Positions 1 to 64,000 of a stretch of DNA of 64,000 nt are shown here, piece after piece (the first letter of the stretch is position 1; each line of letters begins with the position of its first letter). The stretch is from positions 60,866 to 124,865 of the forward strand of contig JAZDCZ010000365.1 in NCBI GenBank assembly GCA_036679605.1. Reading direction: 5' to 3'. This DNA is from Gemmatimonadota bacterium. Its GTDB lineage: Bacteria > Gemmatimonadota > Gemmatimonadetes > Gemmatimonadales > GWC2-71-9. The position numbers were made by a program, and so were the translations under genes. The notes under the pieces were generated by a model. That model was given only the letters and a program-made list of their open reading frames with translations. It searched no databases and had not been told where the DNA came from.

Positions 1-1710
1 GAACGTGGCATAACGATTCTGTCGAAGAACACTGCTGTTCGGTGGAACGACGTGAAGATCAACGTAGTAGATACGCCGGGGCACGCCGATTTCGGTGGAG
101 AGGTCGAGCGGATCCTGCGGATGGTAGACGGAGTGCTCTTGTTGGTCGATGCGGCCGAAGGTCCGATGCCGCAAACTCGATTTGTGATGCGCAAGGCGTT
201 GGCGTTGAACTTGAAGCCGGTCATAGTCATAAACAAGGTTGACCGCCCCGACGCCCGTTCTGCAGAGGTTCACGACGAGGTATTGGAGCTGCTGTTAGAT
301 CTCGAAGCTAGTGACGAGCAGTTGGATGCGCCTTTCCTTTACGCCTCTGCGAAATACGGATGGGCGGCTAGGGATTTGCCGGAGGACTGGGATCCAGAGA
401 ATCACGACCTCACGCCTCTTTTCGAGACGATTGTGGAGGCGGTACCTGCGCCTCGAGCATACGCTGGACCCTTCCAGATGCTAGTCTCTACGTTGGACCA
501 TTCGCCGTATACGGGCCGCGTGGCCATCGGCCGGATCGAGCGGGGCAGTGTGACGGCCGGACAGCAGGTCGCGTTGTTGTCGCTGGGCGATCCAGGGTTT
601 GTTGCGCAGGATGAAGCGGTGCATGGGCGCGTACTCAAGTTGTATGGCTTCGAGGGTCTGGATCGAGTCGAGCTGGATACCGCCGCCGCCGGTGATATCA
701 TCGCGCTGACCGGGTTGGACGGAATAGAGATCGGCAAGACGGTGGCCGATGTCGATTGTCTCGAGCGGCTTGCAGGCATCGCGGTAGAAGAGCCCACGAT
801 CTCCGTCGAATTCATGGTGAACGATTCTCCTTTCGCCGGCAAGAGCGGGAAGTACGTCACGTCGCGCCAGATACGGGACCGACTTTACCGTGAATTAGAA
901 CGCAACGTGGCGCTTCAGGTAGACGACACTGAGAAGCCGGAAGTGTTTTCGGTCGCGGGACGGGGGGAGTTACATCTCGGAATTCTCATTGAGACGATGC
1001 GGCGCGAGGGGTACGAGTTTCAGGTGAGCCGACCGAGGGTAATCATGCGGCAGGATGCCGACGGCAAGGCGACCGAGCCATATGAAGAACTCGTGGTAGA
1101 TGTGCCGGAGGACATGGTCGGCGTCGTGATCGAAAAAATGGGTTCGCGCCGAGGTGACATGATCGATATGAGGAACCCGGGGCGGGGCAGCGTGAGGATG
1201 CGGTTTCGCATCCCTTCGCGTTGTCTATTCGGATTTCGCTCGGAGTTCTTGACTGATACCAGGGGTGAGGGAACATTGCACCACCGGTTTCTGGAGTACA
1301 GTCCCTGGGCGGGCCCGCTGGATGGCCGGTCGCGCGGTGTACTGGTTGCGGATCGTCAGGGCCAGGCGGTAGGTTATGGAATATTCGGGCTACAGGAGCG
1401 TAGTACGTTGTTCGTGGCGCCGGGCGACCCCGTGTATGAGGGGATGATCGTGGGAGAGAACGCCCGGGAGAGTGACATGGATGTCAACGTCTGTAAGGAG
1501 AAGAAGCTGACGAACATGCGTGCCTCCGGTTCCGATGACAACATTCTATTGGTTCCTCCTCGACGAATGACGCTCGAGATGTCGCTGGAGTACATCGCGG
1601 ACGATGAGTTGATCGAGGTCACGCCGGATGCGATCCGGCTTCGAAAGCGCGCGCTCAGTGTGAACGCGAGGAAGAAGGCTGTCCGCCAGGCACGTGCGGC
1701 GGCTAGGTAG
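1..1710 (+). CDS. typA: Translational GTPase TypA/BipA (5' end outside window)
   Basis: Frame open from base 1 ([11 protein letters not shown]), [36 protein letters not shown] and C-terminal [12 protein letters not shown]...[11 protein letters not shown] motifs. Confidence 0.97.
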
Positions 1711-1814
1711 AAAGGTGCATGACCCTTAGCGCGAGGAAATGAAGGAGTCATGTTGTCCCGACAGACGTCGACTTGGCCGGTCCTGGGCCTCACTGACGAC
1801 GATGACGATGAGGA

Positions 1815-1946
1815 ATGAACGACGAGCGTGATTTCGAAGAAGACGAGGTACTGGGTGACGACGACGGTGATGACGATGATGAATGGGAGGAGGACGAAGA
1901 TGAGTTGGAGCCGCACCGCAGGAAGCGGCCTGCCGAGTGGGAGTAG
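1815..1946 (+). CDS. Very acidic 43-aa peptide, possibly the frameshifted 3' part of a gene starting at 1750
   Basis: MNDERDFEEDEVLGDDDGDDDDEWEEDEDELEPHRRKRPAEWE; its ATG overlaps the TGA of a 22-codon ORF at 1750-1818 that has an AAGGAG RBS. Confidence 0.45.
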   Translation: MNDERDFEEDEVLGDDDGDDDDEWEEDEDELEPHRRKRPAEWE

Positions 1947-1966
1947 AAAAGGCGCGGCGGCCGGGG

Positions 1967-1995
1967 TTGGCCCGTCTGGCTACCGCGTCTAGATT
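1967..1995 (+). promoter_or_regulatory. Putative sigma70 promoter of tRNA-Ile
   Basis: TTGGCC-N17-TAGATT ending 14 nt before the tRNA. Confidence 0.5.
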
Positions 1996-2009
1996 TGTGT
2001 GTCCAAACC

Positions 2010-2083
<74 letters not shown>

Positions 2084-2131
2084 TTGCCGTTGCCGCAGAC
2101 AACGCAGATGGCACTGATCTACGCAGATGTA

Positions 2132-2166
2132 GCCCGCCGTGGTCCGAGAGACCGCGGTGGGTTTTT
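2132..2166 (+). terminator. Rho-independent terminator after tRNA-Ile
   Basis: CCCGCCGTGGTC / GACCGCGGTGGG stem followed by TTTTT. Confidence 0.7.
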
Positions 2167-2248
2167 GCGTGAACGGCCTCCGTCTATCCGCGGTGGTCAG
2201 TGTAATGAGTGGCCGGGTTGTTGTCATGGAGGACGGGACAGACATCCC

Positions 2249-2411
2249 GTTACACATCGAGCGCTAACCCGCTACTCAGAGGGATTCATAAGTGAGACTG
2301 CAATTGGTATTACCGATTCGGCTGGGACGACCGTATGTTTCAACGCCTTGAGATTGTTGAGATTATCGGGGATTACCCTTGCATGATATTCCGATACGCG
2401 GCCTGGGGAGA
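2249..2411 (+). repeat. Cassette-leader repeat, copy A (most diverged)
   Basis: Aligns with 9020-9196 (CATCGAGCGCT, GGGATTCA, GCCTTGAGATT.TTGAGATT.TCGGGG, GATATTCCG, GCGGCCTG.GGAGA); followed by GTTAGAC at 2446. Confidence 0.8.
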
Positions 2412-2528
2412 GCAGACCATGAGCACTCCGGATACAATCCTTATCGTTAGACGCCGCTTCAGAAACCGATATTCTGCGATGATCTTCAGATGCAAGAGCA
2501 CCGAGCACGTTCTGATTACGTCCCTTCT

Positions 2529-3593
2529 ATGACGATGCCTCGGCTGCTGCGATCGGCCAGGGCTGCGGCCCTGGTCGTCACGACGATTTCCGGCTGCGCA
2601 GATGCTCGTCGCGCACCGAGCACTGCCGAGTCTGTAACCCTCGTCCCCATGGATACGCTGGTTGCCACCGCCTCCGAGCTACTCGGCGGCGTGTACGACT
2701 TGGCGGTATCGCCGGACGGGGATGTTTATGTCGCGGACTATGGCTACAAGCACGTGCTGGTGGTCGGCCCCGACGGTGCGGTCCGCCGGACGATTGGCAA
2801 GCAAGGGTCGGGTCCTGGCGAGTTCGAAATGCCCTACGTCGTCTACGCCGGCGCGGATTCGGTCCGGGTGTTCGACGCCGCGAGCAATCGGGTGCAGGTG
2901 TTCGACCGCGCCGGTGGGCTGGTTCGGAGCTATCGGCTGGACGCACCCGGCCTCGGAGGCGGTCGTGACTTCCGGGACGACGGTTCGCTCGCCGCCACGA
3001 TTGGTGGCTTCGACAATGCGATGATCCTGGTGCTCGACGCGGCTGGCACCCGCGTCGGCAACTTCGGCGAACCAATCATTCCACCGGTGACCTTCTACGA
3101 CTTCACTGCGCTCAAGTCCGAGATACGGGACGGCCGCGTCCCCGATGCGTTCCGGAATCGGGCAACACTCGCCTGGGGCCCAGAGCAGTCGCTCTATCTC
3201 GTCTTCCTCGCCGAGCCCCAGGTCCGCCGGTACGCCGCCGCCGGAAGGCTTCTGTGGACTCGTACACTGGACGAGCCCGTGCTACGCTCGGCCCGAGAGA
3301 CGTTTATCCGCAAGAACATTGAGGAGCCGAACCCGTCCCGCATACACTCACTCCAGTACGTCACCGACGTCGCGGTGGTGGGTGGAGCCTTGTGGCTCCT
3401 GCTGAACACCGCCGATGAGGATGACGGGCTGCTGCTCGTGCTCCGTGCCGACGACGGCGCGGTTCGCCGCCGCGTCACCTTCCCGGGTTTGCCGAACACC
3501 GGGTACTTCGCGGTGGACCAGTCACGGCGAAGGCTGTACATAGCGCCGCGCGGTGAAGCGTCGGTACTGATTTTCGAGTTGCCGAGCTTGTGA
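2529..3593 (+). CDS. 6-bladed beta-propeller (NHL-like) lipoprotein
   Basis: Lipobox-like TISGC, IGKQGSGPGEF motif, NHL-type blades (DLAVSPDGDVYVAD, NRVQVFD). Confidence 0.8.
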   Translation: MTMPRLLRSARAAALVVTTISGCADARRAPSTAESVTLVPMDTLVATASELLGGVYDLAVSPDGDVYVADYGYKHVLVVGPDGAVRRTIGKQGSGPGEFEMPYVVYAGADSVRVFDAASNRVQVFDRAGGLVRSYRLDAPGLGGGRDFRDDGSLAATIGGFDNAMILVLDAAGTRVGNFGEPIIPPVTFYDFTALKSEIRDGRVPDAFRNRATLAWGPEQSLYLVFLAEPQVRRYAAAGRLLWTRTLDEPVLRSARETFIRKNIEEPNPSRIHSLQYVTDVAVVGGALWLLLNTADEDDGLLLVLRADDGAVRRRVTFPGLPNTGYFAVDQSRRRLYIAPRGEASVLIFELPSL

Positions 3594-3594
3594 T

Positions 3595-3951
3595 AGCACG
3601 GTTGTCCCAGGCAAGTTTGAAATCATCTATTTCATCCACGCGGTGAACTGTGCGCACGCCGAGTTCTACGGTCACCAGAGACTCGCCCATTATCGCGCGA
3701 CAGGAGAGTTCTTCGACGTGCCTATTGGGGTTGCCATCGATGCGATCGACGAGGTGGCCAAGCAGTTTGCCATCAACATGGACCTTGCTCGGCCTAAGAA
3801 GCGGGGCGGTTGGGGAGACAAGTGGCTCCCCCAGGCTTTCCGGCACGTGGTCAGTCCATGTCCTCATTGCGGGAAAAAGAACAAAATTCACATGCTTGCG
3901 GTGCCGTTTATCCCGAAGTGTGTAAAGTGCCGCAGAAATCTCTCGGGCTGA
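3595..3951 (+). pseudogene. 5'-truncated T5orf172/GIY-YIG-like protein with C-terminal Zn ribbon
   Basis: STVVPGKFEIIY...CAHAEFYGHQRLAHYRATGEFFDV resembles the C-terminal half of T5orf172; CPHC...CVKC; N-terminal half absent. Confidence 0.55.
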
Positions 3952-3977
3952 GGACGGATCGCCTCGTGCCGATAACG

Positions 3978-5186
3978 ATGTGCCAGCTCACGGCGCTGCT
4001 AGCATTCGCGGCGATCAGTACATTTGCCTGTGGCCAGGGCGAAGCTCCCGGGCCCTGGCTGGGCTCAATCGACACGCTGCCATCCGGCACGATCCGGACT
4101 GTGAACCCGGCCCAAGGAATCTGGAATCGCAGGACGGCCTGGCGCATCGCAGAGAACCTCAGGATTGGATCGCTGGACGGTGGACCCGAGGAGTTTGACC
4201 GGATCGTGGATCTGGACGTGGACGATTGGGGCCGCATCTATGTGCTCCTCGACCGCCGTGCCGAGATCCGTGTATTTGATGAACGAGGAAACTACGTTCG
4301 TACCATTGGTCGTCGAGGCGGCGGACCCGGCGAGTTCAGAGCCCCTGTCAGCTTGGACATAGACTCGCTTGGTCAGATATGGGTTACGGACCCGATGAAC
4401 CTTCGGTACACCGTCTTTGACTCAACTGGTACGTTCCGCTTTGGCCGAAGTCGCCACAGCAAGTTTTCTACTTTTGGAGGGGTTCGCGGTGATAGAGTCG
4501 GTGTCGATGGAGCATTGTTCGATGCGGATGTCCACGCTAGCGCGCCTTCCGTCTTTGAGTATCGCTTCTTCAAGCTCGACACAGCGTTCACGCCCATCGA
4601 TACCATAATCGTACCCCGGGGCAACCGCACTCCGTCGACCCGTCCACTTCCGTTCCGGCCATACAGTCCGAGAGGGCTCTACTCGCTGGATCTTAGAGGA
4701 TACGTGTGGTACGGTGTTTCCACCACTTATGAGGTTTTTCAGCTCGGTTTTTCCGGTGATACAGTTCGCTCGGTAGGTCGTGATTTCGAGCCGCAAGTGA
4801 TAACAGACGCGGAACGTGCGTCGATAGCTGAGGCTAGCCAACGTGGCAACCGGGAGATCGGGATTCCCGGTTCTAGGAGTAGTCCGGACATACCTACACA
4901 CAAGCCCGCAATAGCGCGGATATTCGTTGACTCGCGTGGCTATTTGTGGGTTGTACCGTATGGCGAAGTAGACGGTGAGACGCACAACCTCGATGTGTTT
5001 GATCCAGACGGGAAATATCTGGGTCAAGCAACAGCAGATTTCCCCATTGGTCTTGAGCCCAGCGGGATGCCGGCTGTGCTAAGAGGAACGCCGATAGTCA
5101 TCAGAGGTGACAACCTGTATGCGGTGACCTTCGACGATCTCGACGTACCCTTCGTTGTCCGAGCACGTATTCAAGTACGGAGGTAG
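3978..5186 (+). CDS. 6-bladed beta-propeller lipoprotein
   Basis: Lipobox-like STFAC, IGRRGGGPGEF, IFVDSRGYLWV, DVFDPDGKYLG, DDLDVPFVVR. Confidence 0.8.
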   Translation: MCQLTALLAFAAISTFACGQGEAPGPWLGSIDTLPSGTIRTVNPAQGIWNRRTAWRIAENLRIGSLDGGPEEFDRIVDLDVDDWGRIYVLLDRRAEIRVFDERGNYVRTIGRRGGGPGEFRAPVSLDIDSLGQIWVTDPMNLRYTVFDSTGTFRFGRSRHSKFSTFGGVRGDRVGVDGALFDADVHASAPSVFEYRFFKLDTAFTPIDTIIVPRGNRTPSTRPLPFRPYSPRGLYSLDLRGYVWYGVSTTYEVFQLGFSGDTVRSVGRDFEPQVITDAERASIAEASQRGNREIGIPGSRSSPDIPTHKPAIARIFVDSRGYLWVVPYGEVDGETHNLDVFDPDGKYLGQATADFPIGLEPSGMPAVLRGTPIVIRGDNLYAVTFDDLDVPFVVRARIQVRR

Positions 5187-5212
5187 CTTCGTGAGCATGC
5201 CTTTTAACCCGA

Positions 5213-5360
5213 AAACTCCGATTGTTATTACGTATCCGCTGTGACGGCTCTATCTTCCAATGCCTTGGATTGTCGAGATTATCGCTGGGGGAGACTCTTG
5301 CCTGATATTCGGGTAGTGCGGCCTGCGGAGATCGTGAACCCGTTACGCGCCGCGCGTAAT
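5213..5360 (+). repeat. Cassette-leader repeat, copy B (5'-truncated)
   Basis: AAACTCCGATTGTTATTACGTATC...GCGGCCTGCGGAGATCG...AACCCG-N10-CGCGTAAT closely matches 9068-9214. Confidence 0.85.
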
Positions 5361-5388
5361 ACTTGATAGAGCTTGAGGGGAGATCGTC

Positions 5389-6066
5389 GTGAAGCCGAAG
5401 GAATTGCTGGAAGCACTACAAAGAGTAATTGGTCTCTCAACAGATTCCGCTGTAGCGCGGCTAATTGGGCTTACTTCGGGTCGTGTAAGCCAATGGCGTT
5501 CTGGCAAGCGCGATTTAAGTGCTCGCCAGGTGGCAAACCTAGTGAAACGAGTAGCTTCATTAGCCGGAACCGAGCAACTCGGAAACGCTATTCGTCCAAT
5601 TGTTGAGTTGTACCCTGTAGATTGTGTCGCGTCGAAGCAAGATGCCCGCTGGCTGATTCTCCCGACGGATAAGCGAAAAAATCCCCGTCGGAACAAGCTA
5701 CGAAAGCACCTTGAAAAAGCAAAAGGCATCTATTTCTTCTACAACTCAGAAGGGGAAGTGGTATATGTAGGTCAGACCCAGAAACGTACTCTGTGGAAAA
5801 GAATGAATGAAACATTCAACCGAGAGGCGCAATCACATCAGGCATATGTTGTGCGGCATCCGTCCACAGGAAGCGCTTTTGTTCCCGCATGGAGTAAGCT
5901 GCGCCAGCCCGTCAAGCGAATTGTCTATCTGTATGATATCGCAGCCTATTTTTCAGCCTACGAGGTAGCGGAGCCACTCATAGACAATCTTGAAGCAATG
6001 ATAGTACGTGCTTTCTGTAATGACTTGGCAAATGTGAAAATGGAGAAATTCAAATTCAAGCTCTAA
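5389..6066 (+). CDS. XRE-like HTH / GIY-YIG nuclease fusion (gene cassette)
   Basis: N-terminal HTH (DSAVARLIGLTSGRVSQWRSG), GIYFFY...VVYVGQT...R and late E/N residues; the stop codon lies inside the attC R'' box. Confidence 0.7.
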   Translation: MKPKELLEALQRVIGLSTDSAVARLIGLTSGRVSQWRSGKRDLSARQVANLVKRVASLAGTEQLGNAIRPIVELYPVDCVASKQDARWLILPTDKRKNPRRNKLRKHLEKAKGIYFFYNSEGEVVYVGQTQKRTLWKRMNETFNREAQSHQAYVVRHPSTGSAFVPAWSKLRQPVKRIVYLYDIAAYFSAYEVAEPLIDNLEAMIVRAFCNDLANVKMEKFKFKL

Positions 6067-6179
6067 CAAAACACTCCAGACCGACGCTCAACACTTTGCC
6101 GGTTCTGTGTTCTCGCTGCGCTCCATATTCACACAAGAACGGGCAAACTGTTGAGCGCGGCTGAGCGTAGTCGTTATAC
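6061..6179 (+). mobile_element. Integron attC site (119 bp)
   Basis: CTCTAAC R'' box ... GTTATAC R' box, with a long imperfect palindrome (CGCTCAACA.TTTGCC.GTTCT / AGAAC.GGCAAA.TGTTGAGCG). Confidence 0.85.
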
Positions 6180-6243
6180 AACCCGACCACCGTCTTTGTG
6201 CTAGACTGCAGGTGGCCTTGAACTCACTATTTGGCGGCGTACC

Positions 6244-6576
6244 TTGAAGTTACCTCACAGTGACCGAGCCCAGATTCCATCGGAGAAGTTGCGTGGCTAC
6301 TTGCTCTCTTCGGAGCATCCGATCGGTAGGTTCAAGGCGCGGTTCTTCCACGCACTTGGCTACAAAGCGGAGAGTTGGGAGAAACTCGAACGAGACCTCG
6401 TCGATGCGGCCCAATCCGCGGAGGCGGAGCTGGTCCCGTCCCCGTATGGCGACAAGTACCTTGTTGGGTGTACACTTACAGGGCCGGCAGGATTGTCGGC
6501 CGGTGTGATCTCAGTGTGGATCCTGGCGCGCAGCCAGGATATTCCGCGCTTTATCACGGCATATCCTTCGGAGTGA
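6244..6576 (+). CDS. DUF6883-like protein (putative toxin/nuclease)
   Basis: IPSEKLRGYLL...HPIGRFKARFF...SPYGDKY...SVW...PRFITAYP pattern; paired with DUF4926. Confidence 0.75.
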   Translation: MKLPHSDRAQIPSEKLRGYLLSSEHPIGRFKARFFHALGYKAESWEKLERDLVDAAQSAEAELVPSPYGDKYLVGCTLTGPAGLSAGVISVWILARSQDIPRFITAYPSE

Positions 6577-6578
6577 TA

Positions 6579-6812
6579 ATGGACTACAAGACTCTCGATA
6601 CGGTGGTCCTAGACCGCGATCTTCCAGATCATTCGCTTCGGCGTGGAGACTTAGGTGCGGTGGTGTACGTCCACGAACCAGATGGGATCGAGGTCGAGTT
6701 CGTCACGGCATCGGGAAAGACCGAGGCGCTCGTGACACTCAGCTCCTCGGATGTACGACCTGTCGCCGAAACCGATCTGGTTTCGGTTCGTTCCTTCCCG
6801 AAATCAGCCTAG
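6579..6812 (+). CDS. DUF4926-domain protein (putative immunity/antitoxin partner)
   Basis: LDTVVLDRDLPDHSLRRGDLGAVV...EVEFVTASGKTEALVTL. Confidence 0.8.
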   Translation: MDYKTLDTVVLDRDLPDHSLRRGDLGAVVYVHEPDGIEVEFVTASGKTEALVTLSSSDVRPVAETDLVSVRSFPKSA

Positions 6813-6980
6813 CCGTCACAGACGGGTTGCATAACTCGACTAAGAAGTACCTTGTTGAGACGGTGCAGTTTCCCTGCGTGCTGCCATAGCCAGTTTTCAT
6901 CCCCACTCCCGCCGATCCCAGGCAACGCCCGAAGGATACTTCAAGAATGGTTGTGGCGGATTCCGGAGTGAAATCCAGCC

Positions 6981-7148
6981 ACGCCTATTTAAGTGCGGCA
7001 CTACGATGGTGTCGATTGTGGTGTCGATTATGGTGTCGATTGATACCGGTACATGACGATCTCAACGAAGCACGATGTGGGCAGATCGCGCGTTCTGTCT
7101 AGGAAATGGGCAAGGTGTCGTGATCCGATTGGCCTCGTAGCAGCCTGA
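6981..7148 (+). repeat. att-arm-like direct repeat, copy 1
   Basis: Near-identical to 7978-8135; three tandem GGTGTCGATT units; ends in GCCTGA. Confidence 0.9.
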
Positions 7149-7188
7149 GGCGTGTCGTTAGACGGCACGCAAGAGAGCGAGGCGTGGC

Positions 7189-7545
7189 TCAGATGCGTCG
7201 CTGACGTACGTGAGTACCATCCACGATACTGATGTGATCGCGCCAAGTCACATCGGACCGCGTCAGAAGATCTAGAAGCAAACGTGTGATCTCCTCTGCG
7301 CTTTTCGGGATGATGCGCAAGAGCAGAACACCGGCAGCCAGTCGGTCAGTGCCACGCACTGCAAGTTCGCCGAAGTCCCGATCGAAAGTCACAATGAGTC
7401 GGTCCTCACGAATCGCTCTTTCGACATGTCTCACATCTGCGGCGCCCGGCTCGGCCTCGGTGGTCGAATAGACATCGTGCCCTGCGGAACGCAGGGCACG
7501 GACGGTATCGAGGGGAATGTTTTCGTCTGCCAGCAACCGCATCAC
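7189..7545 (-). CDS. DUF5615 PIN-like toxin
   Basis: MRLLADENIP...LRSAGHDV...IVTFDRDFGEL...GVLLLR. Confidence 0.85.
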   Translation of the reverse strand: MMRLLADENIPLDTVRALRSAGHDVYSTTEAEPGAADVRHVERAIREDRLIVTFDRDFGELAVRGTDRLAAGVLLLRIIPKSAEEITRLLLDLLTRSDVTWRDHISIVDGTHVRQRRI

Positions 7546-7781
7546 GCGGCGCCGGGACGGACCGGGAGGAGCGTCTGATCGTGAAGCACTTCAGCCGCGT
7601 AGGCGAACACTGCACGAAGCGCATCATCGCCCAGCTGGGGGTAGTTCTTTTGGAGCTGTTCCTGTGACCAGCCTTCAGCCAACAGTCCCAGCACGAAATC
7701 GACGGCGAGCCGAGTTCCCTTGATGACGGGCTTGCCACCGACAACAGCGGGGTCGGCATGAATGTGCTCAGTCCAAGTCAC
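7542..7781 (-). CDS. DUF433 antitoxin
   Basis: DPAVVGGKPVIKGTRLAV...GWSQEQLQKNYPQL; 4-bp overlap with the toxin gene. Confidence 0.9.
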   Translation of the reverse strand: MTWTEHIHADPAVVGGKPVIKGTRLAVDFVLGLLAEGWSQEQLQKNYPQLGDDALRAVFAYAAEVLHDQTLLPVRPGAA

Positions 7782-7977
7782 CTGTCCCTCCTGGTCCCCT
7801 AAGGTACTGCGGGGGCGTGCCGTCTAACAAGCGCTGGCTGCCGGCGCGGTAGGGAGGGAGGTTGTGCGTATGGAGAGTCTGAGAATACGGACCACCGGTG
7901 CGTGACGTGCCGTAGGAGGACGTCGAGGAATTCCTAAGGGTCGATTGGCATACGTGCTCGTGTAACCATCGTTCCGT

Positions 7978-8135
7978 ACGCCTGTCTAAGTGAGTGCACC
8001 ACGATGGTGTCGATTGTGGTGTCGATTGATACCGTTACATGACGATCTCGGCGAACCACGATGTGGGCAGATCGCGCGTTCTGTCTAGGAAAGTGGGCAA
8101 GGTGTCGTGATCCGATTGGCCTGGTAGCTGCCTGA
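7978..8135 (+). repeat. att-arm-like direct repeat, copy 2, abutting the tRNA-Ile 3'-half duplicate
   Basis: Near-identical to 6981-7148; two GGTGTCGATT units; runs directly into GCCTGATAAGCGTGAGG. Confidence 0.9.
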
Positions 8136-8215
8136 TAAGCGTGAGGTCGGAAGTTCACCTGCCCATCCCCGTCTCACCCCGTGGTGCGCTAACGCGTTAA
8201 CTCTTCCCTGGCCCA
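8130..8215 (+). repeat. attR-like duplicate of the tRNA-Ile 3' half, interrupted by 42 bp
   Basis: 8130-8157 equals 2040-2067 and 8200-8215 equals 2068-2083. Confidence 0.9.
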
Positions 8216-8351
8216 TGACTTGAAACTGTGATCCCGCTTGGTGTTACGACATTAGGCAGGACTTCGCGTCGACGAAGCTGACAGCGCGTGTATTCATTGG
8301 TAGCACGATCTCGCTGCTTGTATCATACGTACAATGTATGTACATTAGGAA

Positions 8352-8648
8352 GTGGCTGAACTCCGCTTTGAATGGGACGAACGCAAAGAGACCTCGAACC
8401 GGCGCAAGCATGGTATCTCGTTCGACGAGGCGAAGACGGTCTTCGCGGATGACTGCGCGCTCTTGCTCGACGATCCGGATCACTCTGAGCAAGAAGATCG
8501 GTTCGTGTTGCTCGGACTAAGCTCGGCGCTTCGGACCTTGGTTGTCTGCCATTGTTACGGCGAACCAGATGAGGTCATTCGGATCATCTCGGCGCGGAAG
8601 GCCACACGACCAGAGCGACAGATCTACAATCGCAGGTGGCGCCAATGA
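8352..8648 (+). CDS. brnT: BrnT family toxin
   Basis: FEWDERKETSNRRKHGISFDEA...EDRFVLLG...IRIISARKAT. Confidence 0.92.
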   Translation: MAELRFEWDERKETSNRRKHGISFDEAKTVFADDCALLLDDPDHSEQEDRFVLLGLSSALRTLVVCHCYGEPDEVIRIISARKATRPERQIYNRRWRQ

Positions 8649-8872
8649 GAAAAGAGTATGATTTCACGAAGGCCCGGAAGAACCCGTATGCAAAGCGGCT
8701 GAAGAAGTCGGTGACGATCCGTCTTGATACCGACACGGTCGCGTACTTCAAGGATCTGGCGGCCGAAACGGGCATCGCCTATCAGACCCTGATCAATCTC
8801 TACCTTCGCGACTGTGCGGCGTCGCATAAGAAGCTGTCGATGCGTTGGGCGTCCAAGTTCGGTGCTGCCTAG
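8645..8872 (+). CDS. brnA: BrnA family antitoxin
   Basis: MRKEYDF...NPYAKRLKKSVTIRLD...YFK...YQTLINLYLRD; ATGA overlap. Confidence 0.9.
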   Translation: MRKEYDFTKARKNPYAKRLKKSVTIRLDTDTVAYFKDLAAETGIAYQTLINLYLRDCAASHKKLSMRWASKFGAA

Positions 8873-9019
8873 TACCTGTAAGGCCTTCGCTGTCAAGCGG
8901 CCGTAGCTAGACAACGCAGACTTTTTTGGTTTCCGTTTTGCGGTTCGTTTTCCAGCAGTGGCGTTATGGTTTCATTGCCAATGTGGTGCAAGAAAATGCT
9001 CTGCACGAAACTCCTCACT

Positions 9020-9214
9020 CGGGTTACCCATCGAGCGCTGACACGCTACCCAGCGGGATTCAGCGGCAAACTCCGATTGTTATTACGTATCGACTGTGAC
9101 GGCCCTATCTTCCAATGCCTTGAGATTATTGAGATTGTCGGGGGGAAGACTCTTGCACGATATTCCGTTAGGCGGCCTGCGGAGATCGGTAACCCGTCCG
9201 GGGAGTCGCGTAAT
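9020..9214 (+). repeat. Cassette-leader repeat, copy C (complete, with terminal inverted repeats)
   Basis: CGGGTTACC (9020-9028) and GGTAACCCG (9188-9196) are inverted; then N10-CGCGTAAT and GTTGGGC at 9217. Confidence 0.85.
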
Positions 9215-9244
9215 GGGTTGGGCGATCACCAATCGAGAATAGCG

Positions 9245-9670
9245 ATGACACATCTGTTATCAACGGAAGATAGAGATTTTCAGGCCCAGTTTGAGTCCCG
9301 CAAGTCTCCACCTGCGGAGTTCAATCATCGTGCGCACCTGAGACTGCCCTACGCTTACCTGGCCGAGCACGACACCGAAACAGCTCATCGATTGATGCGC
9401 GAAGCGCTGCAACACCTTCTCGAACATAACAGCGTCGATATTTCGAAATGCCATGAAACCATGACTCGAGCGTGGATTATGGCAGTACGGCACTTCCTGG
9501 AGGGGATTTCAAACTCCGAATCATCTGACTCATTCATTGAGCAGAATCCAACAATGCTCTATGCGAAAATCATGATGACGCACTACTCACCGGAGGTGCT
9601 CCTTTCGGACGAGGCTTGCGCAAGATTCGTTGAGCCAGATCTAGGCCCAATATCGAGATATGGTGGGTAA
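9245..9670 (+). CDS. Conserved hypothetical protein (gene cassette)
   Basis: FNHRAHLR...HETMTRAW...HYS...ARFVEPDL; bounded by GTTGGGCGA (9217) and TCGCCCAAC (9672-9680). Confidence 0.7.
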   Translation: MTHLLSTEDRDFQAQFESRKSPPAEFNHRAHLRLPYAYLAEHDTETAHRLMREALQHLLEHNSVDISKCHETMTRAWIMAVRHFLEGISNSESSDSFIEQNPTMLYAKIMMTHYSPEVLLSDEACARFVEPDLGPISRYGG

Positions 9671-9673
9671 GTC

Positions 9674-9769
9674 GCCCAACCAGCCGCTACAATGGACGCC
9701 TCAGCCGCTACGCGGTCGCGATTCGCTCCGGGCTGCGGCCTCCGCCGCCACTGAGCCTAGACGTTGGGC
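9674..9769 (+). mobile_element. Integron attC site (96 bp)
   Basis: GCCCAAC R'' box ... GTTGGGC R' box (perfectly complementary), with a GC-rich inner palindrome and CTGAG L'-like box. Confidence 0.8.
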
Positions 9770-9799
9770 TCCTCGCCCGTGAAAGGAGGGACCAAGAGA

Positions 9800-11026
9800 A
9801 TGAGAATGGGCCGTCACGTGCGGTTCTCGTTGAGTGACATCTTCTGCATGGGCGTGGGTCTTTGTGCCCTCTCTGTATGCACTTCGGCCTGTGGGAGCGA
9901 TTCGAAGATTTCGCAAACGGCTGACTGGACCGTGCGCGACAGCGCCGGAGTCACCCTGGTTTCCAACCACACGGACGGTTTGACACGCGGCTGCGTGACG
10001 TTTTCCCAAGACCCCGAAACCACCATACCCTCGAGTGGCTTTAGTCCCCCACTGTACCGTGTGCGAGGAGGAGTAGTGCTGGACGACGGCCGGATCGCCG
10101 TCTTGAATGCCGGGAACAAGGAACTCCTCTTCTTTGGAGCCGACGGCAGGTTTGAACGTGCGGTCGGTCGTTCTGGACGCGGCCCGGGAGAATTTGTCGA
10201 TCCGAGATGGCTGGGTCAGGGGAACAACGACACGTTATTCGTATGGGATGGTGGTTTGATGCGGCTCTCGACATTCGATGGGACGGGAGAGTTACTAGCG
10301 CTACATGAAGTGCGAGTCGGCGTTGAGGAGCGAAAGCCCATCGCGATCCGCGGACGGTTCGATGATGGCTCCTTCTTCTTCAGCCCCGGACCGCTGATGT
10401 TCTTTGACGGCACCGCCGGTATCTTGCGGTTTCCCGAAACGTACGGACGCTACAACGTTGAGACGCGTCAGGCGGAGCAGCTAGTCGAGGGGGCAAGCTC
10501 GGAGACGGTGGCTGGCCCGGGCGTGCCGGTGTACGAGCTGCCCTTCGGCAAGATGGACGTAGCGATCGCAAACGGCGACGCTGTGGTAATCGGCGACAAT
10601 GGCACGTCCATTTTGCGGTATTACGATCTACAAGGACAACTCCGCCGTATAGTGGAGTGGATGTCAGAACCGATTCCGATCACGGATCGCGACCAGAGGG
10701 CATACCGTCAGGATTTTGACGAATCAGTTCCGGCACGTTTTCACCTACCCGCCACTGCCCGATTTGCCAAAGAGCGACCCAGATTCTCGTCAATAACGAG
10801 CGATACGATTGGGTGGATTTGGGTACGATCATACACCGCGGGCTGGGAGTCCTCGGGCCATTGGCTGGTCTTTGATGAGGACGGCGTTTTGATATGCTCC
10901 GTCAACCCACCACCGGCTCGTCGATTCCGCCCGCTGCAGATAAGTGAGACGCACATGCTGGGCGTGCAGCGCAATGAGGACGGTGAGGAGACTCTGGTGC
11001 TTTATTCCCTTGTCCGCAACATGTGA
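9800..11026 (+). CDS. 6-bladed beta-propeller lipoprotein (cassette downstream of attC)
   Basis: GGAGG RBS, TSAC lipobox, VRDSAGV, VGRSGRGPGEF, WLVFDEDG. Confidence 0.8.
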   Translation: MRMGRHVRFSLSDIFCMGVGLCALSVCTSACGSDSKISQTADWTVRDSAGVTLVSNHTDGLTRGCVTFSQDPETTIPSSGFSPPLYRVRGGVVLDDGRIAVLNAGNKELLFFGADGRFERAVGRSGRGPGEFVDPRWLGQGNNDTLFVWDGGLMRLSTFDGTGELLALHEVRVGVEERKPIAIRGRFDDGSFFFSPGPLMFFDGTAGILRFPETYGRYNVETRQAEQLVEGASSETVAGPGVPVYELPFGKMDVAIANGDAVVIGDNGTSILRYYDLQGQLRRIVEWMSEPIPITDRDQRAYRQDFDESVPARFHLPATARFAKERPRFSSITSDTIGWIWVRSYTAGWESSGHWLVFDEDGVLICSVNPPPARRFRPLQISETHMLGVQRNEDGEETLVLYSLVRNM

Positions 11027-11265
11027 GACCACTCCTTCCGTCCTACACCGGAATGAGGAGAGGCAGTGAGACGCCGGCAGCTATCTTGCACGAAGGCTTA
11101 GCTGCTTGTTTGGCGATATGGCAATCGGCATCCCTGACTGTTGCTGATGGTGCTCGCAGTCTAACTGGCGCATGAAGCGTGACGAGCGCGGTAGGAGCAA
11201 TTGGATTGTTCGCATGGTGACATTGATTGGAACTGAGGCCGGTATCCTTAGGACTTGAAGAGGCT

Positions 11266-12276
11266 ATGAAGGCGATTGTCCAAGAGAAATACGGATCTCC
11301 TGATGATCTAGAGCTCCGAGAAGTCGACAAGCCGGCGGTCGGCGATGATGAAGTCTTGGTGCGGGTACGCGCGGCTTCGGTCCATCCGGATGTCTGGCAC
11401 GTCGTGACCGGGCAGCCTTATGTCCTTCGCCTGATGGGGGCTGGGTTTTCCAGACCCAAGAACCCGATCCCCGGCACAGACATGGCGGGAATCGTCGAGT
11501 CAGTCGGCAAGAGTGTGACACAGTTTCGGACGGGTGACGAGGTATTCGGGGAAACCATCGCCGTCAACTACTGGGCCAACGGCGGCGCTTTTTCCGAATA
11601 TGTGTCCGTTCGACACGACCTACTGGCGCTCAAGCCTGACAACATCACGTTCGAACAAGCCGCCTCCGTTCCCGCTTCCGGATTCATCGCCCTGTTGAAT
11701 CTCCGAGGAGCGAGGCAAGCCTTCCCAGGGCAGGAGGTATTGGTCAACGGCGCTGGGGGCGGAGTCGGTGGCCTCGCATTACAGATCGCGAAGGCCTACG
11801 GCGCGCACGTGACCGCGGTGGACATTACGAGCAAGTTGAGCATGCTCCGCTCATTGGGGGCAGACCAGGTCATCGATTACACCCAGGAGGATTTTACCCG
11901 TCGTGGCGTTCGTTACGATCTCATCTTCGATGTTCCGGGGGACCGCCCGTTCTCAGCTTGCAGGCGCGCACTCAAACCTGAGGGGAGATACGTGCCAATT
12001 GGACATGGTAGATTTGGCGCGTCAGGCAGGCGTGTTTTCGGACTCTTACCCCATTTTTTCAAACTGATGTTCCTCGCACGCTTCGTGAAGCAACTGCGAG
12101 GTCCGGGCTTACCGATGCCCACCAGGAAAGACGCAATGGCCGTGCTCAGGGAATTCCTCGAAGCTGGAAAGATCACACCGATCATTGACAGTACCTATCC
12201 GCTGAGTGAGGTCCGCGAGGCTTTCCGGCACATGATCGAGGATGAACTCCAAGGAAAAGTGATCATCATCCCATGA
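11266..12276 (+). CDS. NAD(P)-dependent MDR-family oxidoreductase (quinone-reductase-like alcohol dehydrogenase)
   Basis: MKAIVQEKYGSPD, PGTDMAG, VLVNGAGGGVG, GADQVIDY, GKVII. Confidence 0.9.
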   Translation: MKAIVQEKYGSPDDLELREVDKPAVGDDEVLVRVRAASVHPDVWHVVTGQPYVLRLMGAGFSRPKNPIPGTDMAGIVESVGKSVTQFRTGDEVFGETIAVNYWANGGAFSEYVSVRHDLLALKPDNITFEQAASVPASGFIALLNLRGARQAFPGQEVLVNGAGGGVGGLALQIAKAYGAHVTAVDITSKLSMLRSLGADQVIDYTQEDFTRRGVRYDLIFDVPGDRPFSACRRALKPEGRYVPIGHGRFGASGRRVFGLLPHFFKLMFLARFVKQLRGPGLPMPTRKDAMAVLREFLEAGKITPIIDSTYPLSEVREAFRHMIEDELQGKVIIIP

Positions 12277-12411
12277 CGATGACGGACACCGTTTTGTTTT
12301 TGGTGTGGTGATGTGGGCTCATTACGGCCAACGGTTTGGGCGACGTGGAATTCGCGCGTGAACTGATGGAGGAATTGGATGTGAACAATCACAATGTAGG
12401 AGCGGACGAAA

Positions 12412-12876
12412 ATGGCGAAACGAAAAATCAGAGTTGTTCAGCCCACCGACCAGGTCAAGGTGATGTTTGGAGCCGGTGATGATTACCGGTTTCTGGCTAC
12501 TGGAGACGATACCGATAACAGCTATTTCCTTGTTGAGGCTATTGTGCCTCCGGGAGGCGGCCCACCTCCACATATCCAGACGAGAGAGGAGGAAGCGTTT
12601 TACATACTCGAAGGGGTGGTTTCGTTTTATGGTGAAGACGGGGAAATCGAAGCTGGACCGGGAACGTACCTCAACATCCCGAAGGGAGCCAAGCATAGCT
12701 TTCGTAACAACTCGAACGAGACCGTCCGTATGCTGTTTTTCTTTGCTCCTGCCGGAATCGAAGGACTTTTCGACGCAATGGCCACGACGAAAGAATCAGC
12801 CGGTGATATTGAGTCCACGATGGCAGCTTTGAATACATTGGGGAAGAGTTATGGCGTGGAATATTTTGCAGAGTGA
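12412..12876 (+). CDS. Cupin-domain protein
   Basis: GPPPHIQTREEEAFYILEG...PKGAKHSFRN. Confidence 0.85.
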   Translation: MAKRKIRVVQPTDQVKVMFGAGDDYRFLATGDDTDNSYFLVEAIVPPGGGPPPHIQTREEEAFYILEGVVSFYGEDGEIEAGPGTYLNIPKGAKHSFRNNSNETVRMLFFFAPAGIEGLFDAMATTKESAGDIESTMAALNTLGKSYGVEYFAE

Positions 12877-12880
12877 TCTC

Positions 12881-13723
12881 CTAGCGGCCGCGCCAGACAC
12901 CTTTGGCCCGAGCTGCCACGGCACCGATTAGTCCTTCGAGCGCCTTTCGTGCCCTGCGCATGGAGTAAGCGTAGAGGGCTCGGAATCCTTTCACGCCGAG
13001 GCCCCCGCCTACCAAGGCACCCCCGACCGCGGCGACCGGTCCAATCCCAATTGCCACTCCAAGCGCAATTCCCACACCGAGGCCCGCACCTCCGGTGAGT
13101 GCCGTCGCTAACAATCCCAGAACGAGGCCGATGTTGTGCGCCGTTGCGGGGCTGTGCACCGTCATCTCACAGGAGGACGTAGACCCCTCGATAGGCCGCA
13201 GTGAGACGAACACCTGCCGAAGCCCTGCATCTCTCGCTGCGAACGCGAACCCTTGGGTGGAGAAGGGAGTACTGTGTCCTTGAATATCGAAGACCAGTAG
13301 GCCTCGATTGAGCGGATCGCCCTGCTGGTCGGTCAACGTCAGGCGAAAAGGTTCGTCGGGAAACACGGTCTCCATCGCCGAGAACACTTCTTGGGGTGTT
13401 GCTTCGATCACGCGCCGGACGGTAAGCGTATTGGGCGGATGATTCAGGAATCTCCGGGCAAGGGTATTGCTCTTCTCCACGTTGGGGAGTGTGCGCTCCG
13501 CACGCAGGTCGGCTAGGGCGGCTTCCACGAATTCGTTGGCGATGCCGGCCTCCAGTGCCGCGGAGCGAACGTGCGTGAGCGCATACCCCGGTGGGGGCAT
13601 GGCAGCGCCATGGACCTCCGGTCCCTCGACTCTCCCGGCTGCCTCTGCCTGAAGCTGAGCAGCCCGGTCCCACAGACGGGCCGCCTCTTCCTCGCTGAGA
13701 ATCTCGGGATCGCGCTCCGTCAT
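12881..13723 (-). CDS. Hypothetical membrane protein
   Basis: 280-aa ORF; LWDRAAQLQ...AALEAGI N-terminus; Gly-rich C-terminal hydrophobic helices. Confidence 0.65.
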   Translation of the reverse strand: MTERDPEILSEEEAARLWDRAAQLQAEAAGRVEGPEVHGAAMPPPGYALTHVRSAALEAGIANEFVEAALADLRAERTLPNVEKSNTLARRFLNHPPNTLTVRRVIEATPQEVFSAMETVFPDEPFRLTLTDQQGDPLNRGLLVFDIQGHSTPFSTQGFAFAARDAGLRQVFVSLRPIEGSTSSCEMTVHSPATAHNIGLVLGLLATALTGGAGLGVGIALGVAIGIGPVAAVGGALVGGGLGVKGFRALYAYSMRRARKALEGLIGAVAARAKGVWRGR

Positions 13724-13992
13724 GTGGAACCTGAACCTTTCCTGTTCGTTGCTGCGTTAGACAGAGGGGGAAGCCCCTGCGAGCATTGGCTTGATTCGAG
13801 AGAACCTAAGGGATATGCTTGCCTAGCGGAGCCGTAGGTGCCACGATGGGGTCGATCATGTCGTCAACAATCACCATTCGTTATGCATTAACGTGCGCCA
13901 TGCTTGCTTCTCCGGCATGTGGCGCAGGCCCTGAAAGTGGTCGGGACGCCGTGCCGTGCGAGACCGCGGACACCTCAAGGGGAGACAGACTC

Positions 13993-14346
13993 ATGAGCCA
14001 AGCTGAGCAAGACCGTCGTGTGGACTACATTGAGTTTCTGACCACAAACATTGAGGAGACCAAGAGGTTTTACTCGAAGGTTTTCGGTTGGGAGTTCACT
14101 GACTATGGTCCTGATTACACAAGCTTCACCGACGGTCGATTAACCGGCGGTTTTACTGTTGCGACGGAAGTAACGGCAGGCGGTCCATTAGTCGTGCTCT
14201 ATTCCACGAATCTGGAAGAGATCGAAGCTAGTATCAGAGAGAGCGGGGGGCAGATCGTCCGAGAGGTATTCGAGTTTCCGGGTGGACGACGCTTTCACTT
14301 CACCGATCCGAGTGGGAATGAGTTGGCTGTTTGGTCAGATCGATGA
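13993..14346 (+). CDS. VOC/glyoxalase family protein
   Basis: DYIEF...KRFYSKVFGW...FPGGRRFHFTDPSGNELAVWS; GGAG RBS. Confidence 0.9.
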   Translation: MSQAEQDRRVDYIEFLTTNIEETKRFYSKVFGWEFTDYGPDYTSFTDGRLTGGFTVATEVTAGGPLVVLYSTNLEEIEASIRESGGQIVREVFEFPGGRRFHFTDPSGNELAVWSDR

Positions 14347-14460
14347 TTTCTAGCCTGAACCACAGCGGTGACGGGTGGGCGCTGCCGCCGACCAGCGCGG
14401 TACGGAATCTAGTTTTTCTTAGGTCCGCTAGGTGGCCCGGTTATGTCTGGCCCATTGATA

Positions 14461-15087
14461 CTACTTGGTACCCGAGGCCACGAAGATACTGATCGCGGCG
14501 GATTCCCCGCCGCTCGACTCAACGCAACAGTCCTCTCCGACACAATCCACTACCACGTCATGGAGCCCGGCTTCGCGAAACCAACGGGCTACATCATCGC
14601 GGGCGAACCCAAGCCATCTGTCGTTATGTTCTTCCCGCAGGAATTCGAAGTCGTGTTCGTCGACGTCTGTTATCACCAGCACGCCTCCGGGACGGAGTAT
14701 GTCTGTCATAGCCGTGATCGCCGCCGGAGGGTCTTCCACGTGGTGTAGATACATGTTGGCAAACACGTAGTCTACACTCTCTTCGTCGATGCCGAGGTTC
14801 GAGTCGCCGCCCACTCTGTACTGTACGTGACCCGCGGTCGAGAACTTCTGCTTCATCTGTTCCAGCATGCGCTGCGATTGGTCCACGGCCACGACTTCTA
14901 AGCCTCGCGCCAACAGCGCCTCGGTCATGAACCCCGTGCCCGCTCCGATGTCGGCCGCAAGTTGTCCGGGTTTGACGTCGGCTACATCGAGTGCACGGTC
15001 CCGCACGGCTTCAGGGAAGAAGCTCTTGCGCATATCGTCCCAGGCATCCGCCACACCATCGAAGTATTCCTTGCTTCCTTCTGTCAT
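14461..15087 (-). CDS. Class I SAM-dependent methyltransferase
   Basis: DIGAGTGF motif I, VAVDQS, NMYLHH, LRPGG. Confidence 0.9.
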   Translation of the reverse strand: MTEGSKEYFDGVADAWDDMRKSFFPEAVRDRALDVADVKPGQLAADIGAGTGFMTEALLARGLEVVAVDQSQRMLEQMKQKFSTAGHVQYRVGGDSNLGIDEESVDYVFANMYLHHVEDPPAAITAMTDILRPGGVLVITDVDEHDFEFLREEHNDRWLGFARDDVARWFREAGLHDVVVDCVGEDCCVESSGGESAAISIFVASGTK

Positions 15088-15215
15088 CTGACCCTCTACT
15101 CTGAGGAGTAACACACCGGATTAGATAGTCGGGTGGGGTCACCGAATCCGTCAAATCCAAAGCGGAGAATAGTGCACGGTGACCAAATCGTGCAAACCTT
15201 CTAGATTCAGCGGCT

Positions 15216-16640
15216 ATGTCCTCAGCCGCCGATCGAGCATCAATGTCCGAAAAGTCGTTCCAGTTTTGGCCCGCCGTCCGAGAGGCGATCCGTGGAACGC
15301 AGCAGGACTTCACCTCCGGGCCAATCGGCCGGGCGATTCTGTTGCTGGCGGTCCCGATGGTACTGGAAACCGCGATGGAATCGGTGTTCGCCGTGGTGGA
15401 CGTGTTCTTTGTGTCGCGTCTGGGCCCCGAGGCGATCGCCACAGTAGGACTCACAGAATCGATGCTCACACTGATTTACACGGTGGCACTGGGTTTGAGC
15501 ATCGGTGTCACTGCGATGGTGGCGCGACGCATCGGAGAGAAAGACCCCGACGGTGCCGCTCGTACTGCCGTCCAAGCGATCGCCCTCGGAATTGGCGTCG
15601 CCGCGATCCTCGGCGTCGTGGGGGGGATGTTTGCACCACACCTGCTCGGCCTGATGGGGGCAGCGCCCGAGGTGATCGGACCGGGAGCCGCGTACACTCG
15701 CGTCATGCTCAGCGCCAACGCCACCGTGCTTTTGTTGTTTCTGATAAACGCAATCTTCCGCGGTGCGGGCGATGCGGCCATCGCGATGCGGATGCTGTGG
15801 CTTGCCAACGGAATAAATATCTTTCTGGATCCCGCGCTCATTTTTGGCATCGGACCTTTTCCCGAACTCGGCATCCAAGGCGCTGCTATTGCGACCAACA
15901 TCGGGCGCGGCACGGCTGTGCTCGCCCAACTCTGGGTCCTGTCGCGTGCAACCGGCCGAATCAAGATCGCCGCCCGACACCTGCGACTGTATCCGCAGGT
16001 GATGTGGGAACTCATTCGGTTGTCGGGAACAGGCATGTTCCAGGTCTTCATTGGGATGGCGAGTTGGATCGGGTTGATCCGCATCTTGGCCGGGTTCGGT
16101 AGCGAGGTTCTCGCGGGCTACACGATCGGCATTCGCGTCATCATCTTCGCGCTGTTGCCCAGTTGGGGGATGAGCAATGCCGCCGCCACCATGGTAGGTC
16201 AGGCGCTCGGCGCCAAGAAGCCAGATCGGGCCGAGCGTTCAGTGTGGATCGCAGGATTCTACAACATGATCTTCTTGGGAACGATAGGTCTGCTGTTCAT
16301 TCTATTCGCGCCACAGATCGTCTCCGTGTTCACCAGTGAACCCGAACCCGCGCGCTACGCCGTGCTGTGTCTCAGGATAGTGAGTTCGGGATTCTTGTTC
16401 TACGCCTACGGCATGGTGCTCACCCAGTCGTTCAACGGAGCAGGGGACATGTGGACTCCCACGATCATCAATCTGTTTTGCTTCTGGCTGTTCGAGCTGC
16501 CTTTCGCATACGTGATGGCCTACGTGTTCGATGTTGGACCGGTCGGGGTGTTCGTTGCCATGACCGTTGCGTTCTCATCCTTGGCTCTGGTGAGTGCGGT
16601 AGTGTTTAGGAGGGGCAAGTGGAAGAACACGGTGGTGTAA
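15216..16640 (+). CDS. MATE family efflux transporter
   Basis: About 12 hydrophobic segments; LAVPM, VD.FFVSRLG, RGAGD, NIFLDPALIFG, VGQALGA. Confidence 0.92.
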   Translation: MSSAADRASMSEKSFQFWPAVREAIRGTQQDFTSGPIGRAILLLAVPMVLETAMESVFAVVDVFFVSRLGPEAIATVGLTESMLTLIYTVALGLSIGVTAMVARRIGEKDPDGAARTAVQAIALGIGVAAILGVVGGMFAPHLLGLMGAAPEVIGPGAAYTRVMLSANATVLLLFLINAIFRGAGDAAIAMRMLWLANGINIFLDPALIFGIGPFPELGIQGAAIATNIGRGTAVLAQLWVLSRATGRIKIAARHLRLYPQVMWELIRLSGTGMFQVFIGMASWIGLIRILAGFGSEVLAGYTIGIRVIIFALLPSWGMSNAAATMVGQALGAKKPDRAERSVWIAGFYNMIFLGTIGLLFILFAPQIVSVFTSEPEPARYAVLCLRIVSSGFLFYAYGMVLTQSFNGAGDMWTPTIINLFCFWLFELPFAYVMAYVFDVGPVGVFVAMTVAFSSLALVSAVVFRRGKWKNTVV

Positions 16641-16655
16641 GGCGTGTGAAACCTG

Positions 16656-17132
16656 TCATTCGACTCGTACAAGAGTCGTGATTCGTGTCTCCGTACCATC
16701 ACCTGACACACGTTTGATTCTCAAAGTGTCGCCAGACATGGAGATGTTGTAGGTGTAGCTACTTCCATCCATAGAGTTGGGACTCTTGGCAAGAGTTGGT
16801 GTTATCGTAAGAGTCGAATCGGTTGCCTGGTAGGTGCCGGAGTGCGCATGGAACACGTCGAACGCAGCGAGTCGAGCGGAATCACTCGTCTCCGCAGTGA
16901 ATAGATCTCTCGGTCTGCTCTCGCGTATCTCCTGCACACTGAAATGCCGCTGGGCGAAAATGTATTGACCGGGCTGGGGGCTCGCTTCGCGCCGAGTAGA
17001 GCCGTTGCTTGTGAATGACCGCTCCACGACGTGCCACACACCGCGGATCGCCACGTTCTCTGGTTCGTTACTGCAACTTGAGGCCATGCCGGCACATAGC
17101 ACTGCGATAAGAATCGGCGAACGACGAGCCAT
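16656..17132 (-). CDS. Lipoprotein with lipocalin-like domain
   Basis: Lipobox ASSC, IRGVW, AHSGTY. Confidence 0.6.
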   Translation of the reverse strand: MARRSPILIAVLCAGMASSCSNEPENVAIRGVWHVVERSFTSNGSTRREASPQPGQYIFAQRHFSVQEIRESRPRDLFTAETSDSARLAAFDVFHAHSGTYQATDSTLTITPTLAKSPNSMDGSSYTYNISMSGDTLRIKRVSGDGTETRITTLVRVE

Positions 17133-17149
17133 TTTGCGATGCGGAATTG

Positions 17150-17416
17150 CTATCTTTCTGTCTTCTCTTTCTTCGGTTGTGTGAGCAAGCGTTCGTGAAA
17201 ATCGATACGCTCCTGTAGTTCGATGATCTCTTCGCGCATGCCGTGTGATTGGTCCATTAGCCGATCGATCGTATCGGCCATTCGTTCGAGTGCTTCGGGA
17301 TCCTTCTGCTGCGCTAACTTGGCCGTTAGCCGCATCTTCAATCCGATCAATATGAACGTTCCGATGCCGAGCATCGCCATCAGCGGTGCAATGGCCTCTA
17401 CGATCTCTGGGGGCAT
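17150..17416 (-). CDS. Small membrane-anchored coiled-coil protein
   Basis: One TM helix, then ELQERIDFHERLL. Confidence 0.65.
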   Translation of the reverse strand: MPPEIVEAIAPLMAMLGIGTFILIGLKMRLTAKLAQQKDPEALERMADTIDRLMDQSHGMREEIIELQERIDFHERLLTQPKKEKTER

Positions 17417-17634
17417 GTGATCCTCGGTGCCAGTTCTGGTCTGAAGTTACTACGCAGCCACAGGGATGCGAGATTCAGGCTTTTCCACGTTCCACATCTG
17501 ACGCCCTCCCGCTCTCCAGCACGCCTCGATTTCCGGCCCCGCCGTGCATAAAAAAGGTACGGTCACTGGCCTGCGACCGACGCATAGTAGGCCATGTTTC
17601 GTACTTGCGTTCTACTTACCGCCGAGGTGAAATT

Positions 17635-18183
17635 ATGGGTATGGCAGCTCCTGTCTACTACTCCGCCGAGATGGTTCTGGCGTTGCCGGACGACGGCAAG
17701 CGCTACGAGACGGTGCACGGAGAGTTGCTCGTGACGGCGACTCCGCACGCGTGGCACCAAGTTGTTTTGGGAAGAATACAATCGGCTCTCTGGAGCTTCC
17801 TGCATGACCATCACGTAGCTCATCTGTTTGCCTCCCCGGCAGACATCTCCTGGGGTCCCGACATTCTGGTGCAGCCCGATCTGTTCGTGGTGAATCTGGA
17901 ACAAGCGCGCACTCTCGATTGGTCGCGCATGCAAGATCTTTTTCTGACAGTAGAAGTCTTGAGTCCGTCCACCAGCCGCCACGACAGGTTCACCAAACGG
18001 AGACTGTATCAGGAGGTCGGTATTCCGTTGTACTGGATTGTTGATCCTGACGAGCACGCCGTAGAAGTGTGGACACCTGAGAGTACTTTCCCGACCATCG
18101 AGCGTGAACGTGTTGTGTGGCAACCCGATGGAGCAAGCGAGCGCCTGACGATCGGCCTTGAGGAGTTGTTCCGGCCGATCTAG
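17635..18183 (+). CDS. Uma2 family endonuclease
   Basis: RYETVHGEL, HQ, VQPD, VEVLSPST...D...KRRLY...YWIVDP. Confidence 0.9.
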   Translation: MGMAAPVYYSAEMVLALPDDGKRYETVHGELLVTATPHAWHQVVLGRIQSALWSFLHDHHVAHLFASPADISWGPDILVQPDLFVVNLEQARTLDWSRMQDLFLTVEVLSPSTSRHDRFTKRRLYQEVGIPLYWIVDPDEHAVEVWTPESTFPTIERERVVWQPDGASERLTIGLEELFRPI

Positions 18184-18325
18184 CAGTCCGCCGCTTCCAG
18201 CCGCCCGCCCACTCTGGTGGAATCTTCCCACGACCCTTGCGGCCGAGTCCGGTCAACGATTCGCTAAACTGATGCGTAGTCCAGATGTATCGCATCTCTT
18301 CGAATACCCAAATACAGAGAGCCCC

Positions 18326-21300
18326 ATGAAACGGTATCAAGTGTTTTCCGTAGCATTCCTGCTCACCATCCTCGCCGGCAGTGCTGAAGCTCAGCTTTCG
18401 GCACCGCTCGATTCCACCTTGCTCGACTCGTTTCGGTGGCGATCGGTCGGGCCCGCGAACATGGGGGGACGTATCACCGACATAGAGGGTATCGGTAGCC
18501 CTTCGAAGACGTTCTATGTCGCGGCGGCGGCAGGTGGCATTTGGAAGACCACCAACAATGGCACCACCTTTCGTCCGATCTTCGATCAGAAACGTGTGGC
18601 AGCGATGGGCGACATAGCGATCGCGCCCAGCGACACCAACATCATCTGGGCCGGTACCGGTGAAGAGGATTCCCGTAATTCGATATCGGCCGGCGGCGGG
18701 ATCTACAAGTCCACCGATGGTGGGATAACTTGGGAATTCATGGGGTTGAAGCAAACTCAGGTGATCGGCCGGATAATCGTACACCCCATTGATCCCGATA
18801 TCGTCTTTGTGGCCGCGCTGGGCCACATTTGGAACTCGAACAAAGAGCGGGGACTCTACAAGACCAACGACGGGGGCAAGACCTGGGACCTCGTCAAGTT
18901 CGTGAGCGACAAGGCAGGTTTCGTCGACATCGCGATTCACCCGACGAATCCCGACATTCTCTTTGCCTCGAGCTGGGAACGCGTGCGTGGTCCGTATTTC
19001 TTGAACAGCGGCGGCCCGGGGAGCGCTCTGTGGAGGACTACGGACGGTGGCGAGACCTGGGTCGAGGTCAAGGGAAACGGTTTCCCGGAGGGAATGAAGG
19101 GCAGGATCGGGGTCGCGATTGCCGCGAGTAACTCTGACGTCATGTATGCGTTGGTGGAAGCCAAGGAGGCGTCCGGGGAGGGCCTGGCGTCAGGCCTTTA
19201 TCGCTCGGAGGATGGCGGTGAGAGCTGGACCAAAATGAACTCCAATAACTCCAGACCGTTTTACTACTCGCAAGTCCGGGTCGACCCCAAGAATCCGAAT
19301 CGAGTCTACTGGTCATCTACGCCCGTCAATTTCTCGGACGACGGTGGCAAGACGGTCCGCGGTGCCACCGTTGGGGTTCACGTAGATCATCATGCTATGT
19401 GGATTGATCCCAATGATCCCGAGCACTTCGTGGTCGGTAACGACGGCGGTTTCGCGCAGACTTGGGACAAGGGCGGCAACTACGACTTCATCAACACGAT
19501 CGCGCTGGGCCAGTTTTACGCGATCAGCTATGACATGGCAATTCCTTACAACGTGTGTGGCGGATTGCAGGACAATGGTTCCTGGTGCGGACCAAGCAGG
19601 CGCAGGCAGGGATCGATCACGAACGCCATGTGGAACAACGTTGGCGGCGGCGACGGCTTCTATACCGCGCAAGATCCGAACAACCCCGACATCATCTTCG
19701 TAGAATCGCAGGGCGGCAACATGAGCCGGATGGATCTCTCGACCGGTGAGCGCACGAGTCTTCAGAAGCCGGATTGGCGACGCGCTTACCGCCAGCTCGA
19801 AGACTCCATCATTGTTGACAGAGGCGATACGACCAAGCCGGCCAGTAAGGCCGTTGCGCGTCGCATTGCCGACCTACGCCGCCGCGCAACGGCCGACTCT
19901 TCGGAGAACGTAATGCGCTGGAACTGGAGCACCCCGTTCTTCTTGTCTCCGCACTCGCCGACCACGTTTTATGCGGCAGGCAACAGAGTGATGAAATCGA
20001 CGAAGCGTGGCGAAGACTTGTACGCGATCTCTCCAGATCTCACTACACAGGATACCGAGCGCATTCGCGTCAGCACTTCGGCGACGGGCGGTATCACGAG
20101 AGATGTGACGGGCGCGGAGACGCACAGCACGATAGTGGCGTTGGCGGAATCACCGCTCAAGCCAGGCCTTCTCTACGCGGGCACTGATGACGGCAACGTG
20201 TGGATGACTCGCAACGACGGTGGCGATTGGGAAAATCTCACGGGCCGGTTCCCCGGGGTTCCCAAGAAGACATGGGTGAGTCGGATCGAACCGTCGCAAT
20301 TCGACGAGGCGACGTTCTATGTCTCGTTCGACAACCATCGTGAGAACGATTTCACGCCGTATCTGTTTGTCACGACTGACCACGGTAAGTCGTTCATGTC
20401 AATCGCAAGCGACCTGCCGACCGACGGGCCCGACTTTATTCACGTGATTCGCGAAGATCCCGCAAATCGCAACCTACTCTTTGTTGGAACGGATGTTGGC
20501 GTATACATGTCCGCGAATAGTGGAGGATCGTGGCAACGTTTCATGACCGGGCTGCCTACCGTTCCGGTGCACGATCTCAAGATCCATCCTCGTGACCACG
20601 ATCTGATAGCAGGCACGCATGGCCGGTCTGTCTGGATCGTAAATATCGGACCGTTGGAGCAGATGACCGACGCTATCCTGGCCGAGGAAGTGGTGTTGTT
20701 TACGCCTGGGACGGCCTACCAATACAGCCAGGCTCAGGTGGGGGGTGGTTCGTCTGCCCAGAAATCCTTCCAGGCGCAGAGTTCACAATACGGTGCAGAG
20801 ATCGCCTATCTCCTGACGAGTGGCAGCCGCCGTTCGCGCCCCAGTATCGTCATAACCGACGTGAAGGGCGACACCGTCCAGACTCTCCAGGGAACGGGAG
20901 GCCCCGGCTTACACCGAGTCACTTGGAACTTCCAATGGGCTCGGCCGCCCGCAGAGCCACTGTCACCCTCGCAGAAACGTGACAGCGTAATTGCTGCACG
21001 TCGTATAGATGTCGTGTTCGACTCGCTGGCAGAGGCGGGTACGAACAAACAGATGCTCGACCGCATAAGAGCGAACATCGAAAGTGGCAACACTCGCGCG
21101 TTGTTCCGATCCTTCGGTGGCGGTGGCCGAGGTTTTGGAGGGCGAGGTGGCGGCCAGCGAGATTTCGTCGAGCGACCGGCTGAGTCTTCTGCCGGTGGCG
21201 GAGGGAGAGGTGGACGTGGTGGAGGTGGGGGTGGGGGTGCAGGTGGGGCTCCCGACGTCAGACAGATTTTCCGGTTACTCAGAACGCCTGGGTCGCGAGG

Positions 21301-21466
21301 TCGGTTTGGTGGTCGAAGAGGCGGTGGCGGCCAGGTGGTAGAGAGCGGAGATTATTTGGTGAGCATCACGGTCGAAGGAAAAACCTTGACGCAGGTGCTG
21401 CGTGTTGAACGCGTCAATGGCTCAGGTCGTGGTTCGGGGTTTGGATTCGAAAGTCAGTACAGATAG
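18326..21466 (+). CDS. Secreted VPS10/BNR-repeat glycosyl-hydrolase-like protein
   Basis: Signal peptide, WRSVGPANMGGRI, many S/T-x-D-G-G-x-T-W Asp-boxes, GGLQDNG, THGRS. Confidence 0.88.
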   Translation: MKRYQVFSVAFLLTILAGSAEAQLSAPLDSTLLDSFRWRSVGPANMGGRITDIEGIGSPSKTFYVAAAAGGIWKTTNNGTTFRPIFDQKRVAAMGDIAIAPSDTNIIWAGTGEEDSRNSISAGGGIYKSTDGGITWEFMGLKQTQVIGRIIVHPIDPDIVFVAALGHIWNSNKERGLYKTNDGGKTWDLVKFVSDKAGFVDIAIHPTNPDILFASSWERVRGPYFLNSGGPGSALWRTTDGGETWVEVKGNGFPEGMKGRIGVAIAASNSDVMYALVEAKEASGEGLASGLYRSEDGGESWTKMNSNNSRPFYYSQVRVDPKNPNRVYWSSTPVNFSDDGGKTVRGATVGVHVDHHAMWIDPNDPEHFVVGNDGGFAQTWDKGGNYDFINTIALGQFYAISYDMAIPYNVCGGLQDNGSWCGPSRRRQGSITNAMWNNVGGGDGFYTAQDPNNPDIIFVESQGGNMSRMDLSTGERTSLQKPDWRRAYRQLEDSIIVDRGDTTKPASKAVARRIADLRRRATADSSENVMRWNWSTPFFLSPHSPTTFYAAGNRVMKSTKRGEDLYAISPDLTTQDTERIRVSTSATGGITRDVTGAETHSTIVALAESPLKPGLLYAGTDDGNVWMTRNDGGDWENLTGRFPGVPKKTWVSRIEPSQFDEATFYVSFDNHRENDFTPYLFVTTDHGKSFMSIASDLPTDGPDFIHVIREDPANRNLLFVGTDVGVYMSANSGGSWQRFMTGLPTVPVHDLKIHPRDHDLIAGTHGRSVWIVNIGPLEQMTDAILAEEVVLFTPGTAYQYSQAQVGGGSSAQKSFQAQSSQYGAEIAYLLTSGSRRSRPSIVITDVKGDTVQTLQGTGGPGLHRVTWNFQWARPPAEPLSPSQKRDSVIAARRIDVVFDSLAEAGTNKQMLDRIRANIESGNTRALFRSFGGGGRGFGGRGGGQRDFVERPAESSAGGGGRGGRGGGGGGGAGGAPDVRQIFRLLRTPGSRGRFGGRRGGGGQVVESGDYLVSITVEGKTLTQVLRVERVNGSGRGSGFGFESQYR

Positions 21467-21500
21467 GGCCAGGCAGTATGCCGCGGACCGAGCGACTCGT

Positions 21501-23555
21501 TCAGCGTTCGGTTCGCGGCAGACCTCGTTTCAAGTATTCCAGTTCATCGGTCGGACCCATGACCAACATGAGGTCGCCTGCGGCAAAAACATAGTCCGCC
21601 GCTGGGGCGACGTCGAGTCGTTCGTTTCCGTCGGCCGTCGGCTGCTTGATCATCACTACGCTCACGCCGAACTGCTGTCTTATATCCAATTCTCTGATGG
21701 TCTTGCCGGCAAAATGAGCTGGGGCGGGCACCTCGGCTAGGACTGTATTCTGAGTTGATGGTAACGATTCAATCTTGTTGTCTCCGCTCACTGTGGAAGC
21801 CATGCTGTGGGCCATGTCGCGCTTGAAGATCTCGGTGTTGTAACGCTGGATGACGTCCTCGGGCCAGATGACACCAACCACTCTTTCGTCCTCGATAACC
21901 GGTATCTCACCCCGGTAGCCACCGAGGAGCTTCATCACTTGGGCTAGTGAATCGGTTGGTGATAGGGTGGGGAAATCTCCTTCCACCATGACGTCCTGTG
22001 CGATCACGAGAGAATCGAGCGCGGACGCATCTGCCATAACAGGCCTGATTTCGTTGGCACTGATGAGCCCAAGTAGGCAGCTCTCTTCGTCCAATACGAA
22101 CAGTGTGTTGCCTTGATGGTCGAGAAATTTGCTTACGAGCGGTAGGAGCCCGTCGCCTGCAGAGACACTGGCAAAATCGCTGCGCATTTGCTCTTGAACC
22201 GTTACGTGCTGCAGGACATTGAGGGCGCTTCCCTTGCGGATGTCGATGCCACGGCGCAGCAGCTTGATGGTGTAGATGGAGCCGGTCTGAAGCTTTGTTG
22301 CCAGCAGTGTCGCAATGATGCAACTGATCATGAGTGGAAGCATGATCTTGTAGTCGCCGGTCAACTCGAAAATGATCAGTATCGCAGTTATCGGTGCCGC
22401 AGTTCCGGCCGCCACGACGGCACCCATTCCAACCAGCGCGTATGCACCTGGTCCGGCGGTCGATAGCGGCCAGATCGTGTGAACTACGGTTCCGACTGCA
22501 CCACCCAACATTGCTCCGATAAACAGAGATGGTGCGAACACACCTCCAGACCCTCCCGAGCCGATAGTGATCGAAACCGCCAGAATTTTGAGCACTACTA
22601 GGAGGAGCATCAATTTCCAGATGATCGTGCCGTTCAGGGCCTCGTTGATCGCTTCGTACCCGACGCCAAAGATGTGCGGTACCCATATCCCAATCACCCC
22701 GACCGCCGCTCCTCCGAGCAGCCCCTTGATGGCGGGATGCATTCGGATCTTGTCGAACAGATCTTCGAAACCGTACAAGGATCTTACAAACGCTATTGCC
22801 ACTATCCCCGCCAAGATGCCCATGGCCGCATAGGCGAAGAGTTCGTTGGCGTGGACCAGACTATATGCCGGAACTTGGAACGCGGGAAAGTCACCTAGGA
22901 AATGCTGGCTCACGACAGTGCCCGCGACGGATGAGATTACGATGGGCGAGAACTGTGACACACCGAAATCTCCTAGTATGATCTCGACGGCGAACAGGGC
23001 TCCGGCGACGGGGGCATTGAACGTGCCGGCAATGCCCGCTGCCGCACCACAACCGACCAACGTTCGGAGTCTCTGTTCGTCGATCCTAAGCCACTGTCCG
23101 ATGGTCGATCCAAGGGCGGAACCAATCTGCACGATCGGGCCCTCGCGACCGACCGAGCCTCCCGAGGCAATACATATTCCCGAAGCGAACATCTTGGCGA
23201 ATACAACTCGGGGCCTAATGCGTCCGTTCTTGAGCGCTACTGCTTCCATCACCTCAGGGACGCCGTGCCCCTTTGCCTCTCGCGCAAAGCTATAAGTGAT
23301 TAGACCGACGAGCAGGCCCCCAACAGCTGGTGCAACGATCTTCCACCAAAACGGCAAGCTGGATATATAGTCCAGCGTATACTCGCCTTCCCGCCAGGAC
23401 ACTTCGTTCATGGTTCTGATGAGCAGGCGGAAGCCGACCGCGCTGAGCCCCCCAAGAAGACCGATTAGAACAGCCACCAGTACCATGTAGACTTGTTCTG
23501 TCTGACGCAGCGTGTTGTGGGCCTGCCTAAGTTTTCTCACAACGGCTCTAACCAT
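21501..23555 (-). CDS. CLC chloride channel/antiporter with CBS pair and TrkA-C domain
   Basis: GHGVPE, GSVGREGP, FNAP, GSGGVFAP; CBS region; C-terminal GKTIRELDIR. Confidence 0.92.
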   Translation of the reverse strand: MVRAVVRKLRQAHNTLRQTEQVYMVLVAVLIGLLGGLSAVGFRLLIRTMNEVSWREGEYTLDYISSLPFWWKIVAPAVGGLLVGLITYSFAREAKGHGVPEVMEAVALKNGRIRPRVVFAKMFASGICIASGGSVGREGPIVQIGSALGSTIGQWLRIDEQRLRTLVGCGAAAGIAGTFNAPVAGALFAVEIILGDFGVSQFSPIVISSVAGTVVSQHFLGDFPAFQVPAYSLVHANELFAYAAMGILAGIVAIAFVRSLYGFEDLFDKIRMHPAIKGLLGGAAVGVIGIWVPHIFGVGYEAINEALNGTIIWKLMLLLVVLKILAVSITIGSGGSGGVFAPSLFIGAMLGGAVGTVVHTIWPLSTAGPGAYALVGMGAVVAAGTAAPITAILIIFELTGDYKIMLPLMISCIIATLLATKLQTGSIYTIKLLRRGIDIRKGSALNVLQHVTVQEQMRSDFASVSAGDGLLPLVSKFLDHQGNTLFVLDEESCLLGLISANEIRPVMADASALDSLVIAQDVMVEGDFPTLSPTDSLAQVMKLLGGYRGEIPVIEDERVVGVIWPEDVIQRYNTEIFKRDMAHSMASTVSGDNKIESLPSTQNTVLAEVPAPAHFAGKTIRELDIRQQFGVSVVMIKQPTADGNERLDVAPAADYVFAAGDLMLVMGPTDELEYLKRGLPRTER

Positions 23556-23731
23556 GGTCGCGCTTGTTCCCAGTGTGTCTATCTTCCAATGTAGTCTGAA
23601 AAGTCTTGCCAATGGATACCGAGCCGGCAGAAACTCGATTAGCAAGGCAGATGTTGGCGCTGGTGGGGGTGGTGCGCTACTACGCAGCTACTGTCAGGTG
23701 AGCTTTCGAGACCATGAAGGAGCGGTGTTGT

Positions 23732-24409
23732 TCAGCTGCCCCAGGGTCTTCCCGTCGCAGCTTGTTGTCTAACCTGGGCAATTTGTGCTGCGGTCAACAG
23801 CGTTCGATCGGGAGCGTCACAACCGGGTGCCATCAGGTTGCCCTCGGGTGGACAGGCAACGTGCTGTAGTGACAGTGAATGTCCTAGCTCGTGAGCCAGT
23901 ATGCGTCGGCCGGAGCCCGTCAGGTCCCGTAACCCCGTCGGATCCAGCTCCGGAAAGATCACCGACTGAATACTGGGGAGATATATGCCACCGGCCACTC
24001 CGCCGAACGACCGGATCATGAACACGTCCCAGTCGCCGAAGAACAAGTTACCTCCTGGCACGACCGCGGTCAGTGCGTCAGCTTGGAGTTGCCCCGCCAG
24101 GACCGCTTCGAATATTTCTTCGTTCTGTGGAAATTCTCGGAAGATTGTGTCGACCAACCAGGTGATCGCGGCCTGACTCCATACTTCATTGACGCCTTCG
24201 ATGAGTATTGTCACCTCCGCTTCGGTCAATGTTGTGTTGAGCGAGTCGGATGTGGTGGATTCAATGAGGTGGATTCGCAGTGGAATAGTGATGTTGGCGA
24301 GGTTTTGATCACGCGTGGTGGGGTCTGTACTACCATCGCCACCACAAGCAATAACTGCTAACGTCACTAGTGAGACGGACAAGAGTCGCAGTAGGGTGCG
24401 TGTGGTCAT
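23732..24409 (-). CDS. Lipoprotein metzincin-type zinc metalloprotease
   Basis: Lipobox VIAC; HELGHSLSLQH followed by NLM Met-turn. Confidence 0.75.
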   Translation of the reverse strand: MTTRTLLRLLSVSLVTLAVIACGGDGSTDPTTRDQNLANITIPLRIHLIESTTSDSLNTTLTEAEVTILIEGVNEVWSQAAITWLVDTIFREFPQNEEIFEAVLAGQLQADALTAVVPGGNLFFGDWDVFMIRSFGGVAGGIYLPSIQSVIFPELDPTGLRDLTGSGRRILAHELGHSLSLQHVACPPEGNLMAPGCDAPDRTLLTAAQIAQVRQQAATGRPWGS

Positions 24410-24546
24410 TCGTGCTTGTATCCAGCTTTGATCAGATGCACCTTGTTCAATACCGTTTGATTGCCGGGTTCATGAATCACTGTTGATAGAACGTTGATGG
24501 ACGCTAGCTAGTTCCCAACGGGACTGCGCAAGATTCGCACTGACAG

Positions 24547-25899
24547 GTGGAGCTTTCTGTGAAGGCAATCCGCAAGCAAGGTCTTGGTCTGTGGATGACG
24601 ACCGCTCTCGTCGTGGGCAACATGGTGGGCTCCGGTGTTTTTTTATTGCCGGCGACGCTGGCTGCGTACGGCGGAATCAGCATAATCGGATGGCTCATCA
24701 CTTCGTTTGGTGCAATCATGCTGGCGCTAGTGTTTGCTCGTCTGAGCGGTATGGTTCCGAAAGCTGGTGGGCCATACGTGTACACTCGCCGCGGTTTCGG
24801 AGACTTCGCCGGCTTTCTAGTTGCTTGGGGCTATTGGACGTCGATCTGGACGAGTAATGCGGCGATTGCAGTGGCGATGGTGTCGTATCTGTCGGTGTTC
24901 TGGCCCGCCCTGACACAGAACGGAGTGCTCGCTGCATCGGTCGCGATCTCTGCTATATGGCTGCTTAGTTGGGTAAACGCCAGTGGCGTTCGGAACGCCG
25001 GTTTCGTGCAGGTTGTCACGGTCATCCTAAAGGTGTTGCCACTCTTGGCGGTAGCGACATTGGGGTTGTTGTACTTCAATGCCGATCACTTTACTCCCCT
25101 CAATGTGAGCAAGGATTCGAACTTCTCGGCGATCACCGCCACGGTGGCATTGACGTTATGGGCGTTCCTTGGCCTGGAGTCAGCTACGGTGCCTGCCGGC
25201 GATGTAGTCGATCCGGAGCGTACGATTCCGCGTGCTACGATTTTGGGGACACTCGGTGCTGCCACGGTGTACATCTTGGGGACTATCGCTGTTATGGGAA
25301 TCATCCCTCCCGCCGGACTGGCTACCTCCAGCGCACCGTTCGCCGATGCTGCCGAAAAGGTATGGGGAGGTTGGGCAGCATACGCGGTGGGTGCGGGTGC
25401 GGTTATCTCTTGTTTCGGCGCTCTAAACGGCTGGATAATGCTCCAGGGGCAGATACCGTTGGCGGCAGCGCGGGACGGCATTTTCCCGGAAGTCTTCGGC
25501 CGAATTTCTAAGAAAGGCACACCCGCCATGGGGATCGTCATATCGAGTGTGCTGGTGAGCGTATTGATTTCCATGAACTTTACTAAGAGCTTGGTAGAGC
25601 AGTTCAAATTCATAATCCTGCTCGCTACGCTCAACACGCTGGTTCCCTACGCCCTCTCGAGCCTGTCGGAGTTGATGATTTTCATAAAGGAACGTGCACG
25701 CTTTAGCGGACAACGGTTGATGGGGTCGAGCGTCATCGCTGTTCTGGCCTTCTCTTACTCGCTCTGGGCGATCGCGGGTGCCGGCAGCAGAACCGTATAC
25801 TTGGGATTCATGTTGCTGTTGCTCGGCCTACCAGTCTATGTATGGGTCAGGTGGCGACGTGCCGAGGCAGTCGCTAGTGATGCCGATGCGATTACATGA
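24547..25899 (+). CDS. APC family amino acid permease (basic amino acid antiporter-like)
   Basis: GNMVGSGVF, GGPY, WAFLGLESA, PERTIPRA. Confidence 0.9.
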   Translation: MELSVKAIRKQGLGLWMTTALVVGNMVGSGVFLLPATLAAYGGISIIGWLITSFGAIMLALVFARLSGMVPKAGGPYVYTRRGFGDFAGFLVAWGYWTSIWTSNAAIAVAMVSYLSVFWPALTQNGVLAASVAISAIWLLSWVNASGVRNAGFVQVVTVILKVLPLLAVATLGLLYFNADHFTPLNVSKDSNFSAITATVALTLWAFLGLESATVPAGDVVDPERTIPRATILGTLGAATVYILGTIAVMGIIPPAGLATSSAPFADAAEKVWGGWAAYAVGAGAVISCFGALNGWIMLQGQIPLAAARDGIFPEVFGRISKKGTPAMGIVISSVLVSVLISMNFTKSLVEQFKFIILLATLNTLVPYALSSLSELMIFIKERARFSGQRLMGSSVIAVLAFSYSLWAIAGAGSRTVYLGFMLLLLGLPVYVWVRWRRAEAVASDADAIT

Positions 25900-26771
25900 G
25901 TGACCTCAGGCAATCCGACGTTGGCCCCGTCAAGAAAATGTTGCTTAAGCACGCGAGGGATGCATTCATCGATGAGACCACAATCGATTCCCATTGGAAG
26001 GAACTCGGCTACCTAGAGCGGCCGGATTTTGATAACGCCGTTAGAGAGTATGACAATTTCGTTGCTGCTCTAAAGGGTTTCGACATCGACGTTTGTTTCC
26101 TGCCTGCCGACGGTAGAGTCGGGATCGATTCCATCTACGTTCGCGACGTAACGATCTCTTGTCGGCACGGTCTCGTTCTCTGCAATATGGGGAAACCCCA
26201 GCGCAAAACAGAGCCCCGGGCACAGCAAGATTCATTTGAAGGTCTAGGGCTGCACGTCCATGGTCGGATCGAAGGTGAGGGAAGAATCGAAGGTGGGGAC
26301 GTGGTTTGGTTGGGCGAGCGGACGCTAGCAGTAGGGCGCGGCTATCGCACCAATGACGAAGGGATTCGTCAGGTCGAAAAACTCTTGAGCGACTGCATCG
26401 ATGAGCTAATCGTTGTGCCACTGCCGCATTGGCGCGGCGCTGGTGACGTATTTCACCTCATGTCGATGCTGAGCCCGATCGATCACGATCTCGCGCTCGT
26501 CTATTCACCGCTGCTGCCGGTGCCTTTTCGCGAGGCGCTGGTTAGACGCGGCATGGAATTCGTTGAAGTGCCGGCTTCGGAGTTCGAAACTATGGGCTGC
26601 AATGTGCTAACGGTGGCGCCGCGTCGGTGCCTAATGCTTGCTGGAAACCCCGTGACCCGTTCCCGGTTGGAGAAAGCAGGCGCCGTCGTTGAAGAGTTCC
26701 AGGGGTGCGAAATCAGCACCAAGGGCTGTGGCGGTCCTACATGCCTCACCAGGCCGCTGGAGTGGCGTTAG
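25896..26771 (+). CDS. Amidinotransferase / dimethylargininase (arginine deiminase superfamily)
   Basis: DSIYVRD, IEGGD, RTN, FHLMS, GGPTCLT with catalytic Cys; ATGA overlap with the permease. Confidence 0.88.
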   Translation: MSDLRQSDVGPVKKMLLKHARDAFIDETTIDSHWKELGYLERPDFDNAVREYDNFVAALKGFDIDVCFLPADGRVGIDSIYVRDVTISCRHGLVLCNMGKPQRKTEPRAQQDSFEGLGLHVHGRIEGEGRIEGGDVVWLGERTLAVGRGYRTNDEGIRQVEKLLSDCIDELIVVPLPHWRGAGDVFHLMSMLSPIDHDLALVYSPLLPVPFREALVRRGMEFVEVPASEFETMGCNVLTVAPRRCLMLAGNPVTRSRLEKAGAVVEEFQGCEISTKGCGGPTCLTRPLEWR

Positions 26772-26789
26772 AGATTTCTTACGGCGTTA

Positions 26790-28376
26790 TTACGGCTTTC
26801 TCCTCCGAACGGACGAACGTGCACGAGACGGTGAGGACCGTTTAACGCTAGGGCGCCTAACACTTGGCCGACTCGTGCGAGGCGAAGAGCGCTTGATGCT
26901 CGGCCGATTCGTGCGAGATGGCGAAGAACGCTTGACGCTCGGACGGCTCCTAGTTGCAGTCCGGCTCCTGATTTGGACCGAGGACCGGGACTGTGATGTC
27001 CGGCGTCGTACTGTTGGGGTCTTGGCCCGCGAGGTTGAGCGAGACCTCGTCGTCACCGCCTGCCTGCTTCTTTGCGGCGACCTAGATGACGAAACAGTTG
27101 CTCTCGACCGCACGGATCGACGCACCGACGCACCGTCGGGTCTGGAAGCTTGTGCCGAGCGTGCGGCGCGACGCTTGGATGTCGATGAAGGGGCGACCAC
27201 CGTTCCACGCGCCCGGGTGCCGGACGCGCTCGTTGTGCGCCTACCTGACGCGCCATCCAATTTCTGACTGGCTGACCTGCCGGCGCTCGTGCTGCGGCGG
27301 CGGACTGCCACACCGGCTGCTCGATTCGTCCGGTTCACGCCGGTGGTTGTGTGTCGTCGAGCGATGGCACTCCGGCGGGCGGTAGATGCCGATCGCGATC
27401 CGGGTGTAACCCTGCCACTCCTTCTGGCGGCAGTGAATACTCTTCGTCCCGACTTGCCACTGCTGACGAACGGGCGTGTGCGCGGGTTCACTCTCAATCG
27501 ATTGCCAGCGAAGAAGACTGTCGAAGGTCTAGAGAACCCGAAACGCGAGCCAAATCCGAACCCTGACCCAAATCCGAACCCCGATCCATAATAGAAAGGA
27601 TCGTAGAAGAAGGGATCGTAATAGAACGGATCGTAGTAATAGGGGTCGTAGTGTCCAAAGCCGATTCCTATCCCAATGCCGAAACCATGGCCGCCATAGT
27701 ATGGGCTGCCAAGGAGAGCGAACCGTCTCGCGCGCATATATCTGGGTCCATACAACACACTCAAGCCCAAACTCGGACCATAGGGTCTGTGTGAGCGGTA
27801 ATACGGATCGTAGAGCGTTAGGTGTTGGTTGTAATCTCGGGCTACTGCGTAACGCTGTTCTACGCCATACTGAACGAGGTCGTAATCGAAGTACGCCCCC
27901 GACGCCAGACGCAGCGCGAAGTCGGTGAGTTCTGCCTCGTCATCTTCTTCAACTACCCACGTATCCGCCAGGGTGTAGTCCCAGTGGTCGCCGCGCACCA
28001 ATCCGTCGAACGTGAACGGATCGCGAGAAAACGCCGCGTAGACAGTACCCGTTCCCTCTGCTGTGTAAACCTGGAACGAGCGGCGGTCGCCCCGGCCGCG
28101 TACCTCATACTTCCTTCCACCACGGATGAAATTGTCGTCACCCGGATCGAGCGGGAATAGCACTCGCACTCGACCGTCGGGCTCGGCATGTAAGACCACC
28201 AAGTAGCCATCGTATTCCGTGCGTACGTGGGTCTTGACGCGGTCGCCTAGCCGGACATCGGTATCACTGACCCAGATCTTCACGGCAGGATCTGGGTCTT
28301 GCGTTGCAGCTGGCGCAGTGTTTGCGCTAGCCCCAACGGTAGGGACCAGTAGGGAAAGCAGTAGAGCACTCAGCAT
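26790..28376 (-). CDS. Secreted DUF4384-domain protein with Tyr/Gly repeats and Arg/Ser-rich tail
   Basis: Signal peptide; DGYLVVL...DGRVRVLFP; YYDPF and GFGFGS repeats; GAGGAG RBS. Confidence 0.75.
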   Translation of the reverse strand: MLSALLLSLLVPTVGASANTAPAATQDPDPAVKIWVSDTDVRLGDRVKTHVRTEYDGYLVVLHAEPDGRVRVLFPLDPGDDNFIRGGRKYEVRGRGDRRSFQVYTAEGTGTVYAAFSRDPFTFDGLVRGDHWDYTLADTWVVEEDDEAELTDFALRLASGAYFDYDLVQYGVEQRYAVARDYNQHLTLYDPYYRSHRPYGPSLGLSVLYGPRYMRARRFALLGSPYYGGHGFGIGIGIGFGHYDPYYYDPFYYDPFFYDPFYYGSGFGFGSGFGFGSRFGFSRPSTVFFAGNRLRVNPRTRPFVSSGKSGRRVFTAARRSGRVTPGSRSASTARRSAIARRHTTTGVNRTNRAAGVAVRRRSTSAGRSASQKLDGASGRRTTSASGTRARGTVVAPSSTSKRRAARSAQASRPDGASVRRSVRSRATVSSSRSPQRSRQAVTTRSRSTSRAKTPTVRRRTSQSRSSVQIRSRTATRSRPSVKRSSPSRTNRPSIKRSSPRTSRPSVRRPSVKRSSPSRARSSVRRRKP

Positions 28377-28457
28377 ATGCACTCCTCAGTGGAGTCTTGG
28401 GCTGCACCGCGACTGCCAAATCTACCGGCAAGGCGGCGCCTACAGCTGACTAAATAT

Positions 28458-28474
28458 AGCGAGATGCGTGCCAA
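28458..28474 (-). promoter_or_regulatory. Putative sigma54 (-24/-12) promoter of the DUF4384 gene
   Basis: Minus-strand TTGGCACGCATCTCGCT (GG-N10-GC). Confidence 0.6.
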
Positions 28475-28500
28475 CATGTAAATGGTTCTACACCAGGGGG

Positions 28501-29805
28501 TTAGTGAGTTCCCGGTGAATCGTAGTCGTCCACTTTTTTAGACGATCTGTCCTTAGTTGGTGTCTCGATTCCCCGAACTATGCAGCCCCTCCCGAATCGT
28601 GAGTTAATGTCGTCCACGGCGCCAATGATCAGACGGTCACGGTCCCGTTCCGGCGAGGATTCAGAGAGCAAGCTGAGTTGAAGGTGGATCTTGGGAGATG
28701 TGACCAGGTTAGAGGCAGAAACGCCTATCAGGCGGACTCCAGTACGACGGGCCGCTCTCAGTTGGCGGAGCAATTTCCGGACGGTCTTGCGGATGGGACG
28801 GTCGGAGGCCGTCGGGGCGTCGAATGTGCTACTTGCTTGCCTGGTAGTGAAATCTGCGTCCCGCAATCTGACCGAAATCGTGCGGGCGAAAAATCCCTTG
28901 CCGCGCAAGTCGGCGGCAATGCGCGTAGCTTTGCGCAGTACTTCTCTCTCGATGTCTCTGTCCGATTCGAGATCGATGGCGAACGTCTCCTCCCGACTCA
29001 AGGACTTGGCGGCCACGTGGCTTACAACTGGGGCAGCATCGATTCCCCGTATTCTTGAGTGGAGCCATCGACCGGTTCGCTCACCGAACCACGCTGTCAA
29101 ACTCTCCGGGTCGATCGCCAGGGCTTGTTGCACGCTGCTTAGGCCGTGCTTGGCAAGGCGCGCCTGCAGACGCGGACCGACTCCAGGGATATCGGCGAGG
29201 TTGAGTTGGGAAAGGAATTGTGTCTCTTTGCCTGGCTGAACGATGAAAACGCCCGCTGCGTGATCGTTGTGCGGTTTGGCGCGCTTAGCCGCCAGCTTGG
29301 CGATCAGGCGTGACGTGCCGCCTCCGATCGAGATTTTGAGCCCAGTTCGATCGGAGACAGCCTGGCGAATTGTGGCCGCGATCGCTGCCAGGGACTCCCC
29401 GTCATATAGCTGTGCCGTTCCTGTCATGTCGAGGTAGAACTCGTCGATGCTCGCGGGCTCTACGATCGGAGTGAACTGCGACAGCACTTGTTTGATTTCG
29501 TGGCTCTTGCGGCGGCATAGCTCGCCCGCTACTGGGACTCGTGTCGCCTGGGGACAGAGGCGTAACGCTTGGGCCATCGGCATACCGGAGCGGACTCCAA
29601 ACCGCCTGGTTTCGTAGGACGCCGAAGTGACTACGCCCCGGCGAGTGGCTGCACCGCCCACAACCAGCAAGGGCTTGCGGCCCGCAACTTCGGGGTCTGC
29701 TAGCCGAGCGACCGCTACGAAGAAGGCATCGGCATCCGCCAGGAGGATCTGCCGTTCAAGGCTACTGGTTCTCGGCTCATCGAGCGGCGCTGCCACTTGT
29801 CTCAA
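28501..29805 (-). CDS. dinB: DNA polymerase IV
   Basis: DADAFF, SASYETRRFGVRSGMP, SIDEFYLD, IPGVG, KSLSREETF. Confidence 0.93.
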   Translation of the reverse strand: MRQVAAPLDEPRTSSLERQILLADADAFFVAVARLADPEVAGRKPLLVVGGAATRRGVVTSASYETRRFGVRSGMPMAQALRLCPQATRVPVAGELCRRKSHEIKQVLSQFTPIVEPASIDEFYLDMTGTAQLYDGESLAAIAATIRQAVSDRTGLKISIGGGTSRLIAKLAAKRAKPHNDHAAGVFIVQPGKETQFLSQLNLADIPGVGPRLQARLAKHGLSSVQQALAIDPESLTAWFGERTGRWLHSRIRGIDAAPVVSHVAAKSLSREETFAIDLESDRDIEREVLRKATRIAADLRGKGFFARTISVRLRDADFTTRQASSTFDAPTASDRPIRKTVRKLLRQLRAARRTGVRLIGVSASNLVTSPKIHLQLSLLSESSPERDRDRLIIGAVDDINSRFGRGCIVRGIETPTKDRSSKKVDDYDSPGTH

Positions 29806-29806
29806 C

Positions 29807-31399
29807 CTAGGGGGCTAGGTTTCGACGCACTCTGATTGGCAGGATGGACCAACCGTACCGGATGGGGACGCCGCGCTGAGTTCGGAACGGATCGCCGGGT
29901 GAAGGCGAATTCACGCTGGCGTAGTGAACCGCAACCACGCGCTGGCGCAGATCGATGAGTGGACCCCCGCTTCCCCCCACGGTGGTCGCCGCAGTGTGAA
30001 TGACCTCTGTGCCTGTGGCGTCGCTGACGCTGCCATTGAGAATGAGTGGCTGGATCAACCCTCTACGCGCCAGTTCCACGGCAAGCTCCCGACTGTCCTC
30101 GCCAGCCTTGCGTAGGATCTCGGCGCGCTCATCGTCGTCGACTCGGAACAGCAGGTTGTGAACACCGGTGGGATAACCGATGAACACCAAGGGGTCACCG
30201 GGGCGTGGACCTTGGGTGGCGGGTGCCAGCGGGAGCGGTGGAGCGTCAACTCTCGACCCCAGAATGTGCATGACCGCAATGTCAGCCTGGTCCGATGAGG
30301 AGTCCACCACCATAGAGAATGATTGTCGCCCAGGCGGGAAGAACGCCTCCAGGGAAATGAATCGGCCGGTCGCCCGAATGCCACGCGACTGCATGAACGC
30401 GAGTTCTTCGTCCTCGCGCCACGGCTCGGCGACGTGCCGGTTGGTTAGCAAATATCCGGCTGAATCGATTAGGAACGCGGTGGCCGTTCCTTGGCGCTTG
30501 ACCGGCGGCCCAGACCCGCCGAAACCTACTTGCGGGGTTGGCGGGCCTCTTCCACTGGGCGAGACAATCGGGTTACCCCTTGAGTCGATGGAGTAACGCA
30601 GAAGCTCGGTGCCTCCCCTCTCAACGTATCCGTACGAGAAAACTACCAGCGCCACGCCCCGGCTGTAGTCTCGGATCTTGTTCGGATCGATACGTGGATC
30701 TTCGGCTAGCTTCTGCTGACTGGCCTCTACTGCGTCTCGCAGGGAATCGTAGCGTGAAAGGACTGTTGCGAGATCTTGTTCAAGTGCAGTTCGTGAAGTC
30801 AGTTCGGTGCCCAGCGTGCTCGAAAGTTCGGCTAACGTGCGCTCGAGAGCGGCCTTGCTCCGCTCCTGCCAGATTCCCACCCCCACGATCCCGACAAGTC
30901 CGAATAATGATATGACCAAGAGGAGCCGCCGAGTGTGGCGTACTCGCCGCACGGCTACCGCAAGCAGTTCGCGGGTAGTCCGGGTTGGGTGCGCGCCAAG
31001 TCTTGACTTCGCATCCGAGTCGGGTCGCGTAAGCGCGAGTAGTTCGGATGCACGGGCCGTTTCGCTAGGGTCGAGGGTCGGCATCACTCCGTCTTGGGCA
31101 TGGAGTACGAATCTCGCACCGGGGCCGCCTGCTCCGAATTGTAGGAGGTCACCCTCTCTCAGGATGCGCTGCTCAATCCGCTCGGCATTTACGAACGTGC
31201 CGTTGCGGCTATCGCTATCGCGCAGGACATGACTGCCGTCCCGACAGAGCAGCGTTGCATGCCTAGACGACACCAGCACCTCGTGAGGTGCGAAGGTTAT
31301 GGTACACTGTGGGTCTCGACCGAGCGTTATGTCTTCTCCGGTCAGGTCGAAAACCGTTCCTGCTCGGCTTCCCGTGAGGAATATTAGCCGTGGCGCCAT
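29807..31399 (-). CDS. FHA-domain, membrane-anchored trypsin-like serine protease
   Basis: LGR...VSSRHA...SRNGTFVN (FHA); TM helix; coiled coil; TNRHV, DIA, GGSGGP triad. Confidence 0.85.
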   Translation of the reverse strand: MAPRLIFLTGSRAGTVFDLTGEDITLGRDPQCTITFAPHEVLVSSRHATLLCRDGSHVLRDSDSRNGTFVNAERIEQRILREGDLLQFGAGGPGARFVLHAQDGVMPTLDPSETARASELLALTRPDSDAKSRLGAHPTRTTRELLAVAVRRVRHTRRLLLVISLFGLVGIVGVGIWQERSKAALERTLAELSSTLGTELTSRTALEQDLATVLSRYDSLRDAVEASQQKLAEDPRIDPNKIRDYSRGVALVVFSYGYVERGGTELLRYSIDSRGNPIVSPSGRGPPTPQVGFGGSGPPVKRQGTATAFLIDSAGYLLTNRHVAEPWREDEELAFMQSRGIRATGRFISLEAFFPPGRQSFSMVVDSSSDQADIAVMHILGSRVDAPPLPLAPATQGPRPGDPLVFIGYPTGVHNLLFRVDDDERAEILRKAGEDSRELAVELARRGLIQPLILNGSVSDATGTEVIHTAATTVGGSGGPLIDLRQRVVAVHYASVNSPSPGDPFRTQRGVPIRYGWSILPIRVRRNLAP

Positions 31400-31526
31400 C
31401 CAATCCCTCCTAGACTGACAAAGCTAGCGTAGCTGGCCTTGCGCAGCGGTGTCAAGTGAGCGTGACCTCTGGTGCGGCCCCAAGTCCGCGTGGCTATCTT
31501 TGCAAGACGAAAGGATGGGCTCAATC

Positions 31527-32024
31527 ATGCCGATGGTTCCGTTTGATCAACTACCCGAGAGCGCCAGGCTTTGGGCCTTCGGGTGCTCACGTTCACTGGA
31601 TGTGGGTGAGGAGCGAGAACTGAAAGAATCGGTCGAGTTGTTTCTTACCGACTGGGCGGCCCATGGCGCATTGCTAACGTCGAGCTGGGAGTGGCGATAT
31701 CACCAATTCCTGTTTGTGGCGGTGGACCAAAGTGACACGGGACCGTCCGGTTGCTCGATCGACGCGCTGGTGGGGCGTCTCAGGGCGCTCGGCTCGAAAC
31801 TGGGCGTCGATCTCCTGGCCAACAGCCCTGTCTTCTATCGGGACGATAGCGGCATTCGCAGAGTAACTCGTGACGAGTTCTCCGAATCGATGCAAGCGGG
31901 TACGGTGGACCTTGATACCGTGGTTTTCGACAATACGATTCAGTCTGTGAGTGAACTCAGGACGGGACGGTGGGAGTTGCCCGCCAAGGAGTCGTGGCAC
32001 GCACGCGCCTTTTCTCTGGTCTAA
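31527..32024 (+). CDS. Conserved hypothetical protein
   Basis: LPESARLWAF, WAAHG, SGCSID, VFDNT, SWH motifs. Confidence 0.7.
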   Translation: MPMVPFDQLPESARLWAFGCSRSLDVGEERELKESVELFLTDWAAHGALLTSSWEWRYHQFLFVAVDQSDTGPSGCSIDALVGRLRALGSKLGVDLLANSPVFYRDDSGIRRVTRDEFSESMQAGTVDLDTVVFDNTIQSVSELRTGRWELPAKESWHARAFSLV

Positions 32025-32175
32025 ATCGTTTGCCTGGTGCCATTTAGGGGTTTTGTTGGCCGGGTCCTTGGTGCTGGGAGCAATCGGTACCTCGAATGAA
32101 GAGTGAAACCCTCGTGTCGGCTTCGACGTAAAGCCCTAGTAGGTAGATAGACATACAGATATGGGAGAGTGAGTT

Positions 32176-32922
32176 ATGAGGCCTGTCAGAAGGCTGTTTG
32201 TTTCGATCGGCGCCCCCCTCATCCTTGTGTTGGGAGTTGGGGTCGCCTGGGGTGTTCGGAAGGGCTCGACCATGGTCAGGGAAATCGAGCGCTGGAGTGA
32301 GAGCCTCGAGCATACCGCGGATCCCGTAGAGTTGCGGGTGTCCGGGTTCCCCATCATCTCCACCATGTATCTGGATGGCGCGAAGATCGGCAAGCTCGAC
32401 CGGATCGTCGTGTTGCGAGAGCGGGTCGGTGAAGTGGACAGCGTTCAATTGATCGCGCACGTGGATGACCGCCATCTAGCGCGCGTCAGCGGGTGCAACT
32501 TTGCATTCGATCCCGAGGCGATGCAGGACGTTTTTCCAACTGAAGGTTGGAAGCGAGTGTTACAGTGCGAGTCCGACGTTTCGCATCTTACGCCGTTTGG
32601 CTCGGTGTTGTTTGAAGGCTCAGATCTATCCTCACCGCTGTACGTGGAGCGTTGGTCTTCCGATTGTAGCGACGAGTTGAGCACCAACGTCGAGACCTCG
32701 GTCAGCGCAGCTATGGCCTCGGTGGTGGAAGTGTCGGAGGCATTGGGGGTAGAGGTAGACGCTTCGGTAGATGAATCGGTTGTAGCTCCAAGCGTCGCCC
32801 TATCAGTCGACTGTCTCGGGTCTCAGAAAGCGCGGTTGCGCGCGCAGGTCCGGCGATTACGCGATCAGATCCGGAGGGATGTCAGAAGGAGCACAAGAAA
32901 CGTCCGGGTAAGGGTCCCCTAG
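32176..32922 (+). CDS. Hypothetical membrane-anchored protein
   Basis: 248-aa ORF with N-terminal TM helix, followed by a terminator. Confidence 0.6.
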   Translation: MRPVRRLFVSIGAPLILVLGVGVAWGVRKGSTMVREIERWSESLEHTADPVELRVSGFPIISTMYLDGAKIGKLDRIVVLRERVGEVDSVQLIAHVDDRHLARVSGCNFAFDPEAMQDVFPTEGWKRVLQCESDVSHLTPFGSVLFEGSDLSSPLYVERWSSDCSDELSTNVETSVSAAMASVVEVSEALGVEVDASVDESVVAPSVALSVDCLGSQKARLRAQVRRLRDQIRRDVRRSTRNVRVRVP

Positions 32923-32944
32923 TTCAGGCCGGTATGGCTACTAT

Positions 32945-32978
32945 GAAACCCGCCCGGCTTCTGAGTCGGTCGGGTTTC
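32945..32978 (+). terminator. Putative intrinsic terminator
   Basis: GAAACCCG.CCGGC / GTCGG.CGGGTTTC hairpin. Confidence 0.6.
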
Positions 32979-33035
32979 GTCTATTTAGACCCCACACTTA
33001 TCTGAGATCCGTCAGTACTGTAGATTCGCCAGGAC

Positions 33036-35036
33036 ATGAGTGATCGAATCCTCCACACCACGTGTCCCCTGGATTGTCCGGACAGCTGTGCTCTCGAAGT
33101 GTCGATTGGGGATGATGGGGATTTTTCAATCGAGGGTAGTAACGACCACCCACTGACATCCGGGTTTATCTGCAGCAAGGTTTCGCGGTTCGGGCGTCGA
33201 GTCTCGCATGCAGACCGCCTGCTCCATCCCATGCGGCGAACCGGAAAGAAGGGAGACGGGAGTTTTGAGAGGATCTCCTGGAGTGAGGCAGTAGAAGAAA
33301 TCACTCAGCGGTTCGGCGAGATTATCTCGAAATGGGGGGGAGAAGCGATCCTCCCCTATCACTATGGCGGCTCTAACGGATTCCTTACGGATGGTTTGAT
33401 TGACGACCTGTACTTCGCAAGACTGGGCGCGTCGCGGATCGCTAAGACTCTGTGTGCAGCCACGTCGGGCGCTGTTACCGAGGGGATGTATGGGAAGATG
33501 CCGGGAGTGGCGATCGAGGACTATCAGCGCGCCGGCTGCATAGTGGTTTGGGGAGCTAATCCGAAAGCGTCCAATATCCACCTGGTGCCGTTTCTCAAAC
33601 AGGCAAAGCAGCGAGGGGCTTTCATAGCCGCAATCGATCCGATCCGGAACTTTTCGGACCGGGAGATCGATGTCCATCTACCGGTCAGGCCCGGTGCGGA
33701 TCTGCCGTTGGCCTTGGGGTTGATAAAGCGTTGGATCGATACGGATCAATTAGACAGTGAATTCTTGGACGGTAACGTTCGTTCAGTTGATCCGATCCTG
33801 GCCGCGGCCCAAGAGTGGCCACTAGATAGAGCTGCAGCGGAGGCTGGAGTCTCCGAGCATGACATTGTCGTTCTGGCCGATGCCTACGCCGAGCGGTCTC
33901 CGGCCGTTATTCGCTGTGGGTGGGGGCTCGAGCGGAATCGAAACGGCGGGCGCGCCATTGCGGCAATTCTGGCAATGCCGGCTCTGCTGGGCAAGTTCGG
34001 AGTTCGGGGCGGTGGATATACTCTGAGCAATAGCGGCCACGCCACTTTCGATCGGGCGCGGCTGTTCGACACGTCGGATTGGCAGACTCGGCGGTTCAAC
34101 CAAACTCGGTTGGCAGCAGTGCTGAGGGAGACGGTAGATCCTCCGGTGAAAGCTCTTTTCGTTTACAACTGCAATCCCGCCGTTACAGTGCCCGATCAGA
34201 GATCGGTGCTGCGGGAATTATCGGACGAAGATCTGTTTACGGTGGTTTTTGACCAAGTGATGACAGACACGGCTGCCTATGGTGATATACTGCTACCCGC
34301 CACGACGTTTCTCGAGCACTGGGACCTGCGGGTCTCCTACGGCAGCTACACAGTAGGTGGAGTGAGACCGGTTATGGAGCCGCGAGGGGAAGCTAGGTCC
34401 AATGTGGAAGTCTTCGCGGAGCTTGGACGAGCCATGGAATTCACCGACAAAGCGTTTTCATGGACATCTGAAATGGCGTTGGAGCAAGTCGCTGCTGCCA
34501 TGTCGTTGAATGGACTAGCGATCGATTCTAGGGTGATCGCGCGGGGTGGATCGCAACGGCATGAGCAACATCAGAATTTCTTACCGCGGACGCTAGATGG
34601 CAAAATTGATCTTTGTCCCCAGCAGCTTGGTGCTGCTCCGTTCAGGTATGATGATACCGCTTCCCCAGGCTTTCCCCTGAGACTGGTTAGTCCAGCCAGC
34701 TCAAAGATGATTACCAGCACGTTAGGCGAGTTCAATCTCGATGAGTTGGTTGTGCTGCTTCATCCGGACGATGCGGCAATCCGTGGAATTGTGACTGGTG
34801 ATGCCGTTCGCGTTTTCAACGAATTGGGGGAGGTGATCTGTACATCGCGCGTAACCGACCGAATTCGTCCCGGTGTCGTATCGATGCCCAAGGGCGCGTG
34901 GCGCAAGTCGTCACGTAACGGGCTGACGTCGACCGCGCTCTGCCCTCCACATGTCAATGACGTCGGCGGCGGGGCATGCTTCAACGATGCCCGCGTGGAG
35001 GTAGCGGTAACGCATGCGTTACCGCTACCCACCTAG
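33036..35036 (+). CDS. Molybdopterin-dependent oxidoreductase (DMSO reductase superfamily)
   Basis: CPLDCPDSC Fe-S motif, ISWSEA, WGANP, TDTAAYGDILLPA, HPDDA..RGI..GD. Confidence 0.9.
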   Translation: MSDRILHTTCPLDCPDSCALEVSIGDDGDFSIEGSNDHPLTSGFICSKVSRFGRRVSHADRLLHPMRRTGKKGDGSFERISWSEAVEEITQRFGEIISKWGGEAILPYHYGGSNGFLTDGLIDDLYFARLGASRIAKTLCAATSGAVTEGMYGKMPGVAIEDYQRAGCIVVWGANPKASNIHLVPFLKQAKQRGAFIAAIDPIRNFSDREIDVHLPVRPGADLPLALGLIKRWIDTDQLDSEFLDGNVRSVDPILAAAQEWPLDRAAAEAGVSEHDIVVLADAYAERSPAVIRCGWGLERNRNGGRAIAAILAMPALLGKFGVRGGGYTLSNSGHATFDRARLFDTSDWQTRRFNQTRLAAVLRETVDPPVKALFVYNCNPAVTVPDQRSVLRELSDEDLFTVVFDQVMTDTAAYGDILLPATTFLEHWDLRVSYGSYTVGGVRPVMEPRGEARSNVEVFAELGRAMEFTDKAFSWTSEMALEQVAAAMSLNGLAIDSRVIARGGSQRHEQHQNFLPRTLDGKIDLCPQQLGAAPFRYDDTASPGFPLRLVSPASSKMITSTLGEFNLDELVVLLHPDDAAIRGIVTGDAVRVFNELGEVICTSRVTDRIRPGVVSMPKGAWRKSSRNGLTSTALCPPHVNDVGGGACFNDARVEVAVTHALPLPT

Positions 35037-36673
35037 GATGCATCGCCCTGCTGAAACACGATGTCTACAGGAACGCCCAATTCGGCGAGCCGATCGAGAT
35101 CGGATTGAAGAACCGGACCGACTATTCCTTTCTCATCGAACAACTTGGATGCAGCTTCGTAGTCTCCTTCACCCTGAATAGTGAGAATCAGACCTGATAG
35201 CTGAACCATTGCTTGCTTCATCTTTTCAAAATCTACGCTGTAACGTCCGGACGCTTCATCGCGTGTAAATGCGCCCAGTTCTTCAAAGAAATTGAAACGG
35301 ACCATGTTTGCCTTACCGTGGGCGTCAGATGCCCCGAATCTTACCGACCGGAACACACTTGCCATGAATGTGACGTAGTTGTCGCGTACATCGCCGTCGG
35401 TCAACTCTCCATCCTCGAACAGTTTCGTTATCATGTAGAGCCCCAGGATGTCGGCCTTACCTTCTTCCATCGCGGAAGCGTGTTCTTTGAGGGCCTCTCT
35501 TACCGTACCCTTCCCGTCAACCGTGTTCTTGATGCCGAGTCCGTGAGCTACCTCGTGAAACATGGTGTTTGCGAAGAAAGCGTCGAATGTGATGTGCTGC
35601 TCCTGGTCGGCAGCGATCAATTCGTTCGCAAGCGGTATTAGAATGTTGTCGAACTTTGCTCGCATGGTGTTCTTGAGCTGTAGCCTGCGCGTACCCTTCT
35701 CGAGTTGTACGGTCTCGTCGTTGGGAAGATTGATCGCGATTGTCTTTGCGCCCGTGTTGGCCTCACCCGCATAGTAGACCACATCATATGCGTTGAGGTC
35801 TGACTGGGATCCGGGCATCTCCTGTTTATAGGCAGGTGTCACAGGTAGCCCGCGCTGCAATGCGGGGAGTAGTGCCGTAAAGCGCGACAAGCGATCGCTC
35901 CACGTTTTGTCTTTAATGAGCACATATGCCTCGTACGCTGCCTTATAGCCAAAGAGTTGATCTTCATACGTTTCAATCGGCCCGATGATGATGTCGAGGG
36001 TGTTGTCCTTCATCGACATCCACGCCAAGTCGCTGGCTCGATATTCATCGTCAAGCAGTGCATCTGCACGGAGGGATAAGTAGTGCCTCAGGCCCGGATC
36101 TTCAGCAATCGCTGACGCTTCTCGGAGCTTGTCCGAGGCTTTCTTCACGTGATCTGCGAACGCCTCATGGTATGGTATCGTCGTGAGTGAACCGTCGGGA
36201 CCTCGACGTACCAGAGTATATAGGCTACGTAGCTGTTCCGAGCTTGCGGTAGAGGCGGCTTCCGCTTGCTCGAATTCCTGTTTGGTCAGATCGGCAGGAT
36301 ACAGATTGGCGCCGGCGGGCTTTTCACCGACTCCATCCACGAACGGCTTTTCGTTATTCAGTCTATCCCACGGTCCGATGTTGATAGCCACGTACTGTCG
36401 TTCTGTCGGTGAATCGATGCTTGCAAGTAGTGAATCCTTGTTACCGTAGGTCTGTTGCCAGAAGATCGGATCCATATGCTGGGCAGCCTCGATCAGAAGC
36501 GGAATCATCTGCCGTTCCGACACTGTTAGGCCGGACGTATCGAGGGTGAGTCGCACCGTAGCGTATTGATCGATCTTGTCTTGGACGTTCACTTGGTTAT
36601 TCTCACAGCTCGTTGATAAGAAGCCCAGCGAGAGAATCCCTGCAGCGGTAGCAAGTCGGTTAAGTCGGGTCAT
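35033..36673 (-). CDS. Zn-dependent peptidase, M49/DPP-III-like lipoprotein
   Basis: Lipobox STSC; GPWDRL, AINLPND, HEVAHGLG, EEGKAD. Confidence 0.88.
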   Translation of the reverse strand: MTRLNRLATAAGILSLGFLSTSCENNQVNVQDKIDQYATVRLTLDTSGLTVSERQMIPLLIEAAQHMDPIFWQQTYGNKDSLLASIDSPTERQYVAINIGPWDRLNNEKPFVDGVGEKPAGANLYPADLTKQEFEQAEAASTASSEQLRSLYTLVRRGPDGSLTTIPYHEAFADHVKKASDKLREASAIAEDPGLRHYLSLRADALLDDEYRASDLAWMSMKDNTLDIIIGPIETYEDQLFGYKAAYEAYVLIKDKTWSDRLSRFTALLPALQRGLPVTPAYKQEMPGSQSDLNAYDVVYYAGEANTGAKTIAINLPNDETVQLEKGTRRLQLKNTMRAKFDNILIPLANELIAADQEQHITFDAFFANTMFHEVAHGLGIKNTVDGKGTVREALKEHASAMEEGKADILGLYMITKLFEDGELTDGDVRDNYVTFMASVFRSVRFGASDAHGKANMVRFNFFEELGAFTRDEASGRYSVDFEKMKQAMVQLSGLILTIQGEGDYEAASKLFDEKGIVGPVLQSDLDRLAELGVPVDIVFQQGDAS

Positions 36674-36779
36674 GACGATCTCAGAGTTAGGTTGTGGCCA
36701 ACTATCGATATCGAGCGATCACGTATCTTATGTGCCGTGCTTGGGATTCTAGGTCCGTTTACGCCGGAGGTCCACCTTA

Positions 36780-37658
36780 GTGGCAAAACGCCGATGGATG
36801 CCCGTACTGCAACTCGCCTCCGGCGCTATACTGATCAGCTTCTCGCCGGTGTTTGTGAAGCTGGCCGGGATAGGACCCTCGGCCATTGCGTTCTACCGTG
36901 TGTTCATCGGCGGGATCATTCTCTCGGGCCTAGTCGTGATCGGCAGAACGCGAATCCGGATCGGGTCACGGGCACTGGGACTAGCTGGACTCTGCGGGTT
37001 GTTGCTCGCAGCAGATCTGATTCTTTGGCATCGCAGCATAGAGTTGATAGGTCCCGGGTTGGCCACGATCATGGGGAATTTCCAGGTGTTTGTCCTGGCA
37101 GGCTACGGTGTTCTTGTCTTACGCGAGCGCCTGACGCCGCGACTCGCCGTGGCGATTCCATTGGCGTTAGTCGGACTGTTCCTGATTTTCGGACTCGAGT
37201 GGACTGCGGTCCGGGCGGACTACAAACTCGGCGTCGGTCTTGGCCTGCTCACCGCGGCGACGTACGGCGGCTTTCTCATAATATTGAGGAAAGTACAGTC
37301 GGGCCCTGAAGCGCCTGATCCTACCGTTACACTGGCAATGTTGTCGCTCGTTGCAGCGATGTTCCTACCGGTGGTTGTGCAGCTGAGGGGCGAGAGTCTT
37401 CGAGTTGTCGATGCAGACACCTGGTTCTGGCTCATCTCGTACGCCATCGTGTCGCACGTGATCGGTTGGGTGTTGATTTCAAGGGCACTGCCCCGTGTGC
37501 AGGCGTCGCGCGTTGGGCTAATCTTGCTTCTTCAGCCTTCGTTGGCGTTCGTTTGGGATGTCGTCCTGTTCGGCCGTACCACGGTGCCGCTCGAACTCGC
37601 TGGGGCCGGCATGGCGCTAGGGGCTATCTATCTGGGGACCGCTGCGCCGCCCGAGTAG
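36780..37658 (+). CDS. DMT/EamA family transporter
   Basis: About 10 TM segments, two EamA repeats. Confidence 0.88.
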   Translation: MAKRRWMPVLQLASGAILISFSPVFVKLAGIGPSAIAFYRVFIGGIILSGLVVIGRTRIRIGSRALGLAGLCGLLLAADLILWHRSIELIGPGLATIMGNFQVFVLAGYGVLVLRERLTPRLAVAIPLALVGLFLIFGLEWTAVRADYKLGVGLGLLTAATYGGFLIILRKVQSGPEAPDPTVTLAMLSLVAAMFLPVVVQLRGESLRVVDADTWFWLISYAIVSHVIGWVLISRALPRVQASRVGLILLLQPSLAFVWDVVLFGRTTVPLELAGAGMALGAIYLGTAAPPE

Positions 37659-37663
37659 AAGCG

Positions 37664-38470
37664 CTAGAACCTTCCGCGCGACCGCTCCTTTGCCGGCAAA
37701 ACCTCTAAGCAGGTTGTCCACCAACCGGTTCTTATCGTCTCGATGAACTCATCCGGTAGGTTCTCGTCACGCATTTCGTTTGCCAGCAGCTCGTAGTCGT
37801 AGCGTAGCTGTACGAACTCGACGCGAATCTCGCAGTCTGTTGCGTCGAGCATGGTGTACCATACCTTGGACAGACCGTCGTTAGCGGGCCGGCCGACAGC
37901 GCCGACGTTGACATACCAAGATTGAGGACCGAGCCGGCGCTGCCAGTGGACCCCCGTATGTGTGCCCAGCAGTACGTCACAACGGAAATCTTGGGCTAAC
38001 TTCCGTAGGAAATGGGTCGGGGTAGCGGATTCCCACAGAAACTCGTTCATCTGGCGGGGACTGCCGTGACAGCACAGAACATCCAGGCCACCCAACCGAA
38101 ACCGAAAGTCGTTCGGTAGCTCGGCAAGCCACGCCCGGTGCGCAGTTGAAGTGTGGGCGAATGTGTAGTCGTACGAAAGCGCTGCGAAGTAGTTGTCGCG
38201 TGGGTCGGTGTATCCACATTGACAATCAGCGAGGCCGCGTGCAAGGGAGTCATCATAGTTACCGCGCATGACTTTGACATCGTACTGCTCGAGTATTGGA
38301 AACACCTTGTCAGGTGAGGGTCCAAAGGCACCGAGATCACCAAGGCAAAAAATCTGCTCGGCGCCACGCTCACGAGCGTCGCGAACGGCGGTCTCTAGGG
38401 CGATGTGATTAGAGTACACACCACCGAGCGCCGCTATTCGCGTGAAACTTGAGTCGGGAGGCTGGTTCAC
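37664..38470 (-). CDS. Metallophosphoesterase family protein with CxCGY motif
   Basis: LGDL, GNYDD, DCQCGY, CHGSP, THTG, NVGAVG; the first motif reads GGVYSN instead of the usual DxHxN. Confidence 0.8.
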   Translation of the reverse strand: MNQPPDSSFTRIAALGGVYSNHIALETAVRDARERGAEQIFCLGDLGAFGPSPDKVFPILEQYDVKVMRGNYDDSLARGLADCQCGYTDPRDNYFAALSYDYTFAHTSTAHRAWLAELPNDFRFRLGGLDVLCCHGSPRQMNEFLWESATPTHFLRKLAQDFRCDVLLGTHTGVHWQRRLGPQSWYVNVGAVGRPANDGLSKVWYTMLDATDCEIRVEFVQLRYDYELLANEMRDENLPDEFIETIRTGWWTTCLEVLPAKERSRGRF

Positions 38471-39381
38471 GTGGCGTTCCTACTACCGATGCTGACGTTG
38501 GAGCAGATCGCGCCGTTCATGTAGCAGGTGAAACAGGCCTGCTCACCCAGAGGCGTGCGCTTTTCAGCCGTCTCTTGCAGACTATCCCCAAGCCGGGCGC
38601 TGGGGTAGTCCACAAGGATCGGGCATGCATAAACTCCTCGTGCCGTGACCAGCCTGGCCCGAGTGCACAGTAGCTGGTCGATATCGTAACCCACCATCAT
38701 CTCAGGCGAGATTCGTTCACAATCCGAGTACTCGCGCGACCGGGATGCTTCCTCGCCCATGTGCAAAGGTGGTAGGATCTTGACTCTAGCCTTACGGTAG
38801 CCGATGCCGGACAACAGTTGGCGGAAATCTTCCAGGATCTGATCATGTTGATCGTCGGGCCAGCTCTGCATCGCCGTTATGATAGGAAGGAACCCAGCCG
38901 CTACCAGACGTTCCACACCCACGAGTGCTCGAGTGAAGGTGCCGGCTCCTCGAATCGCATCGTTGGTTTGCGGTGAGACTCCGTCTATGCTGACGCGGAA
39001 CTCCAAGGAATAAAGTGATTGCTCTGCCACAGAAGCCAGGGCGTCGACCTTTCTGTTACTTAACAGCGTAGCATTGGTCAGAACCGTGGTTGGGCCTAAC
39101 TTCAACGCGTCGCCCAGTATCTCAACTATCTCGCGGTTCATGAATGGTTCGCCACCCGTGAAGTAGTATTCCTTGACTCCGAGTGAAATCGACTCGTCCA
39201 GCGCCAGTCGTACGGTTGCCCGATCCATGAACCAGAACGAGTGATTGTTTGGTGAACAGCTTATGAAGCAGTGCCGACACCGGAGATTGCAGACCGTACC
39301 GGCGACCTGGAGCCAGAGCTGATCCAGTGCCGTCAGCGGAACGGTTGGTGGTGGTGGGGCGTCGTAGATCGATTGGGTCAT
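38467..39381 (-). CDS. Radical SAM protein with Cys-rich C-terminus (ArsS-like)
   Basis: CNLRCRHC, TGGEP, TN, VSIDG; C-terminal LLC...ACP...CFTC...IC. Confidence 0.88.
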   Translation of the reverse strand: MTQSIYDAPPPPTVPLTALDQLWLQVAGTVCNLRCRHCFISCSPNNHSFWFMDRATVRLALDESISLGVKEYYFTGGEPFMNREIVEILGDALKLGPTTVLTNATLLSNRKVDALASVAEQSLYSLEFRVSIDGVSPQTNDAIRGAGTFTRALVGVERLVAAGFLPIITAMQSWPDDQHDQILEDFRQLLSGIGYRKARVKILPPLHMGEEASRSREYSDCERISPEMMVGYDIDQLLCTRARLVTARGVYACPILVDYPSARLGDSLQETAEKRTPLGEQACFTCYMNGAICSNVSIGSRNAT

Positions 39382-39438
39382 GAAGCATATTATTGAGATT
39401 GACTGAAGAACGATAGTCGTCAACAAAGGGGTCGTATT

Positions 39439-40368
39439 GTGAATTGTCCGAGTGTCGGTGTGCTCTTGATGGCATATGGCACGTCGACGACCACGGAGGA
39501 AGTGGATGTGCGCAGCTTCCTAAGTCACATACTCGGTTCTTATAGGGGTGTGGAACCGACTGATGATGACGTCGACGATTTACGAAGGCGCTTGGTCGCA
39601 ATCGGGCACTCACCTCTCCGCGATATCACGGCCGGCATTGCAAGTTCATTGCAGGACGCAATGAATATTCGTGCGCCCGGAGAGTTCGTTGTGCGGACCG
39701 CCATGAAGCATTCACCGCCTTATATCGAAGAGGCAGTCCACGAGATGAACCACAGTGGGCTGCGGCGCGCAGTCGGAGTAGCCCTTGCCCCATTCAGTTC
39801 CACCTTGAGCACCGAGGGATACTTCAGGCGGGTCACGGACGCTACCGCGGCTCTTTCGTCGTCCCTGCATTGGCAGTTCGTCGGACAGTGGCACCTTAAT
39901 CCGTTGTTCACGCAGTTGTGGCAGAGATTGGTAGCGGAGGGCGCTCGAGAAACGAAAGGTGAGCCGCTAGTGGTATTCACCAACCACAGTCTGCCGATTG
40001 GGGCAACTAGACTGGACGACCGCTATGCAACTCAGTTCGAGGGCGCTGCCGGGCAGATCGCAGATCGGTGCGGGTTGGGGCATTGGACGATCGCTTATCA
40101 GAGTGCGGGAAAGAGCGGTGGGGATTGGCTGGGTCCCAGCCTTGACGAAGTCTTGAGAGGGAGGTCTTCGATGGGTTGCAGAGATTTTCTGGTGGCACCC
40201 ATAGGGTTTGTCATGGATCACCTCGAGATCATGTACGATCTGGATGTGGAGGCAAAGGTCAACGCTGAGCGGTTAGGTGTTTGTCTGGATCGCACTGCGA
40301 TGCCAAACAACGATCCGTTGCTTGTCGAAATGCTGGCAGACGAGGTGCTGAAAGCCGTTAGGAGCTAA
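39439..40368 (+). CDS. hemH: Ferrochelatase family protein
   Basis: GVLLMAYG, SPL, MKHSPPYI, HSLP, YQS...WLGP, GFVMDHLEIMYDLD. Confidence 0.85.
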   Translation: MNCPSVGVLLMAYGTSTTTEEVDVRSFLSHILGSYRGVEPTDDDVDDLRRRLVAIGHSPLRDITAGIASSLQDAMNIRAPGEFVVRTAMKHSPPYIEEAVHEMNHSGLRRAVGVALAPFSSTLSTEGYFRRVTDATAALSSSLHWQFVGQWHLNPLFTQLWQRLVAEGARETKGEPLVVFTNHSLPIGATRLDDRYATQFEGAAGQIADRCGLGHWTIAYQSAGKSGGDWLGPSLDEVLRGRSSMGCRDFLVAPIGFVMDHLEIMYDLDVEAKVNAERLGVCLDRTAMPNNDPLLVEMLADEVLKAVRS

Positions 40369-41258
40369 CGTGCAAACGGAAGTTTTGAACTCAGGCTCGT
40401 CACCAACTGAGCCCCATTTGGGAAATTTCTGCCAGAGATGGAGAACTTCACACCAACTTCCGCCCAAAGATCTCTTACGACGTTGGCGGAGCCAGCGAGT
40501 TGCAAGGAAAGCAGCCGGCGCGTGGCAGTCGGTACCCTCAGGCCCTCTACGGTCCATGCGCGACCAAATAATCCGTCAGCCGTAACCTTGAGCAAGGTCT
40601 TGCTCGTGGGGTTGACCCCGACTTCGGTCAGAAATGCGTACTCACCGCTGGGGTCTTTTAGTTTGTTCGTGTTTTTAAGTCGGGCCCGGTAGCCCACCCA
40701 AGCGATCGAGTAGAGCGGCAAGGGCCAGAAAGAGTGCCCGATCTCGCCCCATCCCTCGAAATCCCACTGACCCTCTCCCGCCGGGACGGTGCGGGCGTCC
40801 AGCGGAGAGGTCCCGATTGGGGCCTTGGCCCCCACTCTGATTGCTATCGGTGTGCTGCCGCCCAGATCGGTCAGCTTCCATCGTAGCCACCAGCGAATAT
40901 CTCCGATCTGCACGCCCGACTTGAGCGTGTCACCGTTAAAGCCCATGACCCCTTTTTCGCTGAACCGGAGGTCGAAGAAGGATGCTTGCACCCACAGGTC
41001 GACATTCTTGTGCAGACCGGTAATGACGTCGATGAATACGGCGCGCGCGTCCGATGTGGCATCTGGAAAGTAGGGTTTGTCGTCGCCCAGTTCATCGAAC
41101 CGCTTATCGGTTTTTTGGCGGAGGAACGCAGCTTTTACCCAGACACGCCCGGCTGCTCCCTGCGTCCACTGAGCGGCTGCCGGGCTCGTAAGAATGAGCG
41201 TGGCGAGCAGGGTAAGAGTGCTTTTCACGGCAAAGTCATAACGGCTGGGGTATCGCAT
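40365..41258 (-). CDS. Secreted, probable outer-membrane beta-barrel protein
   Basis: Signal peptide ending AAAQ; amphipathic strands; IGDI, G.K.P.G, GEGQWD motifs. Confidence 0.6.
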   Translation of the reverse strand: MRYPSRYDFAVKSTLTLLATLILTSPAAAQWTQGAAGRVWVKAAFLRQKTDKRFDELGDDKPYFPDATSDARAVFIDVITGLHKNVDLWVQASFFDLRFSEKGVMGFNGDTLKSGVQIGDIRWWLRWKLTDLGGSTPIAIRVGAKAPIGTSPLDARTVPAGEGQWDFEGWGEIGHSFWPLPLYSIAWVGYRARLKNTNKLKDPSGEYAFLTEVGVNPTSKTLLKVTADGLFGRAWTVEGLRVPTATRRLLSLQLAGSANVVRDLWAEVGVKFSISGRNFPNGAQLVTSLSSKLPFAR

Positions 41259-41769
41259 GGCACTCTCGTATGATAAAGTGACCGCACCTACATTACGCAC
41301 ATAATCCGCGACCTGTCCAGTCCATCGGTCTCCGGCACCGGAGTATGGGTTTGCTGGTACTGGACGGAAGGGAAAATGTCGGACCTATCATTTTGAAACG
41401 TTGATCGACTTGGTCGAGTTCCTGAACGCGGGTCTTAGAACCATCGGTCACGTGATCGGCTGAGGCGGTTTGGCTGCGACGCACCTGCTTGAGACTGGGC
41501 TGCGGCATTCTCAGGAGAAGTCTAGCTAAGCTGTTTATTGCCATTGATTTAGACCCATTGCCCCGAAGTGTTGGAGGGAGTTGGATAATCGTCCTCGCAG
41601 GTGGTTCAGGAGCGCTTACAGCGGAGGCCCGTAGCAGATCTCGTGGTGGCGGGAACCCTGGTTGGTTGAGGGTTGTTATTCATCTCACATCGCCGTGAAC
41701 CTGCGGCGTCGCTCGGTGCCTTCGCGCGCTGGCACCGGGTTCACTTTTTTTCACTCCGGAGGAAAAAGT

Positions 41770-42165
41770 ATGTTGAAGCGTACACTCATGGGCGTTGGTG
41801 CAGCTGCGTTGCTAGCACTGCCGTCAATGGCTCAGGCACAGGACATGATGAAAATGCCCAAGGCGCCCGAGGGCCATAAAGCCACTATCACTGGTACGGT
41901 CATTGATGTGTCGTGCAAGTTCCGGCATAACCTGACCGGTGACGGCCATCGGATGTGTGCACAAGTGTGTGCCGACAAGGGTATCCCGTTGGCCATCCTT
42001 GGCAGCGACGGCAAGCTGTACATGCCGATCACCGATGCAATGCCTGGTGACGGCTCGAACGCGCAGCTCAAGCCTTTCGCCGAGCAGAAGGTTCGCATCA
42101 GAGGGATGGTCTACGATGCTGGTGGGGCGAATGCGGTGGTGATCACGGAGATCAAGAAGGCTTGA
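41770..42165 (+). CDS. Small secreted Cys/His protein
   Basis: Signal peptide; ITGTVIDVSC...GDGHRMCAQVC..KGIP; GGAGG RBS. Confidence 0.75.
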   Translation: MLKRTLMGVGAAALLALPSMAQAQDMMKMPKAPEGHKATITGTVIDVSCKFRHNLTGDGHRMCAQVCADKGIPLAILGSDGKLYMPITDAMPGDGSNAQLKPFAEQKVRIRGMVYDAGGANAVVITEIKKA

Positions 42166-43775
42166 CCCAATCATCATCTCGAAGTGAGGCGGGCCGGGGA
42201 ATGCTTCCCCGGCCCGTACTCGTAACGGCCGGCGCGCTCCTGCTCGTCGTCGGCGCAGTGGCGGTTGGCCGACTGGCGGGTTCCGGCGACCCCGGCCGCG
42301 GGCCGATCGCGGAGTCCAATCCACACGCTCAGCCGGCTGTTGTACGTCTGGATGCCGGAATTAGGCACCTTGACGTGGGTGAGCCCACAGAGTGGCCTAT
42401 CCTCGATACAATCCCGCCGACAGAGTTGTCGCGACTACTTTGGTTCCGTGGAGTGGCCGCACAGCCGCTGGCAGACGGGGGCAGTGTAGTGGTGGACGGC
42501 GGCGGCGGAGTGATACGGTTCGACGACGAGCTACGCGTTCATCGGGTCAGGACGGAACTGGAGGGTCGAGTTCCGATCGGTGTCGCAGCTGACACTGGAA
42601 ATGGTTTTTGGATAGCCGATGCATCAGGAGGTGTCGAGCGGATCGCTTCCAATGGCCGCATCGTCCAAACGGTCGACGCTCCGTTCGCGTTCGCCCAGAT
42701 CTATTCGAGCCCAACTGGAACTGACGTGTGGGCGGTGAGATCTAACCAGAACTGGACCTACCGGTTCGCGAATGTTAATGAGCCGCTCTTGGCGCGGCTG
42801 AATCTGGACGGCAGCACCGGCGACCTACTGAATGGCATACAGGTACCCGAGCACGTCTTGCTGGCCGATCTCGCGAATGCCGGTCACCTCGTGGTCGAGG
42901 ACACCACCCTATTCTATGCCCCGTTCATCCGGGATGAGGTAGTCGCACTGAATCGGAGCGGCGATACGCTCTGGATAGCGCACCGCGGACTCGAGCAGGC
43001 CGTGGACGAACCCCGATTCGTGGTGGAAGATGACGGTGCACCATACATCGACTACGCTCCCGTGAATCTCGGCATGGCCCGAGGTCCGGACGGATTACTG
43101 TACGTGCTGAGCATCCCTGGCCTCACCACTGACACGGCCAGGCTCGACGGTTTCGATCCCGAAACAGGGACACTGGTTCGTTCGGTGCTGGTGGAGTCGG
43201 ACGCTACGATATCGGTCGACCAAGCAGGACGCATCTATAAGCTCGACCCGTTCAGGCTCATTACCGGGGTGGCGCCACGAGAAAGAGAGGCCCTTAGGGC
43301 CTTCGATCTACCCACGTTGAAAGGTGATAGACTGACCTCAACCGACGTGGCGGGAAAAGTCGTGCTAATCAACCTGTGGGCCAGCTGGTGCGGGCCGTGC
43401 CGTGCCGAAATGCCCGCTCTGGATTCGCTCCAGAAGAGCATCGAAAACCCTGATTTCAAATTCCTCACGTTCAACGAGGATGTTGCCAAGTCTGAGGCGC
43501 AGGAGTTCATCGACGAATTCGGGTTCGATTTCCCGGTGTTGCTCGGTGGTGGCAGATTGCGCAGCAAGTACCACTATATCGGGCTACCAACCACGATCCT
43601 GGTGGATCGTGAAGGGCGTGAAATCGAGCGCTGGATTGGTTTCGCAGGAGAGGCACAGCTCCAGACGATACGAGCCCTAACCGAGGCTGAGCTTGCGCGA
43701 GAGGCAGGGGGCAGCGATCACGAGCACGGCGGCGGACACGAACACCGTGCCGGAATGGACATGAGCGGGCATTGA
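42162..43775 (+). CDS. TlpA/ResA-type thiol-disulfide oxidoreductase fused to an N-terminal propeller-like domain, with His-rich tail
   Basis: NLWASWCGPCRAEMP, GLPTT; N-terminal TM helix; DHEHGGGHEH tail. Confidence 0.85.
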   Translation: MTQSSSRSEAGRGMLPRPVLVTAGALLLVVGAVAVGRLAGSGDPGRGPIAESNPHAQPAVVRLDAGIRHLDVGEPTEWPILDTIPPTELSRLLWFRGVAAQPLADGGSVVVDGGGGVIRFDDELRVHRVRTELEGRVPIGVAADTGNGFWIADASGGVERIASNGRIVQTVDAPFAFAQIYSSPTGTDVWAVRSNQNWTYRFANVNEPLLARLNLDGSTGDLLNGIQVPEHVLLADLANAGHLVVEDTTLFYAPFIRDEVVALNRSGDTLWIAHRGLEQAVDEPRFVVEDDGAPYIDYAPVNLGMARGPDGLLYVLSIPGLTTDTARLDGFDPETGTLVRSVLVESDATISVDQAGRIYKLDPFRLITGVAPREREALRAFDLPTLKGDRLTSTDVAGKVVLINLWASWCGPCRAEMPALDSLQKSIENPDFKFLTFNEDVAKSEAQEFIDEFGFDFPVLLGGGRLRSKYHYIGLPTTILVDREGREIERWIGFAGEAQLQTIRALTEAELAREAGGSDHEHGGGHEHRAGMDMSGH

Positions 43776-43788
43776 GGCCGGATTGAAT

Positions 43789-43816
43789 AACCCCGGTCTC
43801 CAATCCGGGGTTTTTT
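43789..43816 (+). terminator. Intrinsic terminator
   Basis: AACCCCGG / CCGGGGTT followed by a T run, between convergent genes. Confidence 0.75.
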
Positions 43817-43817
43817 G

Positions 43818-44384
43818 CTAGGGAGTATTCTCGGCTCGCTGCTGGCGGAATCGGCGAATCGTGAGCCAAGCCACCAGTAGCATGAGTCCCACTACCAGGG
43901 CTGTCGCCCCGGGATTGCGCCGGTAGAAGGTCGCGAAACCCATTCCGGACAGTGTGAAGAGAACAGCACCGGGAAAGATCCCGACTGCAGTTGTCCAGAA
44001 GAACGTCCAGCGCCGGATGGGGGTGAGTCCTGCTGCCCAGTTGACGGCCGTGAAGGCTACAGCCGGGACCAGACGTAAGAACAGAAGCCCGGGCCAACTC
44101 GCCGACAACACCAAGCGATCTGCCTTGGCTAGAGCTGTCGGGGAAAGCAGTCGCGTGCTCCAGGGCCGGCCGAAGCGCCGCGATAATTCAAAACTCACGA
44201 CTGCTCCCACAACCGCTCCGCCCCACGTTATGGAAATCCCTAGCACGGCCCCAAACACCATGCCGTTCACCATCGCGGGTACTTCAGCAGGAATAGGTAG
44301 TATCGCCACCGTCACCATGAACAGTGGCGCTAGGACGTAGGTCCAAGGTCCCGCATGCTCGACGAAGCTTGCTATGGCATCCAT
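43818..44384 (-). CDS. TVP38/TMEM64 (VTT/DedA) membrane protein
   Basis: PIPAEV...GMVFG, LSRRFGR, LRLVP, NWAAG, TAVGIFPG. Confidence 0.85.
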   Translation of the reverse strand: MDAIASFVEHAGPWTYVLAPLFMVTVAILPIPAEVPAMVNGMVFGAVLGISITWGGAVVGAVVSFELSRRFGRPWSTRLLSPTALAKADRLVLSASWPGLLFLRLVPAVAFTAVNWAAGLTPIRRWTFFWTTAVGIFPGAVLFTLSGMGFATFYRRNPGATALVVGLMLLVAWLTIRRFRQQRAENTP

Positions 44385-44700
44385 GGTGGTAGGGAATCTA
44401 TGCCAGCCCCGTGAGTTGTGAACTTGTGAAACGTATCTCGTTAGCGTTAACAGACCACTGATCGCTTCGCATGGCGGCAGTTGTCCCTCTGCGCGCTGTG
44501 GTTTGCACGCAGAGATCGGGCATCCCAAGTGGGCCTACCGCTCACCAACGCGCGCTCCGGGACACCGCCGCCATGCTGCGCATCCGACGAAACTTTGACT
44601 ACAGGCAACTAGTGATGGCTGTCCCGAGCCGCCAAACAAAGAACCCCGGACCATCGTCCGGGTCTTTTCTCGAACTATCTGAACATGTGTCAGTAACCGG

Positions 44701-45889
44701 CTAGGGACTCAACCAGTAGTTCATCTTCACTACGAAGGTATTGGTGCTCGGCGATGAGAACAGGTCGCCAAGGCTGGACCCGAGCGCGAACTGTCCATTG
44801 CCGTTCGAATTCGACCTTCCGTGCTGCCAGACGAAGAATACCGTAGAACCCAAAACATATTCCCACCGCAGCACGACGTTAGAGCGGAACGAAACGAACG
44901 TGAAGTCCGGATTGCCCAGTCCGATATCGGTAGTGCCGTCTTGGTCCAGATCGACCGCTAGGTTGCCCAGGGTGTCACTCGATAACTGATTGGATCCGAA
45001 TGTCTCGAACCGACCTGCGAAGTTGTTGCTCCGTGGATCGGTGACTCTCTTGAATCCGCTATGCTCGCCGGACGATATGAACGGCTCCATGTACAGTTGT
45101 AGCGACAAGGTCGGTGAGGCGTGGCGGCTTTATGCCCTCTATTCCCACCAGCTCGCCGAACTGTGATACGACTCCCGACTGCTCTTTTGGTTGCAGCTTC
45201 CACTGCTGCTCTTCGTTGAGCCGGTTGATGGTCCGGTACACGTTGAAGCCGAATTTATGCTTGCTTCCGTTCGAGAACCGAATCTGGCTGAACGGGATGC
45301 GGAACTCAGCTGTCCAGCCTTCATCGTCTCGGCTTGTTGCCACGTCCCAGACGGCATCCCATCATTCATCCCTGTTGTTGTCGTCGAAAAGGTAGATGTC
45401 GCGCTTGACACCTGCCGGATTCACCATGAATTGGAAGCCCGTGCGGCGGTCGAAGTACGAGTCGATTGCCACGCCGACCCAGTCGGAGGGAGAGTGCTCG
45501 CCGCGTCGTGTTAGCTGGGCGGTGATCAATTCCGGTTTGGAATCGTACGCACGGATTCCCACATAGATGGCGGCGTCGGTATACAGAACTTTGACTTCGG
45601 TCCGCTCGGTGGCGGGCTTGCCCTCGTTGGGATCGCGCTGAGTGAATCCGCCCATCGCCGGTGCGTCGGCCCAGGCCGGGTCGTCCAACTTGCCATCGAG
45701 CCGTGGCGGGTCAGGTCGGGCCCGGACAGCGACGGCAATTGCGGGCGGCAGGACCTCAGTCGCCCGAACGGCGTTCTGCTGAGCGTCTGCGTTGCCCGCG
45801 ACTACGGAAGCCGCCATGAGTACCAAGCCCGCGGTAGCGGCAAATCTATGGTGGGACGTGGATTTTGAGCGTTCTATTCCTGAGTGCAC
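44701..45889 (-). pseudogene. DUF5916 / CBM9-like outer-membrane protein pseudogene
   Basis: PRLDGKLDDPAW...F.VNPAGV, in-frame TGA at 45362-45364, WTAEFRIPF, then an out-of-frame jump to the C-terminal SPTLSLQLY...NVVLRWEY...VKMNYW. Confidence 0.8.
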
Positions 45890-46108
45890 CGGTCCCCTCC
45901 CGACGGATGCGCGTTTGTCTCTTTTCCTTAGTTTTGAAGCATTACGGAACCATGCGCTATCTGGTTTCCGATTACTGTCTTAGATGTTGTGGAACCCTCG
46001 ATGGTTGCAACACGGTTCTTGCTTCACGGAATCGGGGTCGGTAAGCTAAGGCGGCTGTGGTTTCAAGTTGAACTCAATTGCATAGTGAGCGAGCAAGATG
46101 GCCTTGAA

Positions 46109-46855
46109 ATGAAAACATTGGTGTTGCTGCGTCACGGCGAGAGCACATGGAACAAGGAGAATCGGTTCACCGGCTGGACTGACGTCGATCTTTCGGAGAA
46201 GGGAATCGAGGAGGCCCACGAGGCGGGCAGAACGTTGTTGGAGGAGGGCTACTCGTTCGACGTGGCGTTTACTTCGGTCTTGAAGCGCGCGATCCGGACC
46301 CTGTGGATTGTACTGGACGAGATGGACCTAATGTGGATCCCGGTGCATCGGCACTGGCGGTTAAATGAGCGGTACTATGGCGCGTTACAGGGGCTGAACA
46401 AGGCGGAGACGGCCGAGCAACATGGCGAAGCCCAGGTCAAGCAGTGGCGGCGCAGTTATAGTGTGCGGCCGCCAGCTGTGGAGAGGTCAGACGATCGATT
46501 TTCGGGCATGGATCCCCGCTACCATCTGCTTGCGGCCGGTGAACTTCCGGTCGCGGAGTGTCTCGAGGATACCGTCGTACGGTTTCTTCCGTATTGGGAG
46601 GACGAGATTGCGCCTGCGGTCAGCCGAGGCGATCGGGTTATAGTAGCCGCCCACGGCAACAGCCTACGCGCGCTGGTCAAGCACCTGGACCGGGTCTCTG
46701 ATGACGAAATCGTGGGGCTCAACATCCCGACCGGTATTCCGTTGGTCTACGAATTGAACGATGATCTCACGCCAGTCCGGAGCTATTATCTTGGTGATGC
46801 GGAGAAAGTGAAGGCCGCTCAGCAAGCAGTGGCGAATCAGGGGAAGGCCAAATAG
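46109..46855 (+). CDS. gpmA: 2,3-bisphosphoglycerate-dependent phosphoglycerate mutase
   Basis: [40 protein letters not shown]. Confidence 0.97.
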
Positions 46856-46882
46856 GGTTTAGAGCCATTGGGAGTGTCCCCG

Positions 46883-46911
46883 TTGACCGGTTGTCGCAGG
46901 GCCGCTAAGTT
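46883..46911 (+). promoter_or_regulatory. Putative sigma70 promoter of the tRNA-His/Trp pair
   Basis: TTGACC-N17-TAAGTT. Confidence 0.6.
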
Positions 46912-46939
46912 CAAGTGCTCTGGTATGTTACGGAGTCGT

Positions 46940-47014
46940 GGTGGCTGTAGCTCAATAGGTTAGAGCGCCGGACTGTGGCTCCGGAGGTTGGGGGTTCGAG
47001 ACCCCTCAGTCACC
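46940..47014 (+). tRNA. tRNA-His (GTG)
   Basis: G-1 plus GTGGCTG/CAGTCAC acceptor with C discriminator; anticodon loop CTGTGGC; GGGGGTTCGAGACCCCT T-arm. Confidence 0.95.
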
Positions 47015-47024
47015 CTTATTCTAT

Positions 47025-47097
47025 AGGCTCGTAGCTCAATTGGCAGAGCACCGGTCTCCAAAACCGGGGGTTGCAGGTTCGAGTCCTGCCGGGCCTG
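47025..47097 (+). tRNA. tRNA-Trp (CCA)
   Basis: AGGCTCG/CGGGCCT acceptor; anticodon loop CTCCAAA; GCAGGTTCGAGTCCTGC T-arm. Confidence 0.95.
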
Positions 47098-47098
47098 T

Positions 47099-47126
47099 CA
47101 AAGCCCCGCCATTTGGCGGGGCTTTG
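47099..47126 (+). terminator. Terminator hairpin after tRNA-Trp
   Basis: CAAAGCCCCGCCA / TGGCGGGGCTTTG inverted repeat. Confidence 0.75.
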
Positions 47127-47139
47127 TCATGCCCGCCAG

Positions 47140-47284
47140 GCTCTTGCCCTCGCCTCTCGCTATCGCTCGAGGCGTTCGGGTCGAGTCCTTACACGCTCTT
47201 GCCCTCGCCTCTCGCTCTCGCTCGAGGCGTTCGGGTCGAGTCCTTACACGCTCTTGCCCTCGCCTCTCGCTCTCGCTCGAGGCG
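47140..47284. repeat. 55-bp tandem repeat, 2.6 copies
   Basis: Units start at 47140, 47195 and 47250; one mismatch between units 1 and 2. Confidence 0.95.
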
Positions 47285-47381
47285 CATAGAAGATTAAGGG
47301 CGGGGAACGCTCCACCGGGGCGGGGTATATCTCGAGTATGCACCATCGGGCCGCATGTTGTTTACGACGGAGATCCCCTGG

Positions 47382-48023
47382 ATGAGCAGAACTGTTCTCT
47401 ATCTATTCTTGGCGCTAACTGTCCCACACCTCTTGTGGGCTCAGGAGGAGTCCTCGTCAAGAGACCACCACACACAAGTAGCTGTTTGGGCCGCCGGGTC
47501 GGTTGGCACCGCAGCTCTTTTTGGTGAAGTGAGAGACCGCGGACTCTATCTAGTCGGTCTACAGTACAAGCGATCACTACTCGATGTCAGCGTCGTGACG
47601 TTTAGCTATCGCCTCGATTTGTTGCCGTTCGTGATGATTACCAATGTGCCAACCATTCGGGACGACGGAGGGCGGGAGAGGAATATTGGATTGTCCCGGG
47701 TCACTATTGGGACTGGGAGTGCTCCAGGAGTGGGGATCATGCCTGCCGGGTTGGACGTAACGTTTTGGCCGGGAAGTCGGTTGCATCTCAGCTTGGCAGG
47801 TGGTGTCGGCTTGCTGATGACGACCCGCGAAGTGCCGCGAGAACATGGTACCAAGGCGAACTTCCTAGTTGACACCGGGTTAAGCGTGCATTTCGCTTGG
47901 GCGACCAAGACGGAGTTGGTGGCCGGATACCAGTTCTATCACATGTCGAATGCGAACTTGGGTGGGCTCGAGAACCCCGGTTTGGATGTGCATACGTTGC
48001 GCGTAGGAATTGCGCGACGGTGA
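47382..48023 (+). CDS. Acyloxyacyl hydrolase / PagL-like outer-membrane lipid A deacylase
   Basis: Signal peptide; beta strands; NF...GYQFYHMSNA...NPGLD (H-x-S-N-A catalytic motif). Confidence 0.8.
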   Translation: MSRTVLYLFLALTVPHLLWAQEESSSRDHHTQVAVWAAGSVGTAALFGEVRDRGLYLVGLQYKRSLLDVSVVTFSYRLDLLPFVMITNVPTIRDDGGRERNIGLSRVTIGTGSAPGVGIMPAGLDVTFWPGSRLHLSLAGGVGLLMTTREVPREHGTKANFLVDTGLSVHFAWATKTELVAGYQFYHMSNANLGGLENPGLDVHTLRVGIARR

Positions 48024-48189
48024 AGCGTGTGCCCTCGATAGCGTAGTGGGCTCATAGTCGCATCGACGCTGGTTGCGAGGATTGGGAATCAGGTGTCTAC
48101 TGTAGGGTTGCCTGGTCAATAGTTACGAGTAGATCCGAGACCTCATCGGTGCTATCTGGCCCTGGATCTCAACATCGAGGAGAGGTGAA

Positions 48190-48354
48190 GTGCCATTGTT
48201 CACGAAATGCTTGAAGTGTGGCGGGTGGCGACAGATGCCCGATGATCCCTCCGCACAAAGTCACTTCCCGACCGGTCTCATGATGAATGTCGACCAACCG
48301 CCCGGTAATCTGTGCAGGTGTGATGATGATGCGGCAGGTGACGACGCAGCGTAG
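48190..48354 (+). CDS. 54-aa Cys-rich microprotein
   Basis: GAGGAGAGG RBS, GTG start; CLKC...CRC and acidic tail; below the ORF-track length cutoff. Confidence 0.45.
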   Translation: MPLFTKCLKCGGWRQMPDDPSAQSHFPTGLMMNVDQPPGNLCRCDDDAAGDDAA

Positions 48355-48660
48355 CTTGCGAGTAGGCTAGAGGCTCTCAGCGGCGAAAACTCTCCTCTGG
48401 ATTGCTTTCCTCGCCGTCGCTTGACGAGTCGAGACAAGGTCCTGGATCAGGGCTAATTGTACCTCTTCAAGAACCTCGCAATCTGCTGTGCAACATGTTT
48501 AGAAAGGGATTCCTCGTGGATGGCACAGAGACTCAACCGTTCGGGTTTTCGAGCCGAAAATGACCACCACGTGAGGCTCCCCTGGACGGTCCACTAACCC
48601 CGCTCTACCTTGCGAGGTCCGATTGAAATCCCTGGTGTTGAGTCGAAAAGGAGCTTTTGA

Positions 48661-50178
48661 ATGAACCGGATCCGTGGGTTGTTGACGGCGTTGACCGTGG
48701 GATTGGCGTTGCCGAGTTTTGCTCAAGATCGTGACTCGTCGGATGTGAAAGTCCCCGCTCCAAAGGTTTTTGTCACGCAACACCGAGGCACTTTCAACGG
48801 CGAGTCCCTGGACTACACCGCGCGAGCCGGTGAAACGTACCTCAAGGACGACAAGGGCAAGCCGAAGGCCAGTGTTTTCTCGTTCGCCTATACCAAGGAC
48901 GACGTCGACGACCTCACACACCGTCCAGTGACATTCATCTGGAACGGTGGCCCCGGCTCGGCATCGCTCTGGTTGCACATGGGTACCTTCGGACCTCGAC
49001 GCGTGGTGGTGCCCAGCGACGCGCACGATGCCGGAGCGCCGCCCTATCCGTTGGTGGACAACACGCAAACGCTGCTTGACGTCACCGACATGGTGTTTGT
49101 TGACCCCGTCGGCACAGGCTTCAGTCGGCCGCTCGGTGACCACAAGGGCACCGAGTTCTGGGGACTCAATGAGGATGCCAATGCGATGGCCGAGTTCATC
49201 CAGCAGTGGATCACAGAGAACGGCCGTTGGAACTCGCCAAAGTTCTTGGCGGGCGAGAGCTTCGGTACGACGCGCGCCGCGGCGGTGGCCGACATTCTCG
49301 AGGGCCGCTCATCGATCAGCCTCAACGGTATCGTGATGATCTCACAGGCCCTCGACTACACGGGCTCTACTCCGGTTAATGACAACCTCGTTTCTTACAT
49401 CACATATCTGCCGACCATGGCCGCGACCGCTTATTACCACGGCAAGGTGAGTCCGCGCCCCGATGACTTGGAGGGCTTCCTTCAGCAAGCACGGGACTTT
49501 GCAATGGATACGCTAGCGCCCGCTCTAATCAGAGGATCTAGGCTCGGCGATGCAGAACGTGCCCGTATTCGGGATCGGTTGGCGTACTTCACCGGATTGG
49601 ATCCAGGGTTCATTCAACGCTCAGATCTGCGCGTGACAGGTGTGCGGTTCGTCAAAGAACTACTCCGGGCCGAGGGGCTCGCGGTGGGCCGGTTGGATTC
49701 GCGCTACACGCGCGACGACATCGACGATACAGCCGACAGTCCAGAGGCAGATGCGGCCAGCGAGGCCATTGGCGGCGCGTTCGTCGCTGCGATCAACCAT
49801 TACATGCGTGATCAACTCGACGTGGTCATGGACCGCGCGTACAAACCCTCTGGACGATTTGGCGGAGAGTGGAAGTGGCGGCCGGTACCACCCGGCCGGT
49901 CCTGGGAACCGTCATATGTCAACGTCGCGCGAAGACTGTCCAACGCGCTCCGGCGCAACAGCGCCCTCAAGGTGTTGGTGGCGTCTGGTTATTACGACAT
50001 GATCACGCCGTTCTTTGATGCGGAATACACTTTCGGGCGGCATGGCATTCTGAAAGATCGGATCGAGTACACGTACTACGAGGCCGGACACATGATGTAC
50101 GTGCACGGACCGTCGCTCGACCGGTTCATGGCCGATGTGCGCCGTTTTATCATAGAGACATTGAGTGATATCATTTGA
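48661..50178 (+). CDS. Secreted serine carboxypeptidase (peptidase S10)
   Basis: NGGPG, DPVGTGFS, GESFG, GYYD, EAGHMMY. Confidence 0.92.
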   Translation: MNRIRGLLTALTVGLALPSFAQDRDSSDVKVPAPKVFVTQHRGTFNGESLDYTARAGETYLKDDKGKPKASVFSFAYTKDDVDDLTHRPVTFIWNGGPGSASLWLHMGTFGPRRVVVPSDAHDAGAPPYPLVDNTQTLLDVTDMVFVDPVGTGFSRPLGDHKGTEFWGLNEDANAMAEFIQQWITENGRWNSPKFLAGESFGTTRAAAVADILEGRSSISLNGIVMISQALDYTGSTPVNDNLVSYITYLPTMAATAYYHGKVSPRPDDLEGFLQQARDFAMDTLAPALIRGSRLGDAERARIRDRLAYFTGLDPGFIQRSDLRVTGVRFVKELLRAEGLAVGRLDSRYTRDDIDDTADSPEADAASEAIGGAFVAAINHYMRDQLDVVMDRAYKPSGRFGGEWKWRPVPPGRSWEPSYVNVARRLSNALRRNSALKVLVASGYYDMITPFFDAEYTFGRHGILKDRIEYTYYEAGHMMYVHGPSLDRFMADVRRFIIETLSDII

Positions 50179-50244
50179 TCATGCGAGCGGATGCTCCGCC
50201 GGGATGACACGTAGGTCGCTCCTACCATAGCGCCGACTCATGCC

Positions 50245-50661
50245 TCATGGCAGCATCTCAAACCCTGCGATCTGAAAGTGGCGATCGAAGGTGAATGCGG
50301 CGGTAATCCCACGCCCCCGCATCACCGCAAAACTCACGGCATCGGTTAGGGTAAACGACTGGTCACCGAACCGGTGAATCCAGTCGTCGAACGCCGCCCC
50401 CTGGAGTTCATCATCGCAGAACACCTGCTCGATTGACGGGTCGGCAATGAGGGTCGTGATGTTTCCGGCGGCACGGTCCGGTCCGAAGCCGTGAACAAGA
50501 TGGAGATGTAGTTCGGCTAGGATAAGGTCGGTCACCACCAGGTGCGCGCGCTCCGCACGCAGACGGCTCACCAGGCGCGACGCCTCAGCATGGTATTGAT
50601 CGCGCCGGTGAAATGCGGCGAGCCACGCACCCGTGTCTACCAGAACCTGCCTACCCGTCAG
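50245..50661 (-). CDS. vapC: VapC/PIN-domain toxin (probable CTG start)
   Basis: VLVDTGAW...DQYH...ILAE...TLTDAVSFAVM...AFTFDRHF; frame extends 30 codons upstream of the track ORF. Confidence 0.85.
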   Translation of the reverse strand: MTGRQVLVDTGAWLAAFHRRDQYHAEASRLVSRLRAERAHLVVTDLILAELHLHLVHGFGPDRAAGNITTLIADPSIEQVFCDDELQGAAFDDWIHRFGDQSFTLTDAVSFAVMRGRGITAAFTFDRHFQIAGFEMLP

Positions 50662-50945
50662 TCTCTAGCCCCCGAGTCTGGGTCGGGCTCGGCGACCCGG
50701 TGGAGCGGGTATCCCCGTACGGCATACTCGTCGTGACGAGTCGAGAGGTCGCTGGGTACTGCCGGATCGTCGAGGCTACCGATCAAGCCGAGTAACGGAT
50801 CGGAGTGCCCCGTCACTTCCACGGCCCAGCGACGGATGGCCTCCCGCACGGCCTGGGCCTTGGAGAGACCGAGTTGTCGCGCCAGTCGCTCGAGCAATGA
50901 CCTGTCCCGTGAGTCGAGATAGACCTGAAAGGGAGTCTTATTCAT
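50658..50945 (-). CDS. vapB: CopG/RHH antitoxin
   Basis: FQVYLD...LERLARQLGLSKAQAVREAI; DLSTRHDEY. Confidence 0.8.
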   Translation of the reverse strand: MNKTPFQVYLDSRDRSLLERLARQLGLSKAQAVREAIRRWAVEVTGHSDPLLGLIGSLDDPAVPSDLSTRHDEYAVRGYPLHRVAEPDPDSGARD

Positions 50946-51045
50946 GAGTAAATAATAATGTAATCATTCACCATCAAACACTCAAGACTTGGGCCTCTCT
51001 TGCCGGGAGCCAAGGCGCTTGAGCAGCCCGCCTAGTCCGAGGAGA

Positions 51046-52233
51046 CTACGCCGCCGCCAAAACCAACGCCGCACACCTCCCCCCAAAACTCTCCGCCAAT
51101 AGCAGAATAGTGCTCGCGTCCGACTCCGCAGTCTCTTGCTGCACGGTGCAGGGCGGGAGAATCGAGTCCAATTCCTCTAGACCCAGCGTCGGAGGGATGA
51201 AGCCCTCTTTTAGTGCTAGCATAGCTGCAACGCATTCCACCGACCCGCTTGCACCCAAGCAATGTCCCAACATGGGCTTTAGGCTGGTAAGCGGGATTTC
51301 CGGTAACCGTTCACCGAAGACAGTCGTGAGACCATGACACTCGGCTGCGTCATTCATCTGAGTTCCGGTTCCGTGGGTTTTGATCCAACCGTCGAACTGT
51401 CCGTTGGTGCCGGCAAGCGCCTGGCCGACTGCACTCGTGACCCCGGACCCATCCGGTTGCGGTGCGACCATTGAATAGGCTTCACTGGCAAAGCCGTAAC
51501 CATTGAGTTGGCCCAGAGGCGCGGCACCTCGGCGACGCGCGCTGTCAGCGGCTTCGAGAACGAGAACTCCAGATCCCTCTCCCAGCACCGTACCCGAACG
51601 CCGCGTGTCGAAGGGACGACATTCGTCACTATCAGTGATGACACCAGCAGCTCGAAAGTTGTTGACTACATCCGGTTGGAGGGGACATTCCGCGCCGCCT
51701 GCTACCATTATGTCAGCCAACCCGGCAGAAATTTTCTGATATGCTTCTCCGATAGCGCAGGTCGCGGACACGCTGCCGGCAGACACGTGCAGCACTGGCC
51801 CGCGAATGTTCCGCTCTTGAGAGAACGCGGCGGAACCTGCTCCAGTCATGAACCGAATGAGTGCCGAGGGACGGACTCGCGCGCGCGAGCTTGCGAGCTG
51901 TTCCTTGTAGGTATCGAGCAACTCGGCCATCGGCCCTAGTGATGACCCCTCGATTACTCCGCAACGCGTCAAGTCGATATCGTCCACGTCGAGACCGGCA
52001 TTATTCCATGCTTCCGTTGCCGCCGAGAGGAATAACCTCGCGCTCCGGTCGAGGCGTCGCGCGTTGTGCGGTGTAGCTGGGTTCGGGGCGCGCCCACCAG
52101 CGAGTCCTCCCAGCTCGGGCAGTGCCCTCACTCCGCTGGTGCCGGCGGTCAGCATTTTGCGCAATGAGTCCAGTCCGGCCCCGGCTGCCGTCACTGCTCC
52201 CATCCCCGTAATCCAAATTTCGCGGGTTGTCAT
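51046..52233 (-). CDS. FabF-like beta-ketoacyl synthase with active-site Cys replaced by Ser
   Basis: ITGMGAVT, CRPFD, GEG, HGTGT, GHCLGASG; SAGSVS at the usual TACxS position. Confidence 0.85.
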   Translation of the reverse strand: MTTREIWITGMGAVTAAGAGLDSLRKMLTAGTSGVRALPELGGLAGGRAPNPATPHNARRLDRSARLFLSAATEAWNNAGLDVDDIDLTRCGVIEGSSLGPMAELLDTYKEQLASSRARVRPSALIRFMTGAGSAAFSQERNIRGPVLHVSAGSVSATCAIGEAYQKISAGLADIMVAGGAECPLQPDVVNNFRAAGVITDSDECRPFDTRRSGTVLGEGSGVLVLEAADSARRRGAAPLGQLNGYGFASEAYSMVAPQPDGSGVTSAVGQALAGTNGQFDGWIKTHGTGTQMNDAAECHGLTTVFGERLPEIPLTSLKPMLGHCLGASGSVECVAAMLALKEGFIPPTLGLEELDSILPPCTVQQETAESDASTILLLAESFGGRCAALVLAAA

Positions 52234-53783
52234 TGTGATTTCACTCCCAAGGCACGCAGTGCCTCATTCATTCGTGTTACGGCAATGCGCGACGCTGCGT
52301 CACGATCATTCACTAGGTCTGCGAGCAGAGTGATCTGTGGCGACGCCGTTTCGTCGGTGTGGACGCGGTACCAGCCGGTTGAACTCAGCACGAAACTCCG
52401 AGTTTTTCCTGGTGCTGCACGTGGCAGGTCGAATTCTAGTTCCGCGTAATCGCCCGTCGCCATGACAAACTCGGCGCCATCGATTTCGGCGAGCAAGTGT
52501 CCAACGTCACGTCCGGTATGATCGATCGCACGGGTGATATTGATTTCCTGCGTCGTGAATGGGCGCGTCCTCGAGAAGTCCGCTGTTACTTGGTCTATGT
52601 GCCAGAAAGCTGGGGCGGACTCTAGTCGCACCCGCACTGTGTCCCCGTTCACGCCCGAGAGGTCCAAAGAGAAGACTTGTCGCTTAATGATTTCCGGACC
52701 GGCTTCCCATACGTATCCCTGATGTTCCCAACCGTTGGTAGTCTTCACCGACACACCGAGGAACCCAGTGTGGGCTGCCACGGACCCGAATTGCTGCATG
52801 AACTGCGGTTGAGTGTCGAGGGAATCGTACCACGCAGCGGTAGCGTTGCCGTGAGCCGCAATGAGTTCGGTGAGCATATTGGCCGCCCAACTGGTGTTGC
52901 GTCCGTCTATGACCAGTTTTCCGGTATCCATGCCGGAGGAGCGTACGAAGGTGAGTTCGAGGCCGTCGCGCACGTCCGCTGCTACCAGAGGATCGCGACC
53001 GAGTGGGTGCGATTCCCAGTTCAGGTCGTCCAGGCGGTCAACCCGGGCAAGCACATCCCGTCCTCGAAAGTCGTTGGCGTAAAGCGGAGTCTGCAACGGG
53101 CCGAGCGTGTGCACGTTACCGGCTCCGTCGGGTGCGACCGTAACATCCGCGTCGTGATCTATCACGAGTAGGGACAGGGCGTCGACATGGTCGGTTTCGG
53201 CGAGTTCGTTGGCAAGCTTGAGCCGCAGCCGACCGTCGTTCGGCGTGGCATAAACCAAGTTGTCCAGGTCCGTCCGTGCGGCCCCTCGTGTGATCGCCCC
53301 GCCGAAGGTTCCGGAATCCAGTCGCCAGATTTCGCCGTCCCAGCTATAGACGAGCGGGCACGATATGTACTCACCGCCACTCGACGTAGTGGTGCGGCGC
53401 GGGGGTGGGTCGTCCTGAGCCGCAGCAGCGACCAGCAACCCGGCTATACCGATGCCGGCTGCGACAAGGGCGAAGGTCCTGACGGGATCGAAACGCGAAA
53501 CCTCGACGAGACCGATTTCATCCAATGCCAAGGCCACAAGTCGCCTAGGCGAGTTTTCCTCAGTCGTGCCGAACAGGCTGTCGCCCACAATCCTTGGGTT
53601 ATGAACCATGACCCGAAATCCGTTACGAAGGGTCAGCCGGAGCTGCTTCGGGTTCTTCGACTGAACCGTGGCTTCCGGCGTAAGCCGTTGGATCTCCCAT
53701 CTTGCGCAAGACGACACGTACGTTGCCATCAGGATCAGGGCGATGCTGCGGGCAAATGGCGAATATGTTCGCATGACGGACAT
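52230..53783 (-). CDS. Hypothetical lipoprotein with SCP-motif C-terminal domain
   Basis: Lipobox VSSC; internal TM segment; SCPLVYSWDG, NELAETDHVD, GWY. Confidence 0.7.
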   Translation of the reverse strand: MSVMRTYSPFARSIALILMATYVSSCARWEIQRLTPEATVQSKNPKQLRLTLRNGFRVMVHNPRIVGDSLFGTTEENSPRRLVALALDEIGLVEVSRFDPVRTFALVAAGIGIAGLLVAAAAQDDPPPRRTTTSSGGEYISCPLVYSWDGEIWRLDSGTFGGAITRGAARTDLDNLVYATPNDGRLRLKLANELAETDHVDALSLLVIDHDADVTVAPDGAGNVHTLGPLQTPLYANDFRGRDVLARVDRLDDLNWESHPLGRDPLVAADVRDGLELTFVRSSGMDTGKLVIDGRNTSWAANMLTELIAAHGNATAAWYDSLDTQPQFMQQFGSVAAHTGFLGVSVKTTNGWEHQGYVWEAGPEIIKRQVFSLDLSGVNGDTVRVRLESAPAFWHIDQVTADFSRTRPFTTQEINITRAIDHTGRDVGHLLAEIDGAEFVMATGDYAELEFDLPRAAPGKTRSFVLSSTGWYRVHTDETASPQITLLADLVNDRDAASRIAVTRMNEALRALGVKSQ

Positions 53784-53932
53784 CAGGAACTCCTTGTGAT
53801 AGTGCTGGAGCCAAGCTGAATAGGCGCCGTCAAGAAAACGTCAACCGGACTGAACTCGAGCTTTGCGCGCTGCGCTCCCAGGCCGTACGTTTCCGTATGG
53901 CTGTTTACCCACCGTCGAGCCACCGTCGAGCA

Positions 53933-55624
53933 ATGGCGACCCTGAGAATCTCACTGTCCCTGTCAGTAATGGCCCTCCTGAGCGTAGCGGCGCTGAGGGC
54001 GCAGACGGTGGAAGGTGCGTTGATTCAAAGCAGCACCCTGGCGCCGGTACGCGGAGCCTATGTCGTACTGCTGGACCAGGATTCGGTGGAGGTGACTCGG
54101 GCTCTCACGAACCCGCTGGGGCGGTTCACGATCCATGCGCCCCGGGCCGGATCCTATCGGCTTCGGACAGAGCGAATCGGGTATAGCAGTGTCGTTTCGT
54201 CGATTTTCGCGCTGGCCGAGGGACAACTTCTCAATCGTCAGTTTAGGATTAAACCGGTGCTGGTAAGGTTGGCGCCGGCAACGATCGAGGGGGACGCTCG
54301 CGAGTGTCGAGTGATCGGAGAGCAGGCGTTTCAAACGCTTGCCGTTTGGGAGGAGGCTCGCAAGGCGCTGAAGGCCATAGCATGGGTGAATCTCCAGGAG
54401 CATCTCGTCCATGAGCTGGAACGTTTTGAACGGTGGTACACGCCCAACTTCAGGCTGCTGCACGACAAACGTACGCCTGTGAAGGCCCTCCATGTCATGC
54501 CGTTCCGCAGCCGGTCGGTTGAAGAGATGGATGAACGAGGGTACGTCGTAATCGAGAACGACAGCGTGGTGTACCAGGCGCCGGATGCAGAGGTGTTTTT
54601 CTCGGACCTGTTTCTGCAGCATCACTGCTTCTCCCTGGATGAAAAGCGGCAAGGTGGTCGCCGCAAGGTGGGTCTCCGATTCGCGCCTCTGGCGAGTAGA
54701 ACTATTCCCGATGTGAAGGGTGTCTTTTGGCTAGATGGCGAGACGAGTGCGCTCGAACTTCTGGAACTCTCCTATGTGAATGTGGGTATGTGGCAGCGCG
54801 AGCGTGGGGCCGCTGGGGAGTTGCAGTTCGAAAGGCTGCCGGATGGCCGCTGGATTGTGAGTCGCTGGTGGATCCGTATGCCCATGGTGACCAAAGTGGA
54901 GTCATTGAAGGGTCCCGTGTGGAGCCTGAAGGAGGCGATCGTAGGGATCCAAGAAGACGGTGGCGAAGTGATCAAGGTTTACGCTTCCGACGGCCGGACC
55001 ATATATGCTCGCGGGCGGGCGACCGTAGCAGGTACTGTCTTCGACAGCACGACCGGCACGGGGTTAGCGGGTGCCTTCGTCCGGCTCCAGGGTACGGAGT
55101 TTGTAACCATAAGCGAGGTCGACGGTAGTTACTGGCTGACGGATCTTCCGGAGGGTGACTTTGTGGTCACGTTCGAGCACCCGCGCAGCGCACTTTTGGG
55201 TTTGGCAGATGAGAAGGAGGTCGATCTCAAGGAGGGTACGCAGCTCAACGCCGATCTAGCTATTCCCGCGCCGAAAGTCCTCGTGGAACGTGTGTGTCGT
55301 GCTGCGACCGCCGGTGAAAGGGACGGTCTGATCGTGGGACGAATCCGTGATGTGGCACTAGACACGGTCGTAGCCGGGGCGCGGGTCAAAGTCGTGTGGT
55401 TAGAAAATGTCGAGGCGGGTCAAGTTGTGAGCTGGGCGGAGGTGATCACAGACTCAGTGGGCGTGTACAGGGCGTGTGTACCGAAGAGCGCGGCACTATC
55501 CGTAGAGGTCACGGTCGATGGTGTGCTTGAAGCTGCTGTCCCGGCCATGTTCGGCGAGCGCGTCATCCACGTACTGGATGTTGAGATCCGCGAACCAGAG
55601 CGATTGATAGAGCGCGACAACTGA
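53933..55624 (+). CDS. Secreted protein with carboxypeptidase-regulatory-like domains
   Basis: Signal peptide; repeated G.V.D....V.GA.V...T...G.F/Y units. Confidence 0.8.
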   Translation: MATLRISLSLSVMALLSVAALRAQTVEGALIQSSTLAPVRGAYVVLLDQDSVEVTRALTNPLGRFTIHAPRAGSYRLRTERIGYSSVVSSIFALAEGQLLNRQFRIKPVLVRLAPATIEGDARECRVIGEQAFQTLAVWEEARKALKAIAWVNLQEHLVHELERFERWYTPNFRLLHDKRTPVKALHVMPFRSRSVEEMDERGYVVIENDSVVYQAPDAEVFFSDLFLQHHCFSLDEKRQGGRRKVGLRFAPLASRTIPDVKGVFWLDGETSALELLELSYVNVGMWQRERGAAGELQFERLPDGRWIVSRWWIRMPMVTKVESLKGPVWSLKEAIVGIQEDGGEVIKVYASDGRTIYARGRATVAGTVFDSTTGTGLAGAFVRLQGTEFVTISEVDGSYWLTDLPEGDFVVTFEHPRSALLGLADEKEVDLKEGTQLNADLAIPAPKVLVERVCRAATAGERDGLIVGRIRDVALDTVVAGARVKVVWLENVEAGQVVSWAEVITDSVGVYRACVPKSAALSVEVTVDGVLEAAVPAMFGERVIHVLDVEIREPERLIERDN

Positions 55625-55637
55625 GGTAACGCTCGCT

Positions 55638-56867
55638 TCATCTACTAACACGGTTGCGTCCCGACTTCTTTGCGCGATATAGAGCTTGATCCGCTGCTTT
55701 GATCACCTTGTCGGCGGTATTTCGGCGGTCGCTGCGCTCGGCGAGACCAATACTTACGGTGACGGACAGATGCTTGGTCGCGCGTTTTCTCGCGGCGCGA
55801 GCTTGAGGTTTCTTGGGCGGCCGTCCGGGGCCGCGAACCGCGAACGCAGTGTCCGCGACGATGTTGCGGACCTGCTCCAGGTGGTGCTGGCACTCGTCTC
55901 GAGTCTTGCCTGGAAAGAGGATAGCGAATTCCTCCCCTCCGTAGCGGTAGGCCCGGCCACCTCCGTCAACGCTCTTCAGATGGTCCGCAACCATGCGCAG
56001 CACCTGGTCACCCACGTCGTGTCCGTGTTCGTCGTTGAATTTCTTGAAACGATCTACGTCCACCATCGCGACAGTGTAGTCACCGTCAATTTGGTCGAGG
56101 GCTTCATTTAGCGCTCGCCGCGCCGGAAGTGCCGTCAGCGCATCCCGGTATGCCATCCTATAGGAAGTTTCTATAACACCCACGACCATTACCAGTCCAG
56201 CCGCAGCGAAGTAAAAGGTCACAGCGGCCGCGCTCGAAGTTGTTTGGAATGCCAAGAACGTGGCCACTAGTGTCCAGATCATGCTGCTTCCAGCCCTGTC
56301 TCGCTTTACCGCGAAGCCGGCACCGGCGATCGCGAACGATCCGAAGAAAACGAGCAGAGTGGGATCACCGATATGAGACCATGTAACGAGAGACCTAGGA
56401 AGAACGACAACCCGCAATAGCTCCGCTACCGCTGCCGGCTCGGGATACGCCAGCAGTATCACCCCTCCGGCCTGCAGCCCTATGATCGTGAGCCGCACCA
56501 ACCCGGCGGCGGTAAGCACTCCTCTTTCCGGTATCAAGGTCAAGGCCGCGAGGTTCAGCGGCACGAGAAAAGCTGCTGCCTCAAACGTTACCCGCAGGGG
56601 ATCCGACGCTACCGACGCTGCAGCCAGTGCGCTGGATGCAGCCCACGCGCCGAGTGCCAGCACCAAGAGCGAGAACAGCGCACGGCCACGGTGGAAACGC
56701 CAGCTCAAAAGTATTCCCGCTCCGAAGACGGCGTACGCAGAGAACCGTGCAAAGGTTGCCAGCGGGACCAGTGTGCTTTCCCAGGTCACGAGGATGACTG
56801 CCACGAGAACGACAATACCCTCGGGGGCCAGGGACTGAATCAATCGTCGAATCGGTTTGCGATTCAT
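55638..56867 (-). CDS. Membrane-bound diguanylate cyclase
   Basis: Multi-TM N-terminus; DALT, DVDRFKKFND..GH..GD, RYGGEEF, ADQALYRAK..GRN. Confidence 0.93.
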   Translation of the reverse strand: MNRKPIRRLIQSLAPEGIVVLVAVILVTWESTLVPLATFARFSAYAVFGAGILLSWRFHRGRALFSLLVLALGAWAASSALAAASVASDPLRVTFEAAAFLVPLNLAALTLIPERGVLTAAGLVRLTIIGLQAGGVILLAYPEPAAVAELLRVVVLPRSLVTWSHIGDPTLLVFFGSFAIAGAGFAVKRDRAGSSMIWTLVATFLAFQTTSSAAAVTFYFAAAGLVMVVGVIETSYRMAYRDALTALPARRALNEALDQIDGDYTVAMVDVDRFKKFNDEHGHDVGDQVLRMVADHLKSVDGGGRAYRYGGEEFAILFPGKTRDECQHHLEQVRNIVADTAFAVRGPGRPPKKPQARAARKRATKHLSVTVSIGLAERSDRRNTADKVIKAADQALYRAKKSGRNRVSR

Positions 56868-57015
56868 TGGACTAATCTACAGCCCTGCGGAGGTTACGCA
56901 GACAGCATGGAGTGATCGGGCGGATGAAGTGACTCGGACCACCGGTGAGAGGTGATCAGAATGGCGGGGCGGTGTGGCTTGGTCTTATTCGGAGACGCTG
57001 GTAGGGACGGGGGCG

Positions 57016-57735
57016 CTACCCGTCGCCGAGTTGGAATCGGCGGCGTTTGCGGTAGGCGGCTCCTCCAACACCTAGCAAGCCCGAGCCTAGCAGCACCATC
57101 GTGATCGGCTCTGGCACTACCGAGCAGTTGAGGCCGGCCGTGCAGACTTGTCCGCTGCCGTCTGCAAACACCGCCTGATAGTTCATCTCCACGTTGCCAA
57201 GCTGCGCCACGTCCCACGCGAAGTTTGTAGTGAAGTTGAATGTGACCCAATCATCGCATGTCTGTATCGCACCGGTAGTAGCCGGCAATGCGTCACAGCC
57301 AATAATTGCACCGCCGTGCATCAGATAGCGGTCGTAACTGAAGCCACCATTAAGAGGATTCGACTGGTCAATTACGTGCTGGTGCCACTCGACAGCTGTT
57401 GCGGCACCGTTGACAGTGCCCGCGACGTTCTGGAGGTTGTCGCCCTCCAGCACGTACGGATTTGAGCTTTGATAGGCGCCGGGTGAAACATCGAACCAAA
57501 CGGACGCAATGCCGTATGCCGGAAGGTGTGTGAAGTTGGGAGTGCCCTGAAGATTCTTGACACGCACGCTGATGTTGGTAGTGCTGCCTGAAATGGTCGT
57601 CATGATCTGCACGCTGGCACAGGTGCGAATCGCACCTGTCGTGCAGTAATTCAGCCAACTGAGTTCACCGGCTCTCAAGGTTCCGGTGGCCGAGAGGGCC
57701 AATCCGATGACGAGACCAACGACCTTGCGGTTCAT
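57016..57735 (-). CDS. PEP-CTERM sorting-domain protein
   Basis: Signal peptide; C-terminal VPEP, TM helix and RKRRR. Confidence 0.9.
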   Translation of the reverse strand: MNRKVVGLVIGLALSATGTLRAGELSWLNYCTTGAIRTCASVQIMTTISGSTTNISVRVKNLQGTPNFTHLPAYGIASVWFDVSPGAYQSSNPYVLEGDNLQNVAGTVNGAATAVEWHQHVIDQSNPLNGGFSYDRYLMHGGAIIGCDALPATTGAIQTCDDWVTFNFTTNFAWDVAQLGNVEMNYQAVFADGSGQVCTAGLNCSVVPEPITMVLLGSGLLGVGGAAYRKRRRFQLGDG

Positions 57736-57786
57736 ATCACCCTAACGTTGCACCTCTGGGACGGAAACTGTCAAGGAATAGATAGA

Positions 57787-57802
57787 AGCAAGACTTGCGC
57801 CC
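57787..57802 (-). promoter_or_regulatory. Putative sigma54 promoter of the PEP-CTERM gene
   Basis: Minus-strand GGGCGCAAGTCTTGCT (GG-N10-GC, TTGC). Confidence 0.45.
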
Positions 57803-57908
57803 CGCGGTTCGAGCACCAGTATGTCGTGTGATAGCAACATCTTATGCCGATGTCCAGAGGGCGTAGCGGTGCCGAATCTATGGTGACCAGTATGCACCAG
57901 TGGCATCG

Positions 57909-60900
57909 TCATGGCAGAGTCACCAATGCTGTGACAAAGTTGTCCAAACCGACCTGCTCCTTGGTTCCCGATCCGCCGGCTACGAACCCCTCGACTAGGA
58001 GCATCTGCCTGAGCGGTATGCTCGCCACAATTCCGATAAACGATGGCATGGTAACGTCACCGGACTGATTGTCCACAGTGAAGCTCACACTCGGGCTGAG
58101 GTCGGTGATGACCACGAGATTTGCCGCCGTCGCCGTCGGATCCTGAGCAATCAGATCAAACCCGAGAGCATTCCGAGTTGCGGCTGCGTCGAAGTCGAGC
58201 GTATAGCTTCCGTTACCAGCTTGGCGACTTGTGGCGTCGAAGCCGAGCAAGAACAGATTGTTCGATGAGTCCGCCACCTCGAGATTGACGAAAGCGGAGG
58301 TCGCAGTTACCACGTTCGGGATAACCGTCGTGATTGCAGTTCCCGCCGTCTGCGATTCGAAGTCCTGTGTCTCGCTGGCCGCACCTCCCAGAGCCGAGTT
58401 GAATGCGGCCACCGTTCTGAAGGACTGAATCATCTCTTGCGTTACGGGGCTCGATACGCTGCTCCCGAAATTGGCTGTGGCCAACAACCGAGCGGTTAGA
58501 CTGTGTGTTGCGAGCGAGAGATTCGACACCGCAAGCGTGGCCGTAGCACCGAGAGATACCGCAGCCGTTCCGAGCGATGTCGAACCATCGAAGAACTCCA
58601 CCGTCGGATTCTCGACAGCCGGGGGTATGGGGCTCACGGTCGCCGTCAGAGTGAGTGGGGTGCCCACCACAGCCAGTGGGGCGCTCGTCGTCAACGTCGT
58701 TGTGGTACCAGTCAGAACTGTGATATCGGCTGTGCCCGTAACCGTTCCACTGGTGGCAACAATCTGAGCTGTGCCGACCGCCACTGCAGCAACAAGACCA
58801 TTCACATCCACTGTAGCAATACCATTAGCAGTTGAACTCCAAGTTATGGGAGCACCGGAGACTTGGTTCCCGTTGGCATCCCTGGCAACGGCGTTGAGCT
58901 GTACCGTCTCATTGATCGAGTTGAGCGTTGTAGACGCAGGAGTAACATCGATACTGGCAACTGTCTGAGAGACTGTCACGGCTGCGCTACCAGACACACC
59001 CCCGCTGGTGGCAGTAATGTTGGTGGTGCCGTTTGTGACGGCGGTTGCCAGGCCGGCGGCGTCGACGGTCGCCACGTTCGCATCAACTGGACTCCAGGTA
59101 AAGCTTGCACTTGCAATCGCGTTGCCGTTGGCGTCCCGTGCTTCAGCACTGAACTGCTCCGTGGCACCTATCGAGTTGAGCGTGGCCGATGGGGGAGTCA
59201 CAACCACACTGGCAACTGTCTGAGAGACTGTCACGGCTGCACTACCAGACACGCCTCCGCTTGTGGCGGTAATGTTGGTGCTGCCGTTGGCCACGGCGGT
59301 TGCCAGGCCGGCGGCGTCGACGGTCGCCACGTTCGCATCAACTGGACTCCAGGTAAAGCTTGCACTTGCAATAGCGTTGCCGTTGGCGTCCCGCGCCTCG
59401 GCAGTGAACTGCTGCGTAGCTCCTATGGAGTTGAGCGTGGTCGACGGGGGAGTGACAACCACACTGGCAACCGTCTGAGAGACTGTCACGGCTGCGCTAC
59501 CAGACACACCCCCGCTGGTGGCAGTAATGTTGGTGCTGCCGTTGGCCACGGCGGTTGCCAGGCCGGCGGCGTCGACAGTCGCCACGTTCGCATCAACTGG
59601 ACTCCAGGTAAAGCTTGCACTTGCAATCGCGTTGCCGTTGGCGTCCCGTGCTTCAGCACTGAACTGCTGCGTGGCTCCTATGGAGTTGAGCGTGGCCGAT
59701 GGGGGAGTCACAACCACACTGGCAACTGTCTGAGAGACTGTCACGGCTGCGCTACCAGACACACCCCCGCTGGTGGCAGTAATGTTGGTGCTGCCGTTTG
59801 TGACGGCGGTTGCCAGGCCGGCGGCGTCGACAGTCGCCACGTTCGCATCAACTGGACTCCAGGTGAAGCTCGCACCCGTTATCAGGTTGCCGTTGGCGTC
59901 TCGTGCCTCTGCAACAAATTGGACCTGCTCGTCAATCGAGTTGAGTGTTGCGGATGGCGGCGTAACCGTCACTGTCGCCGGCGTCTGGGTTACGGTGACC
60001 GATGCAGCACCGGTCTGGCCCCCGCCGGTGGCGGTGATACTGGTACCGCCGTTGGCCACTGCTGTGGCCAAGCCGGTCGCGTTGACAGTAACGACTGTCG
60101 GATCGACGGAATTCCAAGTGAAGCTCACACCCGTCACCGTGTTACCGTTGGCATCCCGCGCTTCAGCACTGAACTGCTGCGTAGCACCTATCGAGTTGAG
60201 CGTGGTCGATGCAGGAGTGACAACCACACTGGCAACTATCTGAGAGACTGTCACGGCCGCACTGCCCGATACGCCGCCGCTTGTGGCCGTGACGTTGCTG
60301 CTGCCGTTGCCCGTGGCAGTTGCCAGGCCGGTGGCATCGACAGTCGCCACGTTCACGTCACCGGGACTCCAGGTGAAGCTCGCACCCGTTATCAGGTTGC
60401 CGTTGGCGTCCCGCGCCTCGGCACTGAACTGCTGCGTAGCACCTATCGAGTTGAGCGTTGTGGATGCCGGAGTCACAACCACACTGGTGACTATCTGGGA
60501 GACTGTCACGGCTGCACTACCTGACACGCCGCCGCTGGTGGCAGTAATGTTGGTGCTTCCATTTGCTACGGCTGTTGCCAGGCCGGCGGCGTCGACAGTC
60601 GCCACGTTCGCATCAACTGGACTCCAGGTGATGCTCGCACCCGTTATCAGATTGCCGTTGGCGTCCCGCGCTTCAGCACTGAACTGCTGCGTAGCACCTA
60701 TGGAGTTGAGCGTTGTAGATGCCGGAGTCACAGCCACACGGGAAACTGTCTGAGAGACTGTCACGGCTGCACTACCTGACACGCCGCCGCTGGTGGCAGT
60801 AATGTTGGTGCTTCCATTTGCGACGGCTGTTGCCAGGCCGGCGGCGTCGACAGTTGCCACGTTCACATCAACTGGACTCCAGGTGAAGCTCGCACCAGGT

Positions 60901-62312
60901 ACGGTGTTGCCGTTGGCATCCTTGGCAACTGCGCTGAACTGTACGGTTTCTCCGATTGAGTTGAGTGTCGCAGCCGCCGGTGTGATCTCTACGGTCGCGG
61001 TGTTACCGGGAACGATATCAAAAGTGCTGCTCGTGACGTCGGCCACGCCGTTCGTCGAAGCGACCAGTGTGTAGCCCGCGCCGGCCTTGTCGATTGACAG
61101 GTCGCCGAACGTCGCGACGCCACCAGGCGCGACTATCGAAGTTTGTCCAGAGAGGATACCGCCACCGGGGTTTGTCCCGATGCCGAGCGCGATGGTATGC
61201 CCCCCGACAAGATTCCCAAAGGCATCCTTGAGTGTGACCTGTATAGCCGGACTGATCGGGTCGCCGGCTACGGTCTGGCTGGGATGGACCTCGAAAGAGA
61301 GTGTTGACGCTGCTGCGGCTATGGCTTCGACCGAGAAAGGAAGTTCGTCGAGGTTCGGCACCAAAATCCCGAACGCATAGGACTTCGATTCAGTCCCCAG
61401 CGTTGCTGTCGTGCTTGCAACGCCGTCGGAGTCGGTTACGGCAGCGGGTTCGATTGAGGCACCAGCCGGGGCCTGGAATGTTACCGGAACCCCGCTAATC
61501 CCTAGTCCGTCGTCACCTAGTACCCGGAAGCCTAGCTCCACCGAGGTGCCGACAACGGCCGAACTGGGATTCGAAACGAGGGCAATAACACTCGCCGGGA
61601 GAGGTATGATGGTGACCGACGTGCCGTTCGTGATTCCTGTGGGCGTGCGTGCAGTGATTTGCACGACTCCCCGCCGAGAAGTGTTTCTTACGAGGCCATT
61701 TGCGTTGGCCGTGGCCAGCGTTTCATCGTCCGTCTCCCACGAGACGAAGAACCGGTCAACTCTGTTGTCAGCTGAGTCTAGCGCGACGATTCGTAGGTCG
61801 AGGGAATCCCCAAAGGTTAATACTGAATCTGCGGGAGCTATCGATATGCTAGCGATGTTCTGTCCCGGACCCACATAGTCGAGCACTATTTCTGTGATGA
61901 TGCGATCACTCTCGTTCTGATCGCGCAGCAGCACCAGGCTGCCACCGTTGAATAGGAGTTCGGGACCCGCAAGCAAGCGAAGCGATACCACGAACGTGTC
62001 GACCTCTGATCTCAAGCTGAGGGCCCACCCGAGGTTGACGGTACTCGAGTCGGGATCGAAGTAAACAGTAGTGTCGATGACAAAGACGCTCGGTGCGTCG
62101 GGTCGCGCTACAGTGATGGCAACACTGTCGAGCACAAGCCCGAAGTCAGCTACATCTAGCGCAGTTCTGAAAACTGGCTGAATATTCAGAAAGGCGACCC
62201 CACCACCAGTCGGTCCCACTCCACCACCGTCGTCACTGCAGCCCTTGGTGAGTGCTACGATGAGCAGGAGCCCGATCGCAGTCCTATAGCGCTGGGAAAG
62301 CCGGGGATTCAT
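57909..62312 (-). CDS. Large Ig-like (Big_2) repeat surface lipoprotein / adhesin
   Basis: Lipobox-like TKGC; nine tandem ~85-aa V.VTP...ARDANGN...W...VATV...GLATAV.NG repeats plus further Ig-like domains. Confidence 0.88.
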   Translation of the reverse strand: MNPRLSQRYRTAIGLLLIVALTKGCSDDGGGVGPTGGGVAFLNIQPVFRTALDVADFGLVLDSVAITVARPDAPSVFVIDTTVYFDPDSSTVNLGWALSLRSEVDTFVVSLRLLAGPELLFNGGSLVLLRDQNESDRIITEIVLDYVGPGQNIASISIAPADSVLTFGDSLDLRIVALDSADNRVDRFFVSWETDDETLATANANGLVRNTSRRGVVQITARTPTGITNGTSVTIIPLPASVIALVSNPSSAVVGTSVELGFRVLGDDGLGISGVPVTFQAPAGASIEPAAVTDSDGVASTTATLGTESKSYAFGILVPNLDELPFSVEAIAAAASTLSFEVHPSQTVAGDPISPAIQVTLKDAFGNLVGGHTIALGIGTNPGGGILSGQTSIVAPGGVATFGDLSIDKAGAGYTLVASTNGVADVTSSTFDIVPGNTATVEITPAAATLNSIGETVQFSAVAKDANGNTVPGASFTWSPVDVNVATVDAAGLATAVANGSTNITATSGGVSGSAAVTVSQTVSRVAVTPASTTLNSIGATQQFSAEARDANGNLITGASITWSPVDANVATVDAAGLATAVANGSTNITATSGGVSGSAAVTVSQIVTSVVVTPASTTLNSIGATQQFSAEARDANGNLITGASFTWSPGDVNVATVDATGLATATGNGSSNVTATSGGVSGSAAVTVSQIVASVVVTPASTTLNSIGATQQFSAEARDANGNTVTGVSFTWNSVDPTVVTVNATGLATAVANGGTSITATGGGQTGAASVTVTQTPATVTVTPPSATLNSIDEQVQFVAEARDANGNLITGASFTWSPVDANVATVDAAGLATAVTNGSTNITATSGGVSGSAAVTVSQTVASVVVTPPSATLNSIGATQQFSAEARDANGNAIASASFTWSPVDANVATVDAAGLATAVANGSTNITATSGGVSGSAAVTVSQTVASVVVTPPSTTLNSIGATQQFTAEARDANGNAIASASFTWSPVDANVATVDAAGLATAVANGSTNITATSGGVSGSAAVTVSQTVASVVVTPPSATLNSIGATEQFSAEARDANGNAIASASFTWSPVDANVATVDAAGLATAVTNGTTNITATSGGVSGSAAVTVSQTVASIDVTPASTTLNSINETVQLNAVARDANGNQVSGAPITWSSTANGIATVDVNGLVAAVAVGTAQIVATSGTVTGTADITVLTGTTTTLTTSAPLAVVGTPLTLTATVSPIPPAVENPTVEFFDGSTSLGTAAVSLGATATLAVSNLSLATHSLTARLLATANFGSSVSSPVTQEMIQSFRTVAAFNSALGGAASETQDFESQTAGTAITTVIPNVVTATSAFVNLEVADSSNNLFLLGFDATSRQAGNGSYTLDFDAAATRNALGFDLIAQDPTATAANLVVITDLSPSVSFTVDNQSGDVTMPSFIGIVASIPLRQMLLVEGFVAGGSGTKEQVGLDNFVTALVTLP
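58710..61000 (-). repeat. Nine intragenic ~255-bp tandem repeats (approximate ends)
   Basis: 255-nt periodicity visible in the DNA (antisense ORFs start at 59008, 59263, 59518 and 59773). Confidence 0.9.
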
Positions 62313-62319
62313 CAGTTTG

Positions 62320-63429
62320 TTACCGGCTGTATCTGAGCAGTAGGGCTGCACCGAAGCCCGCGATGCTCGACGTGAGCGGAAGTGCGCCCGATTCTGCCAA
62401 CGCAATGTTTCCGCGGTCAACACGCACGGAGGGAGCTAAGGTGAGGTTGGGTGATACGCTGTACCGAGCACGAATCTTAATCCCGTACAACTGTCCGTCG
62501 CTATCATCTCCGGCGACCCAAATACGTGTCTCGAACGACGGGTCGATCTGTAGTCGATCGGTCACAGGTATTACGATGGCAGCCCGTCCGTAGTGCAAAT
62601 TCTCCTTCGCGCCCGGCACGCCGACGTTGTTGGAAAGTCCCGCCGCCCTAAAGTAGGTCCAACCCGAGAGCTGAAGCGTAGAACGGCCGAGCAGGTGTGA
62701 AACCCCGACTTCCCCCACGTACCGGTTACCGGACTGATAGTCGAAGCTGTTGATCCCCTTCAGCTTGTCAGTGCCGAAAGTGCTGAAGGTAAATCCGGCG
62801 GTTACGGTGGTACCATCGCCGATTGGCCGCAGAAGACCAAGCCGAATGCGGCTCTCGACGCCTGGTGAGAAGTCCTCGGCGAAGTCATTGAACGGTTCGT
62901 ACGTCCCTACATACCGCACGCTACCGGCGAGTCCGAGGCTCCAGTCTCCAACCCGCTGCGCCACTACCAATCCGCCGGTAACCCCAAAACTCGTTCCGTA
63001 GTTGGAAACGTCGAACGGTAGGAAGTCCTGCGCGGTGGACCGTAATAGAGATAGCTCTTGGTTTGATATGCTGGACCGACCAGTCGGGAGATTAACGGAG
63101 GTAGAGATGACAGCCAGATCCCGCCCCAGGGTGTAGCTGAGTCGGAGTTGTGTGTCGGTCGGCCCAGACAAGCTTGTCTTGGAGCCATCTAACCAACGAA
63201 GCGTTGTCGTGGCATAGTTTGTCGTTAGATCCACAAAGAAACTGCGACCGATCGGCGTACCAGCGAAGACCGGCACAACGACTTGCGAGGCGCTCTGAAG
63301 ATCGAACCCGCTGTTGAAGTGAAACGATCGGAACTGGAGACCGGATCCTCCGTTCGGCTCTGGGTAGATTGGAGACTGCGCAGACAGCGGGGCCGCCAAT
63401 AGCAATGAGATGGCTAAGGCGCGTATCAT
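62320..63429 (-). CDS. Secreted, probable outer-membrane beta-barrel protein
   Basis: Signal peptide (LSAQ); alternating amphipathic strands; NLPTG motif; ends LLLRYSR. Confidence 0.65.
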   Translation of the reverse strand: MIRALAISLLLAAPLSAQSPIYPEPNGGSGLQFRSFHFNSGFDLQSASQVVVPVFAGTPIGRSFFVDLTTNYATTTLRWLDGSKTSLSGPTDTQLRLSYTLGRDLAVISTSVNLPTGRSSISNQELSLLRSTAQDFLPFDVSNYGTSFGVTGGLVVAQRVGDWSLGLAGSVRYVGTYEPFNDFAEDFSPGVESRIRLGLLRPIGDGTTVTAGFTFSTFGTDKLKGINSFDYQSGNRYVGEVGVSHLLGRSTLQLSGWTYFRAAGLSNNVGVPGAKENLHYGRAAIVIPVTDRLQIDPSFETRIWVAGDDSDGQLYGIKIRARYSVSPNLTLAPSVRVDRGNIALAESGALPLTSSIAGFGAALLLRYSR

Positions 63430-64000
63430 CGGGGCCGCTTCACCCGCACGCCGAGGCGTCCGGTCCTGACTATTCGATCGCCACCTCCAACTTCTCCTCT
63501 GCCATCATCTCCACTCGGTGGTTTGTTGCCTTTGGAGGTCTGGATTTCATCGCTGGTCGCCATGCCGCTCGGCATGACGTAGTTGAGGTTGTCCGCAAGA
63601 AATCCTACCGAAACTTTGGGCGCATCCAGCAGGCCAGCCATCTGAACTAGAGTGAGATCCTGGGCCTGGTTCATGTCTTCAGCATCACTGGCGCGCTGCG
63701 CTGCTTCGGCAAAATTCGGATCGATGGCGGCGGCGCGTCGGTAGGAACGCGCGGCGCTCAGGAAGTCGCCTTTGTCTTCGTCGGCCAGGCCCTCGCTGAA
63801 TGCCAGGAATGCCAGAAGGTTGGATGTGGGTCGTTCCATCAGAAGTACGAGTTCGGCGGGCGTTAGTTGGATGTTCATCCGGCTCAAGAGCTGACGCAGG
63901 ACATCCTTCTCCATGTCGAACACCGCCTGTAGGTCATCGGTGGCGGCCCCGCTCGCAGCGACTTCACCCGTTGTGGTTCTAACCGCTGACGCCGAGAGAT
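63426..64000 (-). CDS. C-terminal part of a CsgG/TolB-N-like plus TPR protein (5' end outside window)
   Basis: Frame open to the window edge; VRTTTGEV...VFDMEK...PT.NL.AF.AFS.GL and TPR YRRAAAIDPNF; ATGA overlap with the next gene. Confidence 0.6.
   Translation of the reverse strand, partial: LSASAVRTTTGEVAASGAATDDLQAVFDMEKDVLRQLLSRMNIQLTPAELVLLMERPTSNLLAFLAFSEGLADEDKGDFLSAARSYRRAAAIDPNFAEAAQRASDAEDMNQAQDLTLVQMAGLLDAPKVSVGFLADNLNYVMPSGMATSDEIQTSKGNKPPSGDDGRGEVGGGDRIVRTGRLGVRVKRPR

Follow-up and report, generated by a model that had tools for sequence, protein, structure and literature searches.

The window analysed here, a stretch of 64,000 nt, carries in its first part three copies (A, B, and C) of a noncoding repeat of 150-200 bases, called the module below. 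All the features described for this region lie on the + strand. A tRNA-Ile (GAT) gene (2010..2083), detected by ARAGORN and Rfam, stands beside copy A (2247..2452), and the first gene after this copy, on the same strand as the module, encodes a DUF5128 six-bladed beta-propeller protein (2490..3593, Pfam E 2.3e-5). Copy B (5205..5364) is followed by a gene of 225 aa (5389..6066), with weak GIY-YIG and HTH Pfam matches below the curated cut-offs, and by an attC-like hairpin (6061..6179). Further along there are a degenerate second copy of the 3′ part of the tRNA-Ile (8115..8215), which forms a direct repeat and is split by about 37 nt, and a brnT/brnA toxin-antitoxin pair (8352..8872; Pfam E 6.6e-27 and 1.2e-10), located upstream of copy C. 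Immediately before copy C (9022..9216), and abutting it, lies a member of another repeat family, S (8863..9015). The gene after copy C (9245..9670) encodes 141 aa with no Pfam family and is followed by an attC site (9674..9769).

The copies were delimited by BLAST and the family profile, and also by alignment in the case of B and C. Comparing positions 9020-9216 with the own genome by BLAST, we found matches at 5213-5343 (87% identity, E 4.6e-37) and at 2249-2411 (79% identity, E 4.9e-31), which confirmed the three noncoding copies proposed in the original prediction. In the extents of the family profile they cover 2247-2452 (A), 5205-5370 (B), and 9022-9215 (C). Copy A is composed of a 5′ extension (2249-2290), a core up to 2411, a foreign tail of 34 nt (2412-2445) that is a member of a different repeat family, and the end GTTAGAC. 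Copy B is truncated at its 5′ side and corresponds to profile positions 43-207, and copy C has the L-box-like sequence GCGTAAT 2 nt before the crossover. The module is noncoding and presents 1-nt indels between copies, and because of these indels a leader peptide or small ORF within it was rejected.

B and C share AACCCG-N10-CGCGTAAT, as had been predicted, and a relaxed form, AAC-N15-CGT(A/G)A(T/C), is common to B, C, E, and F, with a strict spacing and a spacer of variable sequence. Invariant base blocks extend across 150 nt of the alignment. An L-box-like GC(C/G)(G/T)AA(C/T) precedes GTT by 2 nt in C and by 4 nt elsewhere, and GATTGT(T/C)G is repeated within the upstream part of the module; the likeness of the former to an L box and of the latter to attI direct repeats is one of sequence only. 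The terminal inverted repeat announced for copy C does exist (13-nt core, 12/13 matching, with GGGTT at both edges of the copy), but it is private to C, the 3′ arm of the other copies reading ATCG(C/T)GAACCCG.

Seven copies were found by BLAST in the whole genome, including the three in the window. With a combined profile of the module (M) and of a diverged repeat, M2, the matches in the own genome at E ≤ 1e-3 rose to 23, 12 near full length and 11 partial, spread over 12 contigs, in agreement with the multicopy family that had been anticipated. The M-only profile detected M2 copies (E 4.8e-4 and 8.1e-4), M2 used as query detected copy B (E 2.9e-4), and M and M2 could also be aligned; judging from these matches, both are related and belong to one wider repeat family. 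Identities among module copies ranged from 70 to 87%, and the profile start positions varied (3-5, 16-17, 32, and 43). The genome assembly, in 434 contigs and with a contamination of 6.3%, is twice as large as its relatives, and a second strain may therefore be the source of some of the copies. Outside the own genome, where BLAST had recovered further copies, the same comparison against 400 family genomes gave only one 30-nt match, and the M profile gave one weak match (E 0.005) in 150 family genomes. Exact-pattern scans of genome contigs and metagenome contigs, with two patterns each, produced no match. The noncoding part of M2 was found elsewhere in the sister species G062 only.

Junctions with Cassettes and attC Sites

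The resemblance among copies stops abruptly at G|TT. In nine anchored copies, the mean pairwise identity fell from 75% over the 30 nt preceding the G-triplet to 26% over the 30 nt on its right side. The crossover triplet was GTT in seven of the nine, GAT in copy B, and GCT in one other. The cores were located where they had been predicted, namely, GTTAGAC at 2446-2452 (A), GATAGAG at 5365..5371 (B), and GTTGGGC at 9217..9223 (C), and the consensus GTTRRRY fits A and C. The complementarity proposed for the cores of B and C with the R″ box of the next attC was also borne out by the sequence and the attC scan, being 6/7 for B (CTCTAAC at 6061) and 7/7 for C (GCCCAAC at 9674). In another copy, C243, the junction 7-mer matched the next R″ box in 7/7 positions, the nonconsensus base included. 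In these three copies the cassettes start exactly at G|TT.

The attC site after the C gene, recognized by its fold and by a box scan, is 96 nt long (GCCCAAC..GTTGGGC), and the hairpin after the B gene has outer boxes CTCTAAC..GTTATAC and inner boxes GCTCAAC..GTTGAGC, with a lower-strand ssDNA fold of -31.2 kcal/mol. They were the only two attC-like hairpins detected in positions 1-16000 by a crude scan of our own, which does not use IntegronFinder's model, and the cassette runs are short. The same scan gave no attC-like site between copies A and B and no attC with a matching R″ box downstream of A, D, E, and F. Only 3 of the 14 family copies with 1 kb or more of DNA on their downstream side were followed, again by this crude scan, by a gene and an attC having an R″ box that matched the junction, so the claim that the module heads each cassette run was not sustained. 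In all six full M copies the next gene was co-oriented and began 29-90 nt downstream of the module. The module itself did not resemble an attC: neither end-to-end pairing nor an R″-L″/L′-R′ imperfect hairpin was found, the z-scores were near 0, and a 38-nt mini-hairpin at the 3′ side was seen in copies B and F only.

Integrase Remnants and the attI Regions of Relatives

M2 is located directly behind decayed C-terminal remnants of IntI, on the same strand, at C173, C276, and C251 and at locus C39 of the sister species G062. Considering that the upstream gene is shared, the loci G062:C39 and C276 look orthologous. The remnants, of at most about 85 codons, are 86-88% identical to the IntI of the relatives G331 and G349 and 75-81% identical to the IntI of the own genome, and the distance from the remnant stop codon to the crossover is 189 nt. 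At C251 the remnant and half an M2 are followed by attC-like sites. No full-length intI was found beside any M or M2 copy in the own genome, in G062, or in the genome and metagenome collections scanned.

Among six intI loci examined in relatives, four had attC arrays downstream of the 3′ end of intI. Junctions were read in four relatives, G349, G331, and G069 from the array set and G108, in which the scan had flagged no array. In each of them a GTTAGxx 7-mer, 72-320 nt past the intI stop, was complementary in 7/7 positions to the first attC R″ box. The attI crossover of these four relatives, whose integrases are intact, thus occupies after the intI stop the position that M2 has relative to the remnants.

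The system had been described as integrase-less. This is true of the 125-kb contig of the window, where no tyrosine recombinase match was obtained, but two intact intI genes exist elsewhere in the genome, on contigs C73 and C407. Their attI reads ..CAGATAATA|GTTAG and has no similarity to the module, so no cognate integrase of the module is known.

Two M2 copies have at their edge an IS630-like element, inserted into their CTAG; the candidacy of this element as the parent of M2 was rejected on account of this insertion. The idea that contig C292 was an IS located at the M2 junction was also discarded: this contig encodes SnoaL-like and amidohydrolase genes, and the shared stretch is the IS630-like end. 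The 5′ edge GTTAC was taken into account as a crossover inside the integrase gene and was rejected as well, given that G062 shows these edges to be internal deletions.

Proposed Origin of the Module

Taking into account that M2 lies behind same-strand intI remnants, that the attI of relatives is found in the same position, that the similarity between copies stops at G|TT, and that the 7-mers at this point are complementary to R″ boxes, we favor, with a probability of roughly 0.6, the reading of the module as an attI-type region for cassette insertion, belonging to an integron in which the integrase gene, transcribed toward attI, decayed or was deleted. This region would span from the integrase stop codon to the G|TT crossover, and the loss of the gene would have left it behind. 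An IntI may once have bound the L-box-like GC(C/G)(G/T)AA(C/T), the R box GTTRRRY located 2-4 nt further on, and the upstream GTT-containing repeats, and the same enzyme would have inserted attC-bearing cassettes at G|TT. Because an integron normally has one attI, the 23 copies need a multiplication step, which could have occurred as attI-ended ("delta-attI type") cassettes or by arrays recombining with one another. An outward promoter may also be present in the module. The attI platform of the original prediction is therefore largely supported by the G|TT stop, the cassettes at B, C, and C243, and the position of M2, but not the MITE-like mobility that accompanied it. The three window copies are probably no longer live platforms but relics. 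It is rather unlikely that the modules are live, that is, a lineage-specific attI whose multiplication has produced numerous dispersed platforms for capture or attI-bounded cassette ends, served by an integrase elsewhere in the genome and perhaps each with its own outward promoter; if this were true, one integrase would serve many cassette-entry points.

A module acting only as a portable promoter or operator, spread before accessory genes by homologous or illegitimate recombination and with no role in site-specific recombination, would account for the co-oriented gene close to all six full copies, for the strict spacing of AAC-N15-CGT(A/G)A(T/C) around a variable spacer, for the end of similarity near the expected transcript start, and for the upstream genes that often end in the terminator-like repeat S. 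However, a scan for the sigma-70 consensus (-35 and -10 hexamers with 9/12 matches, 16-18 nt spacing) found no site in the three window copies, and the best candidate, TTGTCG-N16-19-GATATT, is variably spaced and disrupted in M2. This explanation also leaves aside the integrase remnants upstream of M2 and the exact G|TT break with its R″-complementary 7-mers, and we consider it unlikely in this exclusive form. attI regions can contain promoters, so a promoter in the module is compatible with the attI reading. A structured small RNA or cis-regulatory leader, suggested by the invariant base blocks and by long-range pairs in RNAalifold, three of them with compensatory changes, seems highly improbable: Rfam gave no match to the module at E ≤ 0.1 in eight loci, its matches in the window being tRNAs only, the folding z-scores (-1.5 to +1.75, both strands) were no better than those of shuffled sequence, and in the consensus fold the energy was just -11.65 kcal/mol and the covariation term positive.

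The number of copies and their dispersal over 12 contigs, together with the inverted repeat and the GGGTT edges of copy C, could be expected from a MITE-like nonautonomous transposable element. This origin is very unlikely, since the inverted repeat is missing from the other copies, 70-87% identity is low for a recent burst, the 5′ ends are not uniform, and no transposase whose ends match those of the module was encountered, the IS630-like element being an insertion and not a parent. The proximity of copy A to the tRNA-Ile (165 nt past it), that of copy C to the degenerate tRNA 3′ end (about 800 nt past it), and the repeats of this tRNA in relatives would agree with an arm of a tRNA-Ile-targeting integrative island, on the attL side and with integrase or Xis binding sites; nevertheless, no tRNA gene lies within 4 kb of copies B, D, E, F, and G, and M2 is behind integron-integrase remnants instead of tRNAs, which makes such an arm scarcely credible.

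Beyond the clinical integron classes, attI sites are poorly known, and they are treated as single-copy. What we describe is most likely a known gene-capture system, the integron, in an unusual variant with many copies. As in the "atypical" integrons of the Treponema type described in PMC3607928, in which intI is transcribed toward attI, the integrase gene, attI, and cassettes would follow each other on one strand, an order also seen in the four relatives and at the remnant-M2 loci, and the R box at the crossover, GTTRRRY, agrees with the R′ of the attC sites. Unlike in that description, the integrase here is reduced to about 85 codons at most or is gone, and in place of the one attI that an integron normally has according to this source, the genome holds 23 family matches, of which three lie inside a 7-kb stretch of the window. 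In attI1, the L box and upstream direct repeats are reported to be bound by IntI (PMC12901181). The same source describes delta-attI-type cassettes of class 1/2 mobile integrons, in which a truncated attI between array genes replaces attC, with a constant 3′ end at the crossover and a variable 5′ extent, as observed for the module. Those cassettes comprise 11-238 bp of attI1 or attI2, belong to clinical resistance arrays, and recombine with IntI1 (PMC12901181), whereas here a lineage-specific sequence forms a putative site in an environmental chromosome; the module could be the natural counterpart of such cassettes in environmental genomes.

The two attC-like sites given in the window by our own scan, which does not use IntegronFinder's model, are 3.5 kb apart on a contig without integrase and recall the CALIN of PMC4889954, attC clusters devoid of an integron integrase; a CALIN requires two or more attC sites inside 4 kb and no neighboring intI. 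These are defined there by attC sites alone, and intI pseudogenes are given near 15/279 of them only, whereas in the present case one can still recognize an attI-like relic and, at other loci of the genome, integrase remnants, which would offer a concrete route for the origin of integrase-less cassette clusters. According to the same description, IntegronFinder seeks exact class 1-3 attI sequences only. Homology, a position following integrase remnants, and the exact break at G|TT allow the chromosomal attI-like region presented here to be recognized, and it occurs in two dozen copies. Cassettes outside a complete integron and joined at G|TT are also known from insertions at secondary or genomic attG sites (PMC12901181, PMC4889954); as described there, these sites are short and mutually unrelated, whereas the left flank of the junction here is a conserved family of 190 nt. 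If any copy were still active, cassette capture would not necessarily be tied to one platform.

Neighboring Elements and Strain Variation

The tRNA-Ile is an island integration hotspot, and several 45-nt copies of its 3′ end occur at the same locus in relatives. Repeat S, with at least 10 copies in the genome, is present in 18 family genomes out of 401, a count that includes the own genome. It was rejected as a long attC (no end-to-end fold), as a structured RNA (no compensatory pair among 12 sequences), and as the holder of the N-terminal part of an integrase (nothing in its favor by blastx at E<1).

Contigs of sequencing runs were compared with the window at likeness 85. One contig of run X2 links 8266 to 9023 (side 57), and one of run X3 links 9688 to 11266 (side 28); the other joints had a side below 30 or mapped to other repeat copies. 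These two joints are weak hints that brnT/brnA with repeat S, on the one hand, and the gene at 9764-11026, on the other, vary between strains.

Module copies in the window and in the genome

The module is a non-coding repeat of approximately 150-200 nt. The three copies claimed in the original prediction are present at 2247-2452 (copy A), 5205-5370 (copy B) and 9022-9215 (copy C), as delimited by the profile. A BLAST search of the 6.7-Mb genome with copy C recovered copy B (87% identity, E 4.6e-37), copy A (79% identity, E 4.9e-31) and four more copies outside the window contig, namely D (contig C162), E (C91), F (C161) and the half copy G (C165). Because the copies differ by several 1-nt indels, the module is not protein-coding. 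Copy A is a hybrid in which the usual 3′ end is replaced by 34 nt (2412-2445) of another small repeat family, GAGCACTCCGGATACAATCC.., which ends at (G/A)TTAGRC and is also found at C278:1335-1374, C276:91835-91874 and C426:42165-42201 of the same genome. On C278 this small repeat precedes a hicBA pair.

With a profile built from the seven copies, more distant family members were also detected in this genome (E 4.8e-4 and 8.1e-4). These diverged sequences, here called M2, number at least 15 by BLAST, and their alignment to the module spans some 220 columns; the joint profile gave 23 matches, 12 of them near full length. Taking into account that the assembly consists of 434 contigs, has 6.3% contamination and is roughly double its relatives in size, and that its two intact intI loci (C73 and C407) resemble alleles (87% identity), these copy numbers may be inflated. 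The non-coding part of the module was not found outside its genus in the genomes searched.

The module matched no Rfam family, on neither strand was it more stably folded than shuffled sequence (z from -1.5 to +1.75), and its consensus structure was weak. The terminal inverted repeat described for copy C was confirmed, in that copy alone; none is common to the module copies, and a MITE-like character was not supported. A consensus scan detected no sigma-70 site inside the module. An outward promoter is possible; each of the six full module copies points at a co-oriented gene, and the spacing within AAC-N15-CGTAAT is kept.

At six or more loci the module or M2 directly adjoins a second repeat family, S (150-230 nt), which lies at 8863-9015 of the window and on contigs C251, C173, C278, C243, C273, C5 and C161. 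It begins just past the stop codon of the upstream gene with an R″-like YTAAC, followed by CCTATAAGGCCTCCGCTGTCAAGCGG..TAGCTAGACAAC and a terminator-like hairpin, and it occurs in 18 of 401 family genomes (this one included), from 8 genera, at 70-86% identity. S had no Rfam match and showed no covariation. Between two S copies on C251 (6208-6286 of locus L043) there is a match to group II intron domain V/VI (51.6 bits).

Integrase remnants and the position of attI

The 125-kb contig of the window had no tyrosine recombinase match, and two integron integrases in the genome, on C73 and C407, exceeded the TIGR02249 cut-off. Their attI, located at the point where both loci diverge, reads ..CAGATAATA|GTTAG and has no similarity to the module. 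The motif CAGATAAT..A|GTTAG is common to C73 (1426-1495), C407 and the related genome G349, integrons whose integrases have opposite orientations: divergent in the first two, toward attI in G349.

The C-terminal remnant of an integron integrase (the last ~35 codons, then the stop) lies ahead of M2, in the same orientation, at C173, C276 and C251. The sister species G062 has a locus that looks orthologous to C276, because the upstream gene is common to both, and there the remnant is longer, reaching back to the HTLRHSFATHLL box, and is disrupted by a stop and frameshifts. Internal deletions in the remnant differ among C173, C276 and G062. The identity of the remnant is 86-88% to IntI of the relatives G349 and G331, and 75-81% to the intact IntI of the genome itself; the integrase 3′ part is matched in 149 of 401 family genomes, a tally that includes two flagged as unpublished (G285 and G237). 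Eight of the 12 near-full copies begin at the position equivalent to the integrase stop codon, the crossover G in C173 lies 189 nt past that codon, and the 20-nt motif TAACCCGCTAC.CAG, located after the stop codon in M2, is retained in copies A and C. A module copy beside an intact intI was looked for: none adjoins any module or M2 copy in this genome or the other collections searched. In G062 (contig C39; 6560-7760 of locus L081) the remnant and M2 are separated by two genes and an S copy, with the 18-nt direct repeat TAACCCGCTRCGCRGCGT on either side; this segment is a candidate insertion site or product of recombination between two copies.

Six intI loci from the same bacterial family were inspected for the position of attI. 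At four (G020, G349, G331 and G069) attC arrays lie downstream of the intI 3′ end; the scan flagged no array at G108 and G066, and the junction and attC of G108 were read by eye. In G349, G331, G108 and G069 a GTTAGxx 7-mer, located 72-320 nt past the intI stop codon, is complementary to the first attC R″ box in 7/7 positions. The module family thus occupies precisely the stretch in which intact integrons of this bacterial family carry attI. Such an order, with intI transcribed toward attI, corresponds to what PMC3607928 describes for Treponema as "atypical".

The 3′ edge and the cassette starts

Anchoring on the conserved block GAACCCGTTA..ACT(T/A) gave 12 copies and missed two further ones, copy C among them; three of the 12, running into a shared IS-like element, were excluded. 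In the remaining 9, mean pairwise identity over 30 nt fell from 75% on the left of the G-triplet to 26% on its right, and the triplet was GTT in 7 of 9. Two to four bases ahead of GTT sits GC(C/G)(G/T)AA(C/T), which looks like an R box in inverted orientation and would correspond to an L box, by comparison with attI1 as described in PMC12901181. Judged by this alignment, the module 3′ edge reads as a recombination-type junction.

The cassette start cores predicted behind the three window copies were found in the sequence, and the complementarity with the R″ box of the next attC, proposed for B and C, was 7/7 for C and 6/7 for B. On C243, the sequence behind M2 reads GTTATGC; next come a gene for a GMC oxidoreductase of 608 aa and an attC of 121 nt (GCATAAC..GTTATGC), which matches the junction in 7/7 positions, a non-consensus base included. 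On C251 the integrase remnant and half an M2 are followed by attC-like sites. The copy C search proposed as a check returned six other copies. By a crude scan, a recognisable matching attC followed only 3 of the 14 family copies having usable downstream DNA. Behind copies A, D, E and F no attC was found, and the genes there look ordinary (a propeller; an unknown protein; Trypsin_2 with HsdM; an RHH-like protein).

Two M2 copies have had their GTT crossover destroyed by an IS630-like element, inserted at the CTAG of the spacer ACTAGTT; the element has the end TGGACTGTAACAATTG.. and, in C311, the start of an HTH-type transposase. It is found at C276:1-110, C278:1-110, C319, C292 and C311:51960-52330, and three unrelated sequences each run into the same end.

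Proposed origin and the surrounding island

The genome holds a module family linked to integrase remnants, with a G|TT break and three cassette starts. The core idea of an attI-like platform without integrase was largely borne out; service by an integrase in trans, another part of that prediction, is no more than a possibility. One attI is expected per integron, and two dozen module copies are at odds with this. We suggest that cassettes were once inserted at the module 3′ edge by an IntI of the toward-attI type, that the gene of this IntI would then have decayed by internal deletions, and that the copies may have multiplied as attI-ended cassettes or via recombination between arrays. Cassettes ending in attI are known, and active, in class 1 and 2 integrons (PMC12901181). 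The nearest known systems are the attI of atypical integrons, delta-attI-type cassettes and CALIN with nearby intI pseudogenes (15 of 279 CALIN in PMC4889954). What sets the module apart from these is its copy number, its nature as a chromosomal sequence specific to the lineage, and the lack of a known cognate integrase.

The first 11 kb of the window form a variable island behind tRNA-Ile (2010-2083), which follows typA and is an island hotspot; beyond the island the window resembles ordinary chromosome. At 8115-8215 the 3′ part of this tRNA recurs in degenerate form, split by ~37 nt, and relatives have several 45-nt copies of the tRNA end at the same locus; G407, for example, has many. What the island encodes is typical of array cargo, with three DUF5128 propellers, one weak GIY-YIG-like protein and the pairs DUF6883/DUF4926, DUF433/DUF5615 and BrnT/BrnA. 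In positions 1-16000 a crude box-and-fold scan gave only two attC-like hairpins (6061-6179 and 9674-9769). The reverse-oriented DUF433/DUF5615 (PIN-like) pair is bracketed by inverted GTTAGACGGCACGC / GCGTGCCGTCTAAC and lies between the two copies of a 150-nt direct repeat (6998-7148 and 7996-8135, 93-94% identity). A 12-nt tandem repeat, GGTGTCGATT, sits within this direct repeat, and the second copy of the direct repeat continues into the tRNA fragment. About 1.7 kb from copy E, a fluoride riboswitch is located on C91 (minus strand of locus L028, 2234-2304), upstream of a crcB-like gene.
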